Shown: piece by piece, positions 1-32,596 of the stretch
Position numbering within the stretch: the stretch's first letter is position 1
How the letters are laid out: each line of letters opens with the position of its first letter
DNA from: Gammaproteobacteria bacterium
Lineage (GTDB): Bacteria > Pseudomonadota > Gammaproteobacteria > Steroidobacterales > Rariloculaceae
NCBI GenBank assembly: GCA_004357505.1
Contig: SMWC01000113.1
Span: forward strand, 1-32,596
Reading direction: 5' to 3'
Length of the DNA stretch: 32,596 nucleotides
Translations under genes and position numbers: made by a program
The notes under the pieces: generated by a model
What the model was told of the DNA's origin: nothing
What the model saw: only the letters and a program-made list of their open reading frames with translations
Database searches by the model: none

Positions 1-1062
1 AGCCTGCCGTGGCTGTCATGGCTCGGGCCCTACGTTTGGCTGCAAGCGATCATCATCGTCGTCGTCAGTCTGGCTCTCGCCGTTGCCTCTGAGAGGCTCA
101 TCGTCACGACCATCGGAAAGCTCGCCAAAAAAACCCAGAGTCAACTTGACGACCGGATTATTGAGGCGCTAAGACGGCCACTTTTCGTCAGTATCTTCTT
201 CATCGGCCTCGCCGTGGCAACCTACCGGCTGGAACTCGCGCCGACTCTGACGAGCGTCACGCTGGCGTGCCTGGGCACGATCGCGACGTTCATCTGGTTG
301 GGATTTCTGATCCGACTGGCCGGGGAGGTGTTGGCGATCCTGAGCCGAATCAGCGGCAGATACGAGTTCGTGCAGCCGAGCACGCTACCGTTGTTCGACA
401 ACTCGGCCAAGCTCATATTGATGCTGGGCGCGCTGTATTTCATCTTTCTGGCCTGGGGCATCAATGTCAGCGCGTTGCTCGCCTCAGCCGGTATCATCGG
501 CTTGGCCTTGAGCTTTGGCGCCCAGGACGCGCTCGCGAATATCTTCGGCGGCATGTCGATTCTCGCAGACCGTCCATACCAGGTCGGTGACTACATCACC
601 TTGGACACCGGCGAGCGAGGTGAAGTCACCCACATCGGTCTGCGTAGCACACGCCTGCTGACCCGCGATGACGTCGAAATCAGCATACCGAACAGCGTGA
701 TGGGTAACGCGAAGATCGTCAACGAGAGCGGCGGTCCCTACCAGAAGTTCAGAATTCGTATCAAGGTGGGCGTTGCTTACGGTAGCGACCTGGACGAGAT
801 CGAGCAGGTTCTCGTGCAAACGGCCATAGACCATGAGGAAATTTGCGACACGCCCGAGCCTCGCGTGCGTCTGCGCGGGTTCGGCAGCTCAAGCTTGGAT
901 TTCGAACTACTGGCGTGGGTGGAGCAGCCGGTGTTCAGAGGCCGCTTGGAACACGAGCTAAACTGTGCAGTCTATAAAGCCTTCGCTGCGAACGGCATTG
1001 AGATTCCGTTCCCGCAGCAAGACCTGCATATCAAGACCCCGAACCCGCAGCTCCCGTTGTAG
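1..1062 (+). CDS. MscS-family small-conductance mechanosensitive channel; 5' end lies outside the window
   Basis: Frame +1 has no stop from nt 1 to the TAG at 1060-1062, so the ORF-track start at 214 is only an internal GTG. Translating 1-213 gives hydrophobic helices plus KLAKKTQSQLDDRIIEALRRP. This is followed by GLALSFGAQDALANIFGGMSILADRPYQVGDYI...GEVTHIGLRSTRLLTRDDVEISIPNS, the pore-helix/beta-domain pattern of the MscS family. Confidence 0.85.
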   Translation, partial: SLPWLSWLGPYVWLQAIIIVVVSLALAVASERLIVTTIGKLAKKTQSQLDDRIIEALRRPLFVSIFFIGLAVATYRLELAPTLTSVTLACLGTIATFIWLGFLIRLAGEVLAILSRISGRYEFVQPSTLPLFDNSAKLILMLGALYFIFLAWGINVSALLASAGIIGLALSFGAQDALANIFGGMSILADRPYQVGDYITLDTGERGEVTHIGLRSTRLLTRDDVEISIPNSVMGNAKIVNESGGPYQKFRIRIKVGVAYGSDLDEIEQVLVQTAIDHEEICDTPEPRVRLRGFGSSSLDFELLAWVEQPVFRGRLEHELNCAVYKAFAANGIEIPFPQQDLHIKTPNPQLPL

Positions 1063-1678
1063 GATTTGCGTTATCGCGGTACTCGATCCCGGCCGGCAGC
1101 GAGATCTCCCCAAGCATGGGCTCGGGCACGAGCTCGAGACGCCGCGCGCTCGCTGGGAGTTGAACGTAGGGCAGCGCTACCGAAGCAGAGGGCGGGAGCT
1201 CGATAAAGTCGAGCGTCGCCGCTGACGGCTCGGCGTAACCAAGCTGCGTGGCCTGCACATTCTCTTGAGCGACTCGCCATTGCGCCTCGAACTCAGCGTC
1301 GGCCGTTACCTGCGCCGCCGCTTCGGCCCGCCGAGCAGCAGCTTGAGCGTAACCTTCACGGTCACGGACTGCAGCACGTAGGACGTCCGAATTTGCCTCC
1401 CGTTGCTCACGCAACTCCTCATCCGCACGAGCTGCTAGCGTCGACGCGGCGCGGCGCGCATTGATGCACTCGGCGTCGCCCGCCGTTGCTTCGCGGTCCT
1501 GATTGCAACGCGCGAGGGTGCCTTCCCTGGCGATGGAGTCGTCCATGAATTGCATGAAACTGCGTGGTCTGATCTCCGCAGAACAGCCTGCTAGATGGGG
1601 GGCGATGAGAACTAGAGATAGCAGCACGCCCCGCCTCAAGGCCTTTGCGCCGAACACAGCGATGTATCGAACCACCAT
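1031..1678 (-). CDS. Putative lipoprotein with an EexN-like two-Cys motif and an Ala/Arg/Glu-rich helical region
   Basis: Internal Met gives MVVRYIAVFGAKALRRGVLLSLVLIAPHLAGC, a signal peptide with a lipobox Cys. Next comes SFMQFMDDSIAREGTLARCNQDREATAGDAECINARRAA, which resembles the C-x(n)-C-x-NA motif of EexN-family lipoproteins. The rest is low-complexity helical sequence. The start is chosen by signal-peptide logic; the ORF extends to 1729. Its 3' end overlaps the mscS 3' end by 32 nt (convergent). Confidence 0.5.
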   Translation of the reverse strand: MVVRYIAVFGAKALRRGVLLSLVLIAPHLAGCSAEIRPRSFMQFMDDSIAREGTLARCNQDREATAGDAECINARRAASTLAARADEELREQREANSDVLRAAVRDREGYAQAAARRAEAAAQVTADAEFEAQWRVAQENVQATQLGYAEPSAATLDFIELPPSASVALPYVQLPASARRLELVPEPMLGEISLPAGIEYRDNANPTTGAAGSGS

Positions 1679-1817
1679 AGGCCTTATCTTGCTCCTCGCG
1701 AGATCTGTCTGATTGCTTGTCACGCCCAACTAGCGTATCGCGCCAAGTCGCGGCGACTGTGGCACTAGTTCACAGATTTGACCGAAGAAAGCTAAAAAAC
1801 CGCGGAACTATCAGGTA

Positions 1818-4800
1818 TTACGGCTGCCTGTCGACCACGGCGCCGGTCGGGTCTAGTACCAGTCCGAGCAGGTCGGGCCAGTCTCGGCTCAACAGAGCAG
1901 CGCCCGCCGGCAGCGCCTTCGCCGCGGGCTCAGCGAGACTGAGCTCGTAATACATCAGCCGCCCGAGACCGCGGCCGCCCACCAGGCGAAGTTGCTCGCC
2001 GCGCGGCGTGGCGATCGCCGCACCTGCCTCCAGACCCGCTGCGAGTAGATGGCTGTCATAGACGGCTAGGTTCTCGCCAGTGATCAACAGCCGGTGCACC
2101 CAGTGGTCGGTCTGGGCGATCAGGTACCCCCCAGCCTCGGTGAAGCCAACCCACCGTACCGGATGTGGAAAATTTCGTGGCTCACCCAGCGCCTCAACGT
2201 TGAGCGGATCCCAGAGCTGAACCCGACCCGAGGCATCTCCGGTCGCGAGCATGGCGCCGTCCGCTGAGAACGCCAGCGTCAACACGGCATCCTGGGCCCG
2301 CGCCGATTGCAGCGATAGCGAACCGGTCGGCGAGGCAATAAAAAGGTTGCCGGCACTGTCACCCACCGCTAACCGATCTGATTGAGGTGAGAACGTCACA
2401 GACAGCGCAGCACCGTTGACGGGTACCTCGCCGGATAGCTCACCGTCTGCGGCACTCCAGAGTCGCGCACTGTCGTCGGCGCCGCTGAGAATCCACTCAC
2501 CGTTTGGACTCAGCGCGACGTCGTGAACGGGGCCTTCGGGGTGACGCATGAATGGCGCCAGTGGCGCGCCGCTCGCGATAGCCCAGATTCGGACCACGCC
2601 GTCATCGCCACCACTGACGACGGCCCCCTGAGATGCATCGACCGTTATGCTACTAACACCGCCTTGATGCCCAATGTAATCGATGCCTTCGTCACTTTGG
2701 GAGCCGCTTTGCAGCTGACTCGCCGTAAGAACCTGCACATGGCCGTCGCGAAACCCTAGCGCAGCGAGTCGCCCAGCTCGGTCGAGCGCGAGTGCAGAGA
2801 TATCCAGATCCGTGCCGGTTCCAGGGTCCTTATCGTCCCACCGCCAAAGCTGCAGAAGCGATCCACCAGCGGTTAGCAGATGGCTGCCGTCTGGGGCGAG
2901 CCGAGTTCGAATTCCGCCGTCGAGCTGATGAACACGCACATTCAGCGGTTCGCGCTCACCCGCAAGGTCCCGAATGACCACATGACCGTGTAGCGCTTCG
3001 AAGGCGACCGCGGAACCATCCGCAGCGACGCTAACGCTCTGGGGATCCACGGTCATCCCTAGGCGTCGGCGCTCCGGCACTGCCGCATCGGTGTTGCCAA
3101 GGGTCCAGACGAAGATATCGCCGCCGTCATCGACGCTGACCAACAGATCGCCGGTCTCCACGGCTATCAACCGCACCGGGTCCCGGTCATGGGGAAGCTC
3201 CGCCAGAATATCGCCGCGACGCGGATCCATGAGGCGAACGACGCGCGTCGGTCCGAGCAAAGCCAGATAACGCGCCTGCGGTCCCAAGACCCAATCGCGA
3301 ACACCCGCGATACCTGTCACGCTCGCGACCAGCTCACCGTCTGCAGTCCGTAGGAGACTGTAGAGGGGCGCTTGCAGGGACAACTGCTCGGCGATCGCTA
3401 TGTAATCACCATTGGCGCCGACCGCCGGCGGTAACAAAAATCCGGTCTGCGTCGCGACGCGGGCGACGGGCAAGCCCTCGTCCGTGTCCCAGAGCGTCAG
3501 CGTATTACCGGCGACGACCAGTAGCCTTGCGGCATTGTCGGCCAGGGCTAGGAATTCCGGTGTTGTATCGAACTCCAGATCTTTAACCGCACCGGCGGCG
3601 CGCAGATCCCAGAGTGCCAGCGTACCGACCGCCCCTGCTCGCGATGGGCGAGCGACGGCCAAACGCCCGTTCGAGCTGACCGTCACTTCGACCTGATCGG
3701 TGCGAACTGGATCGGAAATTGTCAGATCCGGATCAGGGTCGTCATTCCAGCCGCGAAGCTCCTCGGCGAACAGCAGGCCCCAGCGCATCAATCGCCCGAC
3801 AACGCCTTCCTTTCGATCGACGAGCGTCAGGCGCCACACCCCCTGGCGGTCCGCATCAGCCAGGCTCGCCAACGGCGAGCGCCCGATAGCTCGGAACTCG
3901 CGATGGTCTGCGACGCTCATGGGCAGCGTGAAGCTCGCCCGTGCACCGCCAGGTGCTTCAAGAGAAACCAGGACTTGCTCGTCGTCGAGATGTACGACGT
4001 CAAGTTCGAGTAAGAACGCGCCTGCCGAGCCGGGCTCGTCAACGCTGAGCTCACGACGGATCGGCAGGTGTTGCAAGGCTGTCAGCCCGCCAACAAACTC
4101 CATCTCGCTGGAGTCGTTCAGCGAGAGCCGCCGCATACTGTGATCCGGGGCTACGAGGACAAGTTCTTGCGATTCCCAGTCGACTTCCCAATGCGCAGGA
4201 GCCTCGGCCAAGCGGAAAGTCCGTCGCAGGGAGCCGTAGTCCGCACTAATTAATTGCGTCGCGAGTGATCTTGCCGGCTCTCCCTGACCCGGAATCGCCG
4301 CCGATGCCAACAGCAGCGCCTCGTCTCGACGCTCGGCTCGAGCAGCCTCTGTTGCACGTCTGAGCCAATAGGCCCCCTTGAGCTCTTCAGCCAGCTCTTG
4401 TCGATCCGGCAGGCTGCGTAACAGGTCATCCGCGGCCTGAATTTGTGCGAAGGTGTCCGCGCGCCGGCTGTGATAGATCAGGATTTCTGTGAGCAGTCCG
4501 TCTGCGTCCGCACCGAAACCTGGCAGGCGATGCAGGCGTCGATAGGTATCCACAGCACGATCCAGCGGCTGGCTCACGACCGACAGCGATTCAATGTAGG
4601 GCTGAGGAAGGACCTGCGTGTACCACCACGGAATCAAAATCATCGCGCCGGTCAAAACCGCCGCCACGAAAGCGCCGCGCCAGTTGAACGGCAGCGCGCT
4701 GCTGACCCAACGAGGGCCGAAGACAGTCCTGAAGAGCAGATTCCGCAGCGTCAACATGCCGTTGGAACCCATCGCCACCACCCCGGCCAGACGCAAAGCC

Positions 4801-5780
4801 TGTTGCGGAGCAGACCCCTGCTCCTCGGGCACTTTGGCACCTCGGCTGAGTTTGCCGAGTAGGGCCAACGCCTGGCGATTTCGCGGCGCGCGCCGAGTCA
4901 GGAGTGCGCGTATATGATTTAAGAGCGGCTCCTCGCCCCTGGCGCCTTCGGCTAGAAACCGCTCGCGCACGACCAGATTCACGTCCTCAGGCTTCCCGCC
5001 GCGGCGTACCACACCGCGGGCGATCTTCTGTGTCAGATAAGGTTGACCGCTAACCCAAGAATAGATATCAGCCAGCAATGCGTACACGCGGTCCTTTTCC
5101 GCCGCGAAACCCGCAGCCAACCTGTAGGTCTCTTGCAGCGTGAAGTCCTCAAGTTCGATGCTCGTACCTAGATCGAAAGGCGAGACGCTGCGATCCGGGG
5201 CTAGCTGCTGCGGAGTCGCAACGCCGAGCACGACGAAATTCAGCCGACCAAAATCAGGCTCTGTCGTCCGAGAGTTATAGCAACTGTGAATCGCCGTGAA
5301 GAGCTCCTTTGAAAACGGCAACTCCACGGCGCGCTCGACCTCGTCAAAGAAGATCGTGACCGGCGCCGTCGTATTGGTGAGAATGACCTCCCAGAAAAAT
5401 TCCGCCAACCGCTCGTCGTTCATCAGTGCATTTTTTTCCTGCCACCAGGTCTGTAGCTCGACCTTAAGCCGGAGCTGACGCACGATGCGGTACGCGATGC
5501 TGTAGTACCAACGCCCGGGTTCCTCGCTCTCGCCTCTCGCCCCGATCTGGGTCAGGTCGACGACCGCCGCGATCTGTCCCTCTGCGCGCAGGGTCTTGAC
5601 GGTGCGCCCCATGAGGCTCGATTTACCGCTGGCTCTGGGGCCTAGAACGTAACAGAAGCGTTGATCTCTGAGTTCCTGACACAGCGCCTCGTCGCTATCC
5701 CTCTCGATATAACATGGCCGATCAGGCTGGACCGGGCCGGCCGCAACGAAGAAATCGCCTGTATGGATCACGCTTGCCAC
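1818..5780 (-). CDS. 1320-aa AAA-like (STAND-like) ATPase / predicted TM helix / proprotein-convertase-type P-domain / WD40 beta-propeller protein
   Basis: GTG start at 5780 is preceded by AAGGAG with a 9-nt spacer. Walker A is GPRASGKS (aa 47-54) and Walker B is TIFFDEVE (aa 142-149), in an AAA-like-domain context (YIERDSDEAL...LGPRASGKSSLM). A single hydrophobic segment GAFVAAVLTGAMILIPWWY spans aa 369-387. A P-domain-like segment reads LELDVVHLDDEQVLVSLEAPGG...GVWRLTLVDRKEGVVGRLMRWGLLF (aa ~572-671). The C-terminal ~500 aa carry repeated WD40 units, e.g. GHQGGVSSITVDASQGAVVSGGDDGVVRIW and HPEGPVHDVALSPNGEWILSGADDSARLW. Confidence 0.85.
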   Translation of the reverse strand: MASVIHTGDFFVAAGPVQPDRPCYIERDSDEALCQELRDQRFCYVLGPRASGKSSLMGRTVKTLRAEGQIAAVVDLTQIGARGESEEPGRWYYSIAYRIVRQLRLKVELQTWWQEKNALMNDERLAEFFWEVILTNTTAPVTIFFDEVERAVELPFSKELFTAIHSCYNSRTTEPDFGRLNFVVLGVATPQQLAPDRSVSPFDLGTSIELEDFTLQETYRLAAGFAAEKDRVYALLADIYSWVSGQPYLTQKIARGVVRRGGKPEDVNLVVRERFLAEGARGEEPLLNHIRALLTRRAPRNRQALALLGKLSRGAKVPEEQGSAPQQALRLAGVVAMGSNGMLTLRNLLFRTVFGPRWVSSALPFNWRGAFVAAVLTGAMILIPWWYTQVLPQPYIESLSVVSQPLDRAVDTYRRLHRLPGFGADADGLLTEILIYHSRRADTFAQIQAADDLLRSLPDRQELAEELKGAYWLRRATEAARAERRDEALLLASAAIPGQGEPARSLATQLISADYGSLRRTFRLAEAPAHWEVDWESQELVLVAPDHSMRRLSLNDSSEMEFVGGLTALQHLPIRRELSVDEPGSAGAFLLELDVVHLDDEQVLVSLEAPGGARASFTLPMSVADHREFRAIGRSPLASLADADRQGVWRLTLVDRKEGVVGRLMRWGLLFAEELRGWNDDPDPDLTISDPVRTDQVEVTVSSNGRLAVARPSRAGAVGTLALWDLRAAGAVKDLEFDTTPEFLALADNAARLLVVAGNTLTLWDTDEGLPVARVATQTGFLLPPAVGANGDYIAIAEQLSLQAPLYSLLRTADGELVASVTGIAGVRDWVLGPQARYLALLGPTRVVRLMDPRRGDILAELPHDRDPVRLIAVETGDLLVSVDDGGDIFVWTLGNTDAAVPERRRLGMTVDPQSVSVAADGSAVAFEALHGHVVIRDLAGEREPLNVRVHQLDGGIRTRLAPDGSHLLTAGGSLLQLWRWDDKDPGTGTDLDISALALDRAGRLAALGFRDGHVQVLTASQLQSGSQSDEGIDYIGHQGGVSSITVDASQGAVVSGGDDGVVRIWAIASGAPLAPFMRHPEGPVHDVALSPNGEWILSGADDSARLWSAADGELSGEVPVNGAALSVTFSPQSDRLAVGDSAGNLFIASPTGSLSLQSARAQDAVLTLAFSADGAMLATGDASGRVQLWDPLNVEALGEPRNFPHPVRWVGFTEAGGYLIAQTDHWVHRLLITGENLAVYDSHLLAAGLEAGAAIATPRGEQLRLVGGRGLGRLMYYELSLAEPAAKALPAGAALLSRDWPDLLGLVLDPTGAVVDRQP

Positions 5781-5888
5781 CGAATCCCGCTCCTTTCGGC
5801 TCCCAGAAGGTCGTGCCCGCCGCGTTCGCGGACCGGGCAGATTGTAGCAGGCGCGTGAGCTATCATTGCCGCCGGGACTCTCTACCCG

Positions 5889-6167
5889 TTGGAATCTTTA
5901 GGCATGACGATCTGCCATTCCCACAATTTGACTCGAAAATCCACGCACTCGAAACCTTACGGCATTCGCGTGAGCCTACCGGCCGGGGATTCACTCAATC
6001 GTCTTCTCGGTGAGGACTGGGAGCAGTATCACTGGTTCGCAACGGCGGAGGAGCGGGACACCGTACTGGCAGATATGGCCAGCGAACACCTCTATTCGCG
6101 GCGAGGTGACCGGCCCCATGTCATCCATGAGACGGTAGAGGCCTCCAAAGAGTCGGAATCCGGCTGA
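5889..6167 (+). CDS. Small hypothetical protein (92 aa from TTG; 87 aa if it starts at ATG 5904)
   Basis: Open frame divergent from the AAA/WD40 gene, with codon third positions moderately GC-rich. I recognise no motif and see no convincing RBS. Confidence 0.35.
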   Translation: MESLGMTICHSHNLTRKSTHSKPYGIRVSLPAGDSLNRLLGEDWEQYHWFATAEERDTVLADMASEHLYSRRGDRPHVIHETVEASKESESG

Positions 6168-6266
6168 CTCGCTCGTATAATACCCGCCCTTTGTAGCCCT
6201 GCCGGCACCCTACGTCGATTGGTTCGGGGACAGCGTCGACACGATAGCTTGCTGGAGACTGATGAC

Positions 6267-7637
6267 ATGGTCGATCTGATGAAGATTGCGCGGACCGAGG
6301 CCAGCGGCGGCGATCTGCTAGGGCTCCTTGGGAGCCTGTTCGAGCCCGCCGACATCCGGCCCGCGGGCTATCCTGACGCCGTGATCTGGCAGGGCGGGCA
6401 CCCTGACGAGAACGTCAATGCAGTCGCCCACTCGCTGACAGATGCTTACGCGCTACTCGGAACGATCGCAGCCATTGACATCCTCGGACTCCCCTTCTAC
6501 GCGGTACCCATGTGGGCGCAGTATCGTCACGATCTGAAGCTAGAGCCCTTGAGTTGGTTCGGCCACATGCCCTGCACATCGATCAAGTGGTCGACTGCCG
6601 GCGATGCCTACGTCGATGATGGCAGCGGTAAGAAAGTCGTTGTGATGGGTAAATCCGGCAATGCGCCGCTGCGCACCCAGGCTGGCGTGTACTGCAACGT
6701 CCGCCCCTACGGTCCAATCACCGTCGTCCGCTGCATGCCGGCCCTCCCGTACTCTCAGGATAGGGCAGCCTTCGACGTCAGCGCAGAAACCGGAGTCATT
6801 CACTCTGAAATGAACACGCCGGGCGTGCAGATAGCGTATGCCAACCGTCGCTTTCTGAAGATGGTGCACGAGACCGGTCACCTCGGTCGCGTTGCCTTCA
6901 AGCCGACTCAGGCGATGGAGGACGGCGTCAATGCCGGGCTCCTGTCGTGGCTTCTGCAAGGCACGAAGTTCAACATTGGCCGAAAGTACACCGTGGACGG
7001 CTATGTCGAGCACCGCAAACTCGTAGACCGCATCATCGCGCTCCTGCCTGCAGACTTCAAAGACGGGATGGACAGCTGGAGCGGACAGATCGAGCAGCAC
7101 ATTGCCGATACCAACTACGGGCTGCTTCTTTGGGACCTCATTCAGAAGCAGGACACGATTGTCATCGCAACCGATCTCGATGGCGACCGTCTCACCGATC
7201 TACTCGCAGACGTGTCCGATCCGCTGCGCGCGTACGGGCAGCGGATCATCGATCACCTCGGCGTAGATGCCGAGATGAACGACCTCTGGGGCGAGATGGG
7301 CTATACGACGGGCAATGGCCGTGACATGACGTCGATCATGTACCGCATCAAGGGCCCGCCGATTCACGAGCAGACCCTAGGTTCGGCCGACGCTATGCTG
7401 CGGAGGTTGCTAAATGGCGACGAGTCGATGGGCGGTACGAAACGTCCCTATGACCCGCGCATCCACTTCGTCCTGATCCGCAACGCCTATCGGGACGCGA
7501 ATCCGGATAATCAGGCACTTCACAGCTGGCTCGACCAGGCTCTCGCTACCTTCGACGAAGTGTATTCCGGCGAGCGCCCTGGGTTCTTGGAGGGCTACGA
7601 GCAACTCGTGGCCGCGATTAGGCCCTGGGGCACGTGA
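6267..7637 (+). CDS. Hypothetical cytoplasmic protein with a single HExxH motif (possible zinc metallopeptidase)
   Basis: The ORF track starts at TTG 6219. ATG 6267 is preferred because GGAGA lies 8 nt upstream. The motif is KMVHETGHLGRVAF (HETGH). No signal peptide, and no other family signature that I recognise. Confidence 0.6.
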   Translation: MVDLMKIARTEASGGDLLGLLGSLFEPADIRPAGYPDAVIWQGGHPDENVNAVAHSLTDAYALLGTIAAIDILGLPFYAVPMWAQYRHDLKLEPLSWFGHMPCTSIKWSTAGDAYVDDGSGKKVVVMGKSGNAPLRTQAGVYCNVRPYGPITVVRCMPALPYSQDRAAFDVSAETGVIHSEMNTPGVQIAYANRRFLKMVHETGHLGRVAFKPTQAMEDGVNAGLLSWLLQGTKFNIGRKYTVDGYVEHRKLVDRIIALLPADFKDGMDSWSGQIEQHIADTNYGLLLWDLIQKQDTIVIATDLDGDRLTDLLADVSDPLRAYGQRIIDHLGVDAEMNDLWGEMGYTTGNGRDMTSIMYRIKGPPIHEQTLGSADAMLRRLLNGDESMGGTKRPYDPRIHFVLIRNAYRDANPDNQALHSWLDQALATFDEVYSGERPGFLEGYEQLVAAIRPWGT

Positions 7638-7649
7638 TCCGGTGCCGGG

Positions 7650-8663
7650 TTAAACGCGCGGCTGAACTGCGTCCCGCCCACCGAGTGCCTTGATCGTCGG
7701 GCTGTTATCCAGCGCGTCTGCCTCGACGGAAGCGGCGCGCAGTTTCAGATGGGCGAACACCGTTCGGCCGCCCGAGATTCTGGACTGATCCACGGGGCGC
7801 ATTGCTTCCCCGGGGATGCGGACTGCCGGCAGAAGTTTCAAGCGCACCGAGCCGCGCACGTTGCCGCCAATGGCGAGGATGCGTTCGTTCGCTTCGTCCA
7901 CTTTCACGACAATGTCGCAATGGGTCCGGGCGCTAGCGCCTAAATGGAGCCGCCGTTCATCAAGCGTACGATAGGCCGCCCGTCGCGCGGTGCAAAGGAG
8001 ATCGCCCGGCTCGATGACCGCCTCGCCAACATCGTAGGCCGCAAACGCAGTCTGCGGCTGACCTTCGTCGCGAGCACGAATGGCTTGGTCGATATAGACA
8101 TGGTGCGCGATAGCGTGGCGGAAACGACTTGAGTCGCCGAGGCCGCTCTCGCACATCACCCACGAAACGAATGCTGCCGACCAGGGATCTCGCCAGCGTG
8201 CGGCGACTCCGCTCGGCCCGTTCCACGCCCGGTTCTGTCGATCAAGGATCCAGCTACCATCCGGCGTTACGGTCCAGTAACCAGCAATGGAGTCGGCGAC
8301 GCGCGCCGCTTCCGCTGCCCCGAGCCGTGGAGGCCGGCGTAACGAGCGTGGTGCTCCGGAATCGGCGCTGTCCGGGTTCGTCTGATCGACGATGTGAAAG
8401 CCAAAGAAGCCCCATTCTTGTACAGCGACGTCGACGATACGGCGCCGAACCTCAGCAGTGGAAAAAGTCCGGCACGAACCCTGCTGGATCGTCATCTCAC
8501 CAGGCGCGCCGCTGACGCGCGCGGACGGCGGCACGACATCCAACACGTCGGCAGATAATCGATCGAACGACGCCAGCGCCGCATGACTGAACACAGCGGC
8601 GGTCAGCGCGATAGCCAACGGCAAAATAGAGCTCTTCATACCAATCCCGCTAGCGGATGACAT
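7650..8663 (-). CDS. Secreted DUF2272-like protein
   Basis: ATG 8663 is preceded by GGGAG with a 7-nt spacer. The signal peptide is MSSASGIGMKSSILPLAIALTAAVFSHAALA. Motifs VQEWGFFG, PWSAAFVSWVMCESGL, GDLLC..R, HCDIVV and AIGGNVRGSV match my recollection of the DUF2272 family; this is not verified by search. Confidence 0.6.
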   Translation of the reverse strand: MSSASGIGMKSSILPLAIALTAAVFSHAALASFDRLSADVLDVVPPSARVSGAPGEMTIQQGSCRTFSTAEVRRRIVDVAVQEWGFFGFHIVDQTNPDSADSGAPRSLRRPPRLGAAEAARVADSIAGYWTVTPDGSWILDRQNRAWNGPSGVAARWRDPWSAAFVSWVMCESGLGDSSRFRHAIAHHVYIDQAIRARDEGQPQTAFAAYDVGEAVIEPGDLLCTARRAAYRTLDERRLHLGASARTHCDIVVKVDEANERILAIGGNVRGSVRLKLLPAVRIPGEAMRPVDQSRISGGRTVFAHLKLRAASVEADALDNSPTIKALGGRDAVQPRV

Positions 8664-8705
8664 CCCCACTCTCCCACATTTTCAGGCACTAGTGCGAACC
8701 GCAGG

Positions 8706-10142
8706 CTAATCGCTGTTCCTGCGCCAAAACAGTGCCCCGGACCTCCCGATTACGAACCACGCAGCGAAGCAGGCCAGGACAGCATGCACGACAAAAGAAT
8801 ACTCGAGGACCGAAAGATAACCGAACATCATGCCGTGCACATAATCCCCACCCTGTTCGATCGGCCCGCTGCCCATGAACACGGAGACGAAGACCGTGAC
8901 GATAGCCATGCTTGCCACCATGCCCAGCGAGCGCATCTTTGCCGACAGAGCGGACGCCATACTGATTTGATCCTGCTCGACACTATGCAAGATCAGCGAC
9001 ATATTCGGCGAGGAGAATAAGGCGAAGCCAACCCCCTGAGTCATCAGGACGGCGATGATATACGGTAATCCCGTCCCGATCGTGACGGTAGTTGCCATCA
9101 ATAGGCTGACCATGACGAAAAGTGCCCCCAGCGCCGCCAGCCCCTTCGGTGAGTAGCGATCCGCCAAGCGTCCCGCGATCGGTGCGATGATCGCCATGAC
9201 GATGGGCGAACTCATCAGCACGAATCCTGCTTCTTGCGGCGAAAACCCACTCAGCAGCTGCAGATAGATACTGAACAGGAAAATCATGCCGAACCCGCCT
9301 GCGTAGATCACGAACAGCCCGAGTAATGCGCCCCTATACTCCTTGTTCTGGCGAATCCTACCGACTTCCAGCATTGGCCGGGCACTACGCCTGTCGAGTT
9401 CGAAGAATGCAACACAGGCGGCGACAGCCAGCGCAAGCAACAGATAGCCAATGGCGCCACGCCCGAGTGATGCGCAAGCGAAGATCAACAAAAAGACCGC
9501 CGCGATGACACACGAACTAGCGCGCCAGTTAAGGTCGGGCGCGGAGAATCGCCAGTGTTTCAGCTTCGCTTCCACGACGATGAACGATACGAACAACGGT
9601 ACCGCGGTAAGGTAGTACACCCAGCGCCAACCCAACTGGGTGGTCACCAGGCCGGCAACGAACGGGCCGGCTGCCAGGCCCGCATAGACCGCGCCCAAGC
9701 ACAGCCCGATCGCCCTGCCGCGAGCGTGTGCCGAGGCGTTCTCGAAGAGTATGGCCATCGCCGTCGCACCCATGAACGCCGAGGCGACACCCTGCACAAA
9801 GCGCACCGTAATGATTGTCGCCATCGAGGGCAGAAATCCGATCAGCAAAGTGGCGGCGGCATAAATCAGGAGTCCGGTCTTGAACAGCGTGATCCTATCC
9901 GCGCTCTCCGCTATACGCCCCAAGGGCAACAGGAACGCCGCGCCGGCACCCAAATACACGGTCTCGATCAAGGTCAATGCCACACCGCTGGCGCTCAGCT
10001 CAAGTCCGGTCGCCGGCAGCGTTAACGCCACACCCGAATACATGAACGGAATGGCGAACTGTGTCAGGACGATGACATAGACCACCGCGTGCATGCTTTG
10101 CTCTGGCAACGCTCCGTTCGTCGAACTCCGCACCGTACTCAA
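8706..10142 (-). CDS. MFS transporter, 14-TM drug:H+ antiporter (EmrB/QacA-like) type
   Basis: About 14 hydrophobic segments over 478 aa, with a typical MFS loop GRIAESADRITLFKTGLL after TM2. The start is uncertain: TTG 10142 versus ATG 10094. Confidence 0.85.
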   Translation of the reverse strand: MSTVRSSTNGALPEQSMHAVVYVIVLTQFAIPFMYSGVALTLPATGLELSASGVALTLIETVYLGAGAAFLLPLGRIAESADRITLFKTGLLIYAAATLLIGFLPSMATIITVRFVQGVASAFMGATAMAILFENASAHARGRAIGLCLGAVYAGLAAGPFVAGLVTTQLGWRWVYYLTAVPLFVSFIVVEAKLKHWRFSAPDLNWRASSCVIAAVFLLIFACASLGRGAIGYLLLALAVAACVAFFELDRRSARPMLEVGRIRQNKEYRGALLGLFVIYAGGFGMIFLFSIYLQLLSGFSPQEAGFVLMSSPIVMAIIAPIAGRLADRYSPKGLAALGALFVMVSLLMATTVTIGTGLPYIIAVLMTQGVGFALFSSPNMSLILHSVEQDQISMASALSAKMRSLGMVASMAIVTVFVSVFMGSGPIEQGGDYVHGMMFGYLSVLEYSFVVHAVLACFAAWFVIGRSGALFWRRNSD

Positions 10143-10260
10143 GATTTCCCGATCCCATCGGCCACTGAATAGGAATGCAGCAGACTAGACGATCCGGCCC
10201 ACGCATGAATCACATCAGCGCGGCTCACATCCAAAGTTTTCTCAAGTAGGGGACTCGAGT

Positions 10261-11562
10261 TCAGGGACGCGTCTGTCCAGTCCCTCTGACGACATACTTG
10301 TAGCTCGTCAGCTGCTCGACACCCACCGGCCCGCGAGCATGAATGCGCCCCGTGGCGATGCCGATCTCGGCGCCCATGCCGAACTCGCCGCCGTCCGCAT
10401 ACTGAGTCGAGGCATTGTGCATCACAATTGCGCTGTCGAGCTCGTTGAGGAAGCGCTCTGCGGCCACAGCGTCCGCCGTGATGATCGCATCCGTATGCCC
10501 GGAACCATAGCGGCGGATATAGTCCAACGCCTGGTCCAGATCATCCACGACACGGACTGCGACGATCGAGTCCAGAAATTCGTGACCCCAGTCGCTCTCA
10601 GCCGCTGGCTTCACGCGAGTGTCGGCTGCCTGAGTGCGCGGGTCGCCGCGCACCTCGCAACCGGCATCGATTAGACTCGCTACGACCGGTCCTAGATGCG
10701 TATCCACAATCGCCTCGTCAACGAGAATCGTTTCGGTCGCACCACAAATCCCGGTGCGCCGCATTTTGGCGTTGACCGAAACCTCGCACGCCATGTCGAC
10801 GTCCGCGCCACTGTGTATATAGGTGTGACAAAGACCCTCCAGATGGCCCATGACCGGCACCCGAGCGTCCGCCTGAACTCTGGCGATCAGGTTCTTGCCG
10901 CCGCGGGGCACGACGATGTCCACAAACTCGGCCATGTCTCGGAGTAAGATGCCTACCGCTTCGCGATCCTGGGTAGGAACTCTTTGAATCGCCGTCTCCG
11001 GCAAACCCGCAGCCGTCAGGCCTTGCACGAGACACGCGTGTATTGCCGTGTTGGATTCCACCGCCTCGGAGCCGCCTCTTAATATCACGGCATTGCCGCT
11101 CTTCAGGCAGAGCGCGCCCGCATCTGCCGTCACGTTCGGGCGGCTCTCGTAAATAATGCCGATGACGCCCAGCGGTACCCGCACGCGCTGAATTATCAGC
11201 CCGTTGGGACGCTGCCACTCCGCCATAATGTCGCCGATGGGATCCGCGAGCTCGGCGATGTCCTCTAAGGACATGGCAATACCGTCGAGCCGCTCGGGCG
11301 TCAATGCCAGGCGGTCGAGCATGGCCGCGGATAAATCGCGCTTGCGACCGTTGGCCAGATCGATCTCGTTCGCACTCAAAATGTCGTCCGCCGAGGTACG
11401 CAGGGCTTGCGCCGCAGCCCGCAGCGCCACGTTCTTGCTGTCCGTGCTCGCCCGTCCGAGGAGCTCGGCCGCTTGCCGTGCTCTGCGTCCGAGCAGAAGC
11501 ATCTGCCCGTGCAGCCGATCGCCGCTGCTTGTCTTGGCCAGATGTCTTTCCGCCATCGTCAT
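10261..11562 (-). CDS. proA: Glutamate-5-semialdehyde dehydrogenase (gamma-glutamyl phosphate reductase)
   Basis: Full-length ProA-like sequence: [43 protein letters not shown]-type region [36 protein letters not shown]. Its start ATG overlaps the proB stop (TAATG). Confidence 0.95.
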
Positions 11563-12716
11563 TAGCCTGTCTCTGCGTGTGTCAGCACCAAATCGTCCCG
11601 ATGAATCATCTCATCCCGGCCGCGATAGTCCAATATTGCCGCAATTGCATCGGAGCGCCGCCCCAAAATGGCACGGGCATCCGCCGCGCCGTAGGCGATC
11701 AGCCCGCAACCGAACTCGTGCCCGTCTTGATCGATCACAGAAACCGCGTCACCGCGCTCGAACTCGCCGTCAACCCGTGTCACGCCAGCGGGCAGCAGGC
11801 TCTTACCGGCCACCAATGCCGCCTTCGCTCCGGCATCGACGGTAAGCCTGCCCTTGAGCTGCAGCATCCCGGCCAGCCACTGCTTACGTGCAGCCCGCGG
11901 CGTCGAACTGGGCAGAAACCAGGTCACTCTGGCACCCGCTTGCACCGCTTGAATAGGTCGCGAGACCTGGCCCGGCGCGATCAACATTCGGCAGCCAGCG
12001 TCCATCGCGATACGGGCCGCCTCGAGCTTCGTGCGCATCCCGCCGGAGCCATAAGTCGATCCGGGGCCACCGGCCATGTCCCAGTGTTCCTTGGTTAACT
12101 TCGTGACCTCCGGAATATGCCGGGCGTCAGAGTCGGTTCGTGGATCGCCCGTATACAGCCCATCTACATCGGACAGCAAGATGAGACAATCCGCGCTCAC
12201 CATTTGCGCAACCCGGGCTGCAAGCCGGTCATTGTCGCCGTAACGTATCTCCAGCGTCGCGACCGTATCGTTCTCATTGACGACGGGTACCGCGCGACAT
12301 TTCAGCAGCGTGGACAGTGTATTCGCGGCGTTGAGATAGCGGCGTCTGCTCTCACTATCGTCGAGCGTCAGCAGCACCTGGGCCGCGCTGATACCGTGGC
12401 AACCTAGAATCTCCTGATAAGCGTGGGCGAGTTGAATCTGCCCGGCCGCGGCCGCTGCTTGATATTCCTCCAGTCTGGCTCTGCCGATCTTTAGCCCGAG
12501 CTGGCTCGCGCCCAGGGCAATAGCGCCTGAGGAGACGATGATGACCTCCTGCCCGTTCGCATGCATCGCTGCTACGTCCGCACACAGGGCCTCGAGCCAG
12601 GAACGATGAAGCGTACCAGTGTCGTGATCCACAAAGAGTGTGGAGCCGATCTTTAAAACGATCCGCCGCGCATCGGCAAGTCGCTTCGCGCTGAGTGATC
12701 TCGATTCAGCAACCAT
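11562..12716 (-). CDS. proB: Glutamate 5-kinase with C-terminal PUA domain
   Basis: [32 protein letters not shown] and [13 protein letters not shown] motifs, plus a C-terminal PUA-like region (GRLTVDAGA...[18 protein letters not shown]). ATG 12716 is chosen. The extra 37 codons in the ORF track (to 12827) are non-homologous and would overlap the 3' end of ilvH. Confidence 0.95.
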
Positions 12717-12748
12717 GTGAGTTGTCCGGGCGGAGCGCGGTAGACGTC

Positions 12749-13246
12749 CTACGTGGGAGTTAGAATCGGTGCACCTCTGGCGACCGCCATGGCACCACTG
12801 CGTACCACCGTGAGGATATCGGCGCATTCGGCGACGCTCACCATGAACCGATCGATATCATGGCTACCGCCGATCAGCTCAACGGTGAAGTGCCCCTGGT
12901 GGTCATCCAATATCCGGGCACCGAAGTCACTGACCATTCCGGAGAGCTCATCCCGGCCTGCTTCGTGCAGCTGCAATTTGAACAACGCGAGTTCCCGCTC
13001 AATATGATCGCCGTCCGTCATATCGACGATGTTGACGACGTCCACGAGTTTGACGAGTTGCTTTGAAATTTGGTCTATAACAGCGTTGGAACCCGTGGTC
13101 ACGAGCGTCAGGCGAGACACCAGTTCGTTGTTCGTCGGCGCAACATTGAGGCTTTCAATATTATAGCCACGCGTAGAGAACAGGTTCGCCACACGAGCCA
13201 ACGCGCCAGCTTCGTTTTGCAGCAGTATTGAAATGATATGTCGCAT
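12749..13246 (-). CDS. ilvH: Acetolactate synthase small (regulatory) subunit
   Basis: MRHIISILLQNEAGALARVANLFSTRGYNIESLNVAPT...KQLVKLVDVV... is colinear with E. coli IlvH (ACT domain plus ALS_ss_C), at 165 aa. Confidence 0.9.
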   Translation of the reverse strand: MRHIISILLQNEAGALARVANLFSTRGYNIESLNVAPTNNELVSRLTLVTTGSNAVIDQISKQLVKLVDVVNIVDMTDGDHIERELALFKLQLHEAGRDELSGMVSDFGARILDDHQGHFTVELIGGSHDIDRFMVSVAECADILTVVRSGAMAVARGAPILTPT

Positions 13247-13409
13247 TCTGTCTACCCAGATTTATCCTTACGGGCTGCGGCCTGAACCGATCAATGTTGG
13301 CCCAGAACAACGGCTATTGCAATGCACAAACTTTTCGTCAACACTCCCAAAAACCACCATAGTCGTGATTGGAAAACTGACGACAGCGGACATTGTTTCG
13401 AGCAGAGCC

Positions 13410-15260
13410 ATGGATAGCCGGACCCAAACCAAACTAGATCGCCCGCACCCCCTGACCGGTACCGTGATGACCGGTGCCGACATGATGATCCAGGTGCTTG
13501 CCGACGAGGGCGTGAAGACGATCTTTGGCTATAGCGGCGGCGCGATTCTACCGACTTACGATGCGGTCTTTCGCTACAACCAAACCCACGCTGAGAATGG
13601 CGTCGAGCCAATGCCGCTGATAGTCCCCGCCAATGAACAGGGTGCGGGATTCATGGCTTCAGGCTTCGCCCGCGCGACCGGCCAGGTCGGCGTCGCTATC
13701 GTCACCTCGGGTCCCGGGGCCACGAACTGTGTGACCCCGGTTCGAGATTGCATGGCGGACTCGATTCCGATCGTTGTGATCTGTGGGCAAGTCGCGACCG
13801 CAGCGATCGGCACGGACGCTTTTCAGGAAGCACCGGTGATCGGCATCATGGGCTCGGTCGCCAAGCATGTTTTCCTCGTGACCGATCCTAAGCGGCTGGA
13901 ATCTACGCTGCGGTCTGCGTTCGAGATTGCGCGCGCGGGTCGTCCTGGCCCGGTCGTCGTAGACGTTCCCAAAGATGTACAGAATTGGGAAGGAACTTTC
14001 CACGGCGAGGGCTTGCTGTCGATGCCCGGCTTTCAGCATCGCGTGGAAGCAGTCCGGAAGAACCAACTGGATGATGTGCGTTGTAAAGAATTCTTTGCGA
14101 TGATCCAGGAGAGCAGGCGGCCATTGATTTATGCTGGTGGCGGCGTGATCAACGGCAACGCAAGCGACGAGCTGCGGAGTTTCGCATCGAACTTCGATAT
14201 CCCGGTTGTAACTACATTAATGGGCTTGGGCGGATTCGATACGACTCACCCGCTAGCCATGCACATGCTGGGCATGCACGGCACCGCGTACGCGAACTAT
14301 GCGGTGGACGACTGCGATTTGCTAATCAACATCGGTGCCCGCTTCGACGATCGGGTCGCTGGAGATCCGTCGAAGTTCGCGGCCAATGCCCGATCTGTGA
14401 TTCATTTCGATATTGATCCATCCGAGATCCAGAAGGTCAAGCCGGTAGACTGGTTCCATGTCGGCTTGCTCGCCGATGCGTTAGCCGCATTGATTGATTA
14501 CGGGCATCGCAGCGGCATTGCTACGGACTTTGGCACGTGGCATGCAGAGCTTAAGGAATTGAGGTCGACCTATGCGCTGAACTACGATCGCGACAGCTCA
14601 CTAATCCAGCCCAACTACGTCATCGAAGCGATTAACGAGATCACGAAGGGCAAGGCAATCATCACGACCGGCGTGGGGCAGCACCAGATGTGGGCAGCGC
14701 AATACTTCGACTTTCGTGAGCCCAGACTCTGGCTCACATCGGGAAGCATGGGGACAATGGGTTTTGGTTTACCGGCCGCCATTGGCGCTCAGTTCGCGCG
14801 CCCCGACCGGCTCGTGATCGACCTGGACGGCGATGCCAGTATTCGTATGAACCTAGGAGAACTCGAAACAGTCACGACCTATAACTTGCCGATCAAGATC
14901 GTGGTTCTGAACAACTACGGTGACGGCATGGTCATGCAATGGCAACGGATGTTCTTCAAGGGGCGTCTGTCCGGTAGCGACAAATCGCTACGGAAGAAGG
15001 ACTTTATCAAAGCTGCCCAGGCCGACGGTTTCCCTTATGCGAAGAAGCTCGATCGCAAACAGGATGTCCCTGAAGTACTGGCGGAATTTTTGCGCTACGA
15101 CGGCCCGGCATTTCTCGAGGTCATCATCGACCCCGAAGCCGGGGTCTATCCCATGGTACCGCCCGGCCTGTCTTATCGGGATATGGTCACCGGCGATTTC
15201 ATCCCGAGTCGCTACGACAACCCAGTGGTGGCGACGCCCGACGCATCGGAAACGTTCTAG
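13410..15260 (+). CDS. ilvI: Acetolactate synthase large (catalytic) subunit, biosynthetic type
   Basis: ThDP enzyme motifs: GADMMIQVLADEGVKTIFGYSGGAILP, TSGPGATN, GSMGTMGFGLPAAIGA, DGDASIRMNLGELET, VLNN. ATG 13410 is chosen; the ORF-track start at 13233 adds 59 non-homologous codons and overlaps ilvH. The ilvI versus ilvB naming is arbitrary. Confidence 0.9.
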   Translation: MDSRTQTKLDRPHPLTGTVMTGADMMIQVLADEGVKTIFGYSGGAILPTYDAVFRYNQTHAENGVEPMPLIVPANEQGAGFMASGFARATGQVGVAIVTSGPGATNCVTPVRDCMADSIPIVVICGQVATAAIGTDAFQEAPVIGIMGSVAKHVFLVTDPKRLESTLRSAFEIARAGRPGPVVVDVPKDVQNWEGTFHGEGLLSMPGFQHRVEAVRKNQLDDVRCKEFFAMIQESRRPLIYAGGGVINGNASDELRSFASNFDIPVVTTLMGLGGFDTTHPLAMHMLGMHGTAYANYAVDDCDLLINIGARFDDRVAGDPSKFAANARSVIHFDIDPSEIQKVKPVDWFHVGLLADALAALIDYGHRSGIATDFGTWHAELKELRSTYALNYDRDSSLIQPNYVIEAINEITKGKAIITTGVGQHQMWAAQYFDFREPRLWLTSGSMGTMGFGLPAAIGAQFARPDRLVIDLDGDASIRMNLGELETVTTYNLPIKIVVLNNYGDGMVMQWQRMFFKGRLSGSDKSLRKKDFIKAAQADGFPYAKKLDRKQDVPEVLAEFLRYDGPAFLEVIIDPEAGVYPMVPPGLSYRDMVTGDFIPSRYDNPVVATPDASETF

Positions 15261-15348
15261 CCCGCTCGCGGCTCTAGGGCGCGTCCTGGTGGGGCAGCTA
15301 CGACAAGCGCCGGCCTGAGGAACCGGGTACGCCACCATTAAGCCGACC

Positions 15349-16602
15349 TCAGGAGGGCAGAGCAGACCAGTCCTTGACCACACGGTTGACCGCCTGTATC
15401 AGCGTGTCCAGCTCTTCGGCGCCGATGACCAGCGGCGGCATCAGATAGATCACATCTGCGAAGGGCCGCACCCAGACGCCGGCCTCCAGAAATCGTTGCC
15501 GCAGAGCGTCCAGATCGGGCACTCGATCCAGCTGCACGACACCGATGGCCCCTTTGACTCGTACATCGCGAACCTGTGCCAGCCCGCGGCAAGGCGCCAG
15601 GCCCGCCTCGAACCCGGCCTCGATGGCCGCCACCTGCTCAAGACGCGGCTCCGATTCGAATAAGTCCAGTGACGCGTTCGCCGCCGCGCAGCCCATCGGG
15701 TTACCGCAAAATGTCGGGCCGTGCACGAGCGCCTGATCGATCGAGTCGGACAGAAAGCTCTCATAAACATGACGCCTGGCGATTGTCGCCGCCAGCGGCA
15801 CGGTGCCTCCGGTCAACGCCTTGGAAAGCGTCATGATATCCGGCACGACACCGGCCTGCTCGCACGCGAACATCGTTCCCGTGCGCCCGAAACCGGTCGT
15901 AATTTCGTCAAAGATAACAAGCAGGTCATAGCGGGCGGCAATCTCGGTGATTTTCGCCAGAACTTCGGGTTGATGAAACTTCATGCCCGCCGCTGCCTGA
16001 ACGAGCGGCTCGATAATGACCGCGGCGAGCTCGGCAGCATGTTTGGCCACGACCTGTTCGAACTCGGTAAATTCGGCAGCGCCCCGCGGCAACTTGACCA
16101 CGAGCTGCTGGGCTAAGACACCGCTCAACAGCCGATGCATACCTTTATCGGGATCACAGACCGACATGGCTGCGAACGTGTCGCCGTGATAGGCGTGCTG
16201 AAAACTCAAGAATCGCGAGCGGGCCTGTACACCCTGGTTAATCCAGAACTGCACCGCCATCTTCAACGCAATCTCGACAGACACCGAACCGGACTCGGAG
16301 AAGAAGACGTAGTCGAGATCTCCGGGAAGCAGGCCCGCAAGCCGACGGCTCAGATCCAGGACGGGCTTATGCACTAGGCCGCCGAGCATGACGTGGGGTA
16401 ACTGCTCAAGCTGTGCCGCCACAGCGGCAGCGATATGCGGGTGGTTATAACCGTGGCAGGCCGTCCACCACGACGAAGTACCGTCGATCAAGCATCTGCC
16501 GTCCGCCAAATAGATACGTACGCCCTCGGTTCGGGTCACCATCTGCGGCGCGGGCACCGTCTGCATCTGCGAGTACGGCAGCCAGAGGTGGGATGAAGTC
16601 AT
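15349..16602 (-). CDS. bioA: Adenosylmethionine-8-amino-7-oxononanoate aminotransferase
   Basis: Class III aminotransferase with BioA N-terminus [51 protein letters not shown], and PLP-Lys context LSKALTGG. Confidence 0.93.
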
Positions 16603-16736
16603 CGACTGCTTTGTTATTGCTGAGGTGCGCCAAGTTTAGGGACACTCGGAGGAGTCGGCAACACAAGGTAGCGTTACATGAGCTGCGAGCTCGTATGCCG
16701 TGAGTAGGTATACTTGTGACTCATCCGCACAACTCG

Positions 16737-18101
16737 ATGATGATGACAGAAATTACTTGCTTCAAAGCCTACGATGTCCGCGGCCGAGTCCCAGAGGAAC
16801 TGAATGAGGACATCGCTTATCGCATCGCCCGAGCCTATGCCGACTTCATCCAGCCACAGCGTGTTACGGTCGGTCGCGATATCCGCCTGTCGAGCGCCGA
16901 CCTTGCGCGAGCGGTGATACGGGGCCTTACTGATTCAGGCGTCAACGTCGTCGATATCGGCGTCGGCGGCACCGAACTCGTCTACTTCACCACATTCCAT
17001 GAAAAACTCGATGGCGGGATCATGGTGACCGCCAGTCATAATCCCCCGGACTACAACGGCATGAAGTTCGTTAGAGAGGAGTCGCGACCTATCAGCGCGG
17101 ATACGGGATTGCAGGAGATACGCGCCTCGGCCGAAAGAGACGACTTCACCCCAACGGCTAACGAGGGCTCCGTCGCCGAGCTGGATATCATTCCGGCCTA
17201 CATCGAGCATCTGCTGTCCTACGTCGACGTGGCGAGACTCTCGCCGCTAAAGATCGTCGTGAACGCCGGCAATGGTGGCGCCGGTCCGATCATCGACCGA
17301 CTGGAATCACATCTGCCGTTCGAATTCATCAAGCTGCACCACGAACCCGACGGCACGTTCCCGAACGGCGTACCGAACCCGATGTTGGCAGCCAACCGGC
17401 AGAGCACAATCGAACGAATCACAGAGACGGGCGCCGATCTCGGACTGGCTTGGGACGGCGACTACGACCGTTGTTTCTTCTTTGACGAACAAGGCCGCTT
17501 TATCGACGGCTACTACGTCGTCGGCTTGCTCGCACAGTCATTTCTCGACAAGTCCCCCGGGGACCGCATCGTCCACGACCCGCGACTCATCTGGAACACG
17601 CTTGAAATCGTGCAACAGACAGGTGGCCAGGCTATTCAGAGCAAGTCCGGACACGCGTTCATCAAGCAGACCATGCGCGAGTACGACGCAGTCTACGGCG
17701 GGGAGATGAGCGGACATCACTATTTCCGAAACTTCTCTTACGCCGACAGCGGCATGATTCCGTGGCTGCTGGTCGCAGAAATCCTGAGCCGAACCGGGAC
17801 GGCGTTGTCCTTGCTGGTCGAGGAGCGCATCAGGCTCTTCCCGGCCAGTGGAGAAATAAATCGAGCGGTCGACGATGCCGCCGAAGTACTCGAACGTGTA
17901 GAAGGCCTGTACGCCCAGGACGCCACAACTGTCGATCATGTGGACGGCGTCAGCGTTGAATTTTCGGACTGGCGCTTTAACCTGCGCGCATCGAATACGG
18001 AGCCACTCGTACGGCTGAACGTAGAGACCCGCAACGACCCCGAGCTGATGCGCGTGCGAACCGACGAACTGCTGAAAGCCGTGGGCGGAAAGCCTGGGTA
18101 G
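16737..18101 (+). CDS. manB: Phosphomannomutase/phosphoglucomutase (ManB/CpsG type)
   Basis: Colinear with E. coli ManB/CpsG over the whole length: CFKAYDVRG, TASHNPPDYNGMKF (catalytic Ser loop), AWDGDYDRCFFFDE (Mg site), GGEMSGHHYF, NLRASNTEPLVRLNVE. The start is one of three consecutive ATGs at 16737-16745; the ORF track uses GTG 16716. Confidence 0.9.
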   Translation: MMMTEITCFKAYDVRGRVPEELNEDIAYRIARAYADFIQPQRVTVGRDIRLSSADLARAVIRGLTDSGVNVVDIGVGGTELVYFTTFHEKLDGGIMVTASHNPPDYNGMKFVREESRPISADTGLQEIRASAERDDFTPTANEGSVAELDIIPAYIEHLLSYVDVARLSPLKIVVNAGNGGAGPIIDRLESHLPFEFIKLHHEPDGTFPNGVPNPMLAANRQSTIERITETGADLGLAWDGDYDRCFFFDEQGRFIDGYYVVGLLAQSFLDKSPGDRIVHDPRLIWNTLEIVQQTGGQAIQSKSGHAFIKQTMREYDAVYGGEMSGHHYFRNFSYADSGMIPWLLVAEILSRTGTALSLLVEERIRLFPASGEINRAVDDAAEVLERVEGLYAQDATTVDHVDGVSVEFSDWRFNLRASNTEPLVRLNVETRNDPELMRVRTDELLKAVGGKPG

Positions 18102-18144
18102 TTATCTTCAAACGGAGATTCCAGATTCTCCTGCGACAGATCCT

Positions 18145-19344
18145 GTGTCAGACTCCGATCGACGTCGAACCGGGACACAAGTTTTGACTCAGGATTCTTT
18201 ACAGCAGTTCGCTCACGAGAAATTGGTTCGCCTGGAAGCGCAACTTCTGCAGCGGGAACTCGTGATAACCGATCGCATCGCCCCAGGGATCACTCGACGG
18301 GGTGCGACACAGCTGATTTCGTTCGCCTGCAATGATTATCTCAGCCTATCCCGCCATCCGGATGTGATTCAGGCGAGCGAGGAAGCCACTCGACGCCTCG
18401 GCGTTGGAGCGGGCGCATCACGCCTGGTGACCGGCAATCACTCACTATATCAGCGCCTCGAAGCACAGCTCGCGAAACTCAAAGGCACCGAGGACGCGAT
18501 CGTGTTCGGTAGCGGCTACCTCACGAATATCGGCGCGATTCCCGCGCTGATGGGGCGGTCCGATCTGATCCTCATGGACGAAGCTTGCCACTCCTGCTTG
18601 TACTCCGGCGCCAGGCTCGCACGAAGCCGAATTTTTACATTCAAACACAACGACGTCGGCGACGCCGCGGAGCTGCTCCGCTTGCACCGCAACGAGTATC
18701 GCTATTGTCTGCTCTTGACCGAGGGTGTGTTCAGCATGGATGGGGATCGAGCACCCATCGCCGCTTTGCTCAAGCTCGCGAACGAGTTCGATGTCTGGCT
18801 CATGACCGATGACGCTCACGGTCTAGGCGTGGTAGGCGACGGCCGAGGATCGAATATCGACGCAGGCACCGCGTTGCCCGTACCGCTACAGATGGGAACG
18901 CTGTCCAAGGCCGTGGGCGCTTACGGCGGATATTTGTGCACGAGCCGGGCAGTTGCCGACTTGATACGGAACCGTGCACGAAGCCTGATCTACTCGACCG
19001 CCCTGCCCCCAGGAACGGTGGCCGCCGCGTCAAAGGCGCTGGAGATCATTGCGACGGACAAGGCCTTAGTACGGAAACCCATCGAGCGAGCGCGGCTCTT
19101 CACGGATAAGCTTGGCTTACCCACCGCACAGAGCTCGATCGTACCGTTGCTGCTCGGCAGCTCGGAGCGAGCGTTGAAGGCCAGCGAGCATTTACAACAA
19201 GCTGGCTATCTGGTCGTCGCGATTCGCCCGCCGACGGTACCAGTCGACACCGCGCGCCTTCGCTGCACATTCTCGGCTGCTCACGAAACGGCCGACGTTG
19301 AAGCTTTCGCGCGCGCAGCCGCAGAGGCACTAGCGGCAGTATGA
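18145..19344 (+). CDS. bioF: 8-amino-7-oxononanoate synthase
   Basis: Alpha-oxoamine synthase motifs: FACNDYLSLS, GAGASRLVTGN, DDAHGLGVVG, and PLP-Lys context GTLSKAVG. The start is uncertain (GTG 18145 or TTG 18184; no in-frame ATG). The stop overlaps the bioD start (ATGA). Confidence 0.9.
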   Translation: MSDSDRRRTGTQVLTQDSLQQFAHEKLVRLEAQLLQRELVITDRIAPGITRRGATQLISFACNDYLSLSRHPDVIQASEEATRRLGVGAGASRLVTGNHSLYQRLEAQLAKLKGTEDAIVFGSGYLTNIGAIPALMGRSDLILMDEACHSCLYSGARLARSRIFTFKHNDVGDAAELLRLHRNEYRYCLLLTEGVFSMDGDRAPIAALLKLANEFDVWLMTDDAHGLGVVGDGRGSNIDAGTALPVPLQMGTLSKAVGAYGGYLCTSRAVADLIRNRARSLIYSTALPPGTVAAASKALEIIATDKALVRKPIERARLFTDKLGLPTAQSSIVPLLLGSSERALKASEHLQQAGYLVVAIRPPTVPVDTARLRCTFSAAHETADVEAFARAAAEALAAV

Positions 19345-20012
19345 GCCGATTCTTTATCAGTGCGTCGGGAACAGAAATCGGCAAGACGTTCGTAACCAGT
19401 ACGTTAATAACGCAATTAAGAGCCGCGGGGCACAGCGTCGACGCACTCAAGCCTGTGGCGACCGGTTACGACCCGCGGGAGCCCGAACGGAGTGACAGCG
19501 GTGTGCTGCTCGCCGCGCTCGGCAGACCGATAGACACACGGCTCATTGAACAGATCACCCCGTGGCGCTTCGAGGAGCCTTTGTCGCCGGACATGGCCGC
19601 CGATCGGGAAGAACGGTCTATCCCGTTCACGCAGCTCGTCGACTTCTGCGCCGAGCGTCCCCGTGTCGACGTCACACTGATCGAAGGCATCGGCGGCATC
19701 ATGGTGCCGCTAGACTCGTCACATACCGTACTGGACTGGTTAGAGGCACTGGCCATACCGGTTCTGCTGATCGTCGGTGGCTATCTCGGCACGTTGAGTC
19801 ACACGTTGACGGCAGTCGGTATGTTGCGCTCCCGGGGTCAGGAACTGGCCGGCATCATCGTCAATGAGTCCGCCGATCAGCCCGTTACGCTGGTGGAAAC
19901 TGCGAACGTCATCGCGCGATTCGTCGAGCCGGCGCCGGTGCTACTATTGCCGCGGCTGCAAGGCACTGATCAAGCACCGGATTTTCTGCCGCTACTCGCA
20001 CCCTACCTTTAG
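19341..20012 (+). CDS. bioD: Dethiobiotin synthase
   Basis: P-loop FISASGTEIGKTFVT, LIEGIGGIMVPL, and the expected size of 223 aa. Translationally coupled to bioF. Confidence 0.9.
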   Translation: MSRFFISASGTEIGKTFVTSTLITQLRAAGHSVDALKPVATGYDPREPERSDSGVLLAALGRPIDTRLIEQITPWRFEEPLSPDMAADREERSIPFTQLVDFCAERPRVDVTLIEGIGGIMVPLDSSHTVLDWLEALAIPVLLIVGGYLGTLSHTLTAVGMLRSRGQELAGIIVNESADQPVTLVETANVIARFVEPAPVLLLPRLQGTDQAPDFLPLLAPYL

Positions 20013-20094
20013 GCCTCGACTCCAGAAGCAGATAATTAACGGCAGGCAAAACCTTCAGTCTCCCCTCTAATGGCGAGGCGGTAGAAACCCCGGC

Positions 20095-20122
20095 GCGCCG
20101 GCGGCATCGACACCGCCGGCGC
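20095..20122. terminator. Candidate bidirectional intrinsic terminator between convergent bioD and the ompA-like gene
   Basis: Perfect 10-bp GC stem (GCGCCGGCGG at 20095-20104 pairs with CCGCCGGCGC at 20113-20122) with an 8-nt loop CATCGACA. The flanking T-tracts are weak (TTGCTT on plus, GGGTTTC on minus), so function is uncertain. Confidence 0.4.
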
Positions 20123-20160
20123 TTGCTTGGCGGATTGACTGAACCGCTACTGCTCGATGA

Positions 20161-20544
20161 CTACTGCCGAGCGATTCGCTCGACCGATCCCGTCGGAATC
20201 AACGTCAACTGCGCACGACAATCGAACGCCAGGCCGTCAAGGTCCTGCTCGTCGGCTGAAGCGTACTGCTCACCGTAGGCATCGACGAAAATTCTCGACG
20301 CGGAAATACCAGCACGAATCAACGTCTCGCGCACGCTCGCAGCCCGTTGCGCTGACAGTTGTACGTTGTGCTCCTCCGCACCGCGAGCATCTGCGTGCCC
20401 TCCCACACGAATGGACATTCCCTCCATGCGCGCCAGCAAGTTCGCCAGCCGACTCAGACGTTTCTGAGTTTCATCAGCGACCACGGTGTTATCGGTTTTG
20501 AACAGGATATGGACATCCAACGCCTCTCCGACCGCATCTTGCAT
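20161..20544 (-). CDS. OmpA-family peptidoglycan-binding domain (C-terminal segment; probably one gene with 20557-20877)
   Basis: OmpA_C-like motifs: LSRLANLLARMEGMSIRVGGHADARGAEEHNVQLSAQRAASVRETLIRAGI. No signal peptide and no RBS of its own. It is in the same frame as the upstream ORF and separated from it only by TAG plus 4 codons. Confidence 0.7.
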   Translation of the reverse strand: MQDAVGEALDVHILFKTDNTVVADETQKRLSRLANLLARMEGMSIRVGGHADARGAEEHNVQLSAQRAASVRETLIRAGISASRIFVDAYGEQYASADEQDLDGLAFDCRAQLTLIPTGSVERIARQ

Positions 20545-20556
20545 AGTCCGGGCGTC

Positions 20557-20877
20557 CTACCGGTAGCGGGTCTCGAGCATTTTGATTTGCCGCTCGCCGC
20601 TTTCAATCAGACCATTGAGGTCGGCGACCTGCTCGCGCGCGTCTGTCCAGCGTTGCTCGAACTTGATGCGCGCGCCCTGTTCCGCATCGAATCGGTCTCC
20701 GAGCCAGATCCCTGCGGCAGCGCCCAGCAACATCCCGATCGGACCTCCGGCAGCTGCGCCGATCACCGCGCCGCTACCCAGGCCGAACTTCTCAAGTTTG
20801 GTTGACTTGCTTGGTTCTGCGGCCCAACTCGCGCTCGTCAGTGTGGTAGCAAGAATTACAATTATCGCGTGTCTCAT
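20557..20877 (-). CDS. Signal peptide / glycine-zipper / coiled-coil segment (N-terminal part of the split OmpA-family protein)
   Basis: ATG 20877 is preceded by AAGGAG with a 7-nt spacer. The signal peptide is MRHAIIVILATTLTSASWA, and the Gly-zipper is GLGSGAVIGAAAGGPIGMLLGAAAGIWLG. The frame ends at TAG 20557-20559. Confidence 0.7.
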   Translation of the reverse strand: MRHAIIVILATTLTSASWAAEPSKSTKLEKFGLGSGAVIGAAAGGPIGMLLGAAAGIWLGDRFDAEQGARIKFEQRWTDAREQVADLNGLIESGERQIKMLETRYR

Positions 20878-21172
20878 GACTGTGCTCCTTTTGGTTCCTG
20901 GTGCAATACGCACGCCACCATTGAAGCTCAGGCTAGCGGCAAACCGGTGATGAATTCGGCCGAGAAGACGCTTCGAATATGACCAATTCTGACGACAGGC
21001 ATGCTGCCGGCCTTCGAAGGTCAGCTCAATAGGGGCGCGCTATGAGAGCCCCGCACGCCGGCAGAGCTGGCGAGGATACCGGACGAAAGTCCGCCGTCCC
21101 GGCAGCCTCGCAGGCACACACGGCAGCAGGACGCTCTAACTGCCAAGGCCGAACGAAGGAAGAGTCGCGCCG

Positions 21173-22177
21173 CTAGCGGCGAAGCGAAGGCAAGGCGACG
21201 AAAGTGCCCCCATTGCGCTGACACAGCACCCGCATGAGTGTCGCGAAACGGGCCGCCGTCAGCAGCTCGCCATTAGTCACTTCATAGTAGACGGGGAAAG
21301 CCACGGCGTGAATCCGGACCCGCCGTTGACCGTCCGGGCCCGCTTTATTACGCCGATCGACCTCTCTTACGACCGCATTGATGGATCCGGACGCGAAGTC
21401 GTCGCTGTAGACATACAGACTAATCTTCTTGTCGGGATCGTAGAATGTATCGATCGCCTTAAGAATGCCTTCCCTGGGACTCGAGTTGGAAAAAGCGCTC
21501 CAGTTCCGCAGCGCATTGAGTATGGCTTCGCGTCTCGCCGGCGTATCCGGAATCCACTCATTGCGATAGCTCTTGAACATGTACTCGCCCATGTCGTTGA
21601 ACACCTGGATACCCTTGACCTGCGGATAGACTTCCAGAGTCTCACGAAGCTGCTGCTGGACGCGATTCCAGGCGTAACGCTGCATGCTACCGGATGTGTC
21701 AATAATGAAGATGATGTACTCGCTGTCGACCGGGATACCGCCGATCACGTAATCGTCAGGATCGGGTTTGTAGTCGGCCAATAGACGCTGCATCTCTTCG
21801 GTTAGCCGCTGCTTCGCTTCGGCAAGTCGTCCTGCCAACTCGGCCGAGATGTCCGAATCGTCCTCTGTTGCGAGAAATTCAGCGCGTATTCGCGTCAACT
21901 CCCGTTCGAGCGACGCAATCTGAGTCTGGTCTTCATCGACACGCTCAATGGTAGATAACCGCTCGCGCCGCACGACCTCGGTCTCACCGAGTATCTCGTG
22001 TAGCTCCAGCTGATAGCGGGCGATCAATCCTTCCAACTCGACGTGGCTTTCTTCGAGCCGAATCGGCTCGAAGATCTTGGTTAAGACCAGCAGCAAGATA
22101 ACCGCCCCGAACCCGCAACAGATCACGTCCAGGAATGCCAGACCGCCGGTCTCCACTTCGCGTCGACGATATCTCAT
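21173..22177 (-). CDS. ExbD/TolR-like TM anchor / coiled coil / von Willebrand factor A domain protein (paralog 2)
   Basis: ATG 22177 overlaps the upstream stop (ATGA). The N-terminus MRYRRREVETGGLAFLDVICCGFGAVILLLVL has a basic tail followed by a TM helix with Asp17. About 110 aa are heptad-rich and Glu/Leu/Arg-rich. The vWA MIDAS motif is IIFIIDTSGSM. Confidence 0.85.
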   Translation of the reverse strand: MRYRRREVETGGLAFLDVICCGFGAVILLLVLTKIFEPIRLEESHVELEGLIARYQLELHEILGETEVVRRERLSTIERVDEDQTQIASLERELTRIRAEFLATEDDSDISAELAGRLAEAKQRLTEEMQRLLADYKPDPDDYVIGGIPVDSEYIIFIIDTSGSMQRYAWNRVQQQLRETLEVYPQVKGIQVFNDMGEYMFKSYRNEWIPDTPARREAILNALRNWSAFSNSSPREGILKAIDTFYDPDKKISLYVYSDDFASGSINAVVREVDRRNKAGPDGQRRVRIHAVAFPVYYEVTNGELLTAARFATLMRVLCQRNGGTFVALPSLRR

Positions 22178-23265
22178 GGCCAATCCTCCGAAGGCGCCAT
22201 CATCGATCCGCCGGTGCTGAGCGCCAGCCACCAGTAATCCGGGGCAGCCTGGGGATCACCCTCCATCGCGTAGAGAATGACATTGACGGGAACGTTGAAC
22301 GGTAACTCTCGTGCGGCACGAGTGAAATGGCCGTGACGTTCCCTGCCGCTGACGCCGGCACGGGTCGGGATGATCTCCCCCATCGTCGGCAGGCCGTCTA
22401 CGAGCAGGTAGATATTGTCGGGCTTGGGATCCAGCGGCCGCATAGATGCGAACGCCGCATGCAGGCTCGTGGGTCCTTGCGGCACGGTGGCGCGTAAGGT
22501 CTCCACAGCCTGATCCAGTTGACCGCCATCCGTAATCGTCAACCACTGACCGTCGGTTCCCTCAATCAGCGACCACGCTCGGTCATTGAAAGCGAAGATC
22601 TGAAATTGCGTGCCGGGCGTGAGCTGCGTCGTCAACCAGTCCAGCGTGTCGACCACCTGCCGCCACTTCGGTGCAGCGAGCTGCTGGTCTATCGGCATAT
22701 TCCTGCGGCGAAGGATATTGACGAGGGTACGGTCCAGCATGCTGCCGGAAGCGTCCACAAGGATCACGACGCGTTCGCCGCCCATTCTCATACCCGTCAA
22801 GTATTGGCGGTTACCGTCCCCGGTGAAACTACGAATACGGTTGCCGGCGTCCTCCAGTGTAATACTCGCTGCAGAAAGACGCTGCGTCTCCTCCTCCAAT
22901 GAGTCAAGCTCCGAGCGAAGTCGCTCGATGGCTTCTTGCTGAGCGGTCGTGTCCGCCGTCAACGTACTGAATTCCTCTGCCGTCAGCGAAATCTCCGTAA
23001 TAATCTCTTCTCTCAGACCCCGCAGGATCGCCCACTCCTGGATGAGTTCGGCCAACTCCTGTTGAATTTGCACCAGATTCTTGCGACCAACGAGCACCTG
23101 TAACTCCATGCGGTCCACTTCACTGGCGAGCTCGTCGAGAATGACCTCGCGACGTTCATCGATATTCGCATTGATAATCATGAAGAGCAGAACCACGGCG
23201 CCGAGACCACAGGTCATGGCGTCGAGGAACGACAACGAAAACACGGTGATGGCCTTACGTGCCAT
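22174..23265 (-). CDS. ExbD/TolR-like TM anchor / coiled coil / von Willebrand factor A domain protein (paralog 1)
   Basis: ATG 23265. The N-terminus MARKAITVFSLSFLDAMTCGLGAVVLLFMI has a TM helix with Asp15. A coiled-coil-like stretch runs ELASEVDRMELQ...LRSELDSLEEETQRL. The vWA MIDAS motif is VVILVDASGSM. It overlaps the upstream gene's stop by 11 nt. Confidence 0.85.
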   Translation of the reverse strand: MARKAITVFSLSFLDAMTCGLGAVVLLFMIINANIDERREVILDELASEVDRMELQVLVGRKNLVQIQQELAELIQEWAILRGLREEIITEISLTAEEFSTLTADTTAQQEAIERLRSELDSLEEETQRLSAASITLEDAGNRIRSFTGDGNRQYLTGMRMGGERVVILVDASGSMLDRTLVNILRRRNMPIDQQLAAPKWRQVVDTLDWLTTQLTPGTQFQIFAFNDRAWSLIEGTDGQWLTITDGGQLDQAVETLRATVPQGPTSLHAAFASMRPLDPKPDNIYLLVDGLPTMGEIIPTRAGVSGRERHGHFTRAARELPFNVPVNVILYAMEGDPQAAPDYWWLALSTGGSMMAPSEDWP

Positions 23266-24655
23266 CGGCTTCCTCTATCACGATCGCCTGCAGTTCCTCT
23301 CCCGGGGAACCGATGCGGATCACATCAGCGGGTTGAATCGCAAGCTCACCAGAGACTCGTCTCTCATTGACGAATGTCCCATATTGGCTTAAATCGCTGA
23401 GTTTGAGCTCGCCGTCACGACGTACCAGCTCGCAGTGCGAGCGGGACACGCCACTGTGCTCGCCATTCAGCACAATCGTCCGACGCCCACCCCGGCTCTC
23501 GCGACCAATCAAGAGTCCCTTGCTGTCCACGCGGAAAGCGACCCCACGGTAGACGATGTGCGTCGCCGAACGCTCCCGCTGTCGCGCCGAATCGCGGCCG
23601 GTATCCGCAGTCGCCGACGTTACCACCTGCGTCACCGGGGCGCCCTCTTCTCGCCACGGCAGTCGTTTCAATAATTTAACTTGCCCAGGATTCGCATCGA
23701 TACTGTCAAGACTCTGTAATGCGCCCAGCGCCGCCGCACCGACGGGCAACGGTAGAATGTGCGCATCATCCAGCCGCGAGAGTTCATTGACGACTCCCGG
23801 CAAGCCGAGCAGACGGTGCGACACCTGTACGACCAGGCTGTCTCCGGTACTTCTGCACTGCGCAATCAATTGCACCAACGCGCGAAAAAATCCGGCGGCA
23901 ACGCCAAGCAATTGGTCGCGCTTCACCTCTACGCAAAGCTCCTTCCCACCATGCGGAAGCTTAAGCTCGGCACGGTCCTGCTCATGCAGGCTCTGCAACC
24001 ACATCGGCAAACGATCGTAGACGAGCTGTTCGCTCTCGGCGCCGTGAAACGGATCAAATCGTGTCGCCAGAACGAAGATCTCCGCGACGCGCTTGGCCCA
24101 TAAGTCCATCAGCGAGGCAAGGCCGACGCCATCGATCACCTGCTCCGTCGTTGCAGCAACATCGCTAGCCTGTTCGAGCGTCGTCGCGGAAACACGATGT
24201 AATCCGGCGTCCAGGTAGATCAATTGCTGGCCGGGGTAGGGTCTAGGGCTCGCAGCCGCAGCAGTATTCACTAACGATCGTACCGGCATTCCGCACTCCT
24301 GGGCGAGTCCCAACAACAGCCCGAGCTGCTCGCGGCTGTAGTGGTCAGGCACAACCAGCAAGGCATCCTTGTCCTCACCGCCGTACCGTTTCCAAAGGTT
24401 CTCAAGCTGCGCGAATGCAAGCTGGGCCGTGTTATCGACACCTTCCAGACCCGCGCTCCCCTGCTTGAGACTCAGGTTCTCCCAGTAACGGTTATTGCTA
24501 TCGCGCGGTCTGAGGCGCGCCTGAGAATAAGCATCATTGCCCGTCAGAATTTCACCGTCGGCGAGCAGCGCATAACCAGGTTCCGTGCCGAGCACTCCTG
24601 ACTCATCGGCGATAACCAGGTTCGCATCATTGATATCGATAGCGAGCGTGCTCAC
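23255..24655 (-). CDS. Hsp70/actin-like (ASKHA-fold) domain with degenerate nucleotide loops, fused to a canonical C-terminal FHA domain
   Basis: Three Hsp70-like motifs occur in the correct order. [13 protein letters not shown] corresponds to [50 protein letters not shown] corresponds to [50 protein letters not shown] corresponds to DLGGGTFDVS. The FHA domain at aa ~365-466 reads LLIGRE...[10 protein letters not shown]...[16 protein letters not shown]...DVIRIG, with the canonical Gly-Arg, Ser-x-x-His and Asn. The start is GTG. Confidence 0.8.
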   Translation of the reverse strand: [466 protein letters not shown]

Positions 24656-24665
24656 GAATCTCTCG

Positions 24666-25475
24666 CTATTGCACGCCGCCGCGCGACTGCATGTGACGGA
24701 TCAGGTTGTGATCGATATAAGTCTGCGTATCAAATACGGCTCGTTCCTGCAGCGATTGCAGTTGGTGAACCAAAAACATCACGACAATAGAGATCAACAA
24801 CGCAATGAAAGTGGAATTAAACGCGGTACCGAGACTCAGCGTCACACCCATGATATCGCCGTCGACGGCACGGTGAGCTTGTCCGAGCGCGTCACCGATT
24901 CCGCGAACGGTACCGATAAATCCGACAGATGGAATTGCCCAAGCGATATAACGAATCATCGACAGCTCAGACTCCAGCCTGCCACCTTCCGATTCGCACA
25001 GAGTATTGGCGACGGAAGACACATCCTGGATGTTGCGCGTTGAGCCGAAACGCTCCAATGAAGACAACAGCACACGCGGCAGTAACATGTCGCGCGATCC
25101 ACCCGGTAGCGCCTGCAGCGTGCGCGCATATTCTCGCGAGTCCTCGGGCAGAATTCTGACGCCGTCTGGAACGGGCACGAGCACCTGTTGCAACAGCTTT
25201 CGCTCGCGCAGAGATGTAGTTGCCTTGTAGCCCATGATGGAAAACGCCCACAGCATCAGCACAAAGCACGATTCCTGTTCGAAGTCCTTGATCAAGACCC
25301 AGAAAGAACGCTCGACCGTGAAATTCGTGTCTTCCTGAATCTGCAACGCCTGTTCATTCAGGACTGCGGTCGCCCTTGGCCTGACGACCGTCACATAGGT
25401 CGCGTGCACGACAATGATCGCGATAATCAGGGAAAATACCTGGAAGAGGAATTCTGTTTGAAAGTTACGTTTCAT
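24666..25475 (-). CDS. MotA/TolQ/ExbB-family proton channel protein
   Basis: Four hydrophobic segments with a ~95-aa loop between TM2 and TM3. C-terminal family signature: IRYIAWAIPSVGFIGTVRGIGDAL...GVTLSLGTAFNSTFIALLISIVVMFLV. Confidence 0.88.
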   Translation of the reverse strand: MKRNFQTEFLFQVFSLIIAIIVVHATYVTVVRPRATAVLNEQALQIQEDTNFTVERSFWVLIKDFEQESCFVLMLWAFSIMGYKATTSLRERKLLQQVLVPVPDGVRILPEDSREYARTLQALPGGSRDMLLPRVLLSSLERFGSTRNIQDVSSVANTLCESEGGRLESELSMIRYIAWAIPSVGFIGTVRGIGDALGQAHRAVDGDIMGVTLSLGTAFNSTFIALLISIVVMFLVHQLQSLQERAVFDTQTYIDHNLIRHMQSRGGVQ

Positions 25476-25494
25476 GGCTAGTGGTCCAACAAGG

Positions 25495-25704
25495 TTATAT
25501 GTTGACCGGGAAGATCACTTCTTCGTCCGCGTCGATCTCGTCGCTGGGAATAAAAATCTCATCGAGCGGGCGCGTGTCCGGAGGAGCGGGCGGCGCCACC
25601 GTGGTTGTCGTGTCGACCTCTGGGGGGGCAGCGTCCTGACCTACAGACGACACCGATAGGGCCATCAAAGCCAATAGCGCCAATAGCATTCGTGGTAAGT
25701 GCAT
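25495..25704 (-). CDS. Small secreted Pro-rich/acidic peptide (69 aa)
   Basis: ATG 25704 has GGGAG about 8 nt upstream. The signal peptide is MHLPRMLLALLALMALSVSSVG. The mature ~47 aa read QDAAPPEVDTTTTVAPPAPPDTRPLDEIFIPSDEIDADEEVIFPVNI. The gene stops 20 nt before the motA-like start. Confidence 0.6.
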   Translation of the reverse strand: MHLPRMLLALLALMALSVSSVGQDAAPPEVDTTTTVAPPAPPDTRPLDEIFIPSDEIDADEEVIFPVNI

Positions 25705-25756
25705 CGTCATTTCTCCCGACAAAGACTCATCAAGTTTAGACCAAACTGGCCACAGA

Positions 25757-28192
25757 TCATTCCAGATTACGCGCGATACGAAAGCCGATATCCTCTCTGC
25801 TATCGCTGCTGTAATTGCGGTAGGCGAGGCGCAGGTCGGTGATGGTCGCGCTCCGCCAGCTCGAGCCTCTGATCACGTGGAAACGGCCCTGTTCGGGACC
25901 CAGCGGATCAACAGCCACGGTCTCGGTCTGGGGAGAGCCGATCTCCCAGTAATCGAGCACCCACTCTGCCACGTTACCGCCCAGATCGTATACGCCCACG
26001 GCGTTCGGCGGAAAATTCCGCGCCGGCGCCGAGACATTGAAACTGTCGTTGTAGGTCACAAGCGTTGTCCGTAGCAGCGTTGCCGCCGAGACATCCGCGA
26101 AATTGCCCGAACGATCGGGGGGCGGCAAGGTATTACCCCACGGGAACGTCAGGGACTCGTCCTGACCGGCGAATCGTGCTGCCCAGGCCCACTCCGCTTC
26201 GGTCGGCAGCCGATAACCACTGCGCAGAGGTCTCACGGGAACCTGCGCACCGTCAACCTGTTCGTAGACCGGTTGAAAGCCATCGCGGATACTGAGCCAG
26301 TTCAGGAACTCGGCGATCTCATCCCAGGTCACGCGGACGACCGGCTGATCATCTTCGTTCAGGGAGACGCCGCCATACGAACCGGAGTCATGATCTGCAC
26401 GGAATGCCCGAAACTCTGCGTTGCTGACCTCCTGCACACCGAGATAGAACGCCTCGCTGATACTCACAGCCCGTAGGACTTCGTTCGAGCGGCGTCCTTG
26501 CTCGCGACGCGATGACCCCATCATGAAGTCACCCGACGGAATCAGCGTTAGTACCTGCGCAAGGCTCGTCTGCACCTCCTTCTCGTAGCCCGAGCCCGTA
26601 CTTGTATTCAACTCCTCCAGGGTCACATCGAGTATCTGCGGAAACCCCGGTTTTGGCGTGACTTCCCGCGCCTGCTCGGCGAAGCCCGCGAGTCGAATCT
26701 CGATCCGATGACTGAGCGCGGACAGTATTAGCTCGCGCGGCGTCACGCCTAGCTGCTCCCCATCAACCCAAACTTCGGCAGCGTCAGGATCGCTGCGAAC
26801 CTCGACGATCCCCATTCGCGCGGTCATCGAGAGTGTGAGCCTGCGATCGCTGTCAGCCACGACGGAGAGCTCCTGCTCGATCGAGTCGAATCCCGGTTTC
26901 GTCAATACAAGCCGATGCGGACGCTCTGGCGTAAGACGCAATGTCAGGGGCGTCTGGCCGCGATACTCGCCATCTACACTGACTGCGGCACCGGCCGGCT
27001 CGGAAGCAAGTTCGACGCGTCCATCGGCCTGTGTCAGTTCGACCTGCGGCAGCGTTTGTGGTTGGTCCGCCAAAACCGAGACGACGTCCGCCCAGGCGTT
27101 GTAGCCGCGCAGCCGAACCTCGATCAGCCGTTCCCCGGCGCTAAGCTCCATCACCAGCGGCGTCGCTCCGGTGACGGTTCCGTCCACCAGCACGGCAGCC
27201 CCGGGTGGGGCGCTGGTCACGGTGATCGGCGCCCAGTTAGGCGTCAGTTCGGCCACCAGACGCTGGTGCTCGCCGCCGCCGATGACGTCCAGCTCATGAA
27301 CTTCGGCCAGGAACCGTTCCGCGACGAACTCGATCTGATGCCGCCCGGTCGTGATCTCGGCATCGGTCAGGGGAGTGATACCAAGACGCTCACCGTCCAC
27401 ACGGACTTCCGCACGTACGTCCGGCTCGGTCGTCAGCGTCACCAGGCCCGGAAGCCGGATCATTTCGATTTCGATCGTCTGATCCGGTGCCGAAGTGACG
27501 TTGATTTCAATATCCAACGGATAGTAGCCCGCGAGCTCGGCCACAACCCGATGCGATCCCGCGCTCAAGAGCAAACGATCCCCCATTCTGATTTTCAGCA
27601 GCGTGCCCGGCAACCCGACCGTATCGGGCTCGGGTTCGACGATCAATTCGACCGACTTCGCGGTGAACGCGAACCAACCCAGTACGGCCAGTACGACAAA
27701 CGCGCCACCGACCACCAAGGCGCTGCGACTCGGTTTGACGCGCAACGTTCCGGACTTTTTCTCACCCAACGGCCGAAACGCGACTGGCGCGATCTCAATT
27801 TCATCGAGATTCGCCGCCTCCCGCGCCAGTTCCTCCAGATCGGGCGGTGCGGTATCGCCGCCGGTCACGACCCCTGAGATTTTCAGGTTCAATCGTTCTC
27901 CGCCAAGCGAACAGTCGAGCCTGGCAGTATCCAGCGCAATCGTCTCACCGTTCTTAAGCCAGCGTGTCCCGGCTACCGGTTCACCGTCGATCCGCAGATT
28001 CCGGGTGTCTCGACCGGGCTGAATAAAAAAACTGCCGTCAAGCCAGCCGATCTGAAGCGATCCCGAGACTCCCTGCAGGCGAACGTCGCTATTAATGTCG
28101 CCACCGATCGTTACCGGCAATTCGGCGGCGCTGAAATGCCGCTCTTGGCCACCGACCGACGTTGTCAGTACCCGGTGATTCGCTGCCGTCAT
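25757..28192 (-). CDS. FHA-like domain / TM helix / five PEGA repeats / FGE-sulfatase (SUMF1-like) domain protein
   Basis: The N-terminal FHA-like fold (PVTIGGDINSDVRLQ...FFIQPG...LRIDGEPV...LKNGETIAL) lacks the canonical Arg and His. The TM helix is ALVVGGAFVVLAVLGWFAF (aa ~157-177). PEGA-like units include VRVDGERLGITPL, VLVDGTVTGATPL, VSVDGEYRGQTPL and VWVDGEQLGVTPR. The C-terminal FGE-sulfatase motifs are FMMGSS...YLGVQEVSNAEF...GYRLPTEAEWAWAAR...YDLGGNVAEWV...VIRGSSW...IGFRIARN. The ATG overlaps the upstream stop (ATGA). Confidence 0.88.
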   Translation of the reverse strand: MTAANHRVLTTSVGGQERHFSAAELPVTIGGDINSDVRLQGVSGSLQIGWLDGSFFIQPGRDTRNLRIDGEPVAGTRWLKNGETIALDTARLDCSLGGERLNLKISGVVTGGDTAPPDLEELAREAANLDEIEIAPVAFRPLGEKKSGTLRVKPSRSALVVGGAFVVLAVLGWFAFTAKSVELIVEPEPDTVGLPGTLLKIRMGDRLLLSAGSHRVVAELAGYYPLDIEINVTSAPDQTIEIEMIRLPGLVTLTTEPDVRAEVRVDGERLGITPLTDAEITTGRHQIEFVAERFLAEVHELDVIGGGEHQRLVAELTPNWAPITVTSAPPGAAVLVDGTVTGATPLVMELSAGERLIEVRLRGYNAWADVVSVLADQPQTLPQVELTQADGRVELASEPAGAAVSVDGEYRGQTPLTLRLTPERPHRLVLTKPGFDSIEQELSVVADSDRRLTLSMTARMGIVEVRSDPDAAEVWVDGEQLGVTPRELILSALSHRIEIRLAGFAEQAREVTPKPGFPQILDVTLEELNTSTGSGYEKEVQTSLAQVLTLIPSGDFMMGSSRREQGRRSNEVLRAVSISEAFYLGVQEVSNAEFRAFRADHDSGSYGGVSLNEDDQPVVRVTWDEIAEFLNWLSIRDGFQPVYEQVDGAQVPVRPLRSGYRLPTEAEWAWAARFAGQDESLTFPWGNTLPPPDRSGNFADVSAATLLRTTLVTYNDSFNVSAPARNFPPNAVGVYDLGGNVAEWVLDYWEIGSPQTETVAVDPLGPEQGRFHVIRGSSWRSATITDLRLAYRNYSSDSREDIGFRIARNLE

Positions 28193-29724
28193 CCGATCGG
28201 CTCGACACAGCGCACCTCGACCGGAGCTAACTCCCGTCCAGGCAGTACGGTAAATGTTGTGCGGACATCGCGATAGCCGTGGCGACTACCAACAGCGGTA
28301 TAGTTTCCGGGCCGTATCTGAACCTGAGTGACGGCGAAGGTGCCGAGCAAGCCGACGCGATAAAGCGTAACGTTGGTGAGCTCGTCGGAGTGAAGCTCGA
28401 CAGTCACGAGCGTCGACGCGAGGACCACGAGCCGATTCAGGTCGGCGATCTGCTCTTCAAGCCGCGGTCCCGGATCCTCCACGCTCCGAGCATCCGCTAC
28501 TAAACCGCCGGCGTCGGCCAGCACACGGTCGTCGAACAACAGGGTCGGATTACCGATCAGGTTAACCAGCTTCGCCTCCAGATCGGCCCTCAGCACAGAG
28601 CGCTCGAGTCCGGCCTGAGCAAAAACCAGCGTTGCATCGGTCACGAGCAGATCGCGGTAGAGTTGAATGGCCCGCTCCCACAGCTCACGGCGCTCAAAGG
28701 CCAGCGCGCGTGCTTCGACCAGCGCGATCTGTTCCAATTTCTGTCCCTGCTGTGCCTGGATTTGGCCATCGAGCGCCTCGGCAGAACCCGGCCGCAGGAT
28801 CAACGCCTCGCCGAACAGTTCAAGGGCAGCGGCGAATTCTTCTTCCGCCAGCGCCGTCAGACCTTGCGACATTCGTGTCTCGAAGCGTCGATTGTCGATA
28901 CGTGCGGTGACCGCAGTCAGCGCCGACCGCGCCGGCGCCCAGGATGGGTCGAGTCCGAGCGCTGCCCGGAAAGCTCGCGCAGCCTCCTCCAGATCACCCT
29001 GCCGTTCGAGCTCGGTGCCCTGCTGTACGAGCACGAGCACCTCCGGAAGACGCTCGGCCCGCTCGAGTCCCGCTTGAGCGGGCGCATTGCCAGCTTCTAT
29101 TCCGATAACGAGCTGAAATTGTTCTAGGGCCAGTCGCGCATTGCCGGCATCGAGTGCCGCGTTACCGGCGCTGAGCGCGGCCGTGATGATTTCCGCCGAC
29201 CGGCCGAGTAATTGCTCGCCAATCTGCAGCGCGTTGGCGTATGCCGGTACGGCGTCCTGGAACGCGTCCGCAAGATAAGCGTCGTCGCCGGCACGAGAGC
29301 TCTGCTGATACTCCTCCCAGGCGTCTCCTCCCCACTCGGCCGCGGCTAGTCCGTCCAGCCGAGCCTGTTGAGTGAGTAACTCCGCCAACAACTTTTCAGC
29401 CTGATCCCTGAGCGTCGCTAGCTCTGTCGCGGTCAGCACAGGCCCCTCAGGTTCCTCGGGCAAGACCTCTACAGGCAGCGCCAGCACCGGTTCCTCGGGC
29501 TGTTGCTCCGCGACCCACAGCGGTAATACGAATATGACGGCTAGCACCAGCAGCAGCGACACGACCAGGGCGGTACCCACGAGTAGCCGCGAGTGCCGGC
29601 TGTCTCTCTGCCGGGCAGCTGTAACGGGCTTGACGCGCGCCAAGCCCAGTTTGACCGGGATGATGGTCTCTTCGTGAGCGGTCGCTTGCGGGTCTGTGTC
29701 TGTCACAACAGTCGGCTTACTCAT
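28189..29724 (-). CDS. Single-pass membrane protein with TPR-like repeats and a C-terminal PEGA-like beta domain
   Basis: The TM helix is LLVGTALVVSLLLVLAVIFVLPLWV (aa ~47-72). It is followed by repeated A-x-x-x-Y/F-x-x-A-L helical pairs (AYLADAFQDAVPAYANALQIGE, LALEQFQLVIGIEAGNAPAQAGLERA, EEAARAFRAALGLDPSWAPA, AAALELFGEALILRPGSAEA). The C-terminus reads VTLYRVGLLGTF...IRPGNYTAVGSRHGYRDVRTTFTV. The start overlaps the kinase stop by 8 nt. Confidence 0.8.
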   Translation of the reverse strand: MSKPTVVTDTDPQATAHEETIIPVKLGLARVKPVTAARQRDSRHSRLLVGTALVVSLLLVLAVIFVLPLWVAEQQPEEPVLALPVEVLPEEPEGPVLTATELATLRDQAEKLLAELLTQQARLDGLAAAEWGGDAWEEYQQSSRAGDDAYLADAFQDAVPAYANALQIGEQLLGRSAEIITAALSAGNAALDAGNARLALEQFQLVIGIEAGNAPAQAGLERAERLPEVLVLVQQGTELERQGDLEEAARAFRAALGLDPSWAPARSALTAVTARIDNRRFETRMSQGLTALAEEEFAAALELFGEALILRPGSAEALDGQIQAQQGQKLEQIALVEARALAFERRELWERAIQLYRDLLVTDATLVFAQAGLERSVLRADLEAKLVNLIGNPTLLFDDRVLADAGGLVADARSVEDPGPRLEEQIADLNRLVVLASTLVTVELHSDELTNVTLYRVGLLGTFAVTQVQIRPGNYTAVGSRHGYRDVRTTFTVLPGRELAPVEVRCVEPIG

Positions 29725-30541
29725 ATTCCAACAGCATAGATTCTAAGACATTCAGGAATGGTCGCATGCCTTCCGCAGCGGATTTTTGCCCAGGACTCAG
29801 CGTAGCCTGGACAAGTTCGGCCAGGGCCCGCACGCCACCGTCGGAACCATCCGCCATCGTCACGACCGGTGGACTCGGCGCGGTCTGCAACACGGCCTGG
29901 GTCGGGTTCGCGCCGAACGGCAACCGCCCAGCCAGAAGCTCATAGATCAATACGGCAAACGCATGCACGTCGTCAGCCAGTTCGGGCGGCGCCCCTTGCC
30001 GGCGTGCCAAGCGCTCGTAGGCGAGCGTTCCACCGCCTCGCGGCGTTTTACCCCCTGTGTCCGCCGCGAGCGCGAAGTCCACAAGCCGCACCTCGCCTGT
30101 ATGGCTAAACAACACGTTGCGGGCCTTCACGTCGCGATGCACCGTGCCGCACTCGTGAACATAGGCGAGCGCAAGAGCCACATCCCGCGCCGCCCGAGCC
30201 CAGTGCCGCGGGTGAGCACCCAATAGCGGCACCAAGTCTCCGCCATCCAAGTACTCGGTAATCAGGCCCGGCATTTCCTGTACGGTGATCAAGCCCAGGG
30301 GCTTCAACACATGCGCATGGCACAGGCTCTCCAAGACCCCGAACTCACGGCGAATCAGCTGACTGGCTGCCGAGCGTGTACCCAAGTCGGCCCTGGGTAT
30401 TTTCAGTGCAACGATGACTCCGGCAATGGTTGCGGCACGCCAGACCTCGGACATTCCTCCCCGGCCCAACAGTGCGTCGATCTGCACGCCATTGCTAAGC
30501 GTGGTACCGGGCGTGACAGCTGTCTCGTAACTCACGAACAC
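29717..30541 (-). CDS. Hanks-type Ser/Thr protein kinase, catalytic domain only (274 aa)
   Basis: Gly-loop LGRGGMSEVW; VALK with Lys47; catalytic loop HRDVKARN (Asp137, Asn142); DFA in place of DFG (Asp155); GTLAYERLA; DVHAFAVLIYELLAGRLPF. No TM helix or sensor domain. The start is GTG with no obvious RBS. Confidence 0.85.
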   Translation of the reverse strand: MFVSYETAVTPGTTLSNGVQIDALLGRGGMSEVWRAATIAGVIVALKIPRADLGTRSAASQLIRREFGVLESLCHAHVLKPLGLITVQEMPGLITEYLDGGDLVPLLGAHPRHWARAARDVALALAYVHECGTVHRDVKARNVLFSHTGEVRLVDFALAADTGGKTPRGGGTLAYERLARRQGAPPELADDVHAFAVLIYELLAGRLPFGANPTQAVLQTAPSPPVVTMADGSDGGVRALAELVQATLSPGQKSAAEGMRPFLNVLESMLLEYE

Positions 30542-30600
30542 GGCGGCGGCGGCGTTAGAGACGGCGAACTGGCCGCGCCTACTGCGACCCGTAACGAATC

Positions 30601-31968
30601 TCAGCCTCCCGAGACCGCTCCGGCAATGGTTTCTGGATCCGTTTGCGTCGCAGCGTCATCGTCTGCCTCGAGATTCTCCGGCTCGATGGTAAATACCTCA
30701 AGCTCCTGCACCTCTGCCTCTGCCTCTACTTCCCCTTCGGCCACCGGCAAGGGCTCCGTGTAGATGTCGATCGCCGGAACAAAGCCCGTCTCGGCTGTAT
30801 AGAGCGCCAACAGCAGCTCTTTCCACTCCTCGTATTGAGCGTTCGCCGTTCCGGTCAGGCGATGTTGCGTCCCCTCGATCTCCACGACCATGGGCTTGAC
30901 CTCATCGTCAAAGCTCGCGGAAAGCTCCTCCAGGGTCTCGGAGTGGAGACGTTTCTCATCACGCCGGACGGCGGCTGTCTTGATCAGATCCATGCCCGTG
31001 TACATCATGGCGTCACGCAGTATGCGGCTGGTGAAATCACCGTCGCTATTGGCGCCGTAGAGCACTGAAGCCACAATCGTGGCTATACCCAGCGTCGTTC
31101 GCCAGCGACTGGACCGTTGCAGCTCACGAATCGAAATGGCTTCTTCCCTGGCGAATTCGCGCCAGCCGTTATAGGACTCTTCCGCGCTCTGATAGAAGTC
31201 TTCGTAGTGCTCGTTTAGCGTCTCGACAAATAGATGTTCGCGTTCACGAACCCGCAGCGTTCGCTCGAACTGGGGGTCGTCTTCCGCCGGTAGGCGGTTC
31301 AGGCTGTAGACGCCACGGCGGTCGGGCTCGAGGTAATCAGCGTAGACCTCCGGACTGAGGTCGCCGGCAAAGCGCAATTGTGCGATTGCCCGAAGATTCT
31401 CCGCCTCACGGGCAGACAGATCGCCTTGAATATCCGCCAGATCATTAGCAATAGAGTTAAAGACATCCTGGTAGGGGTCACGATCCGGGTAACGTTGACG
31501 GTTATACGCGCCAGCCGCCGTGGACATCTCGTAGTCTTGATCCAACCAGACACGACCGGAAGCGTCGACCGCCTGCACGTCCAATTGAACCCGGTCACCA
31601 TCGGAGTGCAATATCTCGGCAGTGACCTGCAGATCCGCGACCAGGGATTCTTCCGGGGTTACCCAGACGGCACCCCAATGACCGCTCTTTTGCAGCGTAT
31701 CTCTGAGATGCACAGTCATAAAACGGGCTTCGGTGCGGCGGATATGAACGAATGTGCCGTTGCGTAGCAGATCCTCAAGTACTTCCTTGTCTATATCGCC
31801 GTCGGGAACTCCAGGGTCGAATATGACGACGGCGACGTCGAGCAACTGCGCTTCCGGAATAGTCTCCGTTGCCGGTACCAGTGCGACGGTATGCGCAACA
31901 CGAACCTCAGTCGTGCTACAGCCCGCGAGTAACACTGCTCCGAGTAACAGAATGCCGAATCGCCGCAT
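30601..31968 (-). CDS. Lipoprotein of unknown function with an acidic C-terminal tail
   Basis: ATG 31968 is preceded by GGAGAAG about 8 nt upstream; the ORF-track TTG 31983 is less likely. The lipobox is MRRFGILLLGAVLLAGCS. An internal hydrophobic segment reads TTLGIATIVASVLYGA. The C-terminus is EGEVEAEAEVQELEV...EADDDAATQTD. No family recognised. Confidence 0.7.
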   Translation of the reverse strand: MRRFGILLLGAVLLAGCSTTEVRVAHTVALVPATETIPEAQLLDVAVVIFDPGVPDGDIDKEVLEDLLRNGTFVHIRRTEARFMTVHLRDTLQKSGHWGAVWVTPEESLVADLQVTAEILHSDGDRVQLDVQAVDASGRVWLDQDYEMSTAAGAYNRQRYPDRDPYQDVFNSIANDLADIQGDLSAREAENLRAIAQLRFAGDLSPEVYADYLEPDRRGVYSLNRLPAEDDPQFERTLRVREREHLFVETLNEHYEDFYQSAEESYNGWREFAREEAISIRELQRSSRWRTTLGIATIVASVLYGANSDGDFTSRILRDAMMYTGMDLIKTAAVRRDEKRLHSETLEELSASFDDEVKPMVVEIEGTQHRLTGTANAQYEEWKELLLALYTAETGFVPAIDIYTEPLPVAEGEVEAEAEVQELEVFTIEPENLEADDDAATQTDPETIAGAVSGG

Positions 31969-31983
31969 CGCAAACTTCTCCAA

Positions 31984-32596
31984 CTATCGCCGCACAATAA
32001 TCTTTTTATATTCGTTGTACTCGTTCCAAAGGGCCGCGCGGAGAAACGGGTCATTCTCCTCGGTGGCGGCCTCACACAGCTGGCGAGCGACCTTATCTCG
32101 ATCGTCGCAGCCTTCGATCTGAGCTGCGGTCCGTTCAGCCTCGGATCGATTCTCGAATACCGATAGCGGATTGTTCGTCTCGGCGCCATCTTCGACGCCC
32201 TGTGCCCCCTCGCCAACCGGCATCTCGTGGGCGTCGACGGGTTTGCCTATATCCCCAGCCGCACCGAAGGCTTCGTCTGCAGCGCTACCAACACCGGCTC
32301 GCGCCATCGCCTCCCGTTCGTCGCCCATAATCGCGTCGAACTCCTCCAGAGACCGATTGAAGGCATCCTCCGCGTTGGCCATCTGGCCATCGCTACCGAT
32401 CTGCGTGCCGTCGCCAAAGACGTCCTGGTCAGCCGAATCGCCCTGCGCCTGCCGGGATTCGGTGCCTTGCTGGCCCGCTTGGCCTGGCTCGCCCTGCTGC
32501 TGGGCTTGCTGTTCACCCTGCTGGCCTGCTTGGCCTGGCTCGCCCTGCTGCTGGGCTTGCTGTTCACCCTGCTGGCCTGCTTGGCCTGGCTCGCCC
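31984..32596 (-). CDS. Gln/Gly-rich tandem-repeat protein; 5' end lies outside the window
   Basis: Hand translation shows the frame of ORF 31984-32382 stays open up to the window edge: ...GEPGQAGQQGEQQAQQQ GEPGQAGQQGEQQAQQQ GEPGQAGQQGTESRQAQGDSADQDVFGDGTQIGSDGQ MANAEDAFNRSLEEFD.... The ATG at 32382 is therefore internal. The TAG stop abuts the next gene. Confidence 0.65.
   Translation of the reverse strand, partial: GEPGQAGQQGEQQAQQQGEPGQAGQQGEQQAQQQGEPGQAGQQGTESRQAQGDSADQDVFGDGTQIGSDGQMANAEDAFNRSLEEFDAIMGDEREAMARAGVGSAADEAFGAAGDIGKPVDAHEMPVGEGAQGVEDGAETNNPLSVFENRSEAERTAAQIEGCDDRDKVARQLCEAATEENDPFLRAALWNEYNEYKKIIVRR
32470..32596 (-). repeat. 51-bp in-frame tandem repeat, at least 2.5 copies, running off the window edge
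   Basis: The units are 32470-32520, 32521-32571 and 32572-32596 (truncated by the window). Copies 2 and 3 are identical over their overlap. Copy 1 differs at one position (C at 32476 versus T at 32527), which is synonymous (GCG/GCA Ala). Each unit encodes the 17-aa GEPGQAGQQGEQQAQQQ. Confidence 0.9.

Follow-up and report, generated by a model that had tools for sequence, protein, structure and literature searches.

A transmembrane NOD-type ATPase with a P-domain and tandem β-propellers in a gammaproteobacterial lineage

The gene at 1818..5780 (−) in the 32,596-nt stretch of DNA analysed here (the window) encodes a single-pass inner-membrane protein of 1320 residues, in which an AAA_35 NOD is followed by a TM helix, a stalk, a P-domain, and two β-propellers. 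The coordinates agree with the first-pass annotation; the ORF begins with a GTG start and ends with a stop codon at 1818-1820. We observed this architecture in at least 120 full-length homologues (a lower bound; ~1320 aa, 41-100% identity to the target), a number that, by sequence comparison, puts it far beyond chance. What we document is the domain content and how it is conserved, the indicators of topology, and the genomic context of the gene. The protein is most likely a transmembrane NOD-type sensor switch domesticated from a two-gene conflict system. We consider it somewhat probable that it acts as a single-pass inner-membrane receptor in an N-in/C-out orientation, with an ATP switch inside and a repeat ectodomain outside. 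The first-pass annotation was confirmed as an observation, and its interpretation was partly supported.

Domain architecture

The NTPase module (aa 14-353; 4722..5741, −) comprises a P-loop domain, a helical lid with a GxP motif, and a winged helix. Pfam AAA_35 (PF14516) matched aa 14-257 with an E-value of 4e-29 (101.9 bits versus a cutoff of 27) and, together with the structural matches, bore out the STAND-like N-terminal module recognised earlier. In the AF2 model of the module (pLDDT 86.6), the winged helix (aa 299-353) lies immediately N-terminal of the TM helix. The best Foldseek matches were archaeal Orc/Cdc6 (1w5t, E 7e-9) and SSO1545 (2fna, E 2e-8). The modelled fold is Orc/Cdc6- and STAND-like, and we infer a placement in the MNS clade of STAND NTPases.

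The motifs quoted previously, C23-Y24-I-E26-R27-D-S-D30, G47PRASGKS54, and FFD146E147VE, were all found. In Walker A (G47-P-R-A-S-G52-K53-S54; 5619..5642, −), G52 and K53 are invariant among 30 homologues, and relatives in other phyla also retain GK[ST]. In Walker B (T-I-F-F-D146-E147, aa 142-147; 5340..5357, −), D146 is invariant and E147 occurs in at least 90% of the homologues; the DE pair is retained in both AAA_35 subtypes. The GxP motif of the lid (G245-Q-P247-Y-L-T250-Q251; 5028..5048, −) consists of invariant columns, including G245 and P247. This peptide is among the two most conserved peptide patterns and is common to effector-type AAA_35 paralogues. Judged by these residues, the catalytic motifs of the module are intact.

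The C-terminal AF2 model (pLDDT 87.4) shows an all-helical stalk of approximately seven helices (aa 391-511; 4248..4610, −), followed by an all-β sandwich region (aa 518-680; 3741..4229, −); both are predicted to be periplasmic. The β-sandwich contains the P-domain (aa 592-670; 3771-4007, −). PF01483 (P_proprotein) scored just 21.4 bits in the target, versus a cutoff of 21, and matched all 16 of the 16 orthologues tested (best E 3.7e-14). The family profile also matched 3hjr, a kexin-like protease of Aeromonas, at its P-domain (E 3e-4). These profile matches indicate that the P-domain of the family is genuine, as had been claimed.

In the first β-propeller (aa 686-980; 2841..3725, −), DSSP analysis of the AF2 model gave ~26-27 strands, which fits seven blades, and weaker WD40-type or propeller Pfam matches cover aa ~700-990. 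The second (aa 994-1281; 1938..2801, −) is a canonical WD40 propeller of approximately seven blades according to Pfam WD40 and Beta-prop families, AF2, and Foldseek. WD40-type matches span aa ~990-1225 (PF00400, E 6.5e-21), and the PDB profile matches were 2ymu and Apaf-1. A Foldseek search with the C-terminal part yielded tandem propellers, including Apaf-1, with more than 600 columns matched. The C-terminal WD40 repeats noted earlier correspond to these two propellers. As also noted, the product has no effector domain.

Conserved locus and relatives in other phyla

The gene adjoins proA, proB, a TPP enzyme gene, and MscS in Rariloculales and Woeseiales MAGs. It is a conserved chromosomal, lineage-core, single-locus gene that is vertically inherited. 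The first-pass annotation had seen an accessory-looking block, which is contradicted by this housekeeping synteny across two gammaproteobacterial orders. Core homologues with conserved housekeeping neighbours weaken an Avs-like defence reading; the architecture and topology are unaffected. No plasmid or phage copies of the target clade were found, and PADLOC, suggested as a check for a defence link, returned nothing meaningful and no match to the core. Neither the 32.6-kb window nor ±10 kb around 23 orthologous loci contained a second AAA_35 module, and no effector gene lies beside the target, unlike its relatives in other bacteria, which adjoin genes for cell-killing effectors. Conservation among orthologues is even, with 50-60% identity in each domain of the target clade.

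Two-gene operons combining an effector-AAA_35 gene with an AAA_35-TM-repeat gene occur in Cyanobacteria, Chloroflexota, Acidobacteriota, Myxococcota, and Bacteroidota. The target shares 33-38% identity over aa 1-365 with their TM-bearing member. A second AAA_35 gene lies directly upstream in 38 of the 52 relatives' loci having upstream sequence, and all ten upstream paralogues tested carry TIR, Pkinase, CHAT, Trypsin_2, and/or bDLD1 domains. These effector domains match PADLOC defence effectors, such as a ThsB-like TIR and an LmuA-like protease, and relatives were found among IS elements on cyanobacterial and Chloroflexota plasmids. Published work assigns MNS-clade STAND NTPases with such effectors to conflict systems (PMC8195603). 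The pairing of the closest non-orthologous relatives with such effector genes, their plasmid setting, and this precedent would all suit a role for the target as the sensing half of an abortive-infection or anti-phage system, with the effector AAA_35 paralogue (e.g., TIR-AAA_35) encoded elsewhere in the genome. We regard this as unlikely, given the lack of a second AAA_35 module in the regions searched, the chromosomal site kept beside biosynthetic genes over two orders, the PADLOC result, and the lack of mobile copies in the clade; moreover, the ectodomain is conserved like the ATPase, which gives no sign of an arms race. Because there is no nearby paralogue, inheritance is vertical, and conservation is equal over the whole length, the signal sensed by the putative domesticated switch is most likely a conserved envelope or environmental cue, not a fast-evolving invader protein.

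A divergent partner (5904..6167, +, inside ORF 5889-6167) encodes an 87-aa protein, predicted to be cytoplasmic, with the motif M-x-I-C-H-x-H-N-L … G-I-R-V-x-L-P … D-W-E … E-R-D. It was matched by tblastn, upstream and divergent, at 20 of 23 loci, the remaining three being without upstream sequence. All 186 homologues are annotated as 'hypothetical', and no Pfam domain was detected among them. ORF 5714-6013 was rejected as the conserved divergent small ORF. The divergent pairing described earlier holds for a small ORF, at all loci with upstream sequence, whereas the HExxH ORF is kept in just three close loci. The link to the 87-aa ORF is one of conserved adjacency only, which in a syntenic region could reflect inherited gene order and not a functional tie. 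A kinase-like ORF accompanies the 87-aa ORF in most of the target clade and is absent from the window. The GTG start is preceded, at a distance of 61 nt, by an extended -10-like element, TGCTACAAT (5841..5849, −), which occurs once in the window; CTACAAT aligned in five of seven short intergenic regions. This element is probably the target gene's own promoter.

The strictly conserved divergent arrangement, the winged helix just before the TM helix, and the DNA-binding Orc/Cdc6 initiators among the best structural matches might suggest a membrane-tethered transcription regulator resembling ToxR or CadC, with an Orc/Cdc6- or MalT-style ATP switch. On a periplasmic signal, binding of its winged helix to the promoter region between the divergent genes would regulate the 87-aa gene and any kinase-like gene at the locus. 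This seems quite improbable to us: the winged helix is a standard, non-DNA-binding element of every STAND NOD, the relatives in other phyla share it yet use protein effectors, and the aligned intergenic regions contained no conserved operator or inverted repeat, just the -10-like element.

Downstream and co-directional is a gene (1031..1678, −) for a lipoprotein whose lipobox reads L-A-G-C and whose N-terminal motif is EexN-like (NCBIfam NF033894, Eex_IncN; E 1.2e-7, 31.5 bits, below the cutoff of 33). Its start, ATG 1678, was our choice within ORF 1031-1729. A tblastn match lay downstream of the orthologues at 16 of 23 loci. With MscS, a neighbouring secreted DUF2272 protein is envelope-related. 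This setting, and a lineage-core, single-locus, evenly conserved gene, would also fit a periplasmic scaffold or envelope-maintenance factor without a switch, with propellers as in TolB or BamB and an ATPase powering assembly or turnover with the lipoprotein. We give this reading little chance, as the ATPase belongs to the switch-type Orc/Cdc6-STAND family and not to pore-loop unfoldases or ABC-type motors, one TM helix offers no obvious route for mechanical work, and the lipoprotein was undetected beside seven orthologues.

Membrane topology

The single TM helix (aa 367-390; 4611..4682, −) appears as a Kyte-Doolittle peak and as a long AF2 helix. The hydrophobic maximum of the whole protein is at aa 369-387 (19-residue mean 1.62), the segment proposed earlier as membrane-spanning. 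This value is marginal, and a Pro and a Gly lie within the segment. In 30/30 orthologues, the helix stays hydrophobic and uncharged though its sequence drifts, and it is flanked by conserved PFNWR on one side and WY-Q-LPRPYI on the other. R368 marks its cytoplasmic end, and the outer end has an aromatic belt, W386-Y387; two K/R precede the helix within 15 residues versus none in the 15 following. In other phyla, approximately 38 of 57 relatives have a hydrophobic segment directly after the AAA_35 module (aa ~361-416; Kyte-Doolittle 1.6-2.9), and approximately ten more, mainly cyanobacterial, have one at aa ~450-475. Their post-helix domains (PEGA, CARDB, SdrD_B, 3keto-disac_hyd, LRR) are typical exported types. 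Additionally, Cys accounts for 1.20% of aa 1-365 versus 0.018% of the ~930-residue C-terminal part (five Cys per ~28,000 residues over 30 orthologues), a ~65-fold depletion past the helix.

Three lines, namely the charge-free helix, its equivalent placement in a majority of the 57 relatives, and the Cys drop, support a predicted N-in/C-out topology with a cytoplasmic NTPase and periplasmic propellers, in agreement with the sensor topology suggested earlier. WD40 propellers are classically cytoplasmic, which counts against periplasmic placement. A wholly cytoplasmic, Apaf-1-like soluble STAND protein with a buried or peripheral segment, suggested by the borderline hydrophobicity, the internal Pro and Gly, the usual location of STAND NODs and WD40 propellers, and the Apaf-1 structural match, is very improbable given the lasting lack of charges, the far more hydrophobic equivalents in other phyla, the Cys depletion, and the P-domain and other exported-type domains downstream.

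Proposed mechanism and comparison with known systems

In the favoured receptor model, cytoplasmic aa 1-365 would be a nucleotide-binding oligomerisation module of the Orc/Cdc6-STAND type, and periplasmic aa 391-1320 (stalk, P-domain β-sandwich, two propellers) would provide a large binding surface. A periplasmic ligand would bind the ectodomain, and the TM helix and stalk would relay the signal. The cytoplasmic module would then be released for ADP-to-ATP exchange and oligomerisation at the membrane, an ATP dependence assumed by analogy with Orc/Cdc6 and STAND relatives. The oligomer may be a platform engaging a cytoplasmic output. In the other-phyla relatives, this output would be the operon-encoded soluble AAA_35 paralogue with its TIR, Ser/Thr-kinase, CHAT, or trypsin effector; here, the best candidates are the divergent 87-aa protein and the clade's kinase-like protein, whose gene is missing from the window.

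The target resembles STAND NTPases (Apaf-1, NLR, Avs-like; Leipe et al. 2004) in having a P-loop NTPase, a GxP lid, and a winged helix followed by repeats that form a superstructure, with Walker A and B intact; its relatives bear TIR, caspase-like, kinase, and trypsin effectors. Like Apaf-1, it has two WD40 propellers. It differs in the TM helix between NOD and sensor, by which the repeats are predicted to lie in the periplasm. An effector is lacking both as a domain of the protein and as a neighbouring gene. Foldseek ranked Orc/Cdc6 and SSO1545 above both Avs4 and Avs5. Archaeal Orc1/Cdc6 and the SSO1545-type AAA+ ATPase (1w5t, 2qby, 2fna) share the AAA+-like core, lid, and C-terminal winged helix, and match aa 1-420 best (E 7e-9 to 4e-7, TM-score 0.4-0.58), at merely 13-18% sequence identity. 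However, they have no membrane anchor or repeats, and DNA binding is not implied for the target.

The P-domain is a β-sandwich of ~80 aa homologous to that of kexin/furin-type proprotein convertases (PF01483; Aeromonas ASP, 3hjr), which is typically extracytoplasmic. In the target, it has no preceding subtilisin catalytic domain and stands alone between the helical stalk and the propellers. The two-gene operons share the helix position and have variable C-terminal repeats, often WD40. Unlike the target, they have an upstream effector paralogue and are associated with plasmids and IS elements, whereas copies in the target clade sit on the chromosome at a single syntenic locus and have an added P-domain.

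Toll-like receptors offer an analogy only, since their cytoplasmic modules are non-homologous (TIR, versus an ATPase NOD in the target). The analogy does not fit the effector-less target directly; it fits the two-gene relatives, in which the cytoplasmic module would likewise recruit a TIR-bearing partner. The common plan is a repeat sensor outside the cell, joined by one TM helix to an assembly module in the cytoplasm.

The ATPase module of a divergent AAA_35 protein

The target ORF (1818..5780 (-), GTG start, 1320 aa) is the sole long ORF across its interval. At least 120 full-length homologues of ~1320 aa were found in the protein collection at 41-100% identity, named either 'AAA-like domain-containing protein [Gammaproteobacteria bacterium]' or 'WD40 repeat protein/subtilisin-like proprotein convertase family protein' and nothing else. 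An alignment of 30 homologues showed conservation from end to end, with a mean column identity of 55%. The gene is real. The motifs quoted in the first-pass annotation were located in its product: the N-terminal C23-Y24-I-E26-R27-D-S-D30, the Walker A G47PRASGKS54, the Walker B FFD146E147VE, and the P-domain stretch HLDDEQVLVSLEAPGG … GVWRLTLVDRKEGVVGRLMRWGL.

The AAA_35 assignment held, with PF14516 matching aa 14-257 (profile positions 3-243 of 331) with a score of 101.9 bits (cutoff 27; E 4e-29). The module begins at aa 14, in agreement with the annotated lack of an effector domain. Effector-type AAA_35 paralogues, which are soluble proteins with TIR, kinase, CHAT or trypsin domains encoded upstream of TM-bearing genes in other phyla, score far higher (247-511 bits, over the full profile), which puts the target in a divergent, TM-bearing AAA_35 subfamily. 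No homologue departs from K53 or D146, and at least 90% retain E147. G245 and P247 of the helical lid are likewise invariant among the aligned homologues. Since the lid carries this G245-x-P247 motif, the GxP signature of STAND proteins, 'STAND-like' is a fair description of the ATPase.

The protein was modelled with AlphaFold2 in two pieces, split at the TM helix (aa 1-420 and aa 391-1320). In the model of aa 1-420 (16-sequence alignment, pLDDT 86.6, pTM 0.79), a P-loop α/β domain is followed by a helical lid (aa 215-295), a winged helix (aa 299-353), and finally a single long helix (aa 367-390). In a Foldseek search of the PDB with this model, archaeal Orc/Cdc6 proteins ranked on top, with 1w5t (E 7e-9) ahead of 2qby and 1fnn. 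The archaeal AAA+ protein SSO1545 (2fna, E 2e-8) was also matched, followed at lower ranks by the antiviral STANDs Avs4 (8dgf, E 4.6e-5) and Avs5 (9jap, E 3.6e-4). A sequence search of the PDB with the N-terminal profile gave just a P-loop-level RecA match, and the NCBIfam search of the target gave a noise-level Hda match alone.

The membrane helix and the ectodomain

The first-pass annotation had placed a hydrophobic helix at aa 369-387. This stretch was confirmed, and its 19-residue Kyte-Doolittle mean of 1.62 is the top peak of the protein, yet borderline. In 30/30 orthologues, the ~19 residues between P-F-N-W-R and W-Y-x-Q-x-L-P-R-P-Y-I are hydrophobic and free of charges, and their sequence drifts (42% identity versus 50-60% in the flanking domains). 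We also inspected 57 distant relatives from other phyla, which share 33-41% identity with the target over aa 1-365. Approximately 38 possess a hydrophobic segment right after the AAA_35 module (aa ~361-416, often with Kyte-Doolittle values of 2.0-2.9), and ~10 more, mostly cyanobacterial, have one at aa ~450-475; the remainder show none, or a distant one only. The domains past the helix in distant relatives are typically exported ones (PEGA, CARDB, SdrD_B, 3keto-disac_hyd, and LRR).

Unpaired cysteine is expected to be avoided in the oxidising periplasm. Across the 30 orthologues, the cysteine share is 1.20% in aa 1-365 versus 0.018% past the helix (5 Cys in ~28,000 residues). The four cysteines of the target all precede aa 168, leaving none in the 930 residues of aa 391-1320 (window 1821-4610 (-)). 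This depletion suggests a periplasmic location for the part past the helix. Counting 15 residues to each side of the helix, there are two K/R before it and none after it. The orthologue pattern, the distant relatives, and the cysteine distribution are three independent lines of sequence evidence supporting a predicted true TM helix with its N-terminus inside. As the ATPase needs cytoplasmic ATP, N-in/C-out is the sole consistent predicted topology. The cytoplasmic NTPase coupled to periplasmic sensing that had been proposed from the sequence thus agrees, in architecture and predicted topology, with the helix pattern, the cysteines, and the K/R residues.

The AlphaFold2 model of aa 391-1320 (pLDDT 87.4, pTM 0.84) consists of a stalk of seven helices (aa 393-511), an all-β region with the P-domain inside (aa 518-680), and two β-propellers (aa 686-980 and 994-1281). 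The ~26-27 strands in each, as estimated from the DSSP string of the predicted model, fit seven blades. The annotated WD40 repeats were recovered: PF00400 matched with E 6.5e-21, joined between aa ~990 and ~1225 by numerous WD40 and β-propeller families, and Pfam searches on pieces of the target gave weaker propeller matches at aa ~700-990. The propeller part matched the Nostoc protein 2ymu in a sequence-profile search of the PDB (E 8.7e-43), and Foldseek aligned the C-terminal model with tandem-propeller proteins, including Apaf-1 and 2ymu, over more than 600 columns (E 1e-26).

Because the Foldseek output was swamped by propellers, the P-domain was judged by profile searches instead. P_proprotein (PF01483) matched aa 592-670 at 21.4 bits, barely above the cutoff of 21. 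All of the 16 orthologous segments tested matched PF01483 (best E 3.7e-14), which indicates that the marginal match is genuine and that this part of the annotation was sound. In the PDB, the profile of the segment matched the P-domain of the Aeromonas kexin-like protease 3hjr (E 3e-4), with no other notable match. Ahead of the P-domain, the model predicts the helical stalk and a β-sandwich; a Pfam search along the whole target for a subtilisin domain (Peptidase_S8) gave no match.

Locus, conserved partners, and two-gene relatives

On its 3' side, the target is followed by a lipoprotein ORF (1031-1729 (-), with the lipoprotein taken as 1031-1678) and MscS (214-1062 (+)). On the other side lie an 87-aa ORF (5904-6167 (+)), a 472-aa HExxH ORF (6219-7637 (+); H-E-T-G-H motif, no Pfam or NCBIfam match), and a secreted 339-aa DUF2272 protein (7650-8669 (-); 86 bits, with a signal-peptide-like N-terminal stretch). 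Further neighbours in the window are an MFS transporter, a TPP enzyme, and two genes read here as proA (aldehyde-dehydrogenase family) and proB (amino-acid kinase + PUA). At 25757-30541 (-), 20 kb from the target, three one-strand genes encode a 274-aa Ser/Thr kinase (Pkinase, 95 bits), a TPR protein of 511 aa, and a third protein (811 aa) that combines an FGE-sulfatase domain with four PEGA domains; this block is apparently a separate signalling or conflict-like module.

A genome scan with one genome per species yielded 592 relatives of the target, 23 of them full-length (27-77% identity). All 23 are from uncultured Gammaproteobacteria, including Candidatus Rariloculaceae (order Rariloculales) and Woeseiaceae (order Woeseiales), and several sit on complete chromosomes of 4.4-6.0 Mb. 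In tblastn searches of the window neighbours against these loci, proA, proB, the TPP enzyme, and MscS recurred close by. The homologues are core genes with conserved housekeeping neighbours, syntenic over two orders, an outcome that the first-pass annotation had itself named as refuting. Its interpretation stands for architecture and topology; its 'accessory-looking', conflict-island context is not supported. Neither a second AAA_35 module nor a TIR domain was found in the window or within ±10 kb of any of the 23 loci. Searches with the N-terminal module gave no match in phage records and only distant relatives on plasmids (<40% identity; cyanobacteria, Chlorohelix, and Abditibacteriota), and no plasmid or phage copies of the gammaproteobacterial clade of the target were found.

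The 87-aa ORF lies upstream of and divergent to the target orthologue in 20/23 loci, the other three lacking upstream sequence, so the proposed pairing with a small divergent ORF was borne out. The HExxH ORF, proposed alongside it, is kept in only three close loci (L002, L003, and L005; 77-78% identity) and was absent from the other orthologous loci by tblastn. It was rejected as a partner, as was the ORF at 5714-6013, which shows no conservation across orthologous loci. The DUF2272 gene is not kept next to the orthologues of the target.

The 87-aa protein has 186 homologues, every one 'hypothetical', and those with an organism name are gammaproteobacterial. None of the 186 contains a Pfam domain. 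The motif of the 87-aa protein is M-x-I-C-H-x-H-N-L … G-I-R-V-x-L-P … D-W-E … E-R-D … M-A-x-x-H-x-Y-x-R. The protein has no signal peptide and should therefore be cytoplasmic. In 15 loci, most Woeseiaceae and several others, a kinase-like ORF of ~220-250 aa lies between the 87-aa ORF and the target orthologue, on the strand of the former (L022:9227-9979 (-); also L004, L007, L008, L010-L013, and L015-L021). It has an H-N-D-L-x-x-x-N motif and a weak Pkinase match (19.6 bits, under the cutoff). The window and its closest relatives lack this ORF at the same position; in the window, only 123 nt lie between the two start codons.

The downstream lipoprotein combines an L-A-G-C lipobox with an EexN-like motif and is present 3' of the target orthologue in 16/23 loci by tblastn. 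The stretch separating the target from the lipoprotein gene yielded no intrinsic terminator. An EexN entry-exclusion identity was rejected, since the match to NCBIfam NF033894 (31.5 bits) is under the cutoff of 33 and no conjugation genes were seen near the lipoprotein gene; the protein is EexN-like in motif only.

The nearest non-orthologous relatives (L023-L080 of the scan) occur in Acidobacteriota, Chloroflexota, Myxococcota, Bacteroidota, Cyanobacteria, Actinomycetota, and Verrucomicrobiota, and share a layout of AAA_35, a TM helix, and variable repeats (WD40, LRR, TPR+CARDB, or PEGA). Of the 52 loci whose upstream sequence is long enough, 38 have a second AAA_35 gene directly upstream (e.g., L024:9524-12828, L031:1816-8576, and L070:8828-14499). 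This gene is on the same strand and divergent in sequence (22-29% identity to the target), often with overlapping stop and start codons. Ten out of ten such partners scanned matched AAA_35, at 247-511 bits, far better than the target, and their N-terminal domains are TIR, Pkinase+TIR, BTAD+Pkinase+TIR, CHAT ± TIR, Trypsin_2+TIR, and bDLD1+TIR. Both paralogue types retain GK[ST], DE, and the GxP motif, and are therefore probably active. The pair of effector-AAA_35 and TM-AAA_35 genes looks like a conflict-type two-gene system. The AAA_35 core of these relatives lacks a PADLOC 2.0 model, which makes the family a candidate for a conflict system not yet catalogued. A profile of aa 1-420 gathered 4,493 clusters at 50% identity (E ≤ 1e-30).

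Some relatives differ in arrangement. In a few loci, a more similar second AAA_35 module is fused within one ORF; for example, L028:9917-13909 (Anaerolineales) carries both modules in a 1330-aa ORF, where the hydrophobic helix does not come until aa ~731, past the second module. Many top matches of the representative search likewise hold two AAA_35 stretches per protein. On the Nostoc flagelliforme plasmid pNFSY06 (L081, NZ_CP024791.1 209193-213114), tandem 'AAA-like domain-containing' genes, followed by a CHASE2-domain gene fragment, lie among IS481, IS630, and IS5 transposases, apparently an IS-disrupted copy of the two-gene system.

Possible function and comparison with known systems

The target is a cytoplasmic NOD-type ATPase (nucleotide-binding oligomerisation module, aa 1-365) with intact catalytic motifs, one TM helix, and a large conserved periplasmic ectodomain, and its relatives couple the same chassis with effector-bearing paralogues. 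A periplasmic ligand would be bound by the propellers, P-domain, and stalk, and binding would be relayed across the membrane. This could permit ATP-dependent oligomerisation of the cytoplasmic module, and the oligomer would then recruit an output. Among orthologues, mean identity is 50% in the ectodomain versus 60% in the ATPase, which we read as equal conservation. Because the ectodomain is conserved and the clade is vertical, single-locus, and effector-less, the cue is probably a conserved signal from the envelope or environment; a fast-evolving phage protein is less likely. The best candidate for this output is the 87-aa protein, plus the kinase-like protein where present, and the downstream lipoprotein may be a periplasmic co-factor.

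Among the less likely alternatives, an unlinked effector and a role in defence would fit the effector pairing of the relatives. A second alternative, a ToxR-like membrane-tethered regulator, would act via the predicted winged helix. A search of the divergent intergenic region gave no conserved operator or operator-like repeat, only the extended -10-like TGCTACAAT, 61 nt upstream of the target start, whose CTACAAT core aligns in 5/7 short intergenic regions. A third alternative is a periplasmic scaffold. That the hydrophobic helix is not a membrane span would suit its borderline hydropathy and is weakest beside the three lines of evidence for a true TM helix.

Beyond a receptor with the 87-aa protein as output, a broader joint reading is tentative and, taken as a whole, rather improbable: that TM-AAA_35 proteins form an undescribed 'outside-in' NOD receptor class, of which the Rariloculales/Woeseiales gene is a domesticated, effector-less descendant. 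Here, an extracytoplasmic WD40, LRR, TPR or PEGA sensor may be coupled via one TM helix to the cytoplasmic STAND-like ATPase. This ATPase may hetero-oligomerise with the soluble paralogue bearing TIR, kinase, caspase-like or trypsin effectors, which would make the system the bacterial equivalent of surface surveillance of the TLR type. The gammaproteobacterial gene may have been rewired to the 87-aa protein (± the kinase-like protein) for envelope or environmental sensing.

To our knowledge, characterised bacterial STAND/NLR-like sensors (Avs, bNACHT) detect ligands in the cytoplasm. The TM-AAA_35 family is predicted to place the repeat sensor outside the membrane and the ATP-driven oligomerisation module inside, which, if true, extends NOD-type signalling to extracytoplasmic cues. 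The target is the contrasting case, with the receptor chassis of its two-gene relatives kept as a vertical core gene without an effector in two marine gammaproteobacterial orders, and it thus offers a natural experiment on the conversion of a conflict-system sensor into a housekeeping one. The family, possibly an outside-in NOD receptor system missing from current catalogues, matters more than the gene by itself; should the interpretation be wrong, the target is an ordinary, well-conserved hypothetical membrane protein.

STAND NTPases are reportedly defined by P-loop motifs, a GxP lid with a winged helix, a repeat sensor, and nucleotide-dependent oligomerisation. With these proteins (Leipe et al. 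2004), the target shares the P-loop with the Walker A Lys and Walker B acidic residues, the GxP helical domain followed by a winged helix C-terminal to the NTPase, and C-terminal superstructure repeats in the form of two propellers; it differs in that a TM helix parts the repeats from the NOD. A literature search found no description of the TM-AAA_35 family or of the effector-less gammaproteobacterial clade and no paper citing PF14516, and 'AAA_35' gave noise only. A 2025 preprint names 'transmembrane STAND ATPases' in passing as sensors, and periplasmic sensor domains have been predicted for some STAND systems (Doré et al. 2024). We infer that AAA_35 may correspond to the Npun2340/2341 family of the STAND MNS clade, a lead that rests on the structural match to SSO1545, the tandem gene pairs in Nostoc, and a mention in PMC8195603. 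The nSTAND2 operon combines two NTPases, one of them inactive, with GT4 or HEPN effectors (Kaur et al. 2021). Its equivalence to the AAA_35 pair was ruled out, as GK[ST] and DE are intact in both AAA_35 paralogues and the pair has other effectors.

Regarding Avs/AVAST, no defence model matched: PADLOC, which has no model for the AAA_35 core, returned only a WD40-driven HEAT-ARM_XIII match (E 1.2e-8) and P-loop-only PDC-S01 matches (E ≥ 0.004). Unlike these systems, the target has neither an N-terminal effector domain, with AAA_35 starting at aa 14, nor an effector gene nearby, and its locus is syntenic over two orders rather than variable, island-like or mobile. The P-domain is shared with proprotein convertases (kexin/furin), whose S8 catalytic domain is absent, and the WD40 β-propeller is matched in both profile and predicted fold. 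The target resembles the two-gene system as a TM-bearing AAA_35 protein with C-terminal repeats, being 33-38% identical over aa 1-365 and having its helix at the same place, but it lacks the adjacent effector paralogue, its upstream neighbour being the divergent 87-aa ORF. In sum, the repeat sensor of a STAND/Orc-Cdc6-like NTPase has here been moved to the other side of the membrane, in a protein that is effector-less and fixed as a lineage-core gene.

Follow-up and report, generated by a model that had tools for sequence, protein, structure and literature searches.

A conserved eleven-gene cluster that probably encodes an envelope machine built on a TolQ/ExbB-type motor with two vWA proteins

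The 11 genes lying between positions 20161 and 32596 of the window (the whole 32,596-nucleotide stretch of DNA that was analysed) form one conserved functional unit around a MotA/TolQ/ExbB-family channel. Their products probably, with a rough probability of 0.7, make up a single envelope machine in which a proton-driven 5:2 motor of the TolQ/ExbB type works with a set of partners and is regulated by phospho-threonine signalling. The genes, in the direction of transcription, are as follows.

Gene 1, 31984..32596, minus strand: 3' part of a Q/G-repeat protein (translation)
Gene 2, 30601..31968, minus strand: lipoprotein of 455 aa with the lipobox LLAGC, of no known family
Gene 3, 29717..30541, minus strand: Hanks-type Ser/Thr kinase of 274 aa (Pkinase 5.5e-27)
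Gene 4, 28189..29724, minus strand: TM-TPR protein of 511 aa (TPR_2 3.9e-9; hydropathy)
Gene 5, 25757..28192, minus strand: FHA-like-TM-PEGA-FGE protein of 811 aa (Pfam matches to PEGA and FGE-sulfatase; FHA profile matches)
Gene 6, 25495..25704, minus strand: small acidic protein, secreted, 69 aa (hydropathy; conserved C-terminus)
Gene 7, 24666..25475, minus strand: MotA/TolQ/ExbB-family channel subunit of 269 aa (PF01618)
Gene 8, 23255..24655, minus strand: Hsp70-NBD-fold plus FHA protein of 466 aa (FHA by Pfam; AF2/Foldseek)
Gene 9, 22174..23265, minus strand: vWA1, 363 aa (Asp-bearing TM helix, coiled coil, MIDAS)
Gene 10, 21173..22177, minus strand: vWA2, 334 aa, with the same architecture as vWA1
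Gene 11, 20161..20877, minus strand: OmpA-domain protein, interrupted by a TAG (OmpA 2.1e-16)

A first-pass annotation of this DNA had counted 12 genes, the last of them split. The total is 11, since the "split" OmpA gene is one gene with a single in-frame TAG (20557-20559), through which a single-frame tblastn alignment continues; in relatives, near-identical contigs among them, it is uninterrupted (as in L001-L003 and L092/L093) and encodes 238-246 aa. The gene order was as annotated, and the ORF coordinates bear out the overlaps of 8 nt (kinase/TPR), 4 nt (TPR/PEGA-FGE), and 11 nt (FHA/vWA1). The 4 nt overlap of vWA1 and vWA2 also stands if the ATG at 22177 is taken as the vWA2 start, following the gene call in L092. 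By the same coordinates, stop and start codons overlap at four junctions; no other intergenic gap exceeds 60 nt, apart from the one of about 295 nt ahead of the OmpA gene. All of the domains named in the annotation proved real by Pfam search, profiles, and structure comparison, and the predicted placement of components on both sides of the inner membrane is supported.

The MotA-like gene is present in at least 598 species. In the best 80 of these, which span several gammaproteobacterial families and the Acidobacteriota (taxon names being the labels of MAG records), the order is kept: lipoprotein, (kinase-)TM-TPR, TM-PEGA-FGE, small secreted protein, MotA-like, Hsp70-like(-FHA), vWA, vWA. Thus, the same 8-10 genes do co-occur across phyla, a point on which the first-pass annotation had called for a check. 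The arrangement extends to metagenomic contigs in which the MotA-like protein shares just 34-46% identity. The MotA-like subfamily itself comprises 154 clusters at E <= 1e-30. Between families and phyla the MotA-like protein shows 59-80% identity, under strict synteny. The MotA-like gene and the two vWA genes constitute the invariant core, found in 12 of 12 independent contexts, distant and near. Gene order is likewise conserved for the lipoprotein, TPR, PEGA-FGE, small-protein, and QG-lipoprotein genes, both across the 80 species and in 5-6 of the 9 distant contigs. A chance juxtaposition of several unrelated operons could account for the gap ahead of the OmpA gene and for the fact that the OmpA gene (found in a subset of relatives only) and the kinase are not universal. 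Against it stand the overlapping codons at four junctions, the conservation of orientation as well as order in the 80 species and in distant contigs, and the flanks, which are housekeeping and biosynthetic genes that differ among relatives while the block persists. The likelihood of chance juxtaposition is close to nil, and for genes 1-10 it is rejected by the synteny data.

At the center of the unit is the MotA-like protein, which matches PF01618 in Pfam with 47.7 bits against a cut-off of 22.9 (E 1.6e-12) and carries the signatures IRYIAWAIPSVGFIGTVRGIG and LGTAFNSTFIALLISI. Its profile aligns with TM2-TM3 of TolQ (E 0.0025) with both pore threonines conserved, and it is predicted to form a pentameric stator. 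vWA1 begins with an Asp-bearing, transpore-type TM helix, FSLSFLDAMTCGLGAVVLL, followed by about 110 aa of coiled coil, a region supported by coiled-coil matches, and then by a vWA domain bearing the MIDAS residues DASGS...T...D. Its paralogue vWA2, about 22% identical, has the helix LAFLDVICCGFGAVILL and the MIDAS sequence DTSGS. In both proteins a basic stretch precedes the helix, which conforms to the common pattern FSLSFLDxxxCGFGA and is the most conserved segment of either paralogue. The Asp within it is invariant in 28 of 28 N-termini, distant ones included, and nearly invariant in alignment A3, the exception being an Ala in vWA1 of locus L006. The vWA domains in the window are divergent, falling below the Pfam cut-off (VWA_2 6e-5; VWA 2.6e-4) and having no match in a PDB sequence search; among 27 orthologues and paralogues, VWA_2 matches 22 and VWA_3 matches 9, and the MIDAS DxSxS motif is conserved.

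None of the clusters inspected contains an ExbD, TolR, or MotB gene. Because a profile of the vWA TM helix did not detect these proteins by sequence, the helix is likened to theirs by pattern, and homology is not claimed. Nevertheless, a TM helix that carries an invariant Asp and is preceded by basic residues is the hallmark of the B, or axle, subunit, suggesting that vWA1 and vWA2 are likely the TolR/ExbD/MotB-equivalent axle of a TolQ-like 5:2 motor. We infer the 5:2 stoichiometry and the heterodimeric nature of this axle. The earlier statement that a standard ExbD or MotB partner is missing is therefore misleading, for the vWA pair with its Asp helices appears to be that partner in a new guise. 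The likely axle role of the paralogues had been overlooked in the first reading.

The familiar motors resemble this one in part. Among solved structures, the channel's nearest relative is TolQ, from the Tol-Pal system (TolQ-TolR-TolA-TolB-Pal-CpoB), and each of the two clusters encodes a TPR protein as well as a peptidoglycan-binding protein of the OmpA/Pal kind. In addition, the N-domain of gene 2 faintly resembles the TolB N-domain and LptE, though not significantly (E 0.02). Unlike Tol-Pal, however, the cluster lacks TolR, TolA, and TolB; the axle has a coiled coil and vWA heads rather than the TolR periplasmic domain; the OmpA gene scores only 63.9 bits with the Pal model, whose cut-off is 125; and Tol-Pal offers no counterpart for the kinase/FHA layer or the PEGA-FGE protein. 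The Ton system (ExbB-ExbD-TonB) likewise has a PF01618 channel with three predicted TM helices and a partner in which an N-terminal basic stretch precedes an Asp-bearing helix, but the ExbD periplasmic domain, TonB, a TonB-dependent receptor, and the SHLS-His motif of TonB/TolA are all absent here.

The motor core by itself was noted, computationally, in 2025. As described in a section of a paper in Mol Biol Evol (PMC12204202), a tolQ-like gene is immediately followed by two heterologous, TM-tethered 'TPH-vWA' genes, with no tolR, exbD, or motB; the motor, proposed from AF3 models, has a conserved helix Asp and a ring of channel threonines, occurs in Proteobacteria, and is given there as of unknown function. 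The two cores are likened by description, the reference in that paper being Idiomarina; the occurrence in Acidobacteriota is additional here. That section of the paper treats three genes only, by synteny and AF3, and does not mention the lipoproteins, TM-TPR, PEGA-FGE, small protein, Hsp70-like protein, kinase/FHA layer, or OmpA gene. Hence the array is not wholly "undescribed", as it had been called. New are the conserved partner set (two lipoproteins, TM-TPR, non-catalytic PEGA-FGE, and a small acidic FPxDI protein) and a phospho-threonine layer whose parts vary together (a kinase that most relatives carry as a fusion with the TPR protein, a canonical FHA on the Hsp70-NBD-fold protein, and a degenerate FHA on PEGA-FGE). 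Literature searches found no named, characterised system that matches the cluster.

The partners are mostly envelope proteins. Gene 1, which runs past the end of the window, is a low-complexity lipoprotein in relatives, judging by the lipoboxes of orthologues; contigs L092 and L093 likewise break within its repeat. Full-length relatives share the C-terminal motif DDDxVARQL(R/C)EAAxxExDPxLRxxLWxEYxxYK, which is also found upstream of the lipoprotein gene in the distant loci L084, L085, L086, and L089. The gene 2 lipoprotein has an N-terminal alpha/beta domain and then a long helical hairpin (AF2 pLDDT 69). It has no match in Pfam or NCBIfam and nothing significant in Foldseek, where the best matches are the TolB N-domain, LptE, and PqiC (E >= 0.02), yet it represents a conserved family (alignment A5), whose HMM finds the distant loci with E from 1e-20 to 2e-112. 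The product of gene 4, a gene whose position is conserved at all loci, crosses the membrane once by hydropathy (TM helix at residues about 45-70), leaving a short N-terminus in the cytoplasm and a TPR/helical region in the periplasm; its C-terminus is beta-sandwich-like, with a weak match to CarboxypepD_reg. Gene 6 encodes a signal peptide (hydropathy), a low-complexity acidic region, and the conserved C-terminus ...F(I/V)PSxEIxADxxxxFPV(D/N)I-COOH. It has no match in Pfam, but a small ORF occupies its position at nearly all loci, and the motif is retained in the four distant loci just named. The gene 11 product combines a signal peptide, a glycine zipper, a coiled coil, and an OmpA-like peptidoglycan-binding domain; its best NCBIfam models, YiaD and Pal-type, are all below cut-off.

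Gene 5 encodes an FHA-like cytoplasmic domain (residues 1 to ~110), a TM helix (~155-178), 4-5 PEGA repeats, and a domain of the FGE-sulfatase fold (Pfam: PEGA 3.2e-43; FGE-sulfatase 7.9e-39). Five PEGA repeats had been annotated; Pfam detects 4, and the spacing allows 5. The FGE domain aligns with human FGE (E 3e-24), but both catalytic Cys residues are replaced, and it is therefore termed non-catalytic. It also matches PvdO and PorK (PDB, 1.5e-14), and its best NCBIfam model is GldK (TIGR03525, 6e-30). These PorK and GldK matches raise the question of a gliding, adhesion, or surface-assembly machine, like Myxococcus Agl-Glt (with its TolQR-type motor, TPR proteins, and vWA adhesin CglB) or T9SS/Gld, in which motor force would reach a surface adhesin or secretion ring through the vWA heads or the PEGA-FGE rod. 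T9SS/gliding systems (GldLM/PorLM, GldK/PorK) also join an ion-driven motor to a non-catalytic envelope protein of this fold, and the vWA, TPR, and lipoprotein content parallels that of Agl-Glt as presented in PMC12204202 and PMC9946355. Yet the GldK score, 104.8 bits, is far under the cut-off of 350; GldL/M/N, PorN, Sov, and the Glt outer-membrane components are missing from both cluster and window; and it is the inner membrane, not the outer, that anchors the vWA domains. Moreover, the motor here is TolQ-type, not GldL, and the FGE-fold protein has an inner-membrane anchor followed by PEGA repeats instead of forming an outer-membrane lipoprotein ring. A gliding or adhesion machine is thus unlikely, though it keeps a modest chance; it would be a special case of the envelope machine, with a specific output.

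The last component is a kinase/FHA layer. The kinase in the window is soluble, with the motifs VALK, HRDVKARN, and DFA (where DFG is expected), and is separated from its receptor. In most relatives (Woeseiaceae, Acidobacteriota, and other loci) kinase and TM-TPR form a single ORF of ~750-800 aa; judged by sequence, the window kinase is the detached cytoplasmic half of a TM-TPR receptor kinase, of which gene 4 is the receptor half. In the gene 8 product, a disordered linker (342-360) joins an Hsp70-NBD-fold domain (1 to ~335) to a canonical FHA domain (~365-460; Pfam 2.9e-12) with conserved pThr-binding residues R385, S404, H407, and N430. The Hsp70-like assignment is upheld by an AF2 model (pLDDT 88.4) whose top Foldseek matches are solely Hsp70/DnaK/BiP NBDs (E ~1e-16, TM 0.65-0.68). 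The Hsp70 ATPase motifs of this domain are degenerate, and it may therefore be only a scaffold. The N-terminus of gene 5, annotated as FHA-like, indeed matches FHA profiles from the PDB (Ki-67 1.2e-4, Rv1747, GarA, EmbR, EssC) but is degenerate. The kinase domain is missing in about 1/3 of close relatives and in all distant ones sampled, and where it is missing the canonical FHA usually is too. It co-varies with the canonical FHA (35/1 vs 5/13, Fisher p = 1e-7) and with the long FHA-like PEGA-FGE (32/9 vs 3/11, p = 3e-4), both values ignoring phylogenetic non-independence. No phosphatase is encoded in the cluster. Thus, of the phospho-threonine gating first proposed, the layer itself is present, but it does not define the system.

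A related set of components is found in the T6SS threonine-phosphorylation pathway (TagQRST-PpkA-PppA-Fha1), which signals envelope cues through the lipoprotein TagQ, the FGE-fold TagR, the kinase PpkA with its periplasmic vWA, and Fha1. This shared vocabulary of lipoprotein, FGE-fold periplasmic domain, Hanks kinase, vWA, and FHA, together with a weak match of the gene 8 FHA to TagH (VI_FHA 8.6e-6), might suggest that the cluster is mainly a trans-membrane signalling module, its MotA-like protein being a PMF sensor or scaffold that does no mechanical work. Such a module is very improbable. The VI_FHA score is 25.8 bits against a cut-off of 120; the window has no PP2C phosphatase, T6SS genes, or ABC-like TagST; the vWA domains sit on the Asp-helix proteins and not on the kinase; and members of the family can do without kinase and FHA, whereas the MotA-like and two vWA genes are invariant. 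Here the phospho-threonine layer is accessory to a motor.

Slightly less improbable, but still very unlikely, is a Zorya-like system for anti-phage defence or conflict, whose motor would sense envelope perturbation at infection and signal via kinase and FHA to an effector. Zorya (ZorAB plus ZorC/D or ZorE) demonstrates that 5:2 motors can serve defence, with a channel of this type and non-canonical partners in a multi-gene cluster; in addition, the window kinase resembles those of candidate defence systems (PD-T4-6 5.6e-38, mad6 2.4e-34), and a STAND-like AAA_35-WD40 gene lies ~14 kb away. However, PADLOC detected neither ZorA/B/C/D nor another system, as expected if the system is novel, and none of its models matches the MotA-like or vWA proteins. 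The long ZorA tail and the ZorC/D/E effectors are absent, as is any nuclease, protease, TIR, or other effector. Many relatives dispense with the kinase/FHA layer, and the identity and strict synteny of the MotA-like gene, like the biosynthetic flanks, fit purifying selection on a housekeeping function rather than arms-race turnover. The defence option that the first-pass annotation had left open is thus without support.

In the favored model, a motor-driven envelope machine, the MotA-like protein would be arranged in five copies around a vWA1/vWA2 heterodimer, whose Asp-bearing helices would stand in for TolR/ExbD/MotB. As protons flow, a heterodimeric coiled-coil stalk of ~110 residues, tipped in the periplasm by the MIDAS-containing vWA heads, would rotate or be pulled. 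These heads may act on or with the conserved partners: the TM-anchored TPR protein, the TM-anchored PEGA rod ending in a non-catalytic, lectin-like FGE-fold domain, and the two lipoproteins. The FPxDI-COOH end of the small acidic protein is a plausible ligand for a MIDAS or for the TPRs, and the OmpA-like protein would serve as peptidoglycan anchor in this clade. The phospho-threonine layer added in this clade (Hanks kinase, canonical FHA on the Hsp70-NBD-fold protein, and degenerate FHA on PEGA-FGE), whose parts co-vary, would make the assembly or activity of the motor responsive to a periplasmic cue. By analogy with Tol-Pal, Ton, and Agl-Glt, the machine most likely transduces force in a housekeeping role, serving envelope maintenance or surface interaction rather than defence.

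The array has the following layout by ORF coordinates.

20161-32596, minus strand: array of 11 genes in a single block

In order of transcription, the genes encode a Q/G lipoprotein (gene 1), a second lipoprotein, a kinase, a TM-TPR protein, a PEGA-FGE protein (gene 5), a small secreted protein, a MotA-like protein (gene 7), an Hsp70-like protein with an FHA domain (gene 8), two vWA proteins (vWA1 and vWA2, genes 9 and 10), and an OmpA protein (gene 11). Pfam detects a Hanks kinase, TM-TPR, PEGA (four repeats detected) with FGE-sulfatase, MotA_ExbB, a C-terminal canonical FHA domain, and OmpA among the products, matching the domains that the first-pass annotation had assigned to these proteins; its overlaps of 8, 4, 11, and 4 nt at four junctions are also correct. 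Its count of twelve genes, with a "split" OmpA gene, has to be revised. A TAG at 20557-20559 (minus strand), the sole in-frame stop, breaks what is a single glycine-zipper/OmpA gene, and thus the array has 11 genes. A frameshift was considered for this gene and rejected, given that the halves share one frame with a single TAG between them. Since the OmpA product is intact in relatives, and is 238 residues long in contigs whose lipoprotein is 100% identical, the TAG reflects either a nonsense mutation specific to the strain or an error in the sequence.

Gene 1 is truncated by the end of the window (32380-32596, within the Q/G repeat, GEPGQAGQQGEQQAQQQ). Two independent, near-identical contigs, L092 and L093, start inside the same repeat of this gene, suggesting that the repeat causes assembly breaks; the 5' boundary of the array is therefore unseen in the window's lineage. 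A scan for promoters and terminators gave counts no higher than expected from shuffled sequence, and is thus uninformative on transcription units. The array flanks differ among relatives, those in the window being housekeeping genes (proA/proB, aminotransferases, a phosphoglucomutase, and a TPP enzyme). Elsewhere in the window, a 1320-residue protein (1818-5780, minus strand) starts with an AAA_35 NTPase domain (4e-29) and ends in a WD40 β-propeller, a STAND-like architecture typical of conflict and signalling NTPases; by position, it is unrelated to the array. A 472-residue ORF with no Pfam match (6219-7637, plus strand) adjoins a DUF2272 protein (7650-8669, minus strand). In one relative, inserted DDE transposase genes (L002:4597-5547 and 16027-17328) separate the kinase gene from the TPR gene and also occur downstream of the array, whose remainder is unaltered.

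The cluster is real and genuinely conserved. With one genome scanned for each species, the MotA-like gene is present in at least 598 species, and the gene order in the best 80 of these is [Q/G lipoprotein]-lipoprotein-(kinase)TPR-PEGA/FGE-small-MotA-(Hsp70-like/FHA)-vWA-vWA-(OmpA). By database taxon labels, these 80 carriers include Woeseiaceae, Porticoccus, Pseudomonadales, Lysobacterales, and Nevskiaceae, as well as the Acidobacteriota Holophagae, Thermoanaerobaculales, and Marinacidobacterales; one of the loci sits on a 5.9-Mb contig. Chance juxtaposition of the genes is refuted by this synteny and by that in distant contexts, and the general idea of the first-pass annotation was right. The distant sample comprises nine contexts in which the MotA-like protein is only 34-46% identical; in these, the Q/G-type lipoprotein was recognised by its C-terminal motif. 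The components fall into three tiers.

Tiers of conservation among the components of the array
Invariant core, all contexts (nine distant): MotA-like protein and two Asp-helix vWA proteins
Frequent partners, 5-6 of 9 distant contexts: Q/G-type lipoprotein, 400-450-residue lipoprotein, TM-TPR protein, PEGA/FGE protein, small secreted protein
Variable, in loci L084, L088, and L089: Hsp70-NBD-like protein without FHA
Variable, 0 of 9 distant contexts and many of the best 80 closer relatives: kinase, FHA, OmpA

At L090:4023-7192 and 10001-13095, in another relative, a minimal module of a MotA-like gene and two vWA genes has as its neighbour, ~3 kb away and on the other strand, a canonical ExbB-ExbB-ExbD-TonB-TPR cluster.

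Gene 7 matches the PF01618 model with 47.7 bits (cut-off 22.9; E 1.6e-12). Its close relatives in the database number more than 7,900, with the best 120 clusters at least 77% identical, and the protein represents a distinct subfamily of 154 clusters (50% identity, E <= 1e-30). When its profile is aligned to TM2-TM3 of TolQ (8odt), the motifs GTV(R/W)GI and (S/A)T fall on the two pore-lining threonines of TolQ (T145/T178 type), which lie in the last two TM helices. Among 45 diverse MotA-like members, T189 is nearly invariant and T222 is invariant.

The vWA pair supplies candidates for the axle of such a channel. In 5:2 motors, five channel subunits surround two axle (B) subunits, which have a lone N-terminal TM helix with an essential Asp near its cytoplasmic end and basic residues before it. 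An N-terminus of this kind is found in vWA1 and vWA2: a few basic residues precede a TM helix, FSLSFLDxxxCGFGAVILL, which is the most conserved segment in both paralogues; a coiled coil of ~110 residues separates it from the vWA head. The helix Asp (FSLSFLDxxxCGFGA) is invariant in 28 N-termini, including those of very distant members, and none of these helices has a His, i.e., the SHLS-His motif of the TolA/TonB kind is absent. An exception is vWA1 of the relative L006 (L006:12197-13297), in which Ala replaces the TM Asp (FSIAFLAVMTCGFG) and whose partner vWA2 has no clean gene call; this variant could reflect an axle that is naturally asymmetric, or else an error. The vWA chains have no Pfam or NCBIfam match to the ExbD/TolR periplasmic domain (PF02472) or the MotB OmpA-like domain. 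The N-terminal 60 residues of both proteins, a segment too short to decide, have no Pfam match at E <= 10, and a profile of the 28 helices, also short, matches no ExbD, TolR, or MotB chain in the PDB. The axle assignment is therefore made by pattern and context, on which the helix is a putative axle signature of the TolR/ExbD/MotB type.

The heads of the window's two vWA proteins fall below the Pfam cut-offs (24.0 bits versus 27, and 21.7 versus 23.8). Within the family, VWA_2 is matched by 22 of 27 members (best 4.8e-7) and VWA_3 by 9 of 27 (best 2.7e-8), and in the MIDAS motif, DxSxS, D171 is nearly invariant while S173 and S175 are invariant. Thus, the predicted vWA assignment holds at the family level even though the window's scores are sub-threshold. 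A PDB profile search returned coiled-coil matches only for the whole proteins and none for the vWA domain alone. Identity between the two paralogues is ~22% in the window, and every context examined has the pair. ExbD, TolR, and MotB genes are absent from all clusters inspected, and no ExbD or MotB model matches any cluster protein. The first-pass annotation had read the array as lacking a canonical partner set; it overlooked the Asp helix of the vWA pair, through which the system would not be partner-less.

A motor of this kind has been predicted recently. The available text of PMC12204202 (Mol Biol Evol 2025) reports that TPH-vWA genes, TM-tethered vWA genes paired with a tolQ-like gene, occur mostly as heterologous pairs closely linked to tolQ homologues with no tolR/exbD; AF3 puts their conserved Asp inside the pentamer, and the function is given as unknown. 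The reference proteins of that paper come from Idiomarina loihiensis. The window shares both the arrangement, a tolQ-like gene beside vWA genes with no tolR, exbD, or motB, and the features of the chains, a heterologous vWA pair with a conserved TM Asp and no SHLS-His. Judged by gene arrangement and helix features as that text gives them, the array belongs to the TolQ/TPH-vWA motors. The other eight array genes are not mentioned in the same text, and further literature searches turned up nothing else relevant to the array. The earlier label "undescribed" consequently fails for the motor core and stands, as far as that text goes, for the accessory set and the phospho-threonine layer.

The first-pass annotation had also raised defence of the Zorya kind, which is unlikely. 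Zorya consists of ZorA and ZorB with ZorC/D or ZorE, and PADLOC gave no match for the MotA-like or vWA proteins; over all array products its matches were confined to generic ones for the kinase and OmpA, the OmpA domain resembling the ZorB C-terminus. The absence of a system match agrees with what had been expected of a novel system. The defence reading was dropped. Against it there also stand the lack of an effector match, the strong conservation, and the housekeeping context.

Among the accessory proteins, gene 8 was called Hsp70-like, correctly at the level of fold, because the top Foldseek matches in the PDB to its AF2 model (pLDDT 88.4) are all nucleotide-binding domains of Hsp70/DnaK/BiP (E ~1e-16 and TM 0.65-0.68 against isolated Hsp70 NBDs). 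It has no HSP70 match in Pfam or NCBIfam, and an FHA domain takes the place of the substrate-binding domain. Its motifs IDINDANL and DAGLHR stand where Hsp70 has the canonical ATPase motifs IDLGTTNS and DLGGGT, and look degenerate. The FHA domain matches PF00498 with 47.3 bits (cut-off 20.7) and conserves the phospho-threonine-binding residues R385, S404, H407, and N430. The cytoplasmic N-terminus of gene 5 is a degenerate FHA-like domain: its profile matches the FHA domains of Ki-67, Rv1747, GarA, EmbR, and EssC, and it aligns with the gene 8 FHA region (hhalign), a similarity at the fold level only, as the Arg/Ser/His triad is missing. Pfam at E <= 10 gave nothing useful for the Q/G protein or for the N-terminal domains encoded by genes 5 and 8. 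The FGE-fold domain of gene 5 can be aligned with human FGE (E 3e-24), as well as with PorK and PvdO; the catalytic Cys pair of human FGE (GGSYMCHRSYCYRYR) is replaced at both positions in the window (RGSSWRSATITDLR), and the domain is predicted to be a binding module, not an enzyme. An output in gliding, adhesion, or T9SS-like secretion is possible, with support that stops at fold resemblance: gene 5 scores 104.8 bits against the PorK/GldK model TIGR03525 (cut-off 350), and the fold alone is in common. The AF2 model of the gene 2 lipoprotein is moderate (pLDDT 69) with no significant Foldseek match, likenesses to TolB-N/LptE/PqiC (E >= 0.02) being discounted.

In most relatives, kinase and TM-TPR form a single ORF of ~750-800 residues, a receptor-type Hanks kinase. 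They are split in the window's lineage, with an 8-nt overlap (29717-29724), and are also two overlapping genes in the relatives L001 and L006; where the genes are split, the kinase has DFA in place of DFG. By comparison with loci of other relatives (L010, L011, L014, L015, L031, L035, L060, L075, and L078), this is a gene fission. Across loci covering the region, FHA on the Hsp70-like protein is present/absent in 35/1 with a kinase and 5/13 without (Fisher p 1e-7, uncorrected for phylogeny), and the kinase is present/absent in 32/9 with the long PEGA-FGE form, which has the FHA-like N-terminus, and 3/11 with the short (Fisher p 3e-4, likewise uncorrected). This co-variation supports a coherent, add-on regulatory module. 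The phospho-threonine gating proposed earlier is thus retained as a kinase/FHA layer and not as a defining feature, which its presence in 0 of 9 distant contexts contradicts. A role in signalling alone is unlikely for the array: its motor is invariant, and it can do without kinase and FHA. Nor does the array correspond to the T6SS threonine-phosphorylation pathway, which requires a TagH/Fha equivalog and a PpkA-type kinase with vWA: the gene 8 FHA scores 25.8 bits against VI_FHA (cut-off 120), and PP2C (PppA) and the core genes are absent in the window. At L084:10793-11818, L088:10879-12369, and L089:10889-11857, all in distant relatives, an Hsp70-NBD-like protein adjoins the motor with neither FHA nor kinase; this suggests that the Hsp70-fold protein is the older accessory, FHA having joined it later.

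Two partners end in conserved motifs. The small secreted protein consists of a signal peptide, an acidic low-complexity stretch, and a conserved end, F-x-P-[ST]-x-x-[IV]-x-x-D-x-x-x-x-[FY]-P-x-[DN]-I-COOH, which is retained in L084, L085, L086, and L089. The Q/G lipoprotein is also disordered, with a conserved, helix-like C-terminal motif. Both motifs would be natural candidate ligands of MIDAS sites or TPR clamps.

From the observed parts, motifs, synteny, and co-variation, we infer a stoichiometry, contacts, a direction of signalling, and an output. A TolQ-like pentamer would enclose a vWA1/vWA2 heterodimeric axle, and the PMF would turn or pull its coiled-coil stalk, whose vWA heads would engage the periplasmic partner set. 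In the window's clade, the OmpA-like protein may serve as a peptidoglycan anchor in trans; cytoplasmic control would pass through the receptor kinase, the FHA/Hsp70-fold protein, and the FHA-like domain. In its fullest form, this reading makes the array a widespread sister of the Ton, Tol, and Mot systems: a trans-envelope machine of 8-11 components in which a proton-rotated coiled-coil heterodimer with two MIDAS vWA heads would grip the short, conserved C-termini of dedicated periplasmic proteins (e.g., FPxDI-COOH), gated in some lineages by a eukaryote-like kinase/FHA switch acting in the cytoplasm through the Hsp70-fold protein, and serving an envelope function not assigned to any motor. 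It is given roughly one chance in three.

To our knowledge, few ion-driven motors of the 5:2 type are understood, namely Mot, Ton, Tol, Agl, GldLM, and Zorya, and each of these opened a field. We know of no earlier description of the eight-gene accessory set and its phospho-threonine layer. The vWA-motor family is large and strongly conserved (at least 598 species; 154 clusters), and what was a three-gene prediction is now a defined parts list that includes a co-varying phospho-threonine layer and, as candidate ligands, two short motifs. The system would be a rare bacterial example of Hanks-kinase/FHA signalling coupled to a PMF motor.

Follow-up and report, generated by a model that had tools for sequence, protein, structure and literature searches.

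The minus strand of the window, by which we mean the whole 32,596-nt stretch of DNA analyzed here, encodes two adjacent, membrane-anchored vWA proteins (vWA1 and vWA2) that probably form the two-subunit axle, or B-type plug dimer, of a MotA/TolQ-like 5:2 proton motor with its vWA heads in the periplasm. This reading of the sequence is supported because the transmembrane (TM) Asp of both proteins is invariant, the two genes are adjacent in 72 of 72 loci, a MotA-like gene adjoins the pair in 55 of 59 loci (93%) and the Thr pair in its predicted pore is invariant. It is further supported by the absence of ExbD, TolR and MotB genes from the operon, by a positive-inside distribution of charge and by the periplasmic nature of the operon partners. 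The features of the operon are listed in Table 1.

A motor of this type was published as a prediction in 2025. Williams-Jones et al. (Mol Biol Evol 42:msaf138, PMC12204202) described "TPH-vWA" pairs beside tolQ-like genes in Proteobacteria and Verrucomicrobia; these are heterologous pairs of TM-tethered vWA proteins, with no tolR, exbD or motB gene, in which a conserved Asp lies on the 'trans-pore helix' and the pentamer has a conserved Thr ring. The AlphaFold 3 models in that paper (section 8, Fig. 4c-d) place the Asp pair within the Thr ring, and the family it describes is a computational prediction only. A preliminary description of the present DNA knew of no described motor with a vWA-tipped stator, which this publication, as a prediction, supplies; the paper arrived at the motor reading independently, and the value of the present window is confirmatory. 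The Asp-bearing TM helix, the conserved Thr pair, the C-terminal vWA fold, the adjacent tolQ/motA-like gene, the heterologous pairing and the lack of both a syntenic tolR/exbD/motB gene and an SHLS/His motif all recur in the window. The pair is thus a clean member of the TPH-vWA family, assigned by these published features rather than by sequence comparison with the Idiomarina loihiensis exemplars. In contrast, the main text of PMC12204202 is silent on the Hsp70-like/FHA, PEGA/FGE-sulfatase, TPR, lipoprotein and small secreted genes, and the conserved operon that they form is our addition to it.

Table 1. Coordinates of the vWA pair, its domains and the neighboring operon genes within the window.
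Feature	Position	Strand	Description and evidence
OmpA-like gene	20161..20913	(-)	glycine-zipper/OmpA-like, peptidoglycan-binding; in-frame stop at 20557-20559 here; 24/62 loci
vWA2 gene	21173..22177	(-)	334-aa vWA1 paralogue, ATGA-coupled to vWA1; at least 8000 homologues
vWA2 vWA domain	21194..21718	(-)	residues 154-328; invariant D160-x-S162-x-S164, D259; AF2, Foldseek
vWA2 TM helix	22070..22141	(-)	residues 13-36; invariant D17 (codon 22127-22129), C21-G22-F23-G24
vWA1 gene	22174..23265	(-)	363-aa bitopic protein; ORF and start, AF2, Foldseek, >3350 homologues
vWA1 vWA domain	22177..22788	(-)	residues 160-363; MIDAS D171-x-S173-x-S175, T266, D290; AF2, Foldseek
vWA1 stalk helix	22873..23172	(-)	residues 32-131; AF2 single helix 8-131
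vWA1 TM helix	23173..23250	(-)	residues 6-31; invariant F13, D15 (codon 23221-23223), G22; near-invariant C19, G20, A23; column profile, hydrophobicity
Hsp70/actin-like + FHA protein	23255..24655	(-)	466 aa, cytoplasmic; between motor and vWA pair; C-terminal FHA, Pfam E=2.9e-12
MotA/TolQ/ExbB-like protein	24666..25475	(-)	269 aa; Pfam PF01618, 47.7 bits vs cut-off 22.9
Small secreted protein	25495..25722	(-)	signal peptide, acidic/Pro-rich linker, conserved C-terminal motif
PEGA/FGE-sulfatase protein	25757..28192	(-)	811 aa, bitopic; Pfam; TM 158-176; 61/61 loci
TPR protein	28189..29724	(-)	511 aa; one TM helix (53-71); 58/58 loci
Ser/Thr protein kinase	29717..30541	(-)	274 aa; Pfam Pkinase E=5.5e-27; 11/54 loci
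Orphan lipoprotein	30601..31983	(-)	LAGC lipobox; likely start MRRFG, nt 31968; 53/54 loci

Architecture of the vWA pair

The two proteins align by BLASTP with 25% identity (E=3e-12), and the alignment is confined to their N-terminal 180 residues. Both ORFs were confirmed at the minus-strand positions first given for them. From its ATG, vWA1 shares 11 nt with the end of the gene upstream. We take vWA2 to be 334 aa long because its ATG at 22177 overlaps the vWA1 stop codon as ATGA, the coupling already noted in the preliminary description; the 352-aa ORF given for vWA2 in the mechanical ORF list was rejected as over-extended. From its N-terminus vWA1 consists of an Arg/Lys tail, the TM helix with D15, a long stalk helix, a linker and the vWA domain. 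Its AlphaFold2 (AF2) model (pLDDT 88.8) contains an unbroken helix from residue 8 to 131, a disordered linker (133-151) and an alpha/beta domain (160-363) whose top PDB matches by Foldseek are the vWA domains of CLCA1, TEM8/CMG2 and BatB. The vWA2 model (pLDDT 69, core 80-94) contains a TM helix (13-36), helices at 44-135 and a vWA fold (154-328) that matches the vWA domains of ITIH1, alpha2delta and CLCA1. This fold evidence was needed for the vWA call because the Pfam vWA matches of both proteins were below threshold only, none reaching the gathering score. For both proteins, the models and Foldseek agree with the earlier proposal that a stalk and a vWA domain replace the periplasmic ExbD/TolR domain.

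The starts of the metal-ion-dependent adhesion site (MIDAS) that had been quoted for the pair, DASGSM and DTSGSM, are both found in the ORFs. Among 59 aligned sequences of vWA1, the D171 column holds 51 Asp and 7 Glu, S173 and D290 are each kept in 59, S175 in 54 and T266 in 45. In vWA2, D160, S162, S164 and D259 are each conserved in 38 of 38 sequences, and the residue at the Thr position has no confident assignment. Both heads are predicted to carry a metal site, a complete MIDAS on a Rossmann-like vWA fold. In vWA1 the spacing between the TM Asp and the MIDAS Asp is constant at 152-158 residues in 81 homologues from across the phyla, and the modeled periplasmic stalk of vWA1 presumably forms a coiled coil with vWA2.

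An invariant Asp within the transmembrane helix

The N-termini quoted in the preliminary description are exact, with D15 of vWA1 in MARKAITVFSLSFLDAMTCGLGAVVLLFMI and D17 of vWA2 in MRYRRREVETGGLAFLDVICCGFGAVILLLVL. Homologues always retained this Asp: it occurs in all 80 unique N-termini of vWA1 and all 75 of vWA2, drawn from 80 species genomes, and in 111 of 111 N-terminally complete representatives of 50%-identity clusters. When a Verrucomicrobia member (32% identical) served as the query, the Asp was found in 111 of 112 new matches, and the sole exception, which begins MDCICCGFGAV, nonetheless kept it. The invariance extends to all N-terminally complete homologues examined, from at least five phyla.

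D15 and D17 lie at a depth of 9-10 residues in a hydrophobic stretch of ∼26 residues, about one third of the way into the helix from the cytoplasmic face. After them comes a face of small residues, C-G-F/L-G-A, which varies little or not at all. In vWA2, D17, C21, G22, F23, G24 and P38 are conserved in 38 of 38 sequences and E37 in 36 of 38; E37-P38 forms a break after the TM helix, which is broken at 37-43 in the AF2 model, and vWA1 has no such break. Arg-Arg is present in the N-terminal tail of 85-90% of the sequences, and the net charge after the TM helix is neutral to negative, a positive-inside pattern. The vWA heads fit a periplasmic location because of this Arg-Arg tail and the periplasmic operon partners.

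Likeness to ExbD and TolR is at the level of motif

The preliminary description presented these anchors as ExbD/TolR-type and as a close mirror of the E. coli proteins, whose sequences it had quoted exactly. At the level of motif the likeness stands: ExbD and TolR also have a short basic tail and a single TM helix with an Asp at equal depth (D25 in ExbD, D23 in TolR), in the pattern hydrophobic-hydrophobic-Asp followed by a helix of ∼16 hydrophobic residues. As a statement of homology it fails. The full-length proteins gave no match to Pfam PF02472 and their N-termini no Pfam match at all, even at E≤10; the family TM profile found no ExbD, TolR or MotB in the PDB and scored ∼0 bits against both TolR and ExbD of E. 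coli, and a profile-profile comparison with hhalign gave a probability of 0.5-0.8%, below 1%, although ExbD aligned Asp to Asp. Because the TM helix has no detectable homology to ExbD or TolR, we regard the resemblance as motif-level only, and the absence of such homology to ExbD, TolR or MotB by Pfam, TM profile and hhalign counts against the motor reading. The pair also differs from ExbD/TolR in that the periplasmic domain is swapped for a long stalk and a vWA domain, and from the Ton and Tol motors in that it comprises two distinct B subunits and has no TonB- or TolA-like third component. By sequence and column profile, His is absent from both TM helices, and the SHLS/His motif of TonB/TolA-type transducers was thus not found.

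A MotA/TolQ-like protein lacking a conventional partner in its operon

Like the A subunits of the ExbB-ExbD and TolQ-TolR motors, the MotA-like protein here belongs to PF01618 and has a Thr pair equivalent to T145/T178 of TolQ. In an hhalign alignment to E. coli TolQ (probability 90%), T189 corresponded to T145 and T222 to T178, which are essential TolQ residues. P182, T189 and T222 are invariant (70 of 70 sequences), and the position of TolQ E173 is occupied by Val, Thr or Ile. Two TM segments lie above the hydrophobicity cut-off and two more were judged by eye; the protein may have four, as MotA does, and is presumed to be the pentameric A subunit.

The vWA pair does lie downstream of this MotA/ExbB homologue, as first described, but not as its immediate neighbor, since the 466-aa gene intervenes. 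The claim that the MotA-like protein has no other partner in the operon held up: searches of Pfam and NCBIfam gave no match to ExbD, TolR or MotB among the operon proteins, phmmer with E. coli TolR and ExbD found no true homologue across 83 loci (1.3 Mb), and ExbD and MotB are absent from the precomputed Pfam annotation of loci L001-L003, L088 and L089. The operon genes abut or overlap, leaving no space for an ExbD, TolR or MotB gene.

The family comprises thousands of 90%-identity clusters and occurs in at least 584 species genomes. Its hosts are marine and sediment Gammaproteobacteria, Acidobacteriota, Desulfobacterota, Myxococcota and Verrucomicrobiota, and carriers recorded under cultured-species names are Pelagicoccus mobilis and Oleiharenicola lentus. 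A MotA-like gene is also found near the pair in two cultured Verrucomicrobia (L088, L089). Two aspects of synteny count against the motor reading. First, at 4 of 59 loci a MotA-like gene is missing from the surrounding 10 kb; three of the four retain the remaining operon, and the other consists of a vWA pair alone. The loci with the Hsp70-like gene but no MotA-like gene are L006, L007 and L011, and L070 is a solitary pair with motor and accessory genes absent nearby. Second, the Hsp70-like/FHA gene separates the motor gene from the pair and is linked to it more tightly, lying next to vWA1 in 70 of 75 loci.

Conserved accessory genes

The family profile of the 466-aa protein matches the nucleotide-binding domain of SSB1/DnaK through its N-terminal domain (E=2.4e-4), and its homologue in Oleiharenicola was found with a probability of 99.85%. 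The small secreted protein has the conserved acidic C-terminal motif F-[IV]-P-[ST]-E-E-[IV]-x-A-D-x-x-[IV]-x-F-P-[VT]-D-I, and in most loci an ORF that also carries this motif at its C-terminus lies between the PEGA/FGE and MotA-like genes. The 811-aa protein is predicted to keep its N-terminal region in the cytoplasm and to expose to the periplasm both its four PEGA domains and its GldK/PorK-like FGE-sulfatase domain. It scored 104.8 bits against NCBIfam GldK, short of the cut-off of 350, and the match is limited to the shared FGE-sulfatase fold. The Ser/Thr kinase is a lineage-specific accessory. The orphan lipoprotein, the first conserved gene of the operon, had no match in Pfam, PDB or PADLOC searches, and the OmpA-like gene, interrupted in the window, is intact in relatives as one gene of 239-240 aa.

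Proposed mechanism

We propose that vWA1 and vWA2 are inner-membrane paralogues, each with a cytoplasmic N-terminus and a periplasmic C-terminus and each composed of a short Arg-rich tail, a TM helix, a fixed-length stalk of ∼100 residues, a short flexible linker and a MIDAS vWA domain. They would form a heterodimer whose two TM helices occupy the pore formed by five copies of the MotA/TolQ-like protein, which is encoded two genes upstream of vWA1, to give a 5:2 ion-driven motor in which the two TM Asp residues lie opposite the invariant Thr189/Thr222 ring. Proton flow at the Asp/Thr site would then rotate pentamer and dimer relative to each other. The stalk would project the vWA heads ∼15-20 nm into the periplasm, where their MIDAS sites may hold an acidic ligand; candidates from the same operon are the small secreted acidic protein, the PEGA/FGE-sulfatase protein, the lipoprotein and the OmpA-like protein. 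The Hsp70/actin-like FHA protein, together with the Ser/Thr kinase in some lineages, would probably gate the motor or couple to it.

A broader and more doubtful possibility is that the vWA pair and the MotA-like protein, rather than being a motor on their own, are the core of a ∼10-gene envelope-spanning machine of a kind not described before. On the cytoplasmic side its 5:2 motor, with the vWA-tipped heterodimeric axle, would be in physical contact with the Hsp70/actin-like ATPase-FHA protein, under Ser/Thr-phosphorylation control in some lineages. On the periplasmic side it would couple to the PEGA/FGE, TPR, lipoprotein and small secreted proteins, with the acidic motif F-x-P-S-E-E-x-x-A-D-x-x-x-x-F-P-V-D-I of the small protein as the MIDAS ligand.

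Alternative explanations

One alternative is that the pair is a scaffold like PilM/PilN/PilO (or GspL/GspM), that is, a periplasmic heterodimer in which the actin/Hsp70-like protein holds on to the conserved N-termini much as PilM does to PilN, with the TM Asp serving packing or contact and the MotA-like protein supplying power from the side or through another partner. Type IV pilus operons have the order pilM-pilN-pilO, in which an actin-fold protein is followed by two bitopic coiled-coil paralogues, and the gene for an actin-fold cytoplasmic protein likewise precedes those for the two bitopic coiled-coil paralogues here. The Hsp70-like gene, whose product matches an Hsp70 nucleotide-binding domain, is also the tightest neighbor of the pair and is retained both in the MotA-less loci L006, L007 and L011 and in Verrucomicrobia. 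We nevertheless consider a scaffold unlikely, as PilN and PilO have neither a TM Asp nor a MotA partner, the motif conserved here is part of the hydrophobic helix and not of the free cytoplasmic tail, which has just ∼5-8 residues, and a MotA/TolQ protein with an intact Thr ring but without any B subunit would be left unexplained. Instead of the INLLP motif, which is absent, the operon offers the TM Asp, the vWA heads and a neighboring MotA-like gene.

It is quite improbable that the pair amounts to no more than periplasmic vWA proteins on a membrane anchor, acting in the manner of BatA/BatB as adhesins or chaperone-like proteins, with an Asp used only for dimerization of the anchor and a MotA-like gene co-regulated by chance. 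BatB is among the structural matches of vWA1, the L070 pair stands alone, and the vWA head is portable, because a vWA1-type domain is also found on another membrane module, BlaR1/M56. Set against this, a buried invariant acidic residue together with an invariant or near-invariant C-G-F/L-G-A face, both shared by the two paralogues over at least five phyla despite ∼45% overall identity, is a constraint far beyond that of a simple anchor, and the MotA-like synteny is 93%. From what is established about 5:2 motors, no MotA/TolQ/ExbB protein is known to function without a two-helix core.

An inverted topology, placing the vWA domains in a cytoplasmic phospho-signaling complex with the FHA, kinase and Hsp70-like proteins, is highly improbable: cytoplasmic systems that combine vWA, FHA and kinase exist and the operon encodes three cytoplasmic signaling-type proteins, but Arg-Arg precedes the TM helix with neutral to negative net charge beyond it, the fixed-length 100-residue stalk suits spanning of the periplasm, and the operon partners are mostly exported or periplasmic.

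Relation of the proposed motor to known ion-driven motors

The proposed motor shares with MotA-MotB and PomA-PomB the 5:2 logic and an Asp-bearing B helix. Part of the family also shares the OmpA-like peptidoglycan-binding module of MotB/PomB, although here it is a separate downstream gene rather than the C-terminus of the B subunit, and no flagellar genes are found near the vWA operon. A heterodimeric core has a precedent in AglR-AglQ/AglS of Myxococcus gliding and in the paired ExbD1/ExbD2 systems, where one A subunit combines with two unlike B-type subunits, but their B subunits are ordinary members of the TolR/ExbD family without vWA heads. GldL-GldM and PorL-PorM resemble the pair in having a two-helix core that extends far into the periplasm to contact partners in the envelope, and the weak GldK match of the FGE-sulfatase-fold protein recalls the GldK/PorK ring. 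Unlike the proteins described here, GldL lies outside PF01618 and GldM has no vWA domain, and T9SS genes are absent at the vWA operon.

To our knowledge, each of the well-studied 5:2 ion-driven motors (MotAB, ExbBD, TolQR, AglRQS, GldLM and ZorAB) powers a distinct envelope process. If the motor reading is correct, an axle tipped with integrin-like MIDAS adhesion domains would provide a different output, gripping a ligand and pulling or twisting it. If the ∼10-gene machine also exists, it would represent a new functional class of PMF-driven systems beside Ton, Tol-Pal, flagellar stators, Agl-Glt, T9SS and Zorya. The conserved accessory gene set suggests concrete hypotheses, in which the FHA, kinase and Hsp70-like protein are candidates for regulation and the small acidic secreted protein is a candidate ligand; Pelagicoccus mobilis and Oleiharenicola lentus are possible test hosts for them.

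Organization of the operon

Ten genes form a tight operon on the minus strand of the window, running from 31983 to 20161 (table below). The start of vWA1 (ATG) and the end of the gene before it share 11 nt, and the stop codon of vWA1 and the ATG of vWA2 are merged as ATGA, so the coupling of the pair claimed in the preliminary description is seen in the sequence. Because vWA2 begins at this ATG, its length is 334 aa, and the 352 aa given by the mechanical ORF list is too long. The N-terminal peptides quoted in that description, the positions that it assigned to the membrane Asp (D15 in vWA1 and D17 in vWA2), the beginnings of the metal-ion-dependent adhesion sites (MIDAS; DASGSM and DTSGSM) and the E. 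coli ExbD and TolR strings set beside them all proved exact.

Coordinates of the operon genes and of other features in the window
Feature	Position	Strand	Remarks
Lipoprotein	30601-31983	minus	~455 aa, LAGC lipobox; head of operon
Ser/Thr kinase	29717-30541	minus	
TPR protein	28189-29724	minus	One TM helix
PEGA/FGE-sulfatase protein	25757-28192	minus	TM protein, 811 aa; four PEGA domains and an FGE-sulfatase domain
Small secreted protein	25495-25722	minus	75 aa
MotA-like protein	24666-25475	minus	MotA/TolQ/ExbB family
466-aa protein	23255-24655	minus	C-terminal FHA domain
vWA1	22174-23265	minus	
vWA2	21173-22177	minus	
vWA2 Glu/Pro site	22061-22069	minus	Residues 37-39, inside conserved K-x-x-E-P-x-x-[LI]-E; helix break in the AF2 model
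Glycine-zipper/OmpA-like gene	20161-20913	minus	
In-frame stop in OmpA-like gene	20557-20559	minus	RYR*DART
Housekeeping genes	13233-20012		Flank the operon
NTPase/WD40 protein	1818-5780	minus	1320 aa; N-terminal AAA_35/AAA_16 NTPase domain, C-terminal WD40 repeats (STAND-like); unrelated to the operon

The last gene of the operon, of the glycine-zipper/OmpA-like type, carries an in-frame stop that splits a 239-240-aa product into 118-aa and 127-aa ORFs in one frame; in locus L004 (87% related), a Gln stands at this position (RNRQDARV). The stop could represent a pseudogene, a strain variant or an assembly error. The neighboring housekeeping genes include an ORF judged by eye to be acetolactate synthase large subunit-like, together with aminotransferase-like, phosphomannomutase-like and bioF/bioD-like genes, and the OmpA-side neighbors in the related loci L001-L003 include AAA_26 (BioD-like) and Aminotran_1_2 genes. 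From these flanking genes, we place the operon at a chromosomal, syntenic location and not on a mobile island. A tblastn search of plasmids gave no match.

Architecture of vWA1 and vWA2

In the AlphaFold2 model of vWA1 (mean pLDDT 88.8), residues 8-131 form a single unbroken helix, comprising the TM segment and a stalk of ~100 residues; a disordered linker (133-151) then leads to an alpha/beta domain (160-363), whose best structural matches are the vWA domains of CLCA1, TEM8/CMG2, ITIH1 and Bacteroides BatB (target TM-scores ≤0.69). The vWA2 model, built from a shallow alignment of database homologues, has a pLDDT of 69, with 80-94 in the globular core, and shows a TM helix (13-36), a break (37-43), further helices (44-135) and then a vWA fold. 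With Pfam alone, the vWA domains of both proteins fell below the gathering scores; the models and structural matches bear out, for both proteins, the earlier proposal of a vWA domain beyond a helical stalk. The two proteins are paralogues, with a BLASTP alignment confined to the N-terminal 180 residues (25% identity, E = 3e-12), and the MIDAS residues are kept in both families. In the related loci L001-L083, the spacing between the TM Asp and the MIDAS Asp is 152-158 residues in vWA1 and 139-146 residues in vWA2, across phyla at ~45% identity, and this fixed distance suggests that the stalk is a molecular ruler. A vWA1-type head is also found fused to a BlaR1 peptidase M56 membrane sensor in four proteins (P0147, P0218, P0249 and P0267), which are 46-62% identical over vWA1 residues ~150-363 and in which the sensor replaces the Asp helix and stalk.

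Conservation of the membrane Asp

Homologues were collected from a 5.8-billion-protein index, a 50%-identity representative library (1341 representatives, E ≤ 1e-3) and 80 species genomes, and the genome scan confirmed at least 584 relatives. The TM Asp was retained in every unique N-terminus from the species genomes (80 of 80 for vWA1 and 75 of 75 for vWA2), as well as in 111 of 111 N-terminally complete representatives, the remaining representatives being fragments, proteins with miscalled starts or proteins of different architecture. It was likewise found in 111 of 112 new matches obtained with a Verrucomicrobia member sharing only 32% identity with vWA1; the exception begins MDCICCGFGAV and still keeps the Asp. 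Column identity averages 42% over the full protein, and the motif around the Asp, R-R-x4-F-S-[LM]-S-F-[LM]-D-x-[MI]-x-C-G-[FL]-G-A-[VI], is far more strongly conserved. We conclude that conservation of the TM Asp is more than chance.

Within ~5 residues after the TM helix, vWA2 carries a Glu conserved in 36 of 38 sequences and a Pro that is invariant, and vWA1 lacks both. By analogy with MotB, this asymmetry between the presumed core subunits might have a plug-like action.

Relation of the anchors to ExbD, TolR and MotB

The first 60 residues of vWA1 and vWA2 had no Pfam match at E ≤ 10, and a profile built from 43 TM segments recovered no ExbD, TolR or MotB from all PDB sequences, its sole match being a chance one to NDUFB4. 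The same profile gave ~0 bits on E. coli TolR and ExbD in hmmsearch without filters and a probability of <1% when aligned to these proteins with hhalign, though the family Asp was aligned to ExbD D25. The ExbD/TolR TM sequences retrieved from PDB alignments were almost all from E. coli. Given that no sequence homology was detectable, the vWA anchors resemble the helices of ExbD, TolR and MotB in position, charge and context only. Thus, of the description of these segments as ExbD/TolR-type anchors, the position, charge and context of the Asp helix stand, and homology is not shown; judged by their sequences, the anchors are a family of their own and do not belong to PF02472.

The MotA-like protein as presumed motor partner

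The MotA-like protein scored 47.7 bits against Pfam PF01618 (cut-off 22.9), and its family alignment matched E. coli TolQ with a probability of 90%, pairing T189 with T145, T222 with T178 and P182 with the conserved Pro. All three residues (P182, T189 and T222) are invariant in 70 sequences; in contrast, the position equivalent to TolQ E173 is Val, Thr or Ile and is not conserved. Domain searches of the other operon proteins found no ExbD, TolR or MotB match, and the operon has no room for such a gene because its genes abut. When every ORF in 83 related loci (1.3 Mb) was searched by phmmer with E. coli TolR and ExbD, no true homologue emerged; the single "TolR" match, at 6903-7184 of L055, was rejected as spurious, being the small secreted protein, which matched via its hydrophobic signal peptide. 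Nor did ExbD or MotB occur in the precomputed Pfam annotation for five related loci. Within the operon and the loci searched, these results agree with the earlier view of a MotA/ExbB homologue that has no other partner.

Conserved gene neighborhood and accessory genes

Related loci originated from Gammaproteobacteria (Woeseiaceae, Chromatiales and others), Acidobacteriota, Desulfobacterota, Myxococcota and Kiritimatiellae. When each gene was scored only at loci with sufficient flanking DNA, vWA2 directly followed vWA1 at all 72 loci and the MotA-like gene was adjacent at 55 of 59. The PEGA/FGE-sulfatase (61/61), TPR (58/58) and lipoprotein (53/54) genes are conserved as strongly as the core across phyla; the Ser/Thr kinase and OmpA-like genes were present at 11 of 54 and 24 of 62 loci, respectively. 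A four-gene core encoding a MotA-like protein, a ~495-aa protein, vWA1 and vWA2 is seen again in two Verrucomicrobia that bear the names of cultured species, Pelagicoccus mobilis and Oleiharenicola lentus. By hhalign, the 495-aa protein of Oleiharenicola is clearly homologous to the 466-aa protein (probability 99.85%), and that of Pelagicoccus matches it only weakly (59%). Three Gammaproteobacteria MAGs (L006, L007 and L011) keep the operon with no MotA-like gene within 10 kb, and their sisters L008, L010 and L013 have a diverged MotA-like gene (41% identity) located after vWA2 and not before the Hsp70-like gene. A Kiritimatiellae MAG (L070) has a lone vWA pair, also with no MotA-like gene within 10 kb.

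The gene lying between the motor gene and the vWA pair encodes a core component, the 466-aa protein. Over the N-terminal two thirds, this protein matches an Hsp70 nucleotide-binding domain (family profile against the PDB: SSB1, E = 2.4e-4; DnaK and other Hsp70s weaker), and its C-terminus is an FHA domain. This Hsp70/actin-like-FHA gene is the tightest neighbor of the vWA pair, lying directly before vWA1 at 70 of 75 loci, and is kept in Verrucomicrobia.

The small secreted protein combines a signal peptide with an acidic/Pro-rich linker whose length varies; conservation is confined to the last ~20 residues, where the motif F-[IV]-P-[ST]-E-E-[IV]-x-A-D-x-x-[IV]-x-F-P-[VT]-D-I is conserved across phyla. 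Its gene lies between the PEGA/FGE-sulfatase and MotA-like genes in the window, in L001, L004, L005, L012, L014, L016, L020, L021 and L023, and in many other loci. The protein is an evident candidate MIDAS ligand, or possibly a docking peptide. No relative of the lipoprotein was found in Pfam, the PDB or PADLOC, including with a family profile. The N-terminal 150 residues of the PEGA/FGE-sulfatase protein looked FHA-like by eye, an impression confirmed neither by Pfam nor by an hhalign comparison with the FHA region (probability 2%). PADLOC matched the operon proteins to no anti-phage defense system, generic kinase models excepted.

A predicted 5:2 motor with periplasmic vWA heads

The model best supported by these data, and one that we consider probable, is a 5:2 motor in which the vWA1/vWA2 heterodimer would form the two-helix core, the stalk would hold a pair of MIDAS heads out into the periplasm, and the Hsp70-like/FHA protein would watch or use the cytoplasmic face of the motor. 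Its main rival is a pilM-pilN-pilO-like arrangement, which is copied by the gene order of an actin-fold protein followed by two bitopic coiled-coil paralogues and is favored by the tighter linkage of the vWA pair to the Hsp70-like gene than to the motor gene. However, this arrangement leaves unexplained both the invariant intramembrane Asp and the orphan MotA/TolQ protein with its intact Thr ring, and we regard it as unlikely. A role of vWA1 and vWA2 as plain membrane anchors seems less likely still. Hydrophobicity and charge predict cytoplasmic N-termini for both proteins, with Arg-Arg ahead of the TM helix in 85-90% of homologues; an inverted topology is the least plausible reading and highly improbable.

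Relation to previously predicted systems

TM-tethered vWA proteins, mostly in heterologous pairs, have been reported to co-occur closely with tolQ homologues in the absence of tolR/exbD (Williams-Jones et al. 2025; PMC12204202, Fig. 4c-d). That study described a TolR/ExbD-like "trans-pore helix" whose conserved Asp lies within the pentamer's Thr ring in AlphaFold 3 models, and found the vWA/tolQ-like family in Proteobacteria and Verrucomicrobia (PMC12204202). Compared by its published description, this computationally predicted arrangement is exactly that of the window. The statement that no motor with a vWA-tipped stator had been described is thus out of date, and the preliminary description, whose observation is confirmed and whose interpretation is sound as to function, overstated homology and was not novel. 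In the literature, including a 2025 MotAB phylogeny and a 2026 Ton/Tol review, we found no description besides PMC12204202, the main text of which does not mention the Hsp70-like/FHA gene between the motor gene and the vWA pair. We conclude that the window locus is a member of a recently predicted kind, with a conserved gene set richer than that main text reports.
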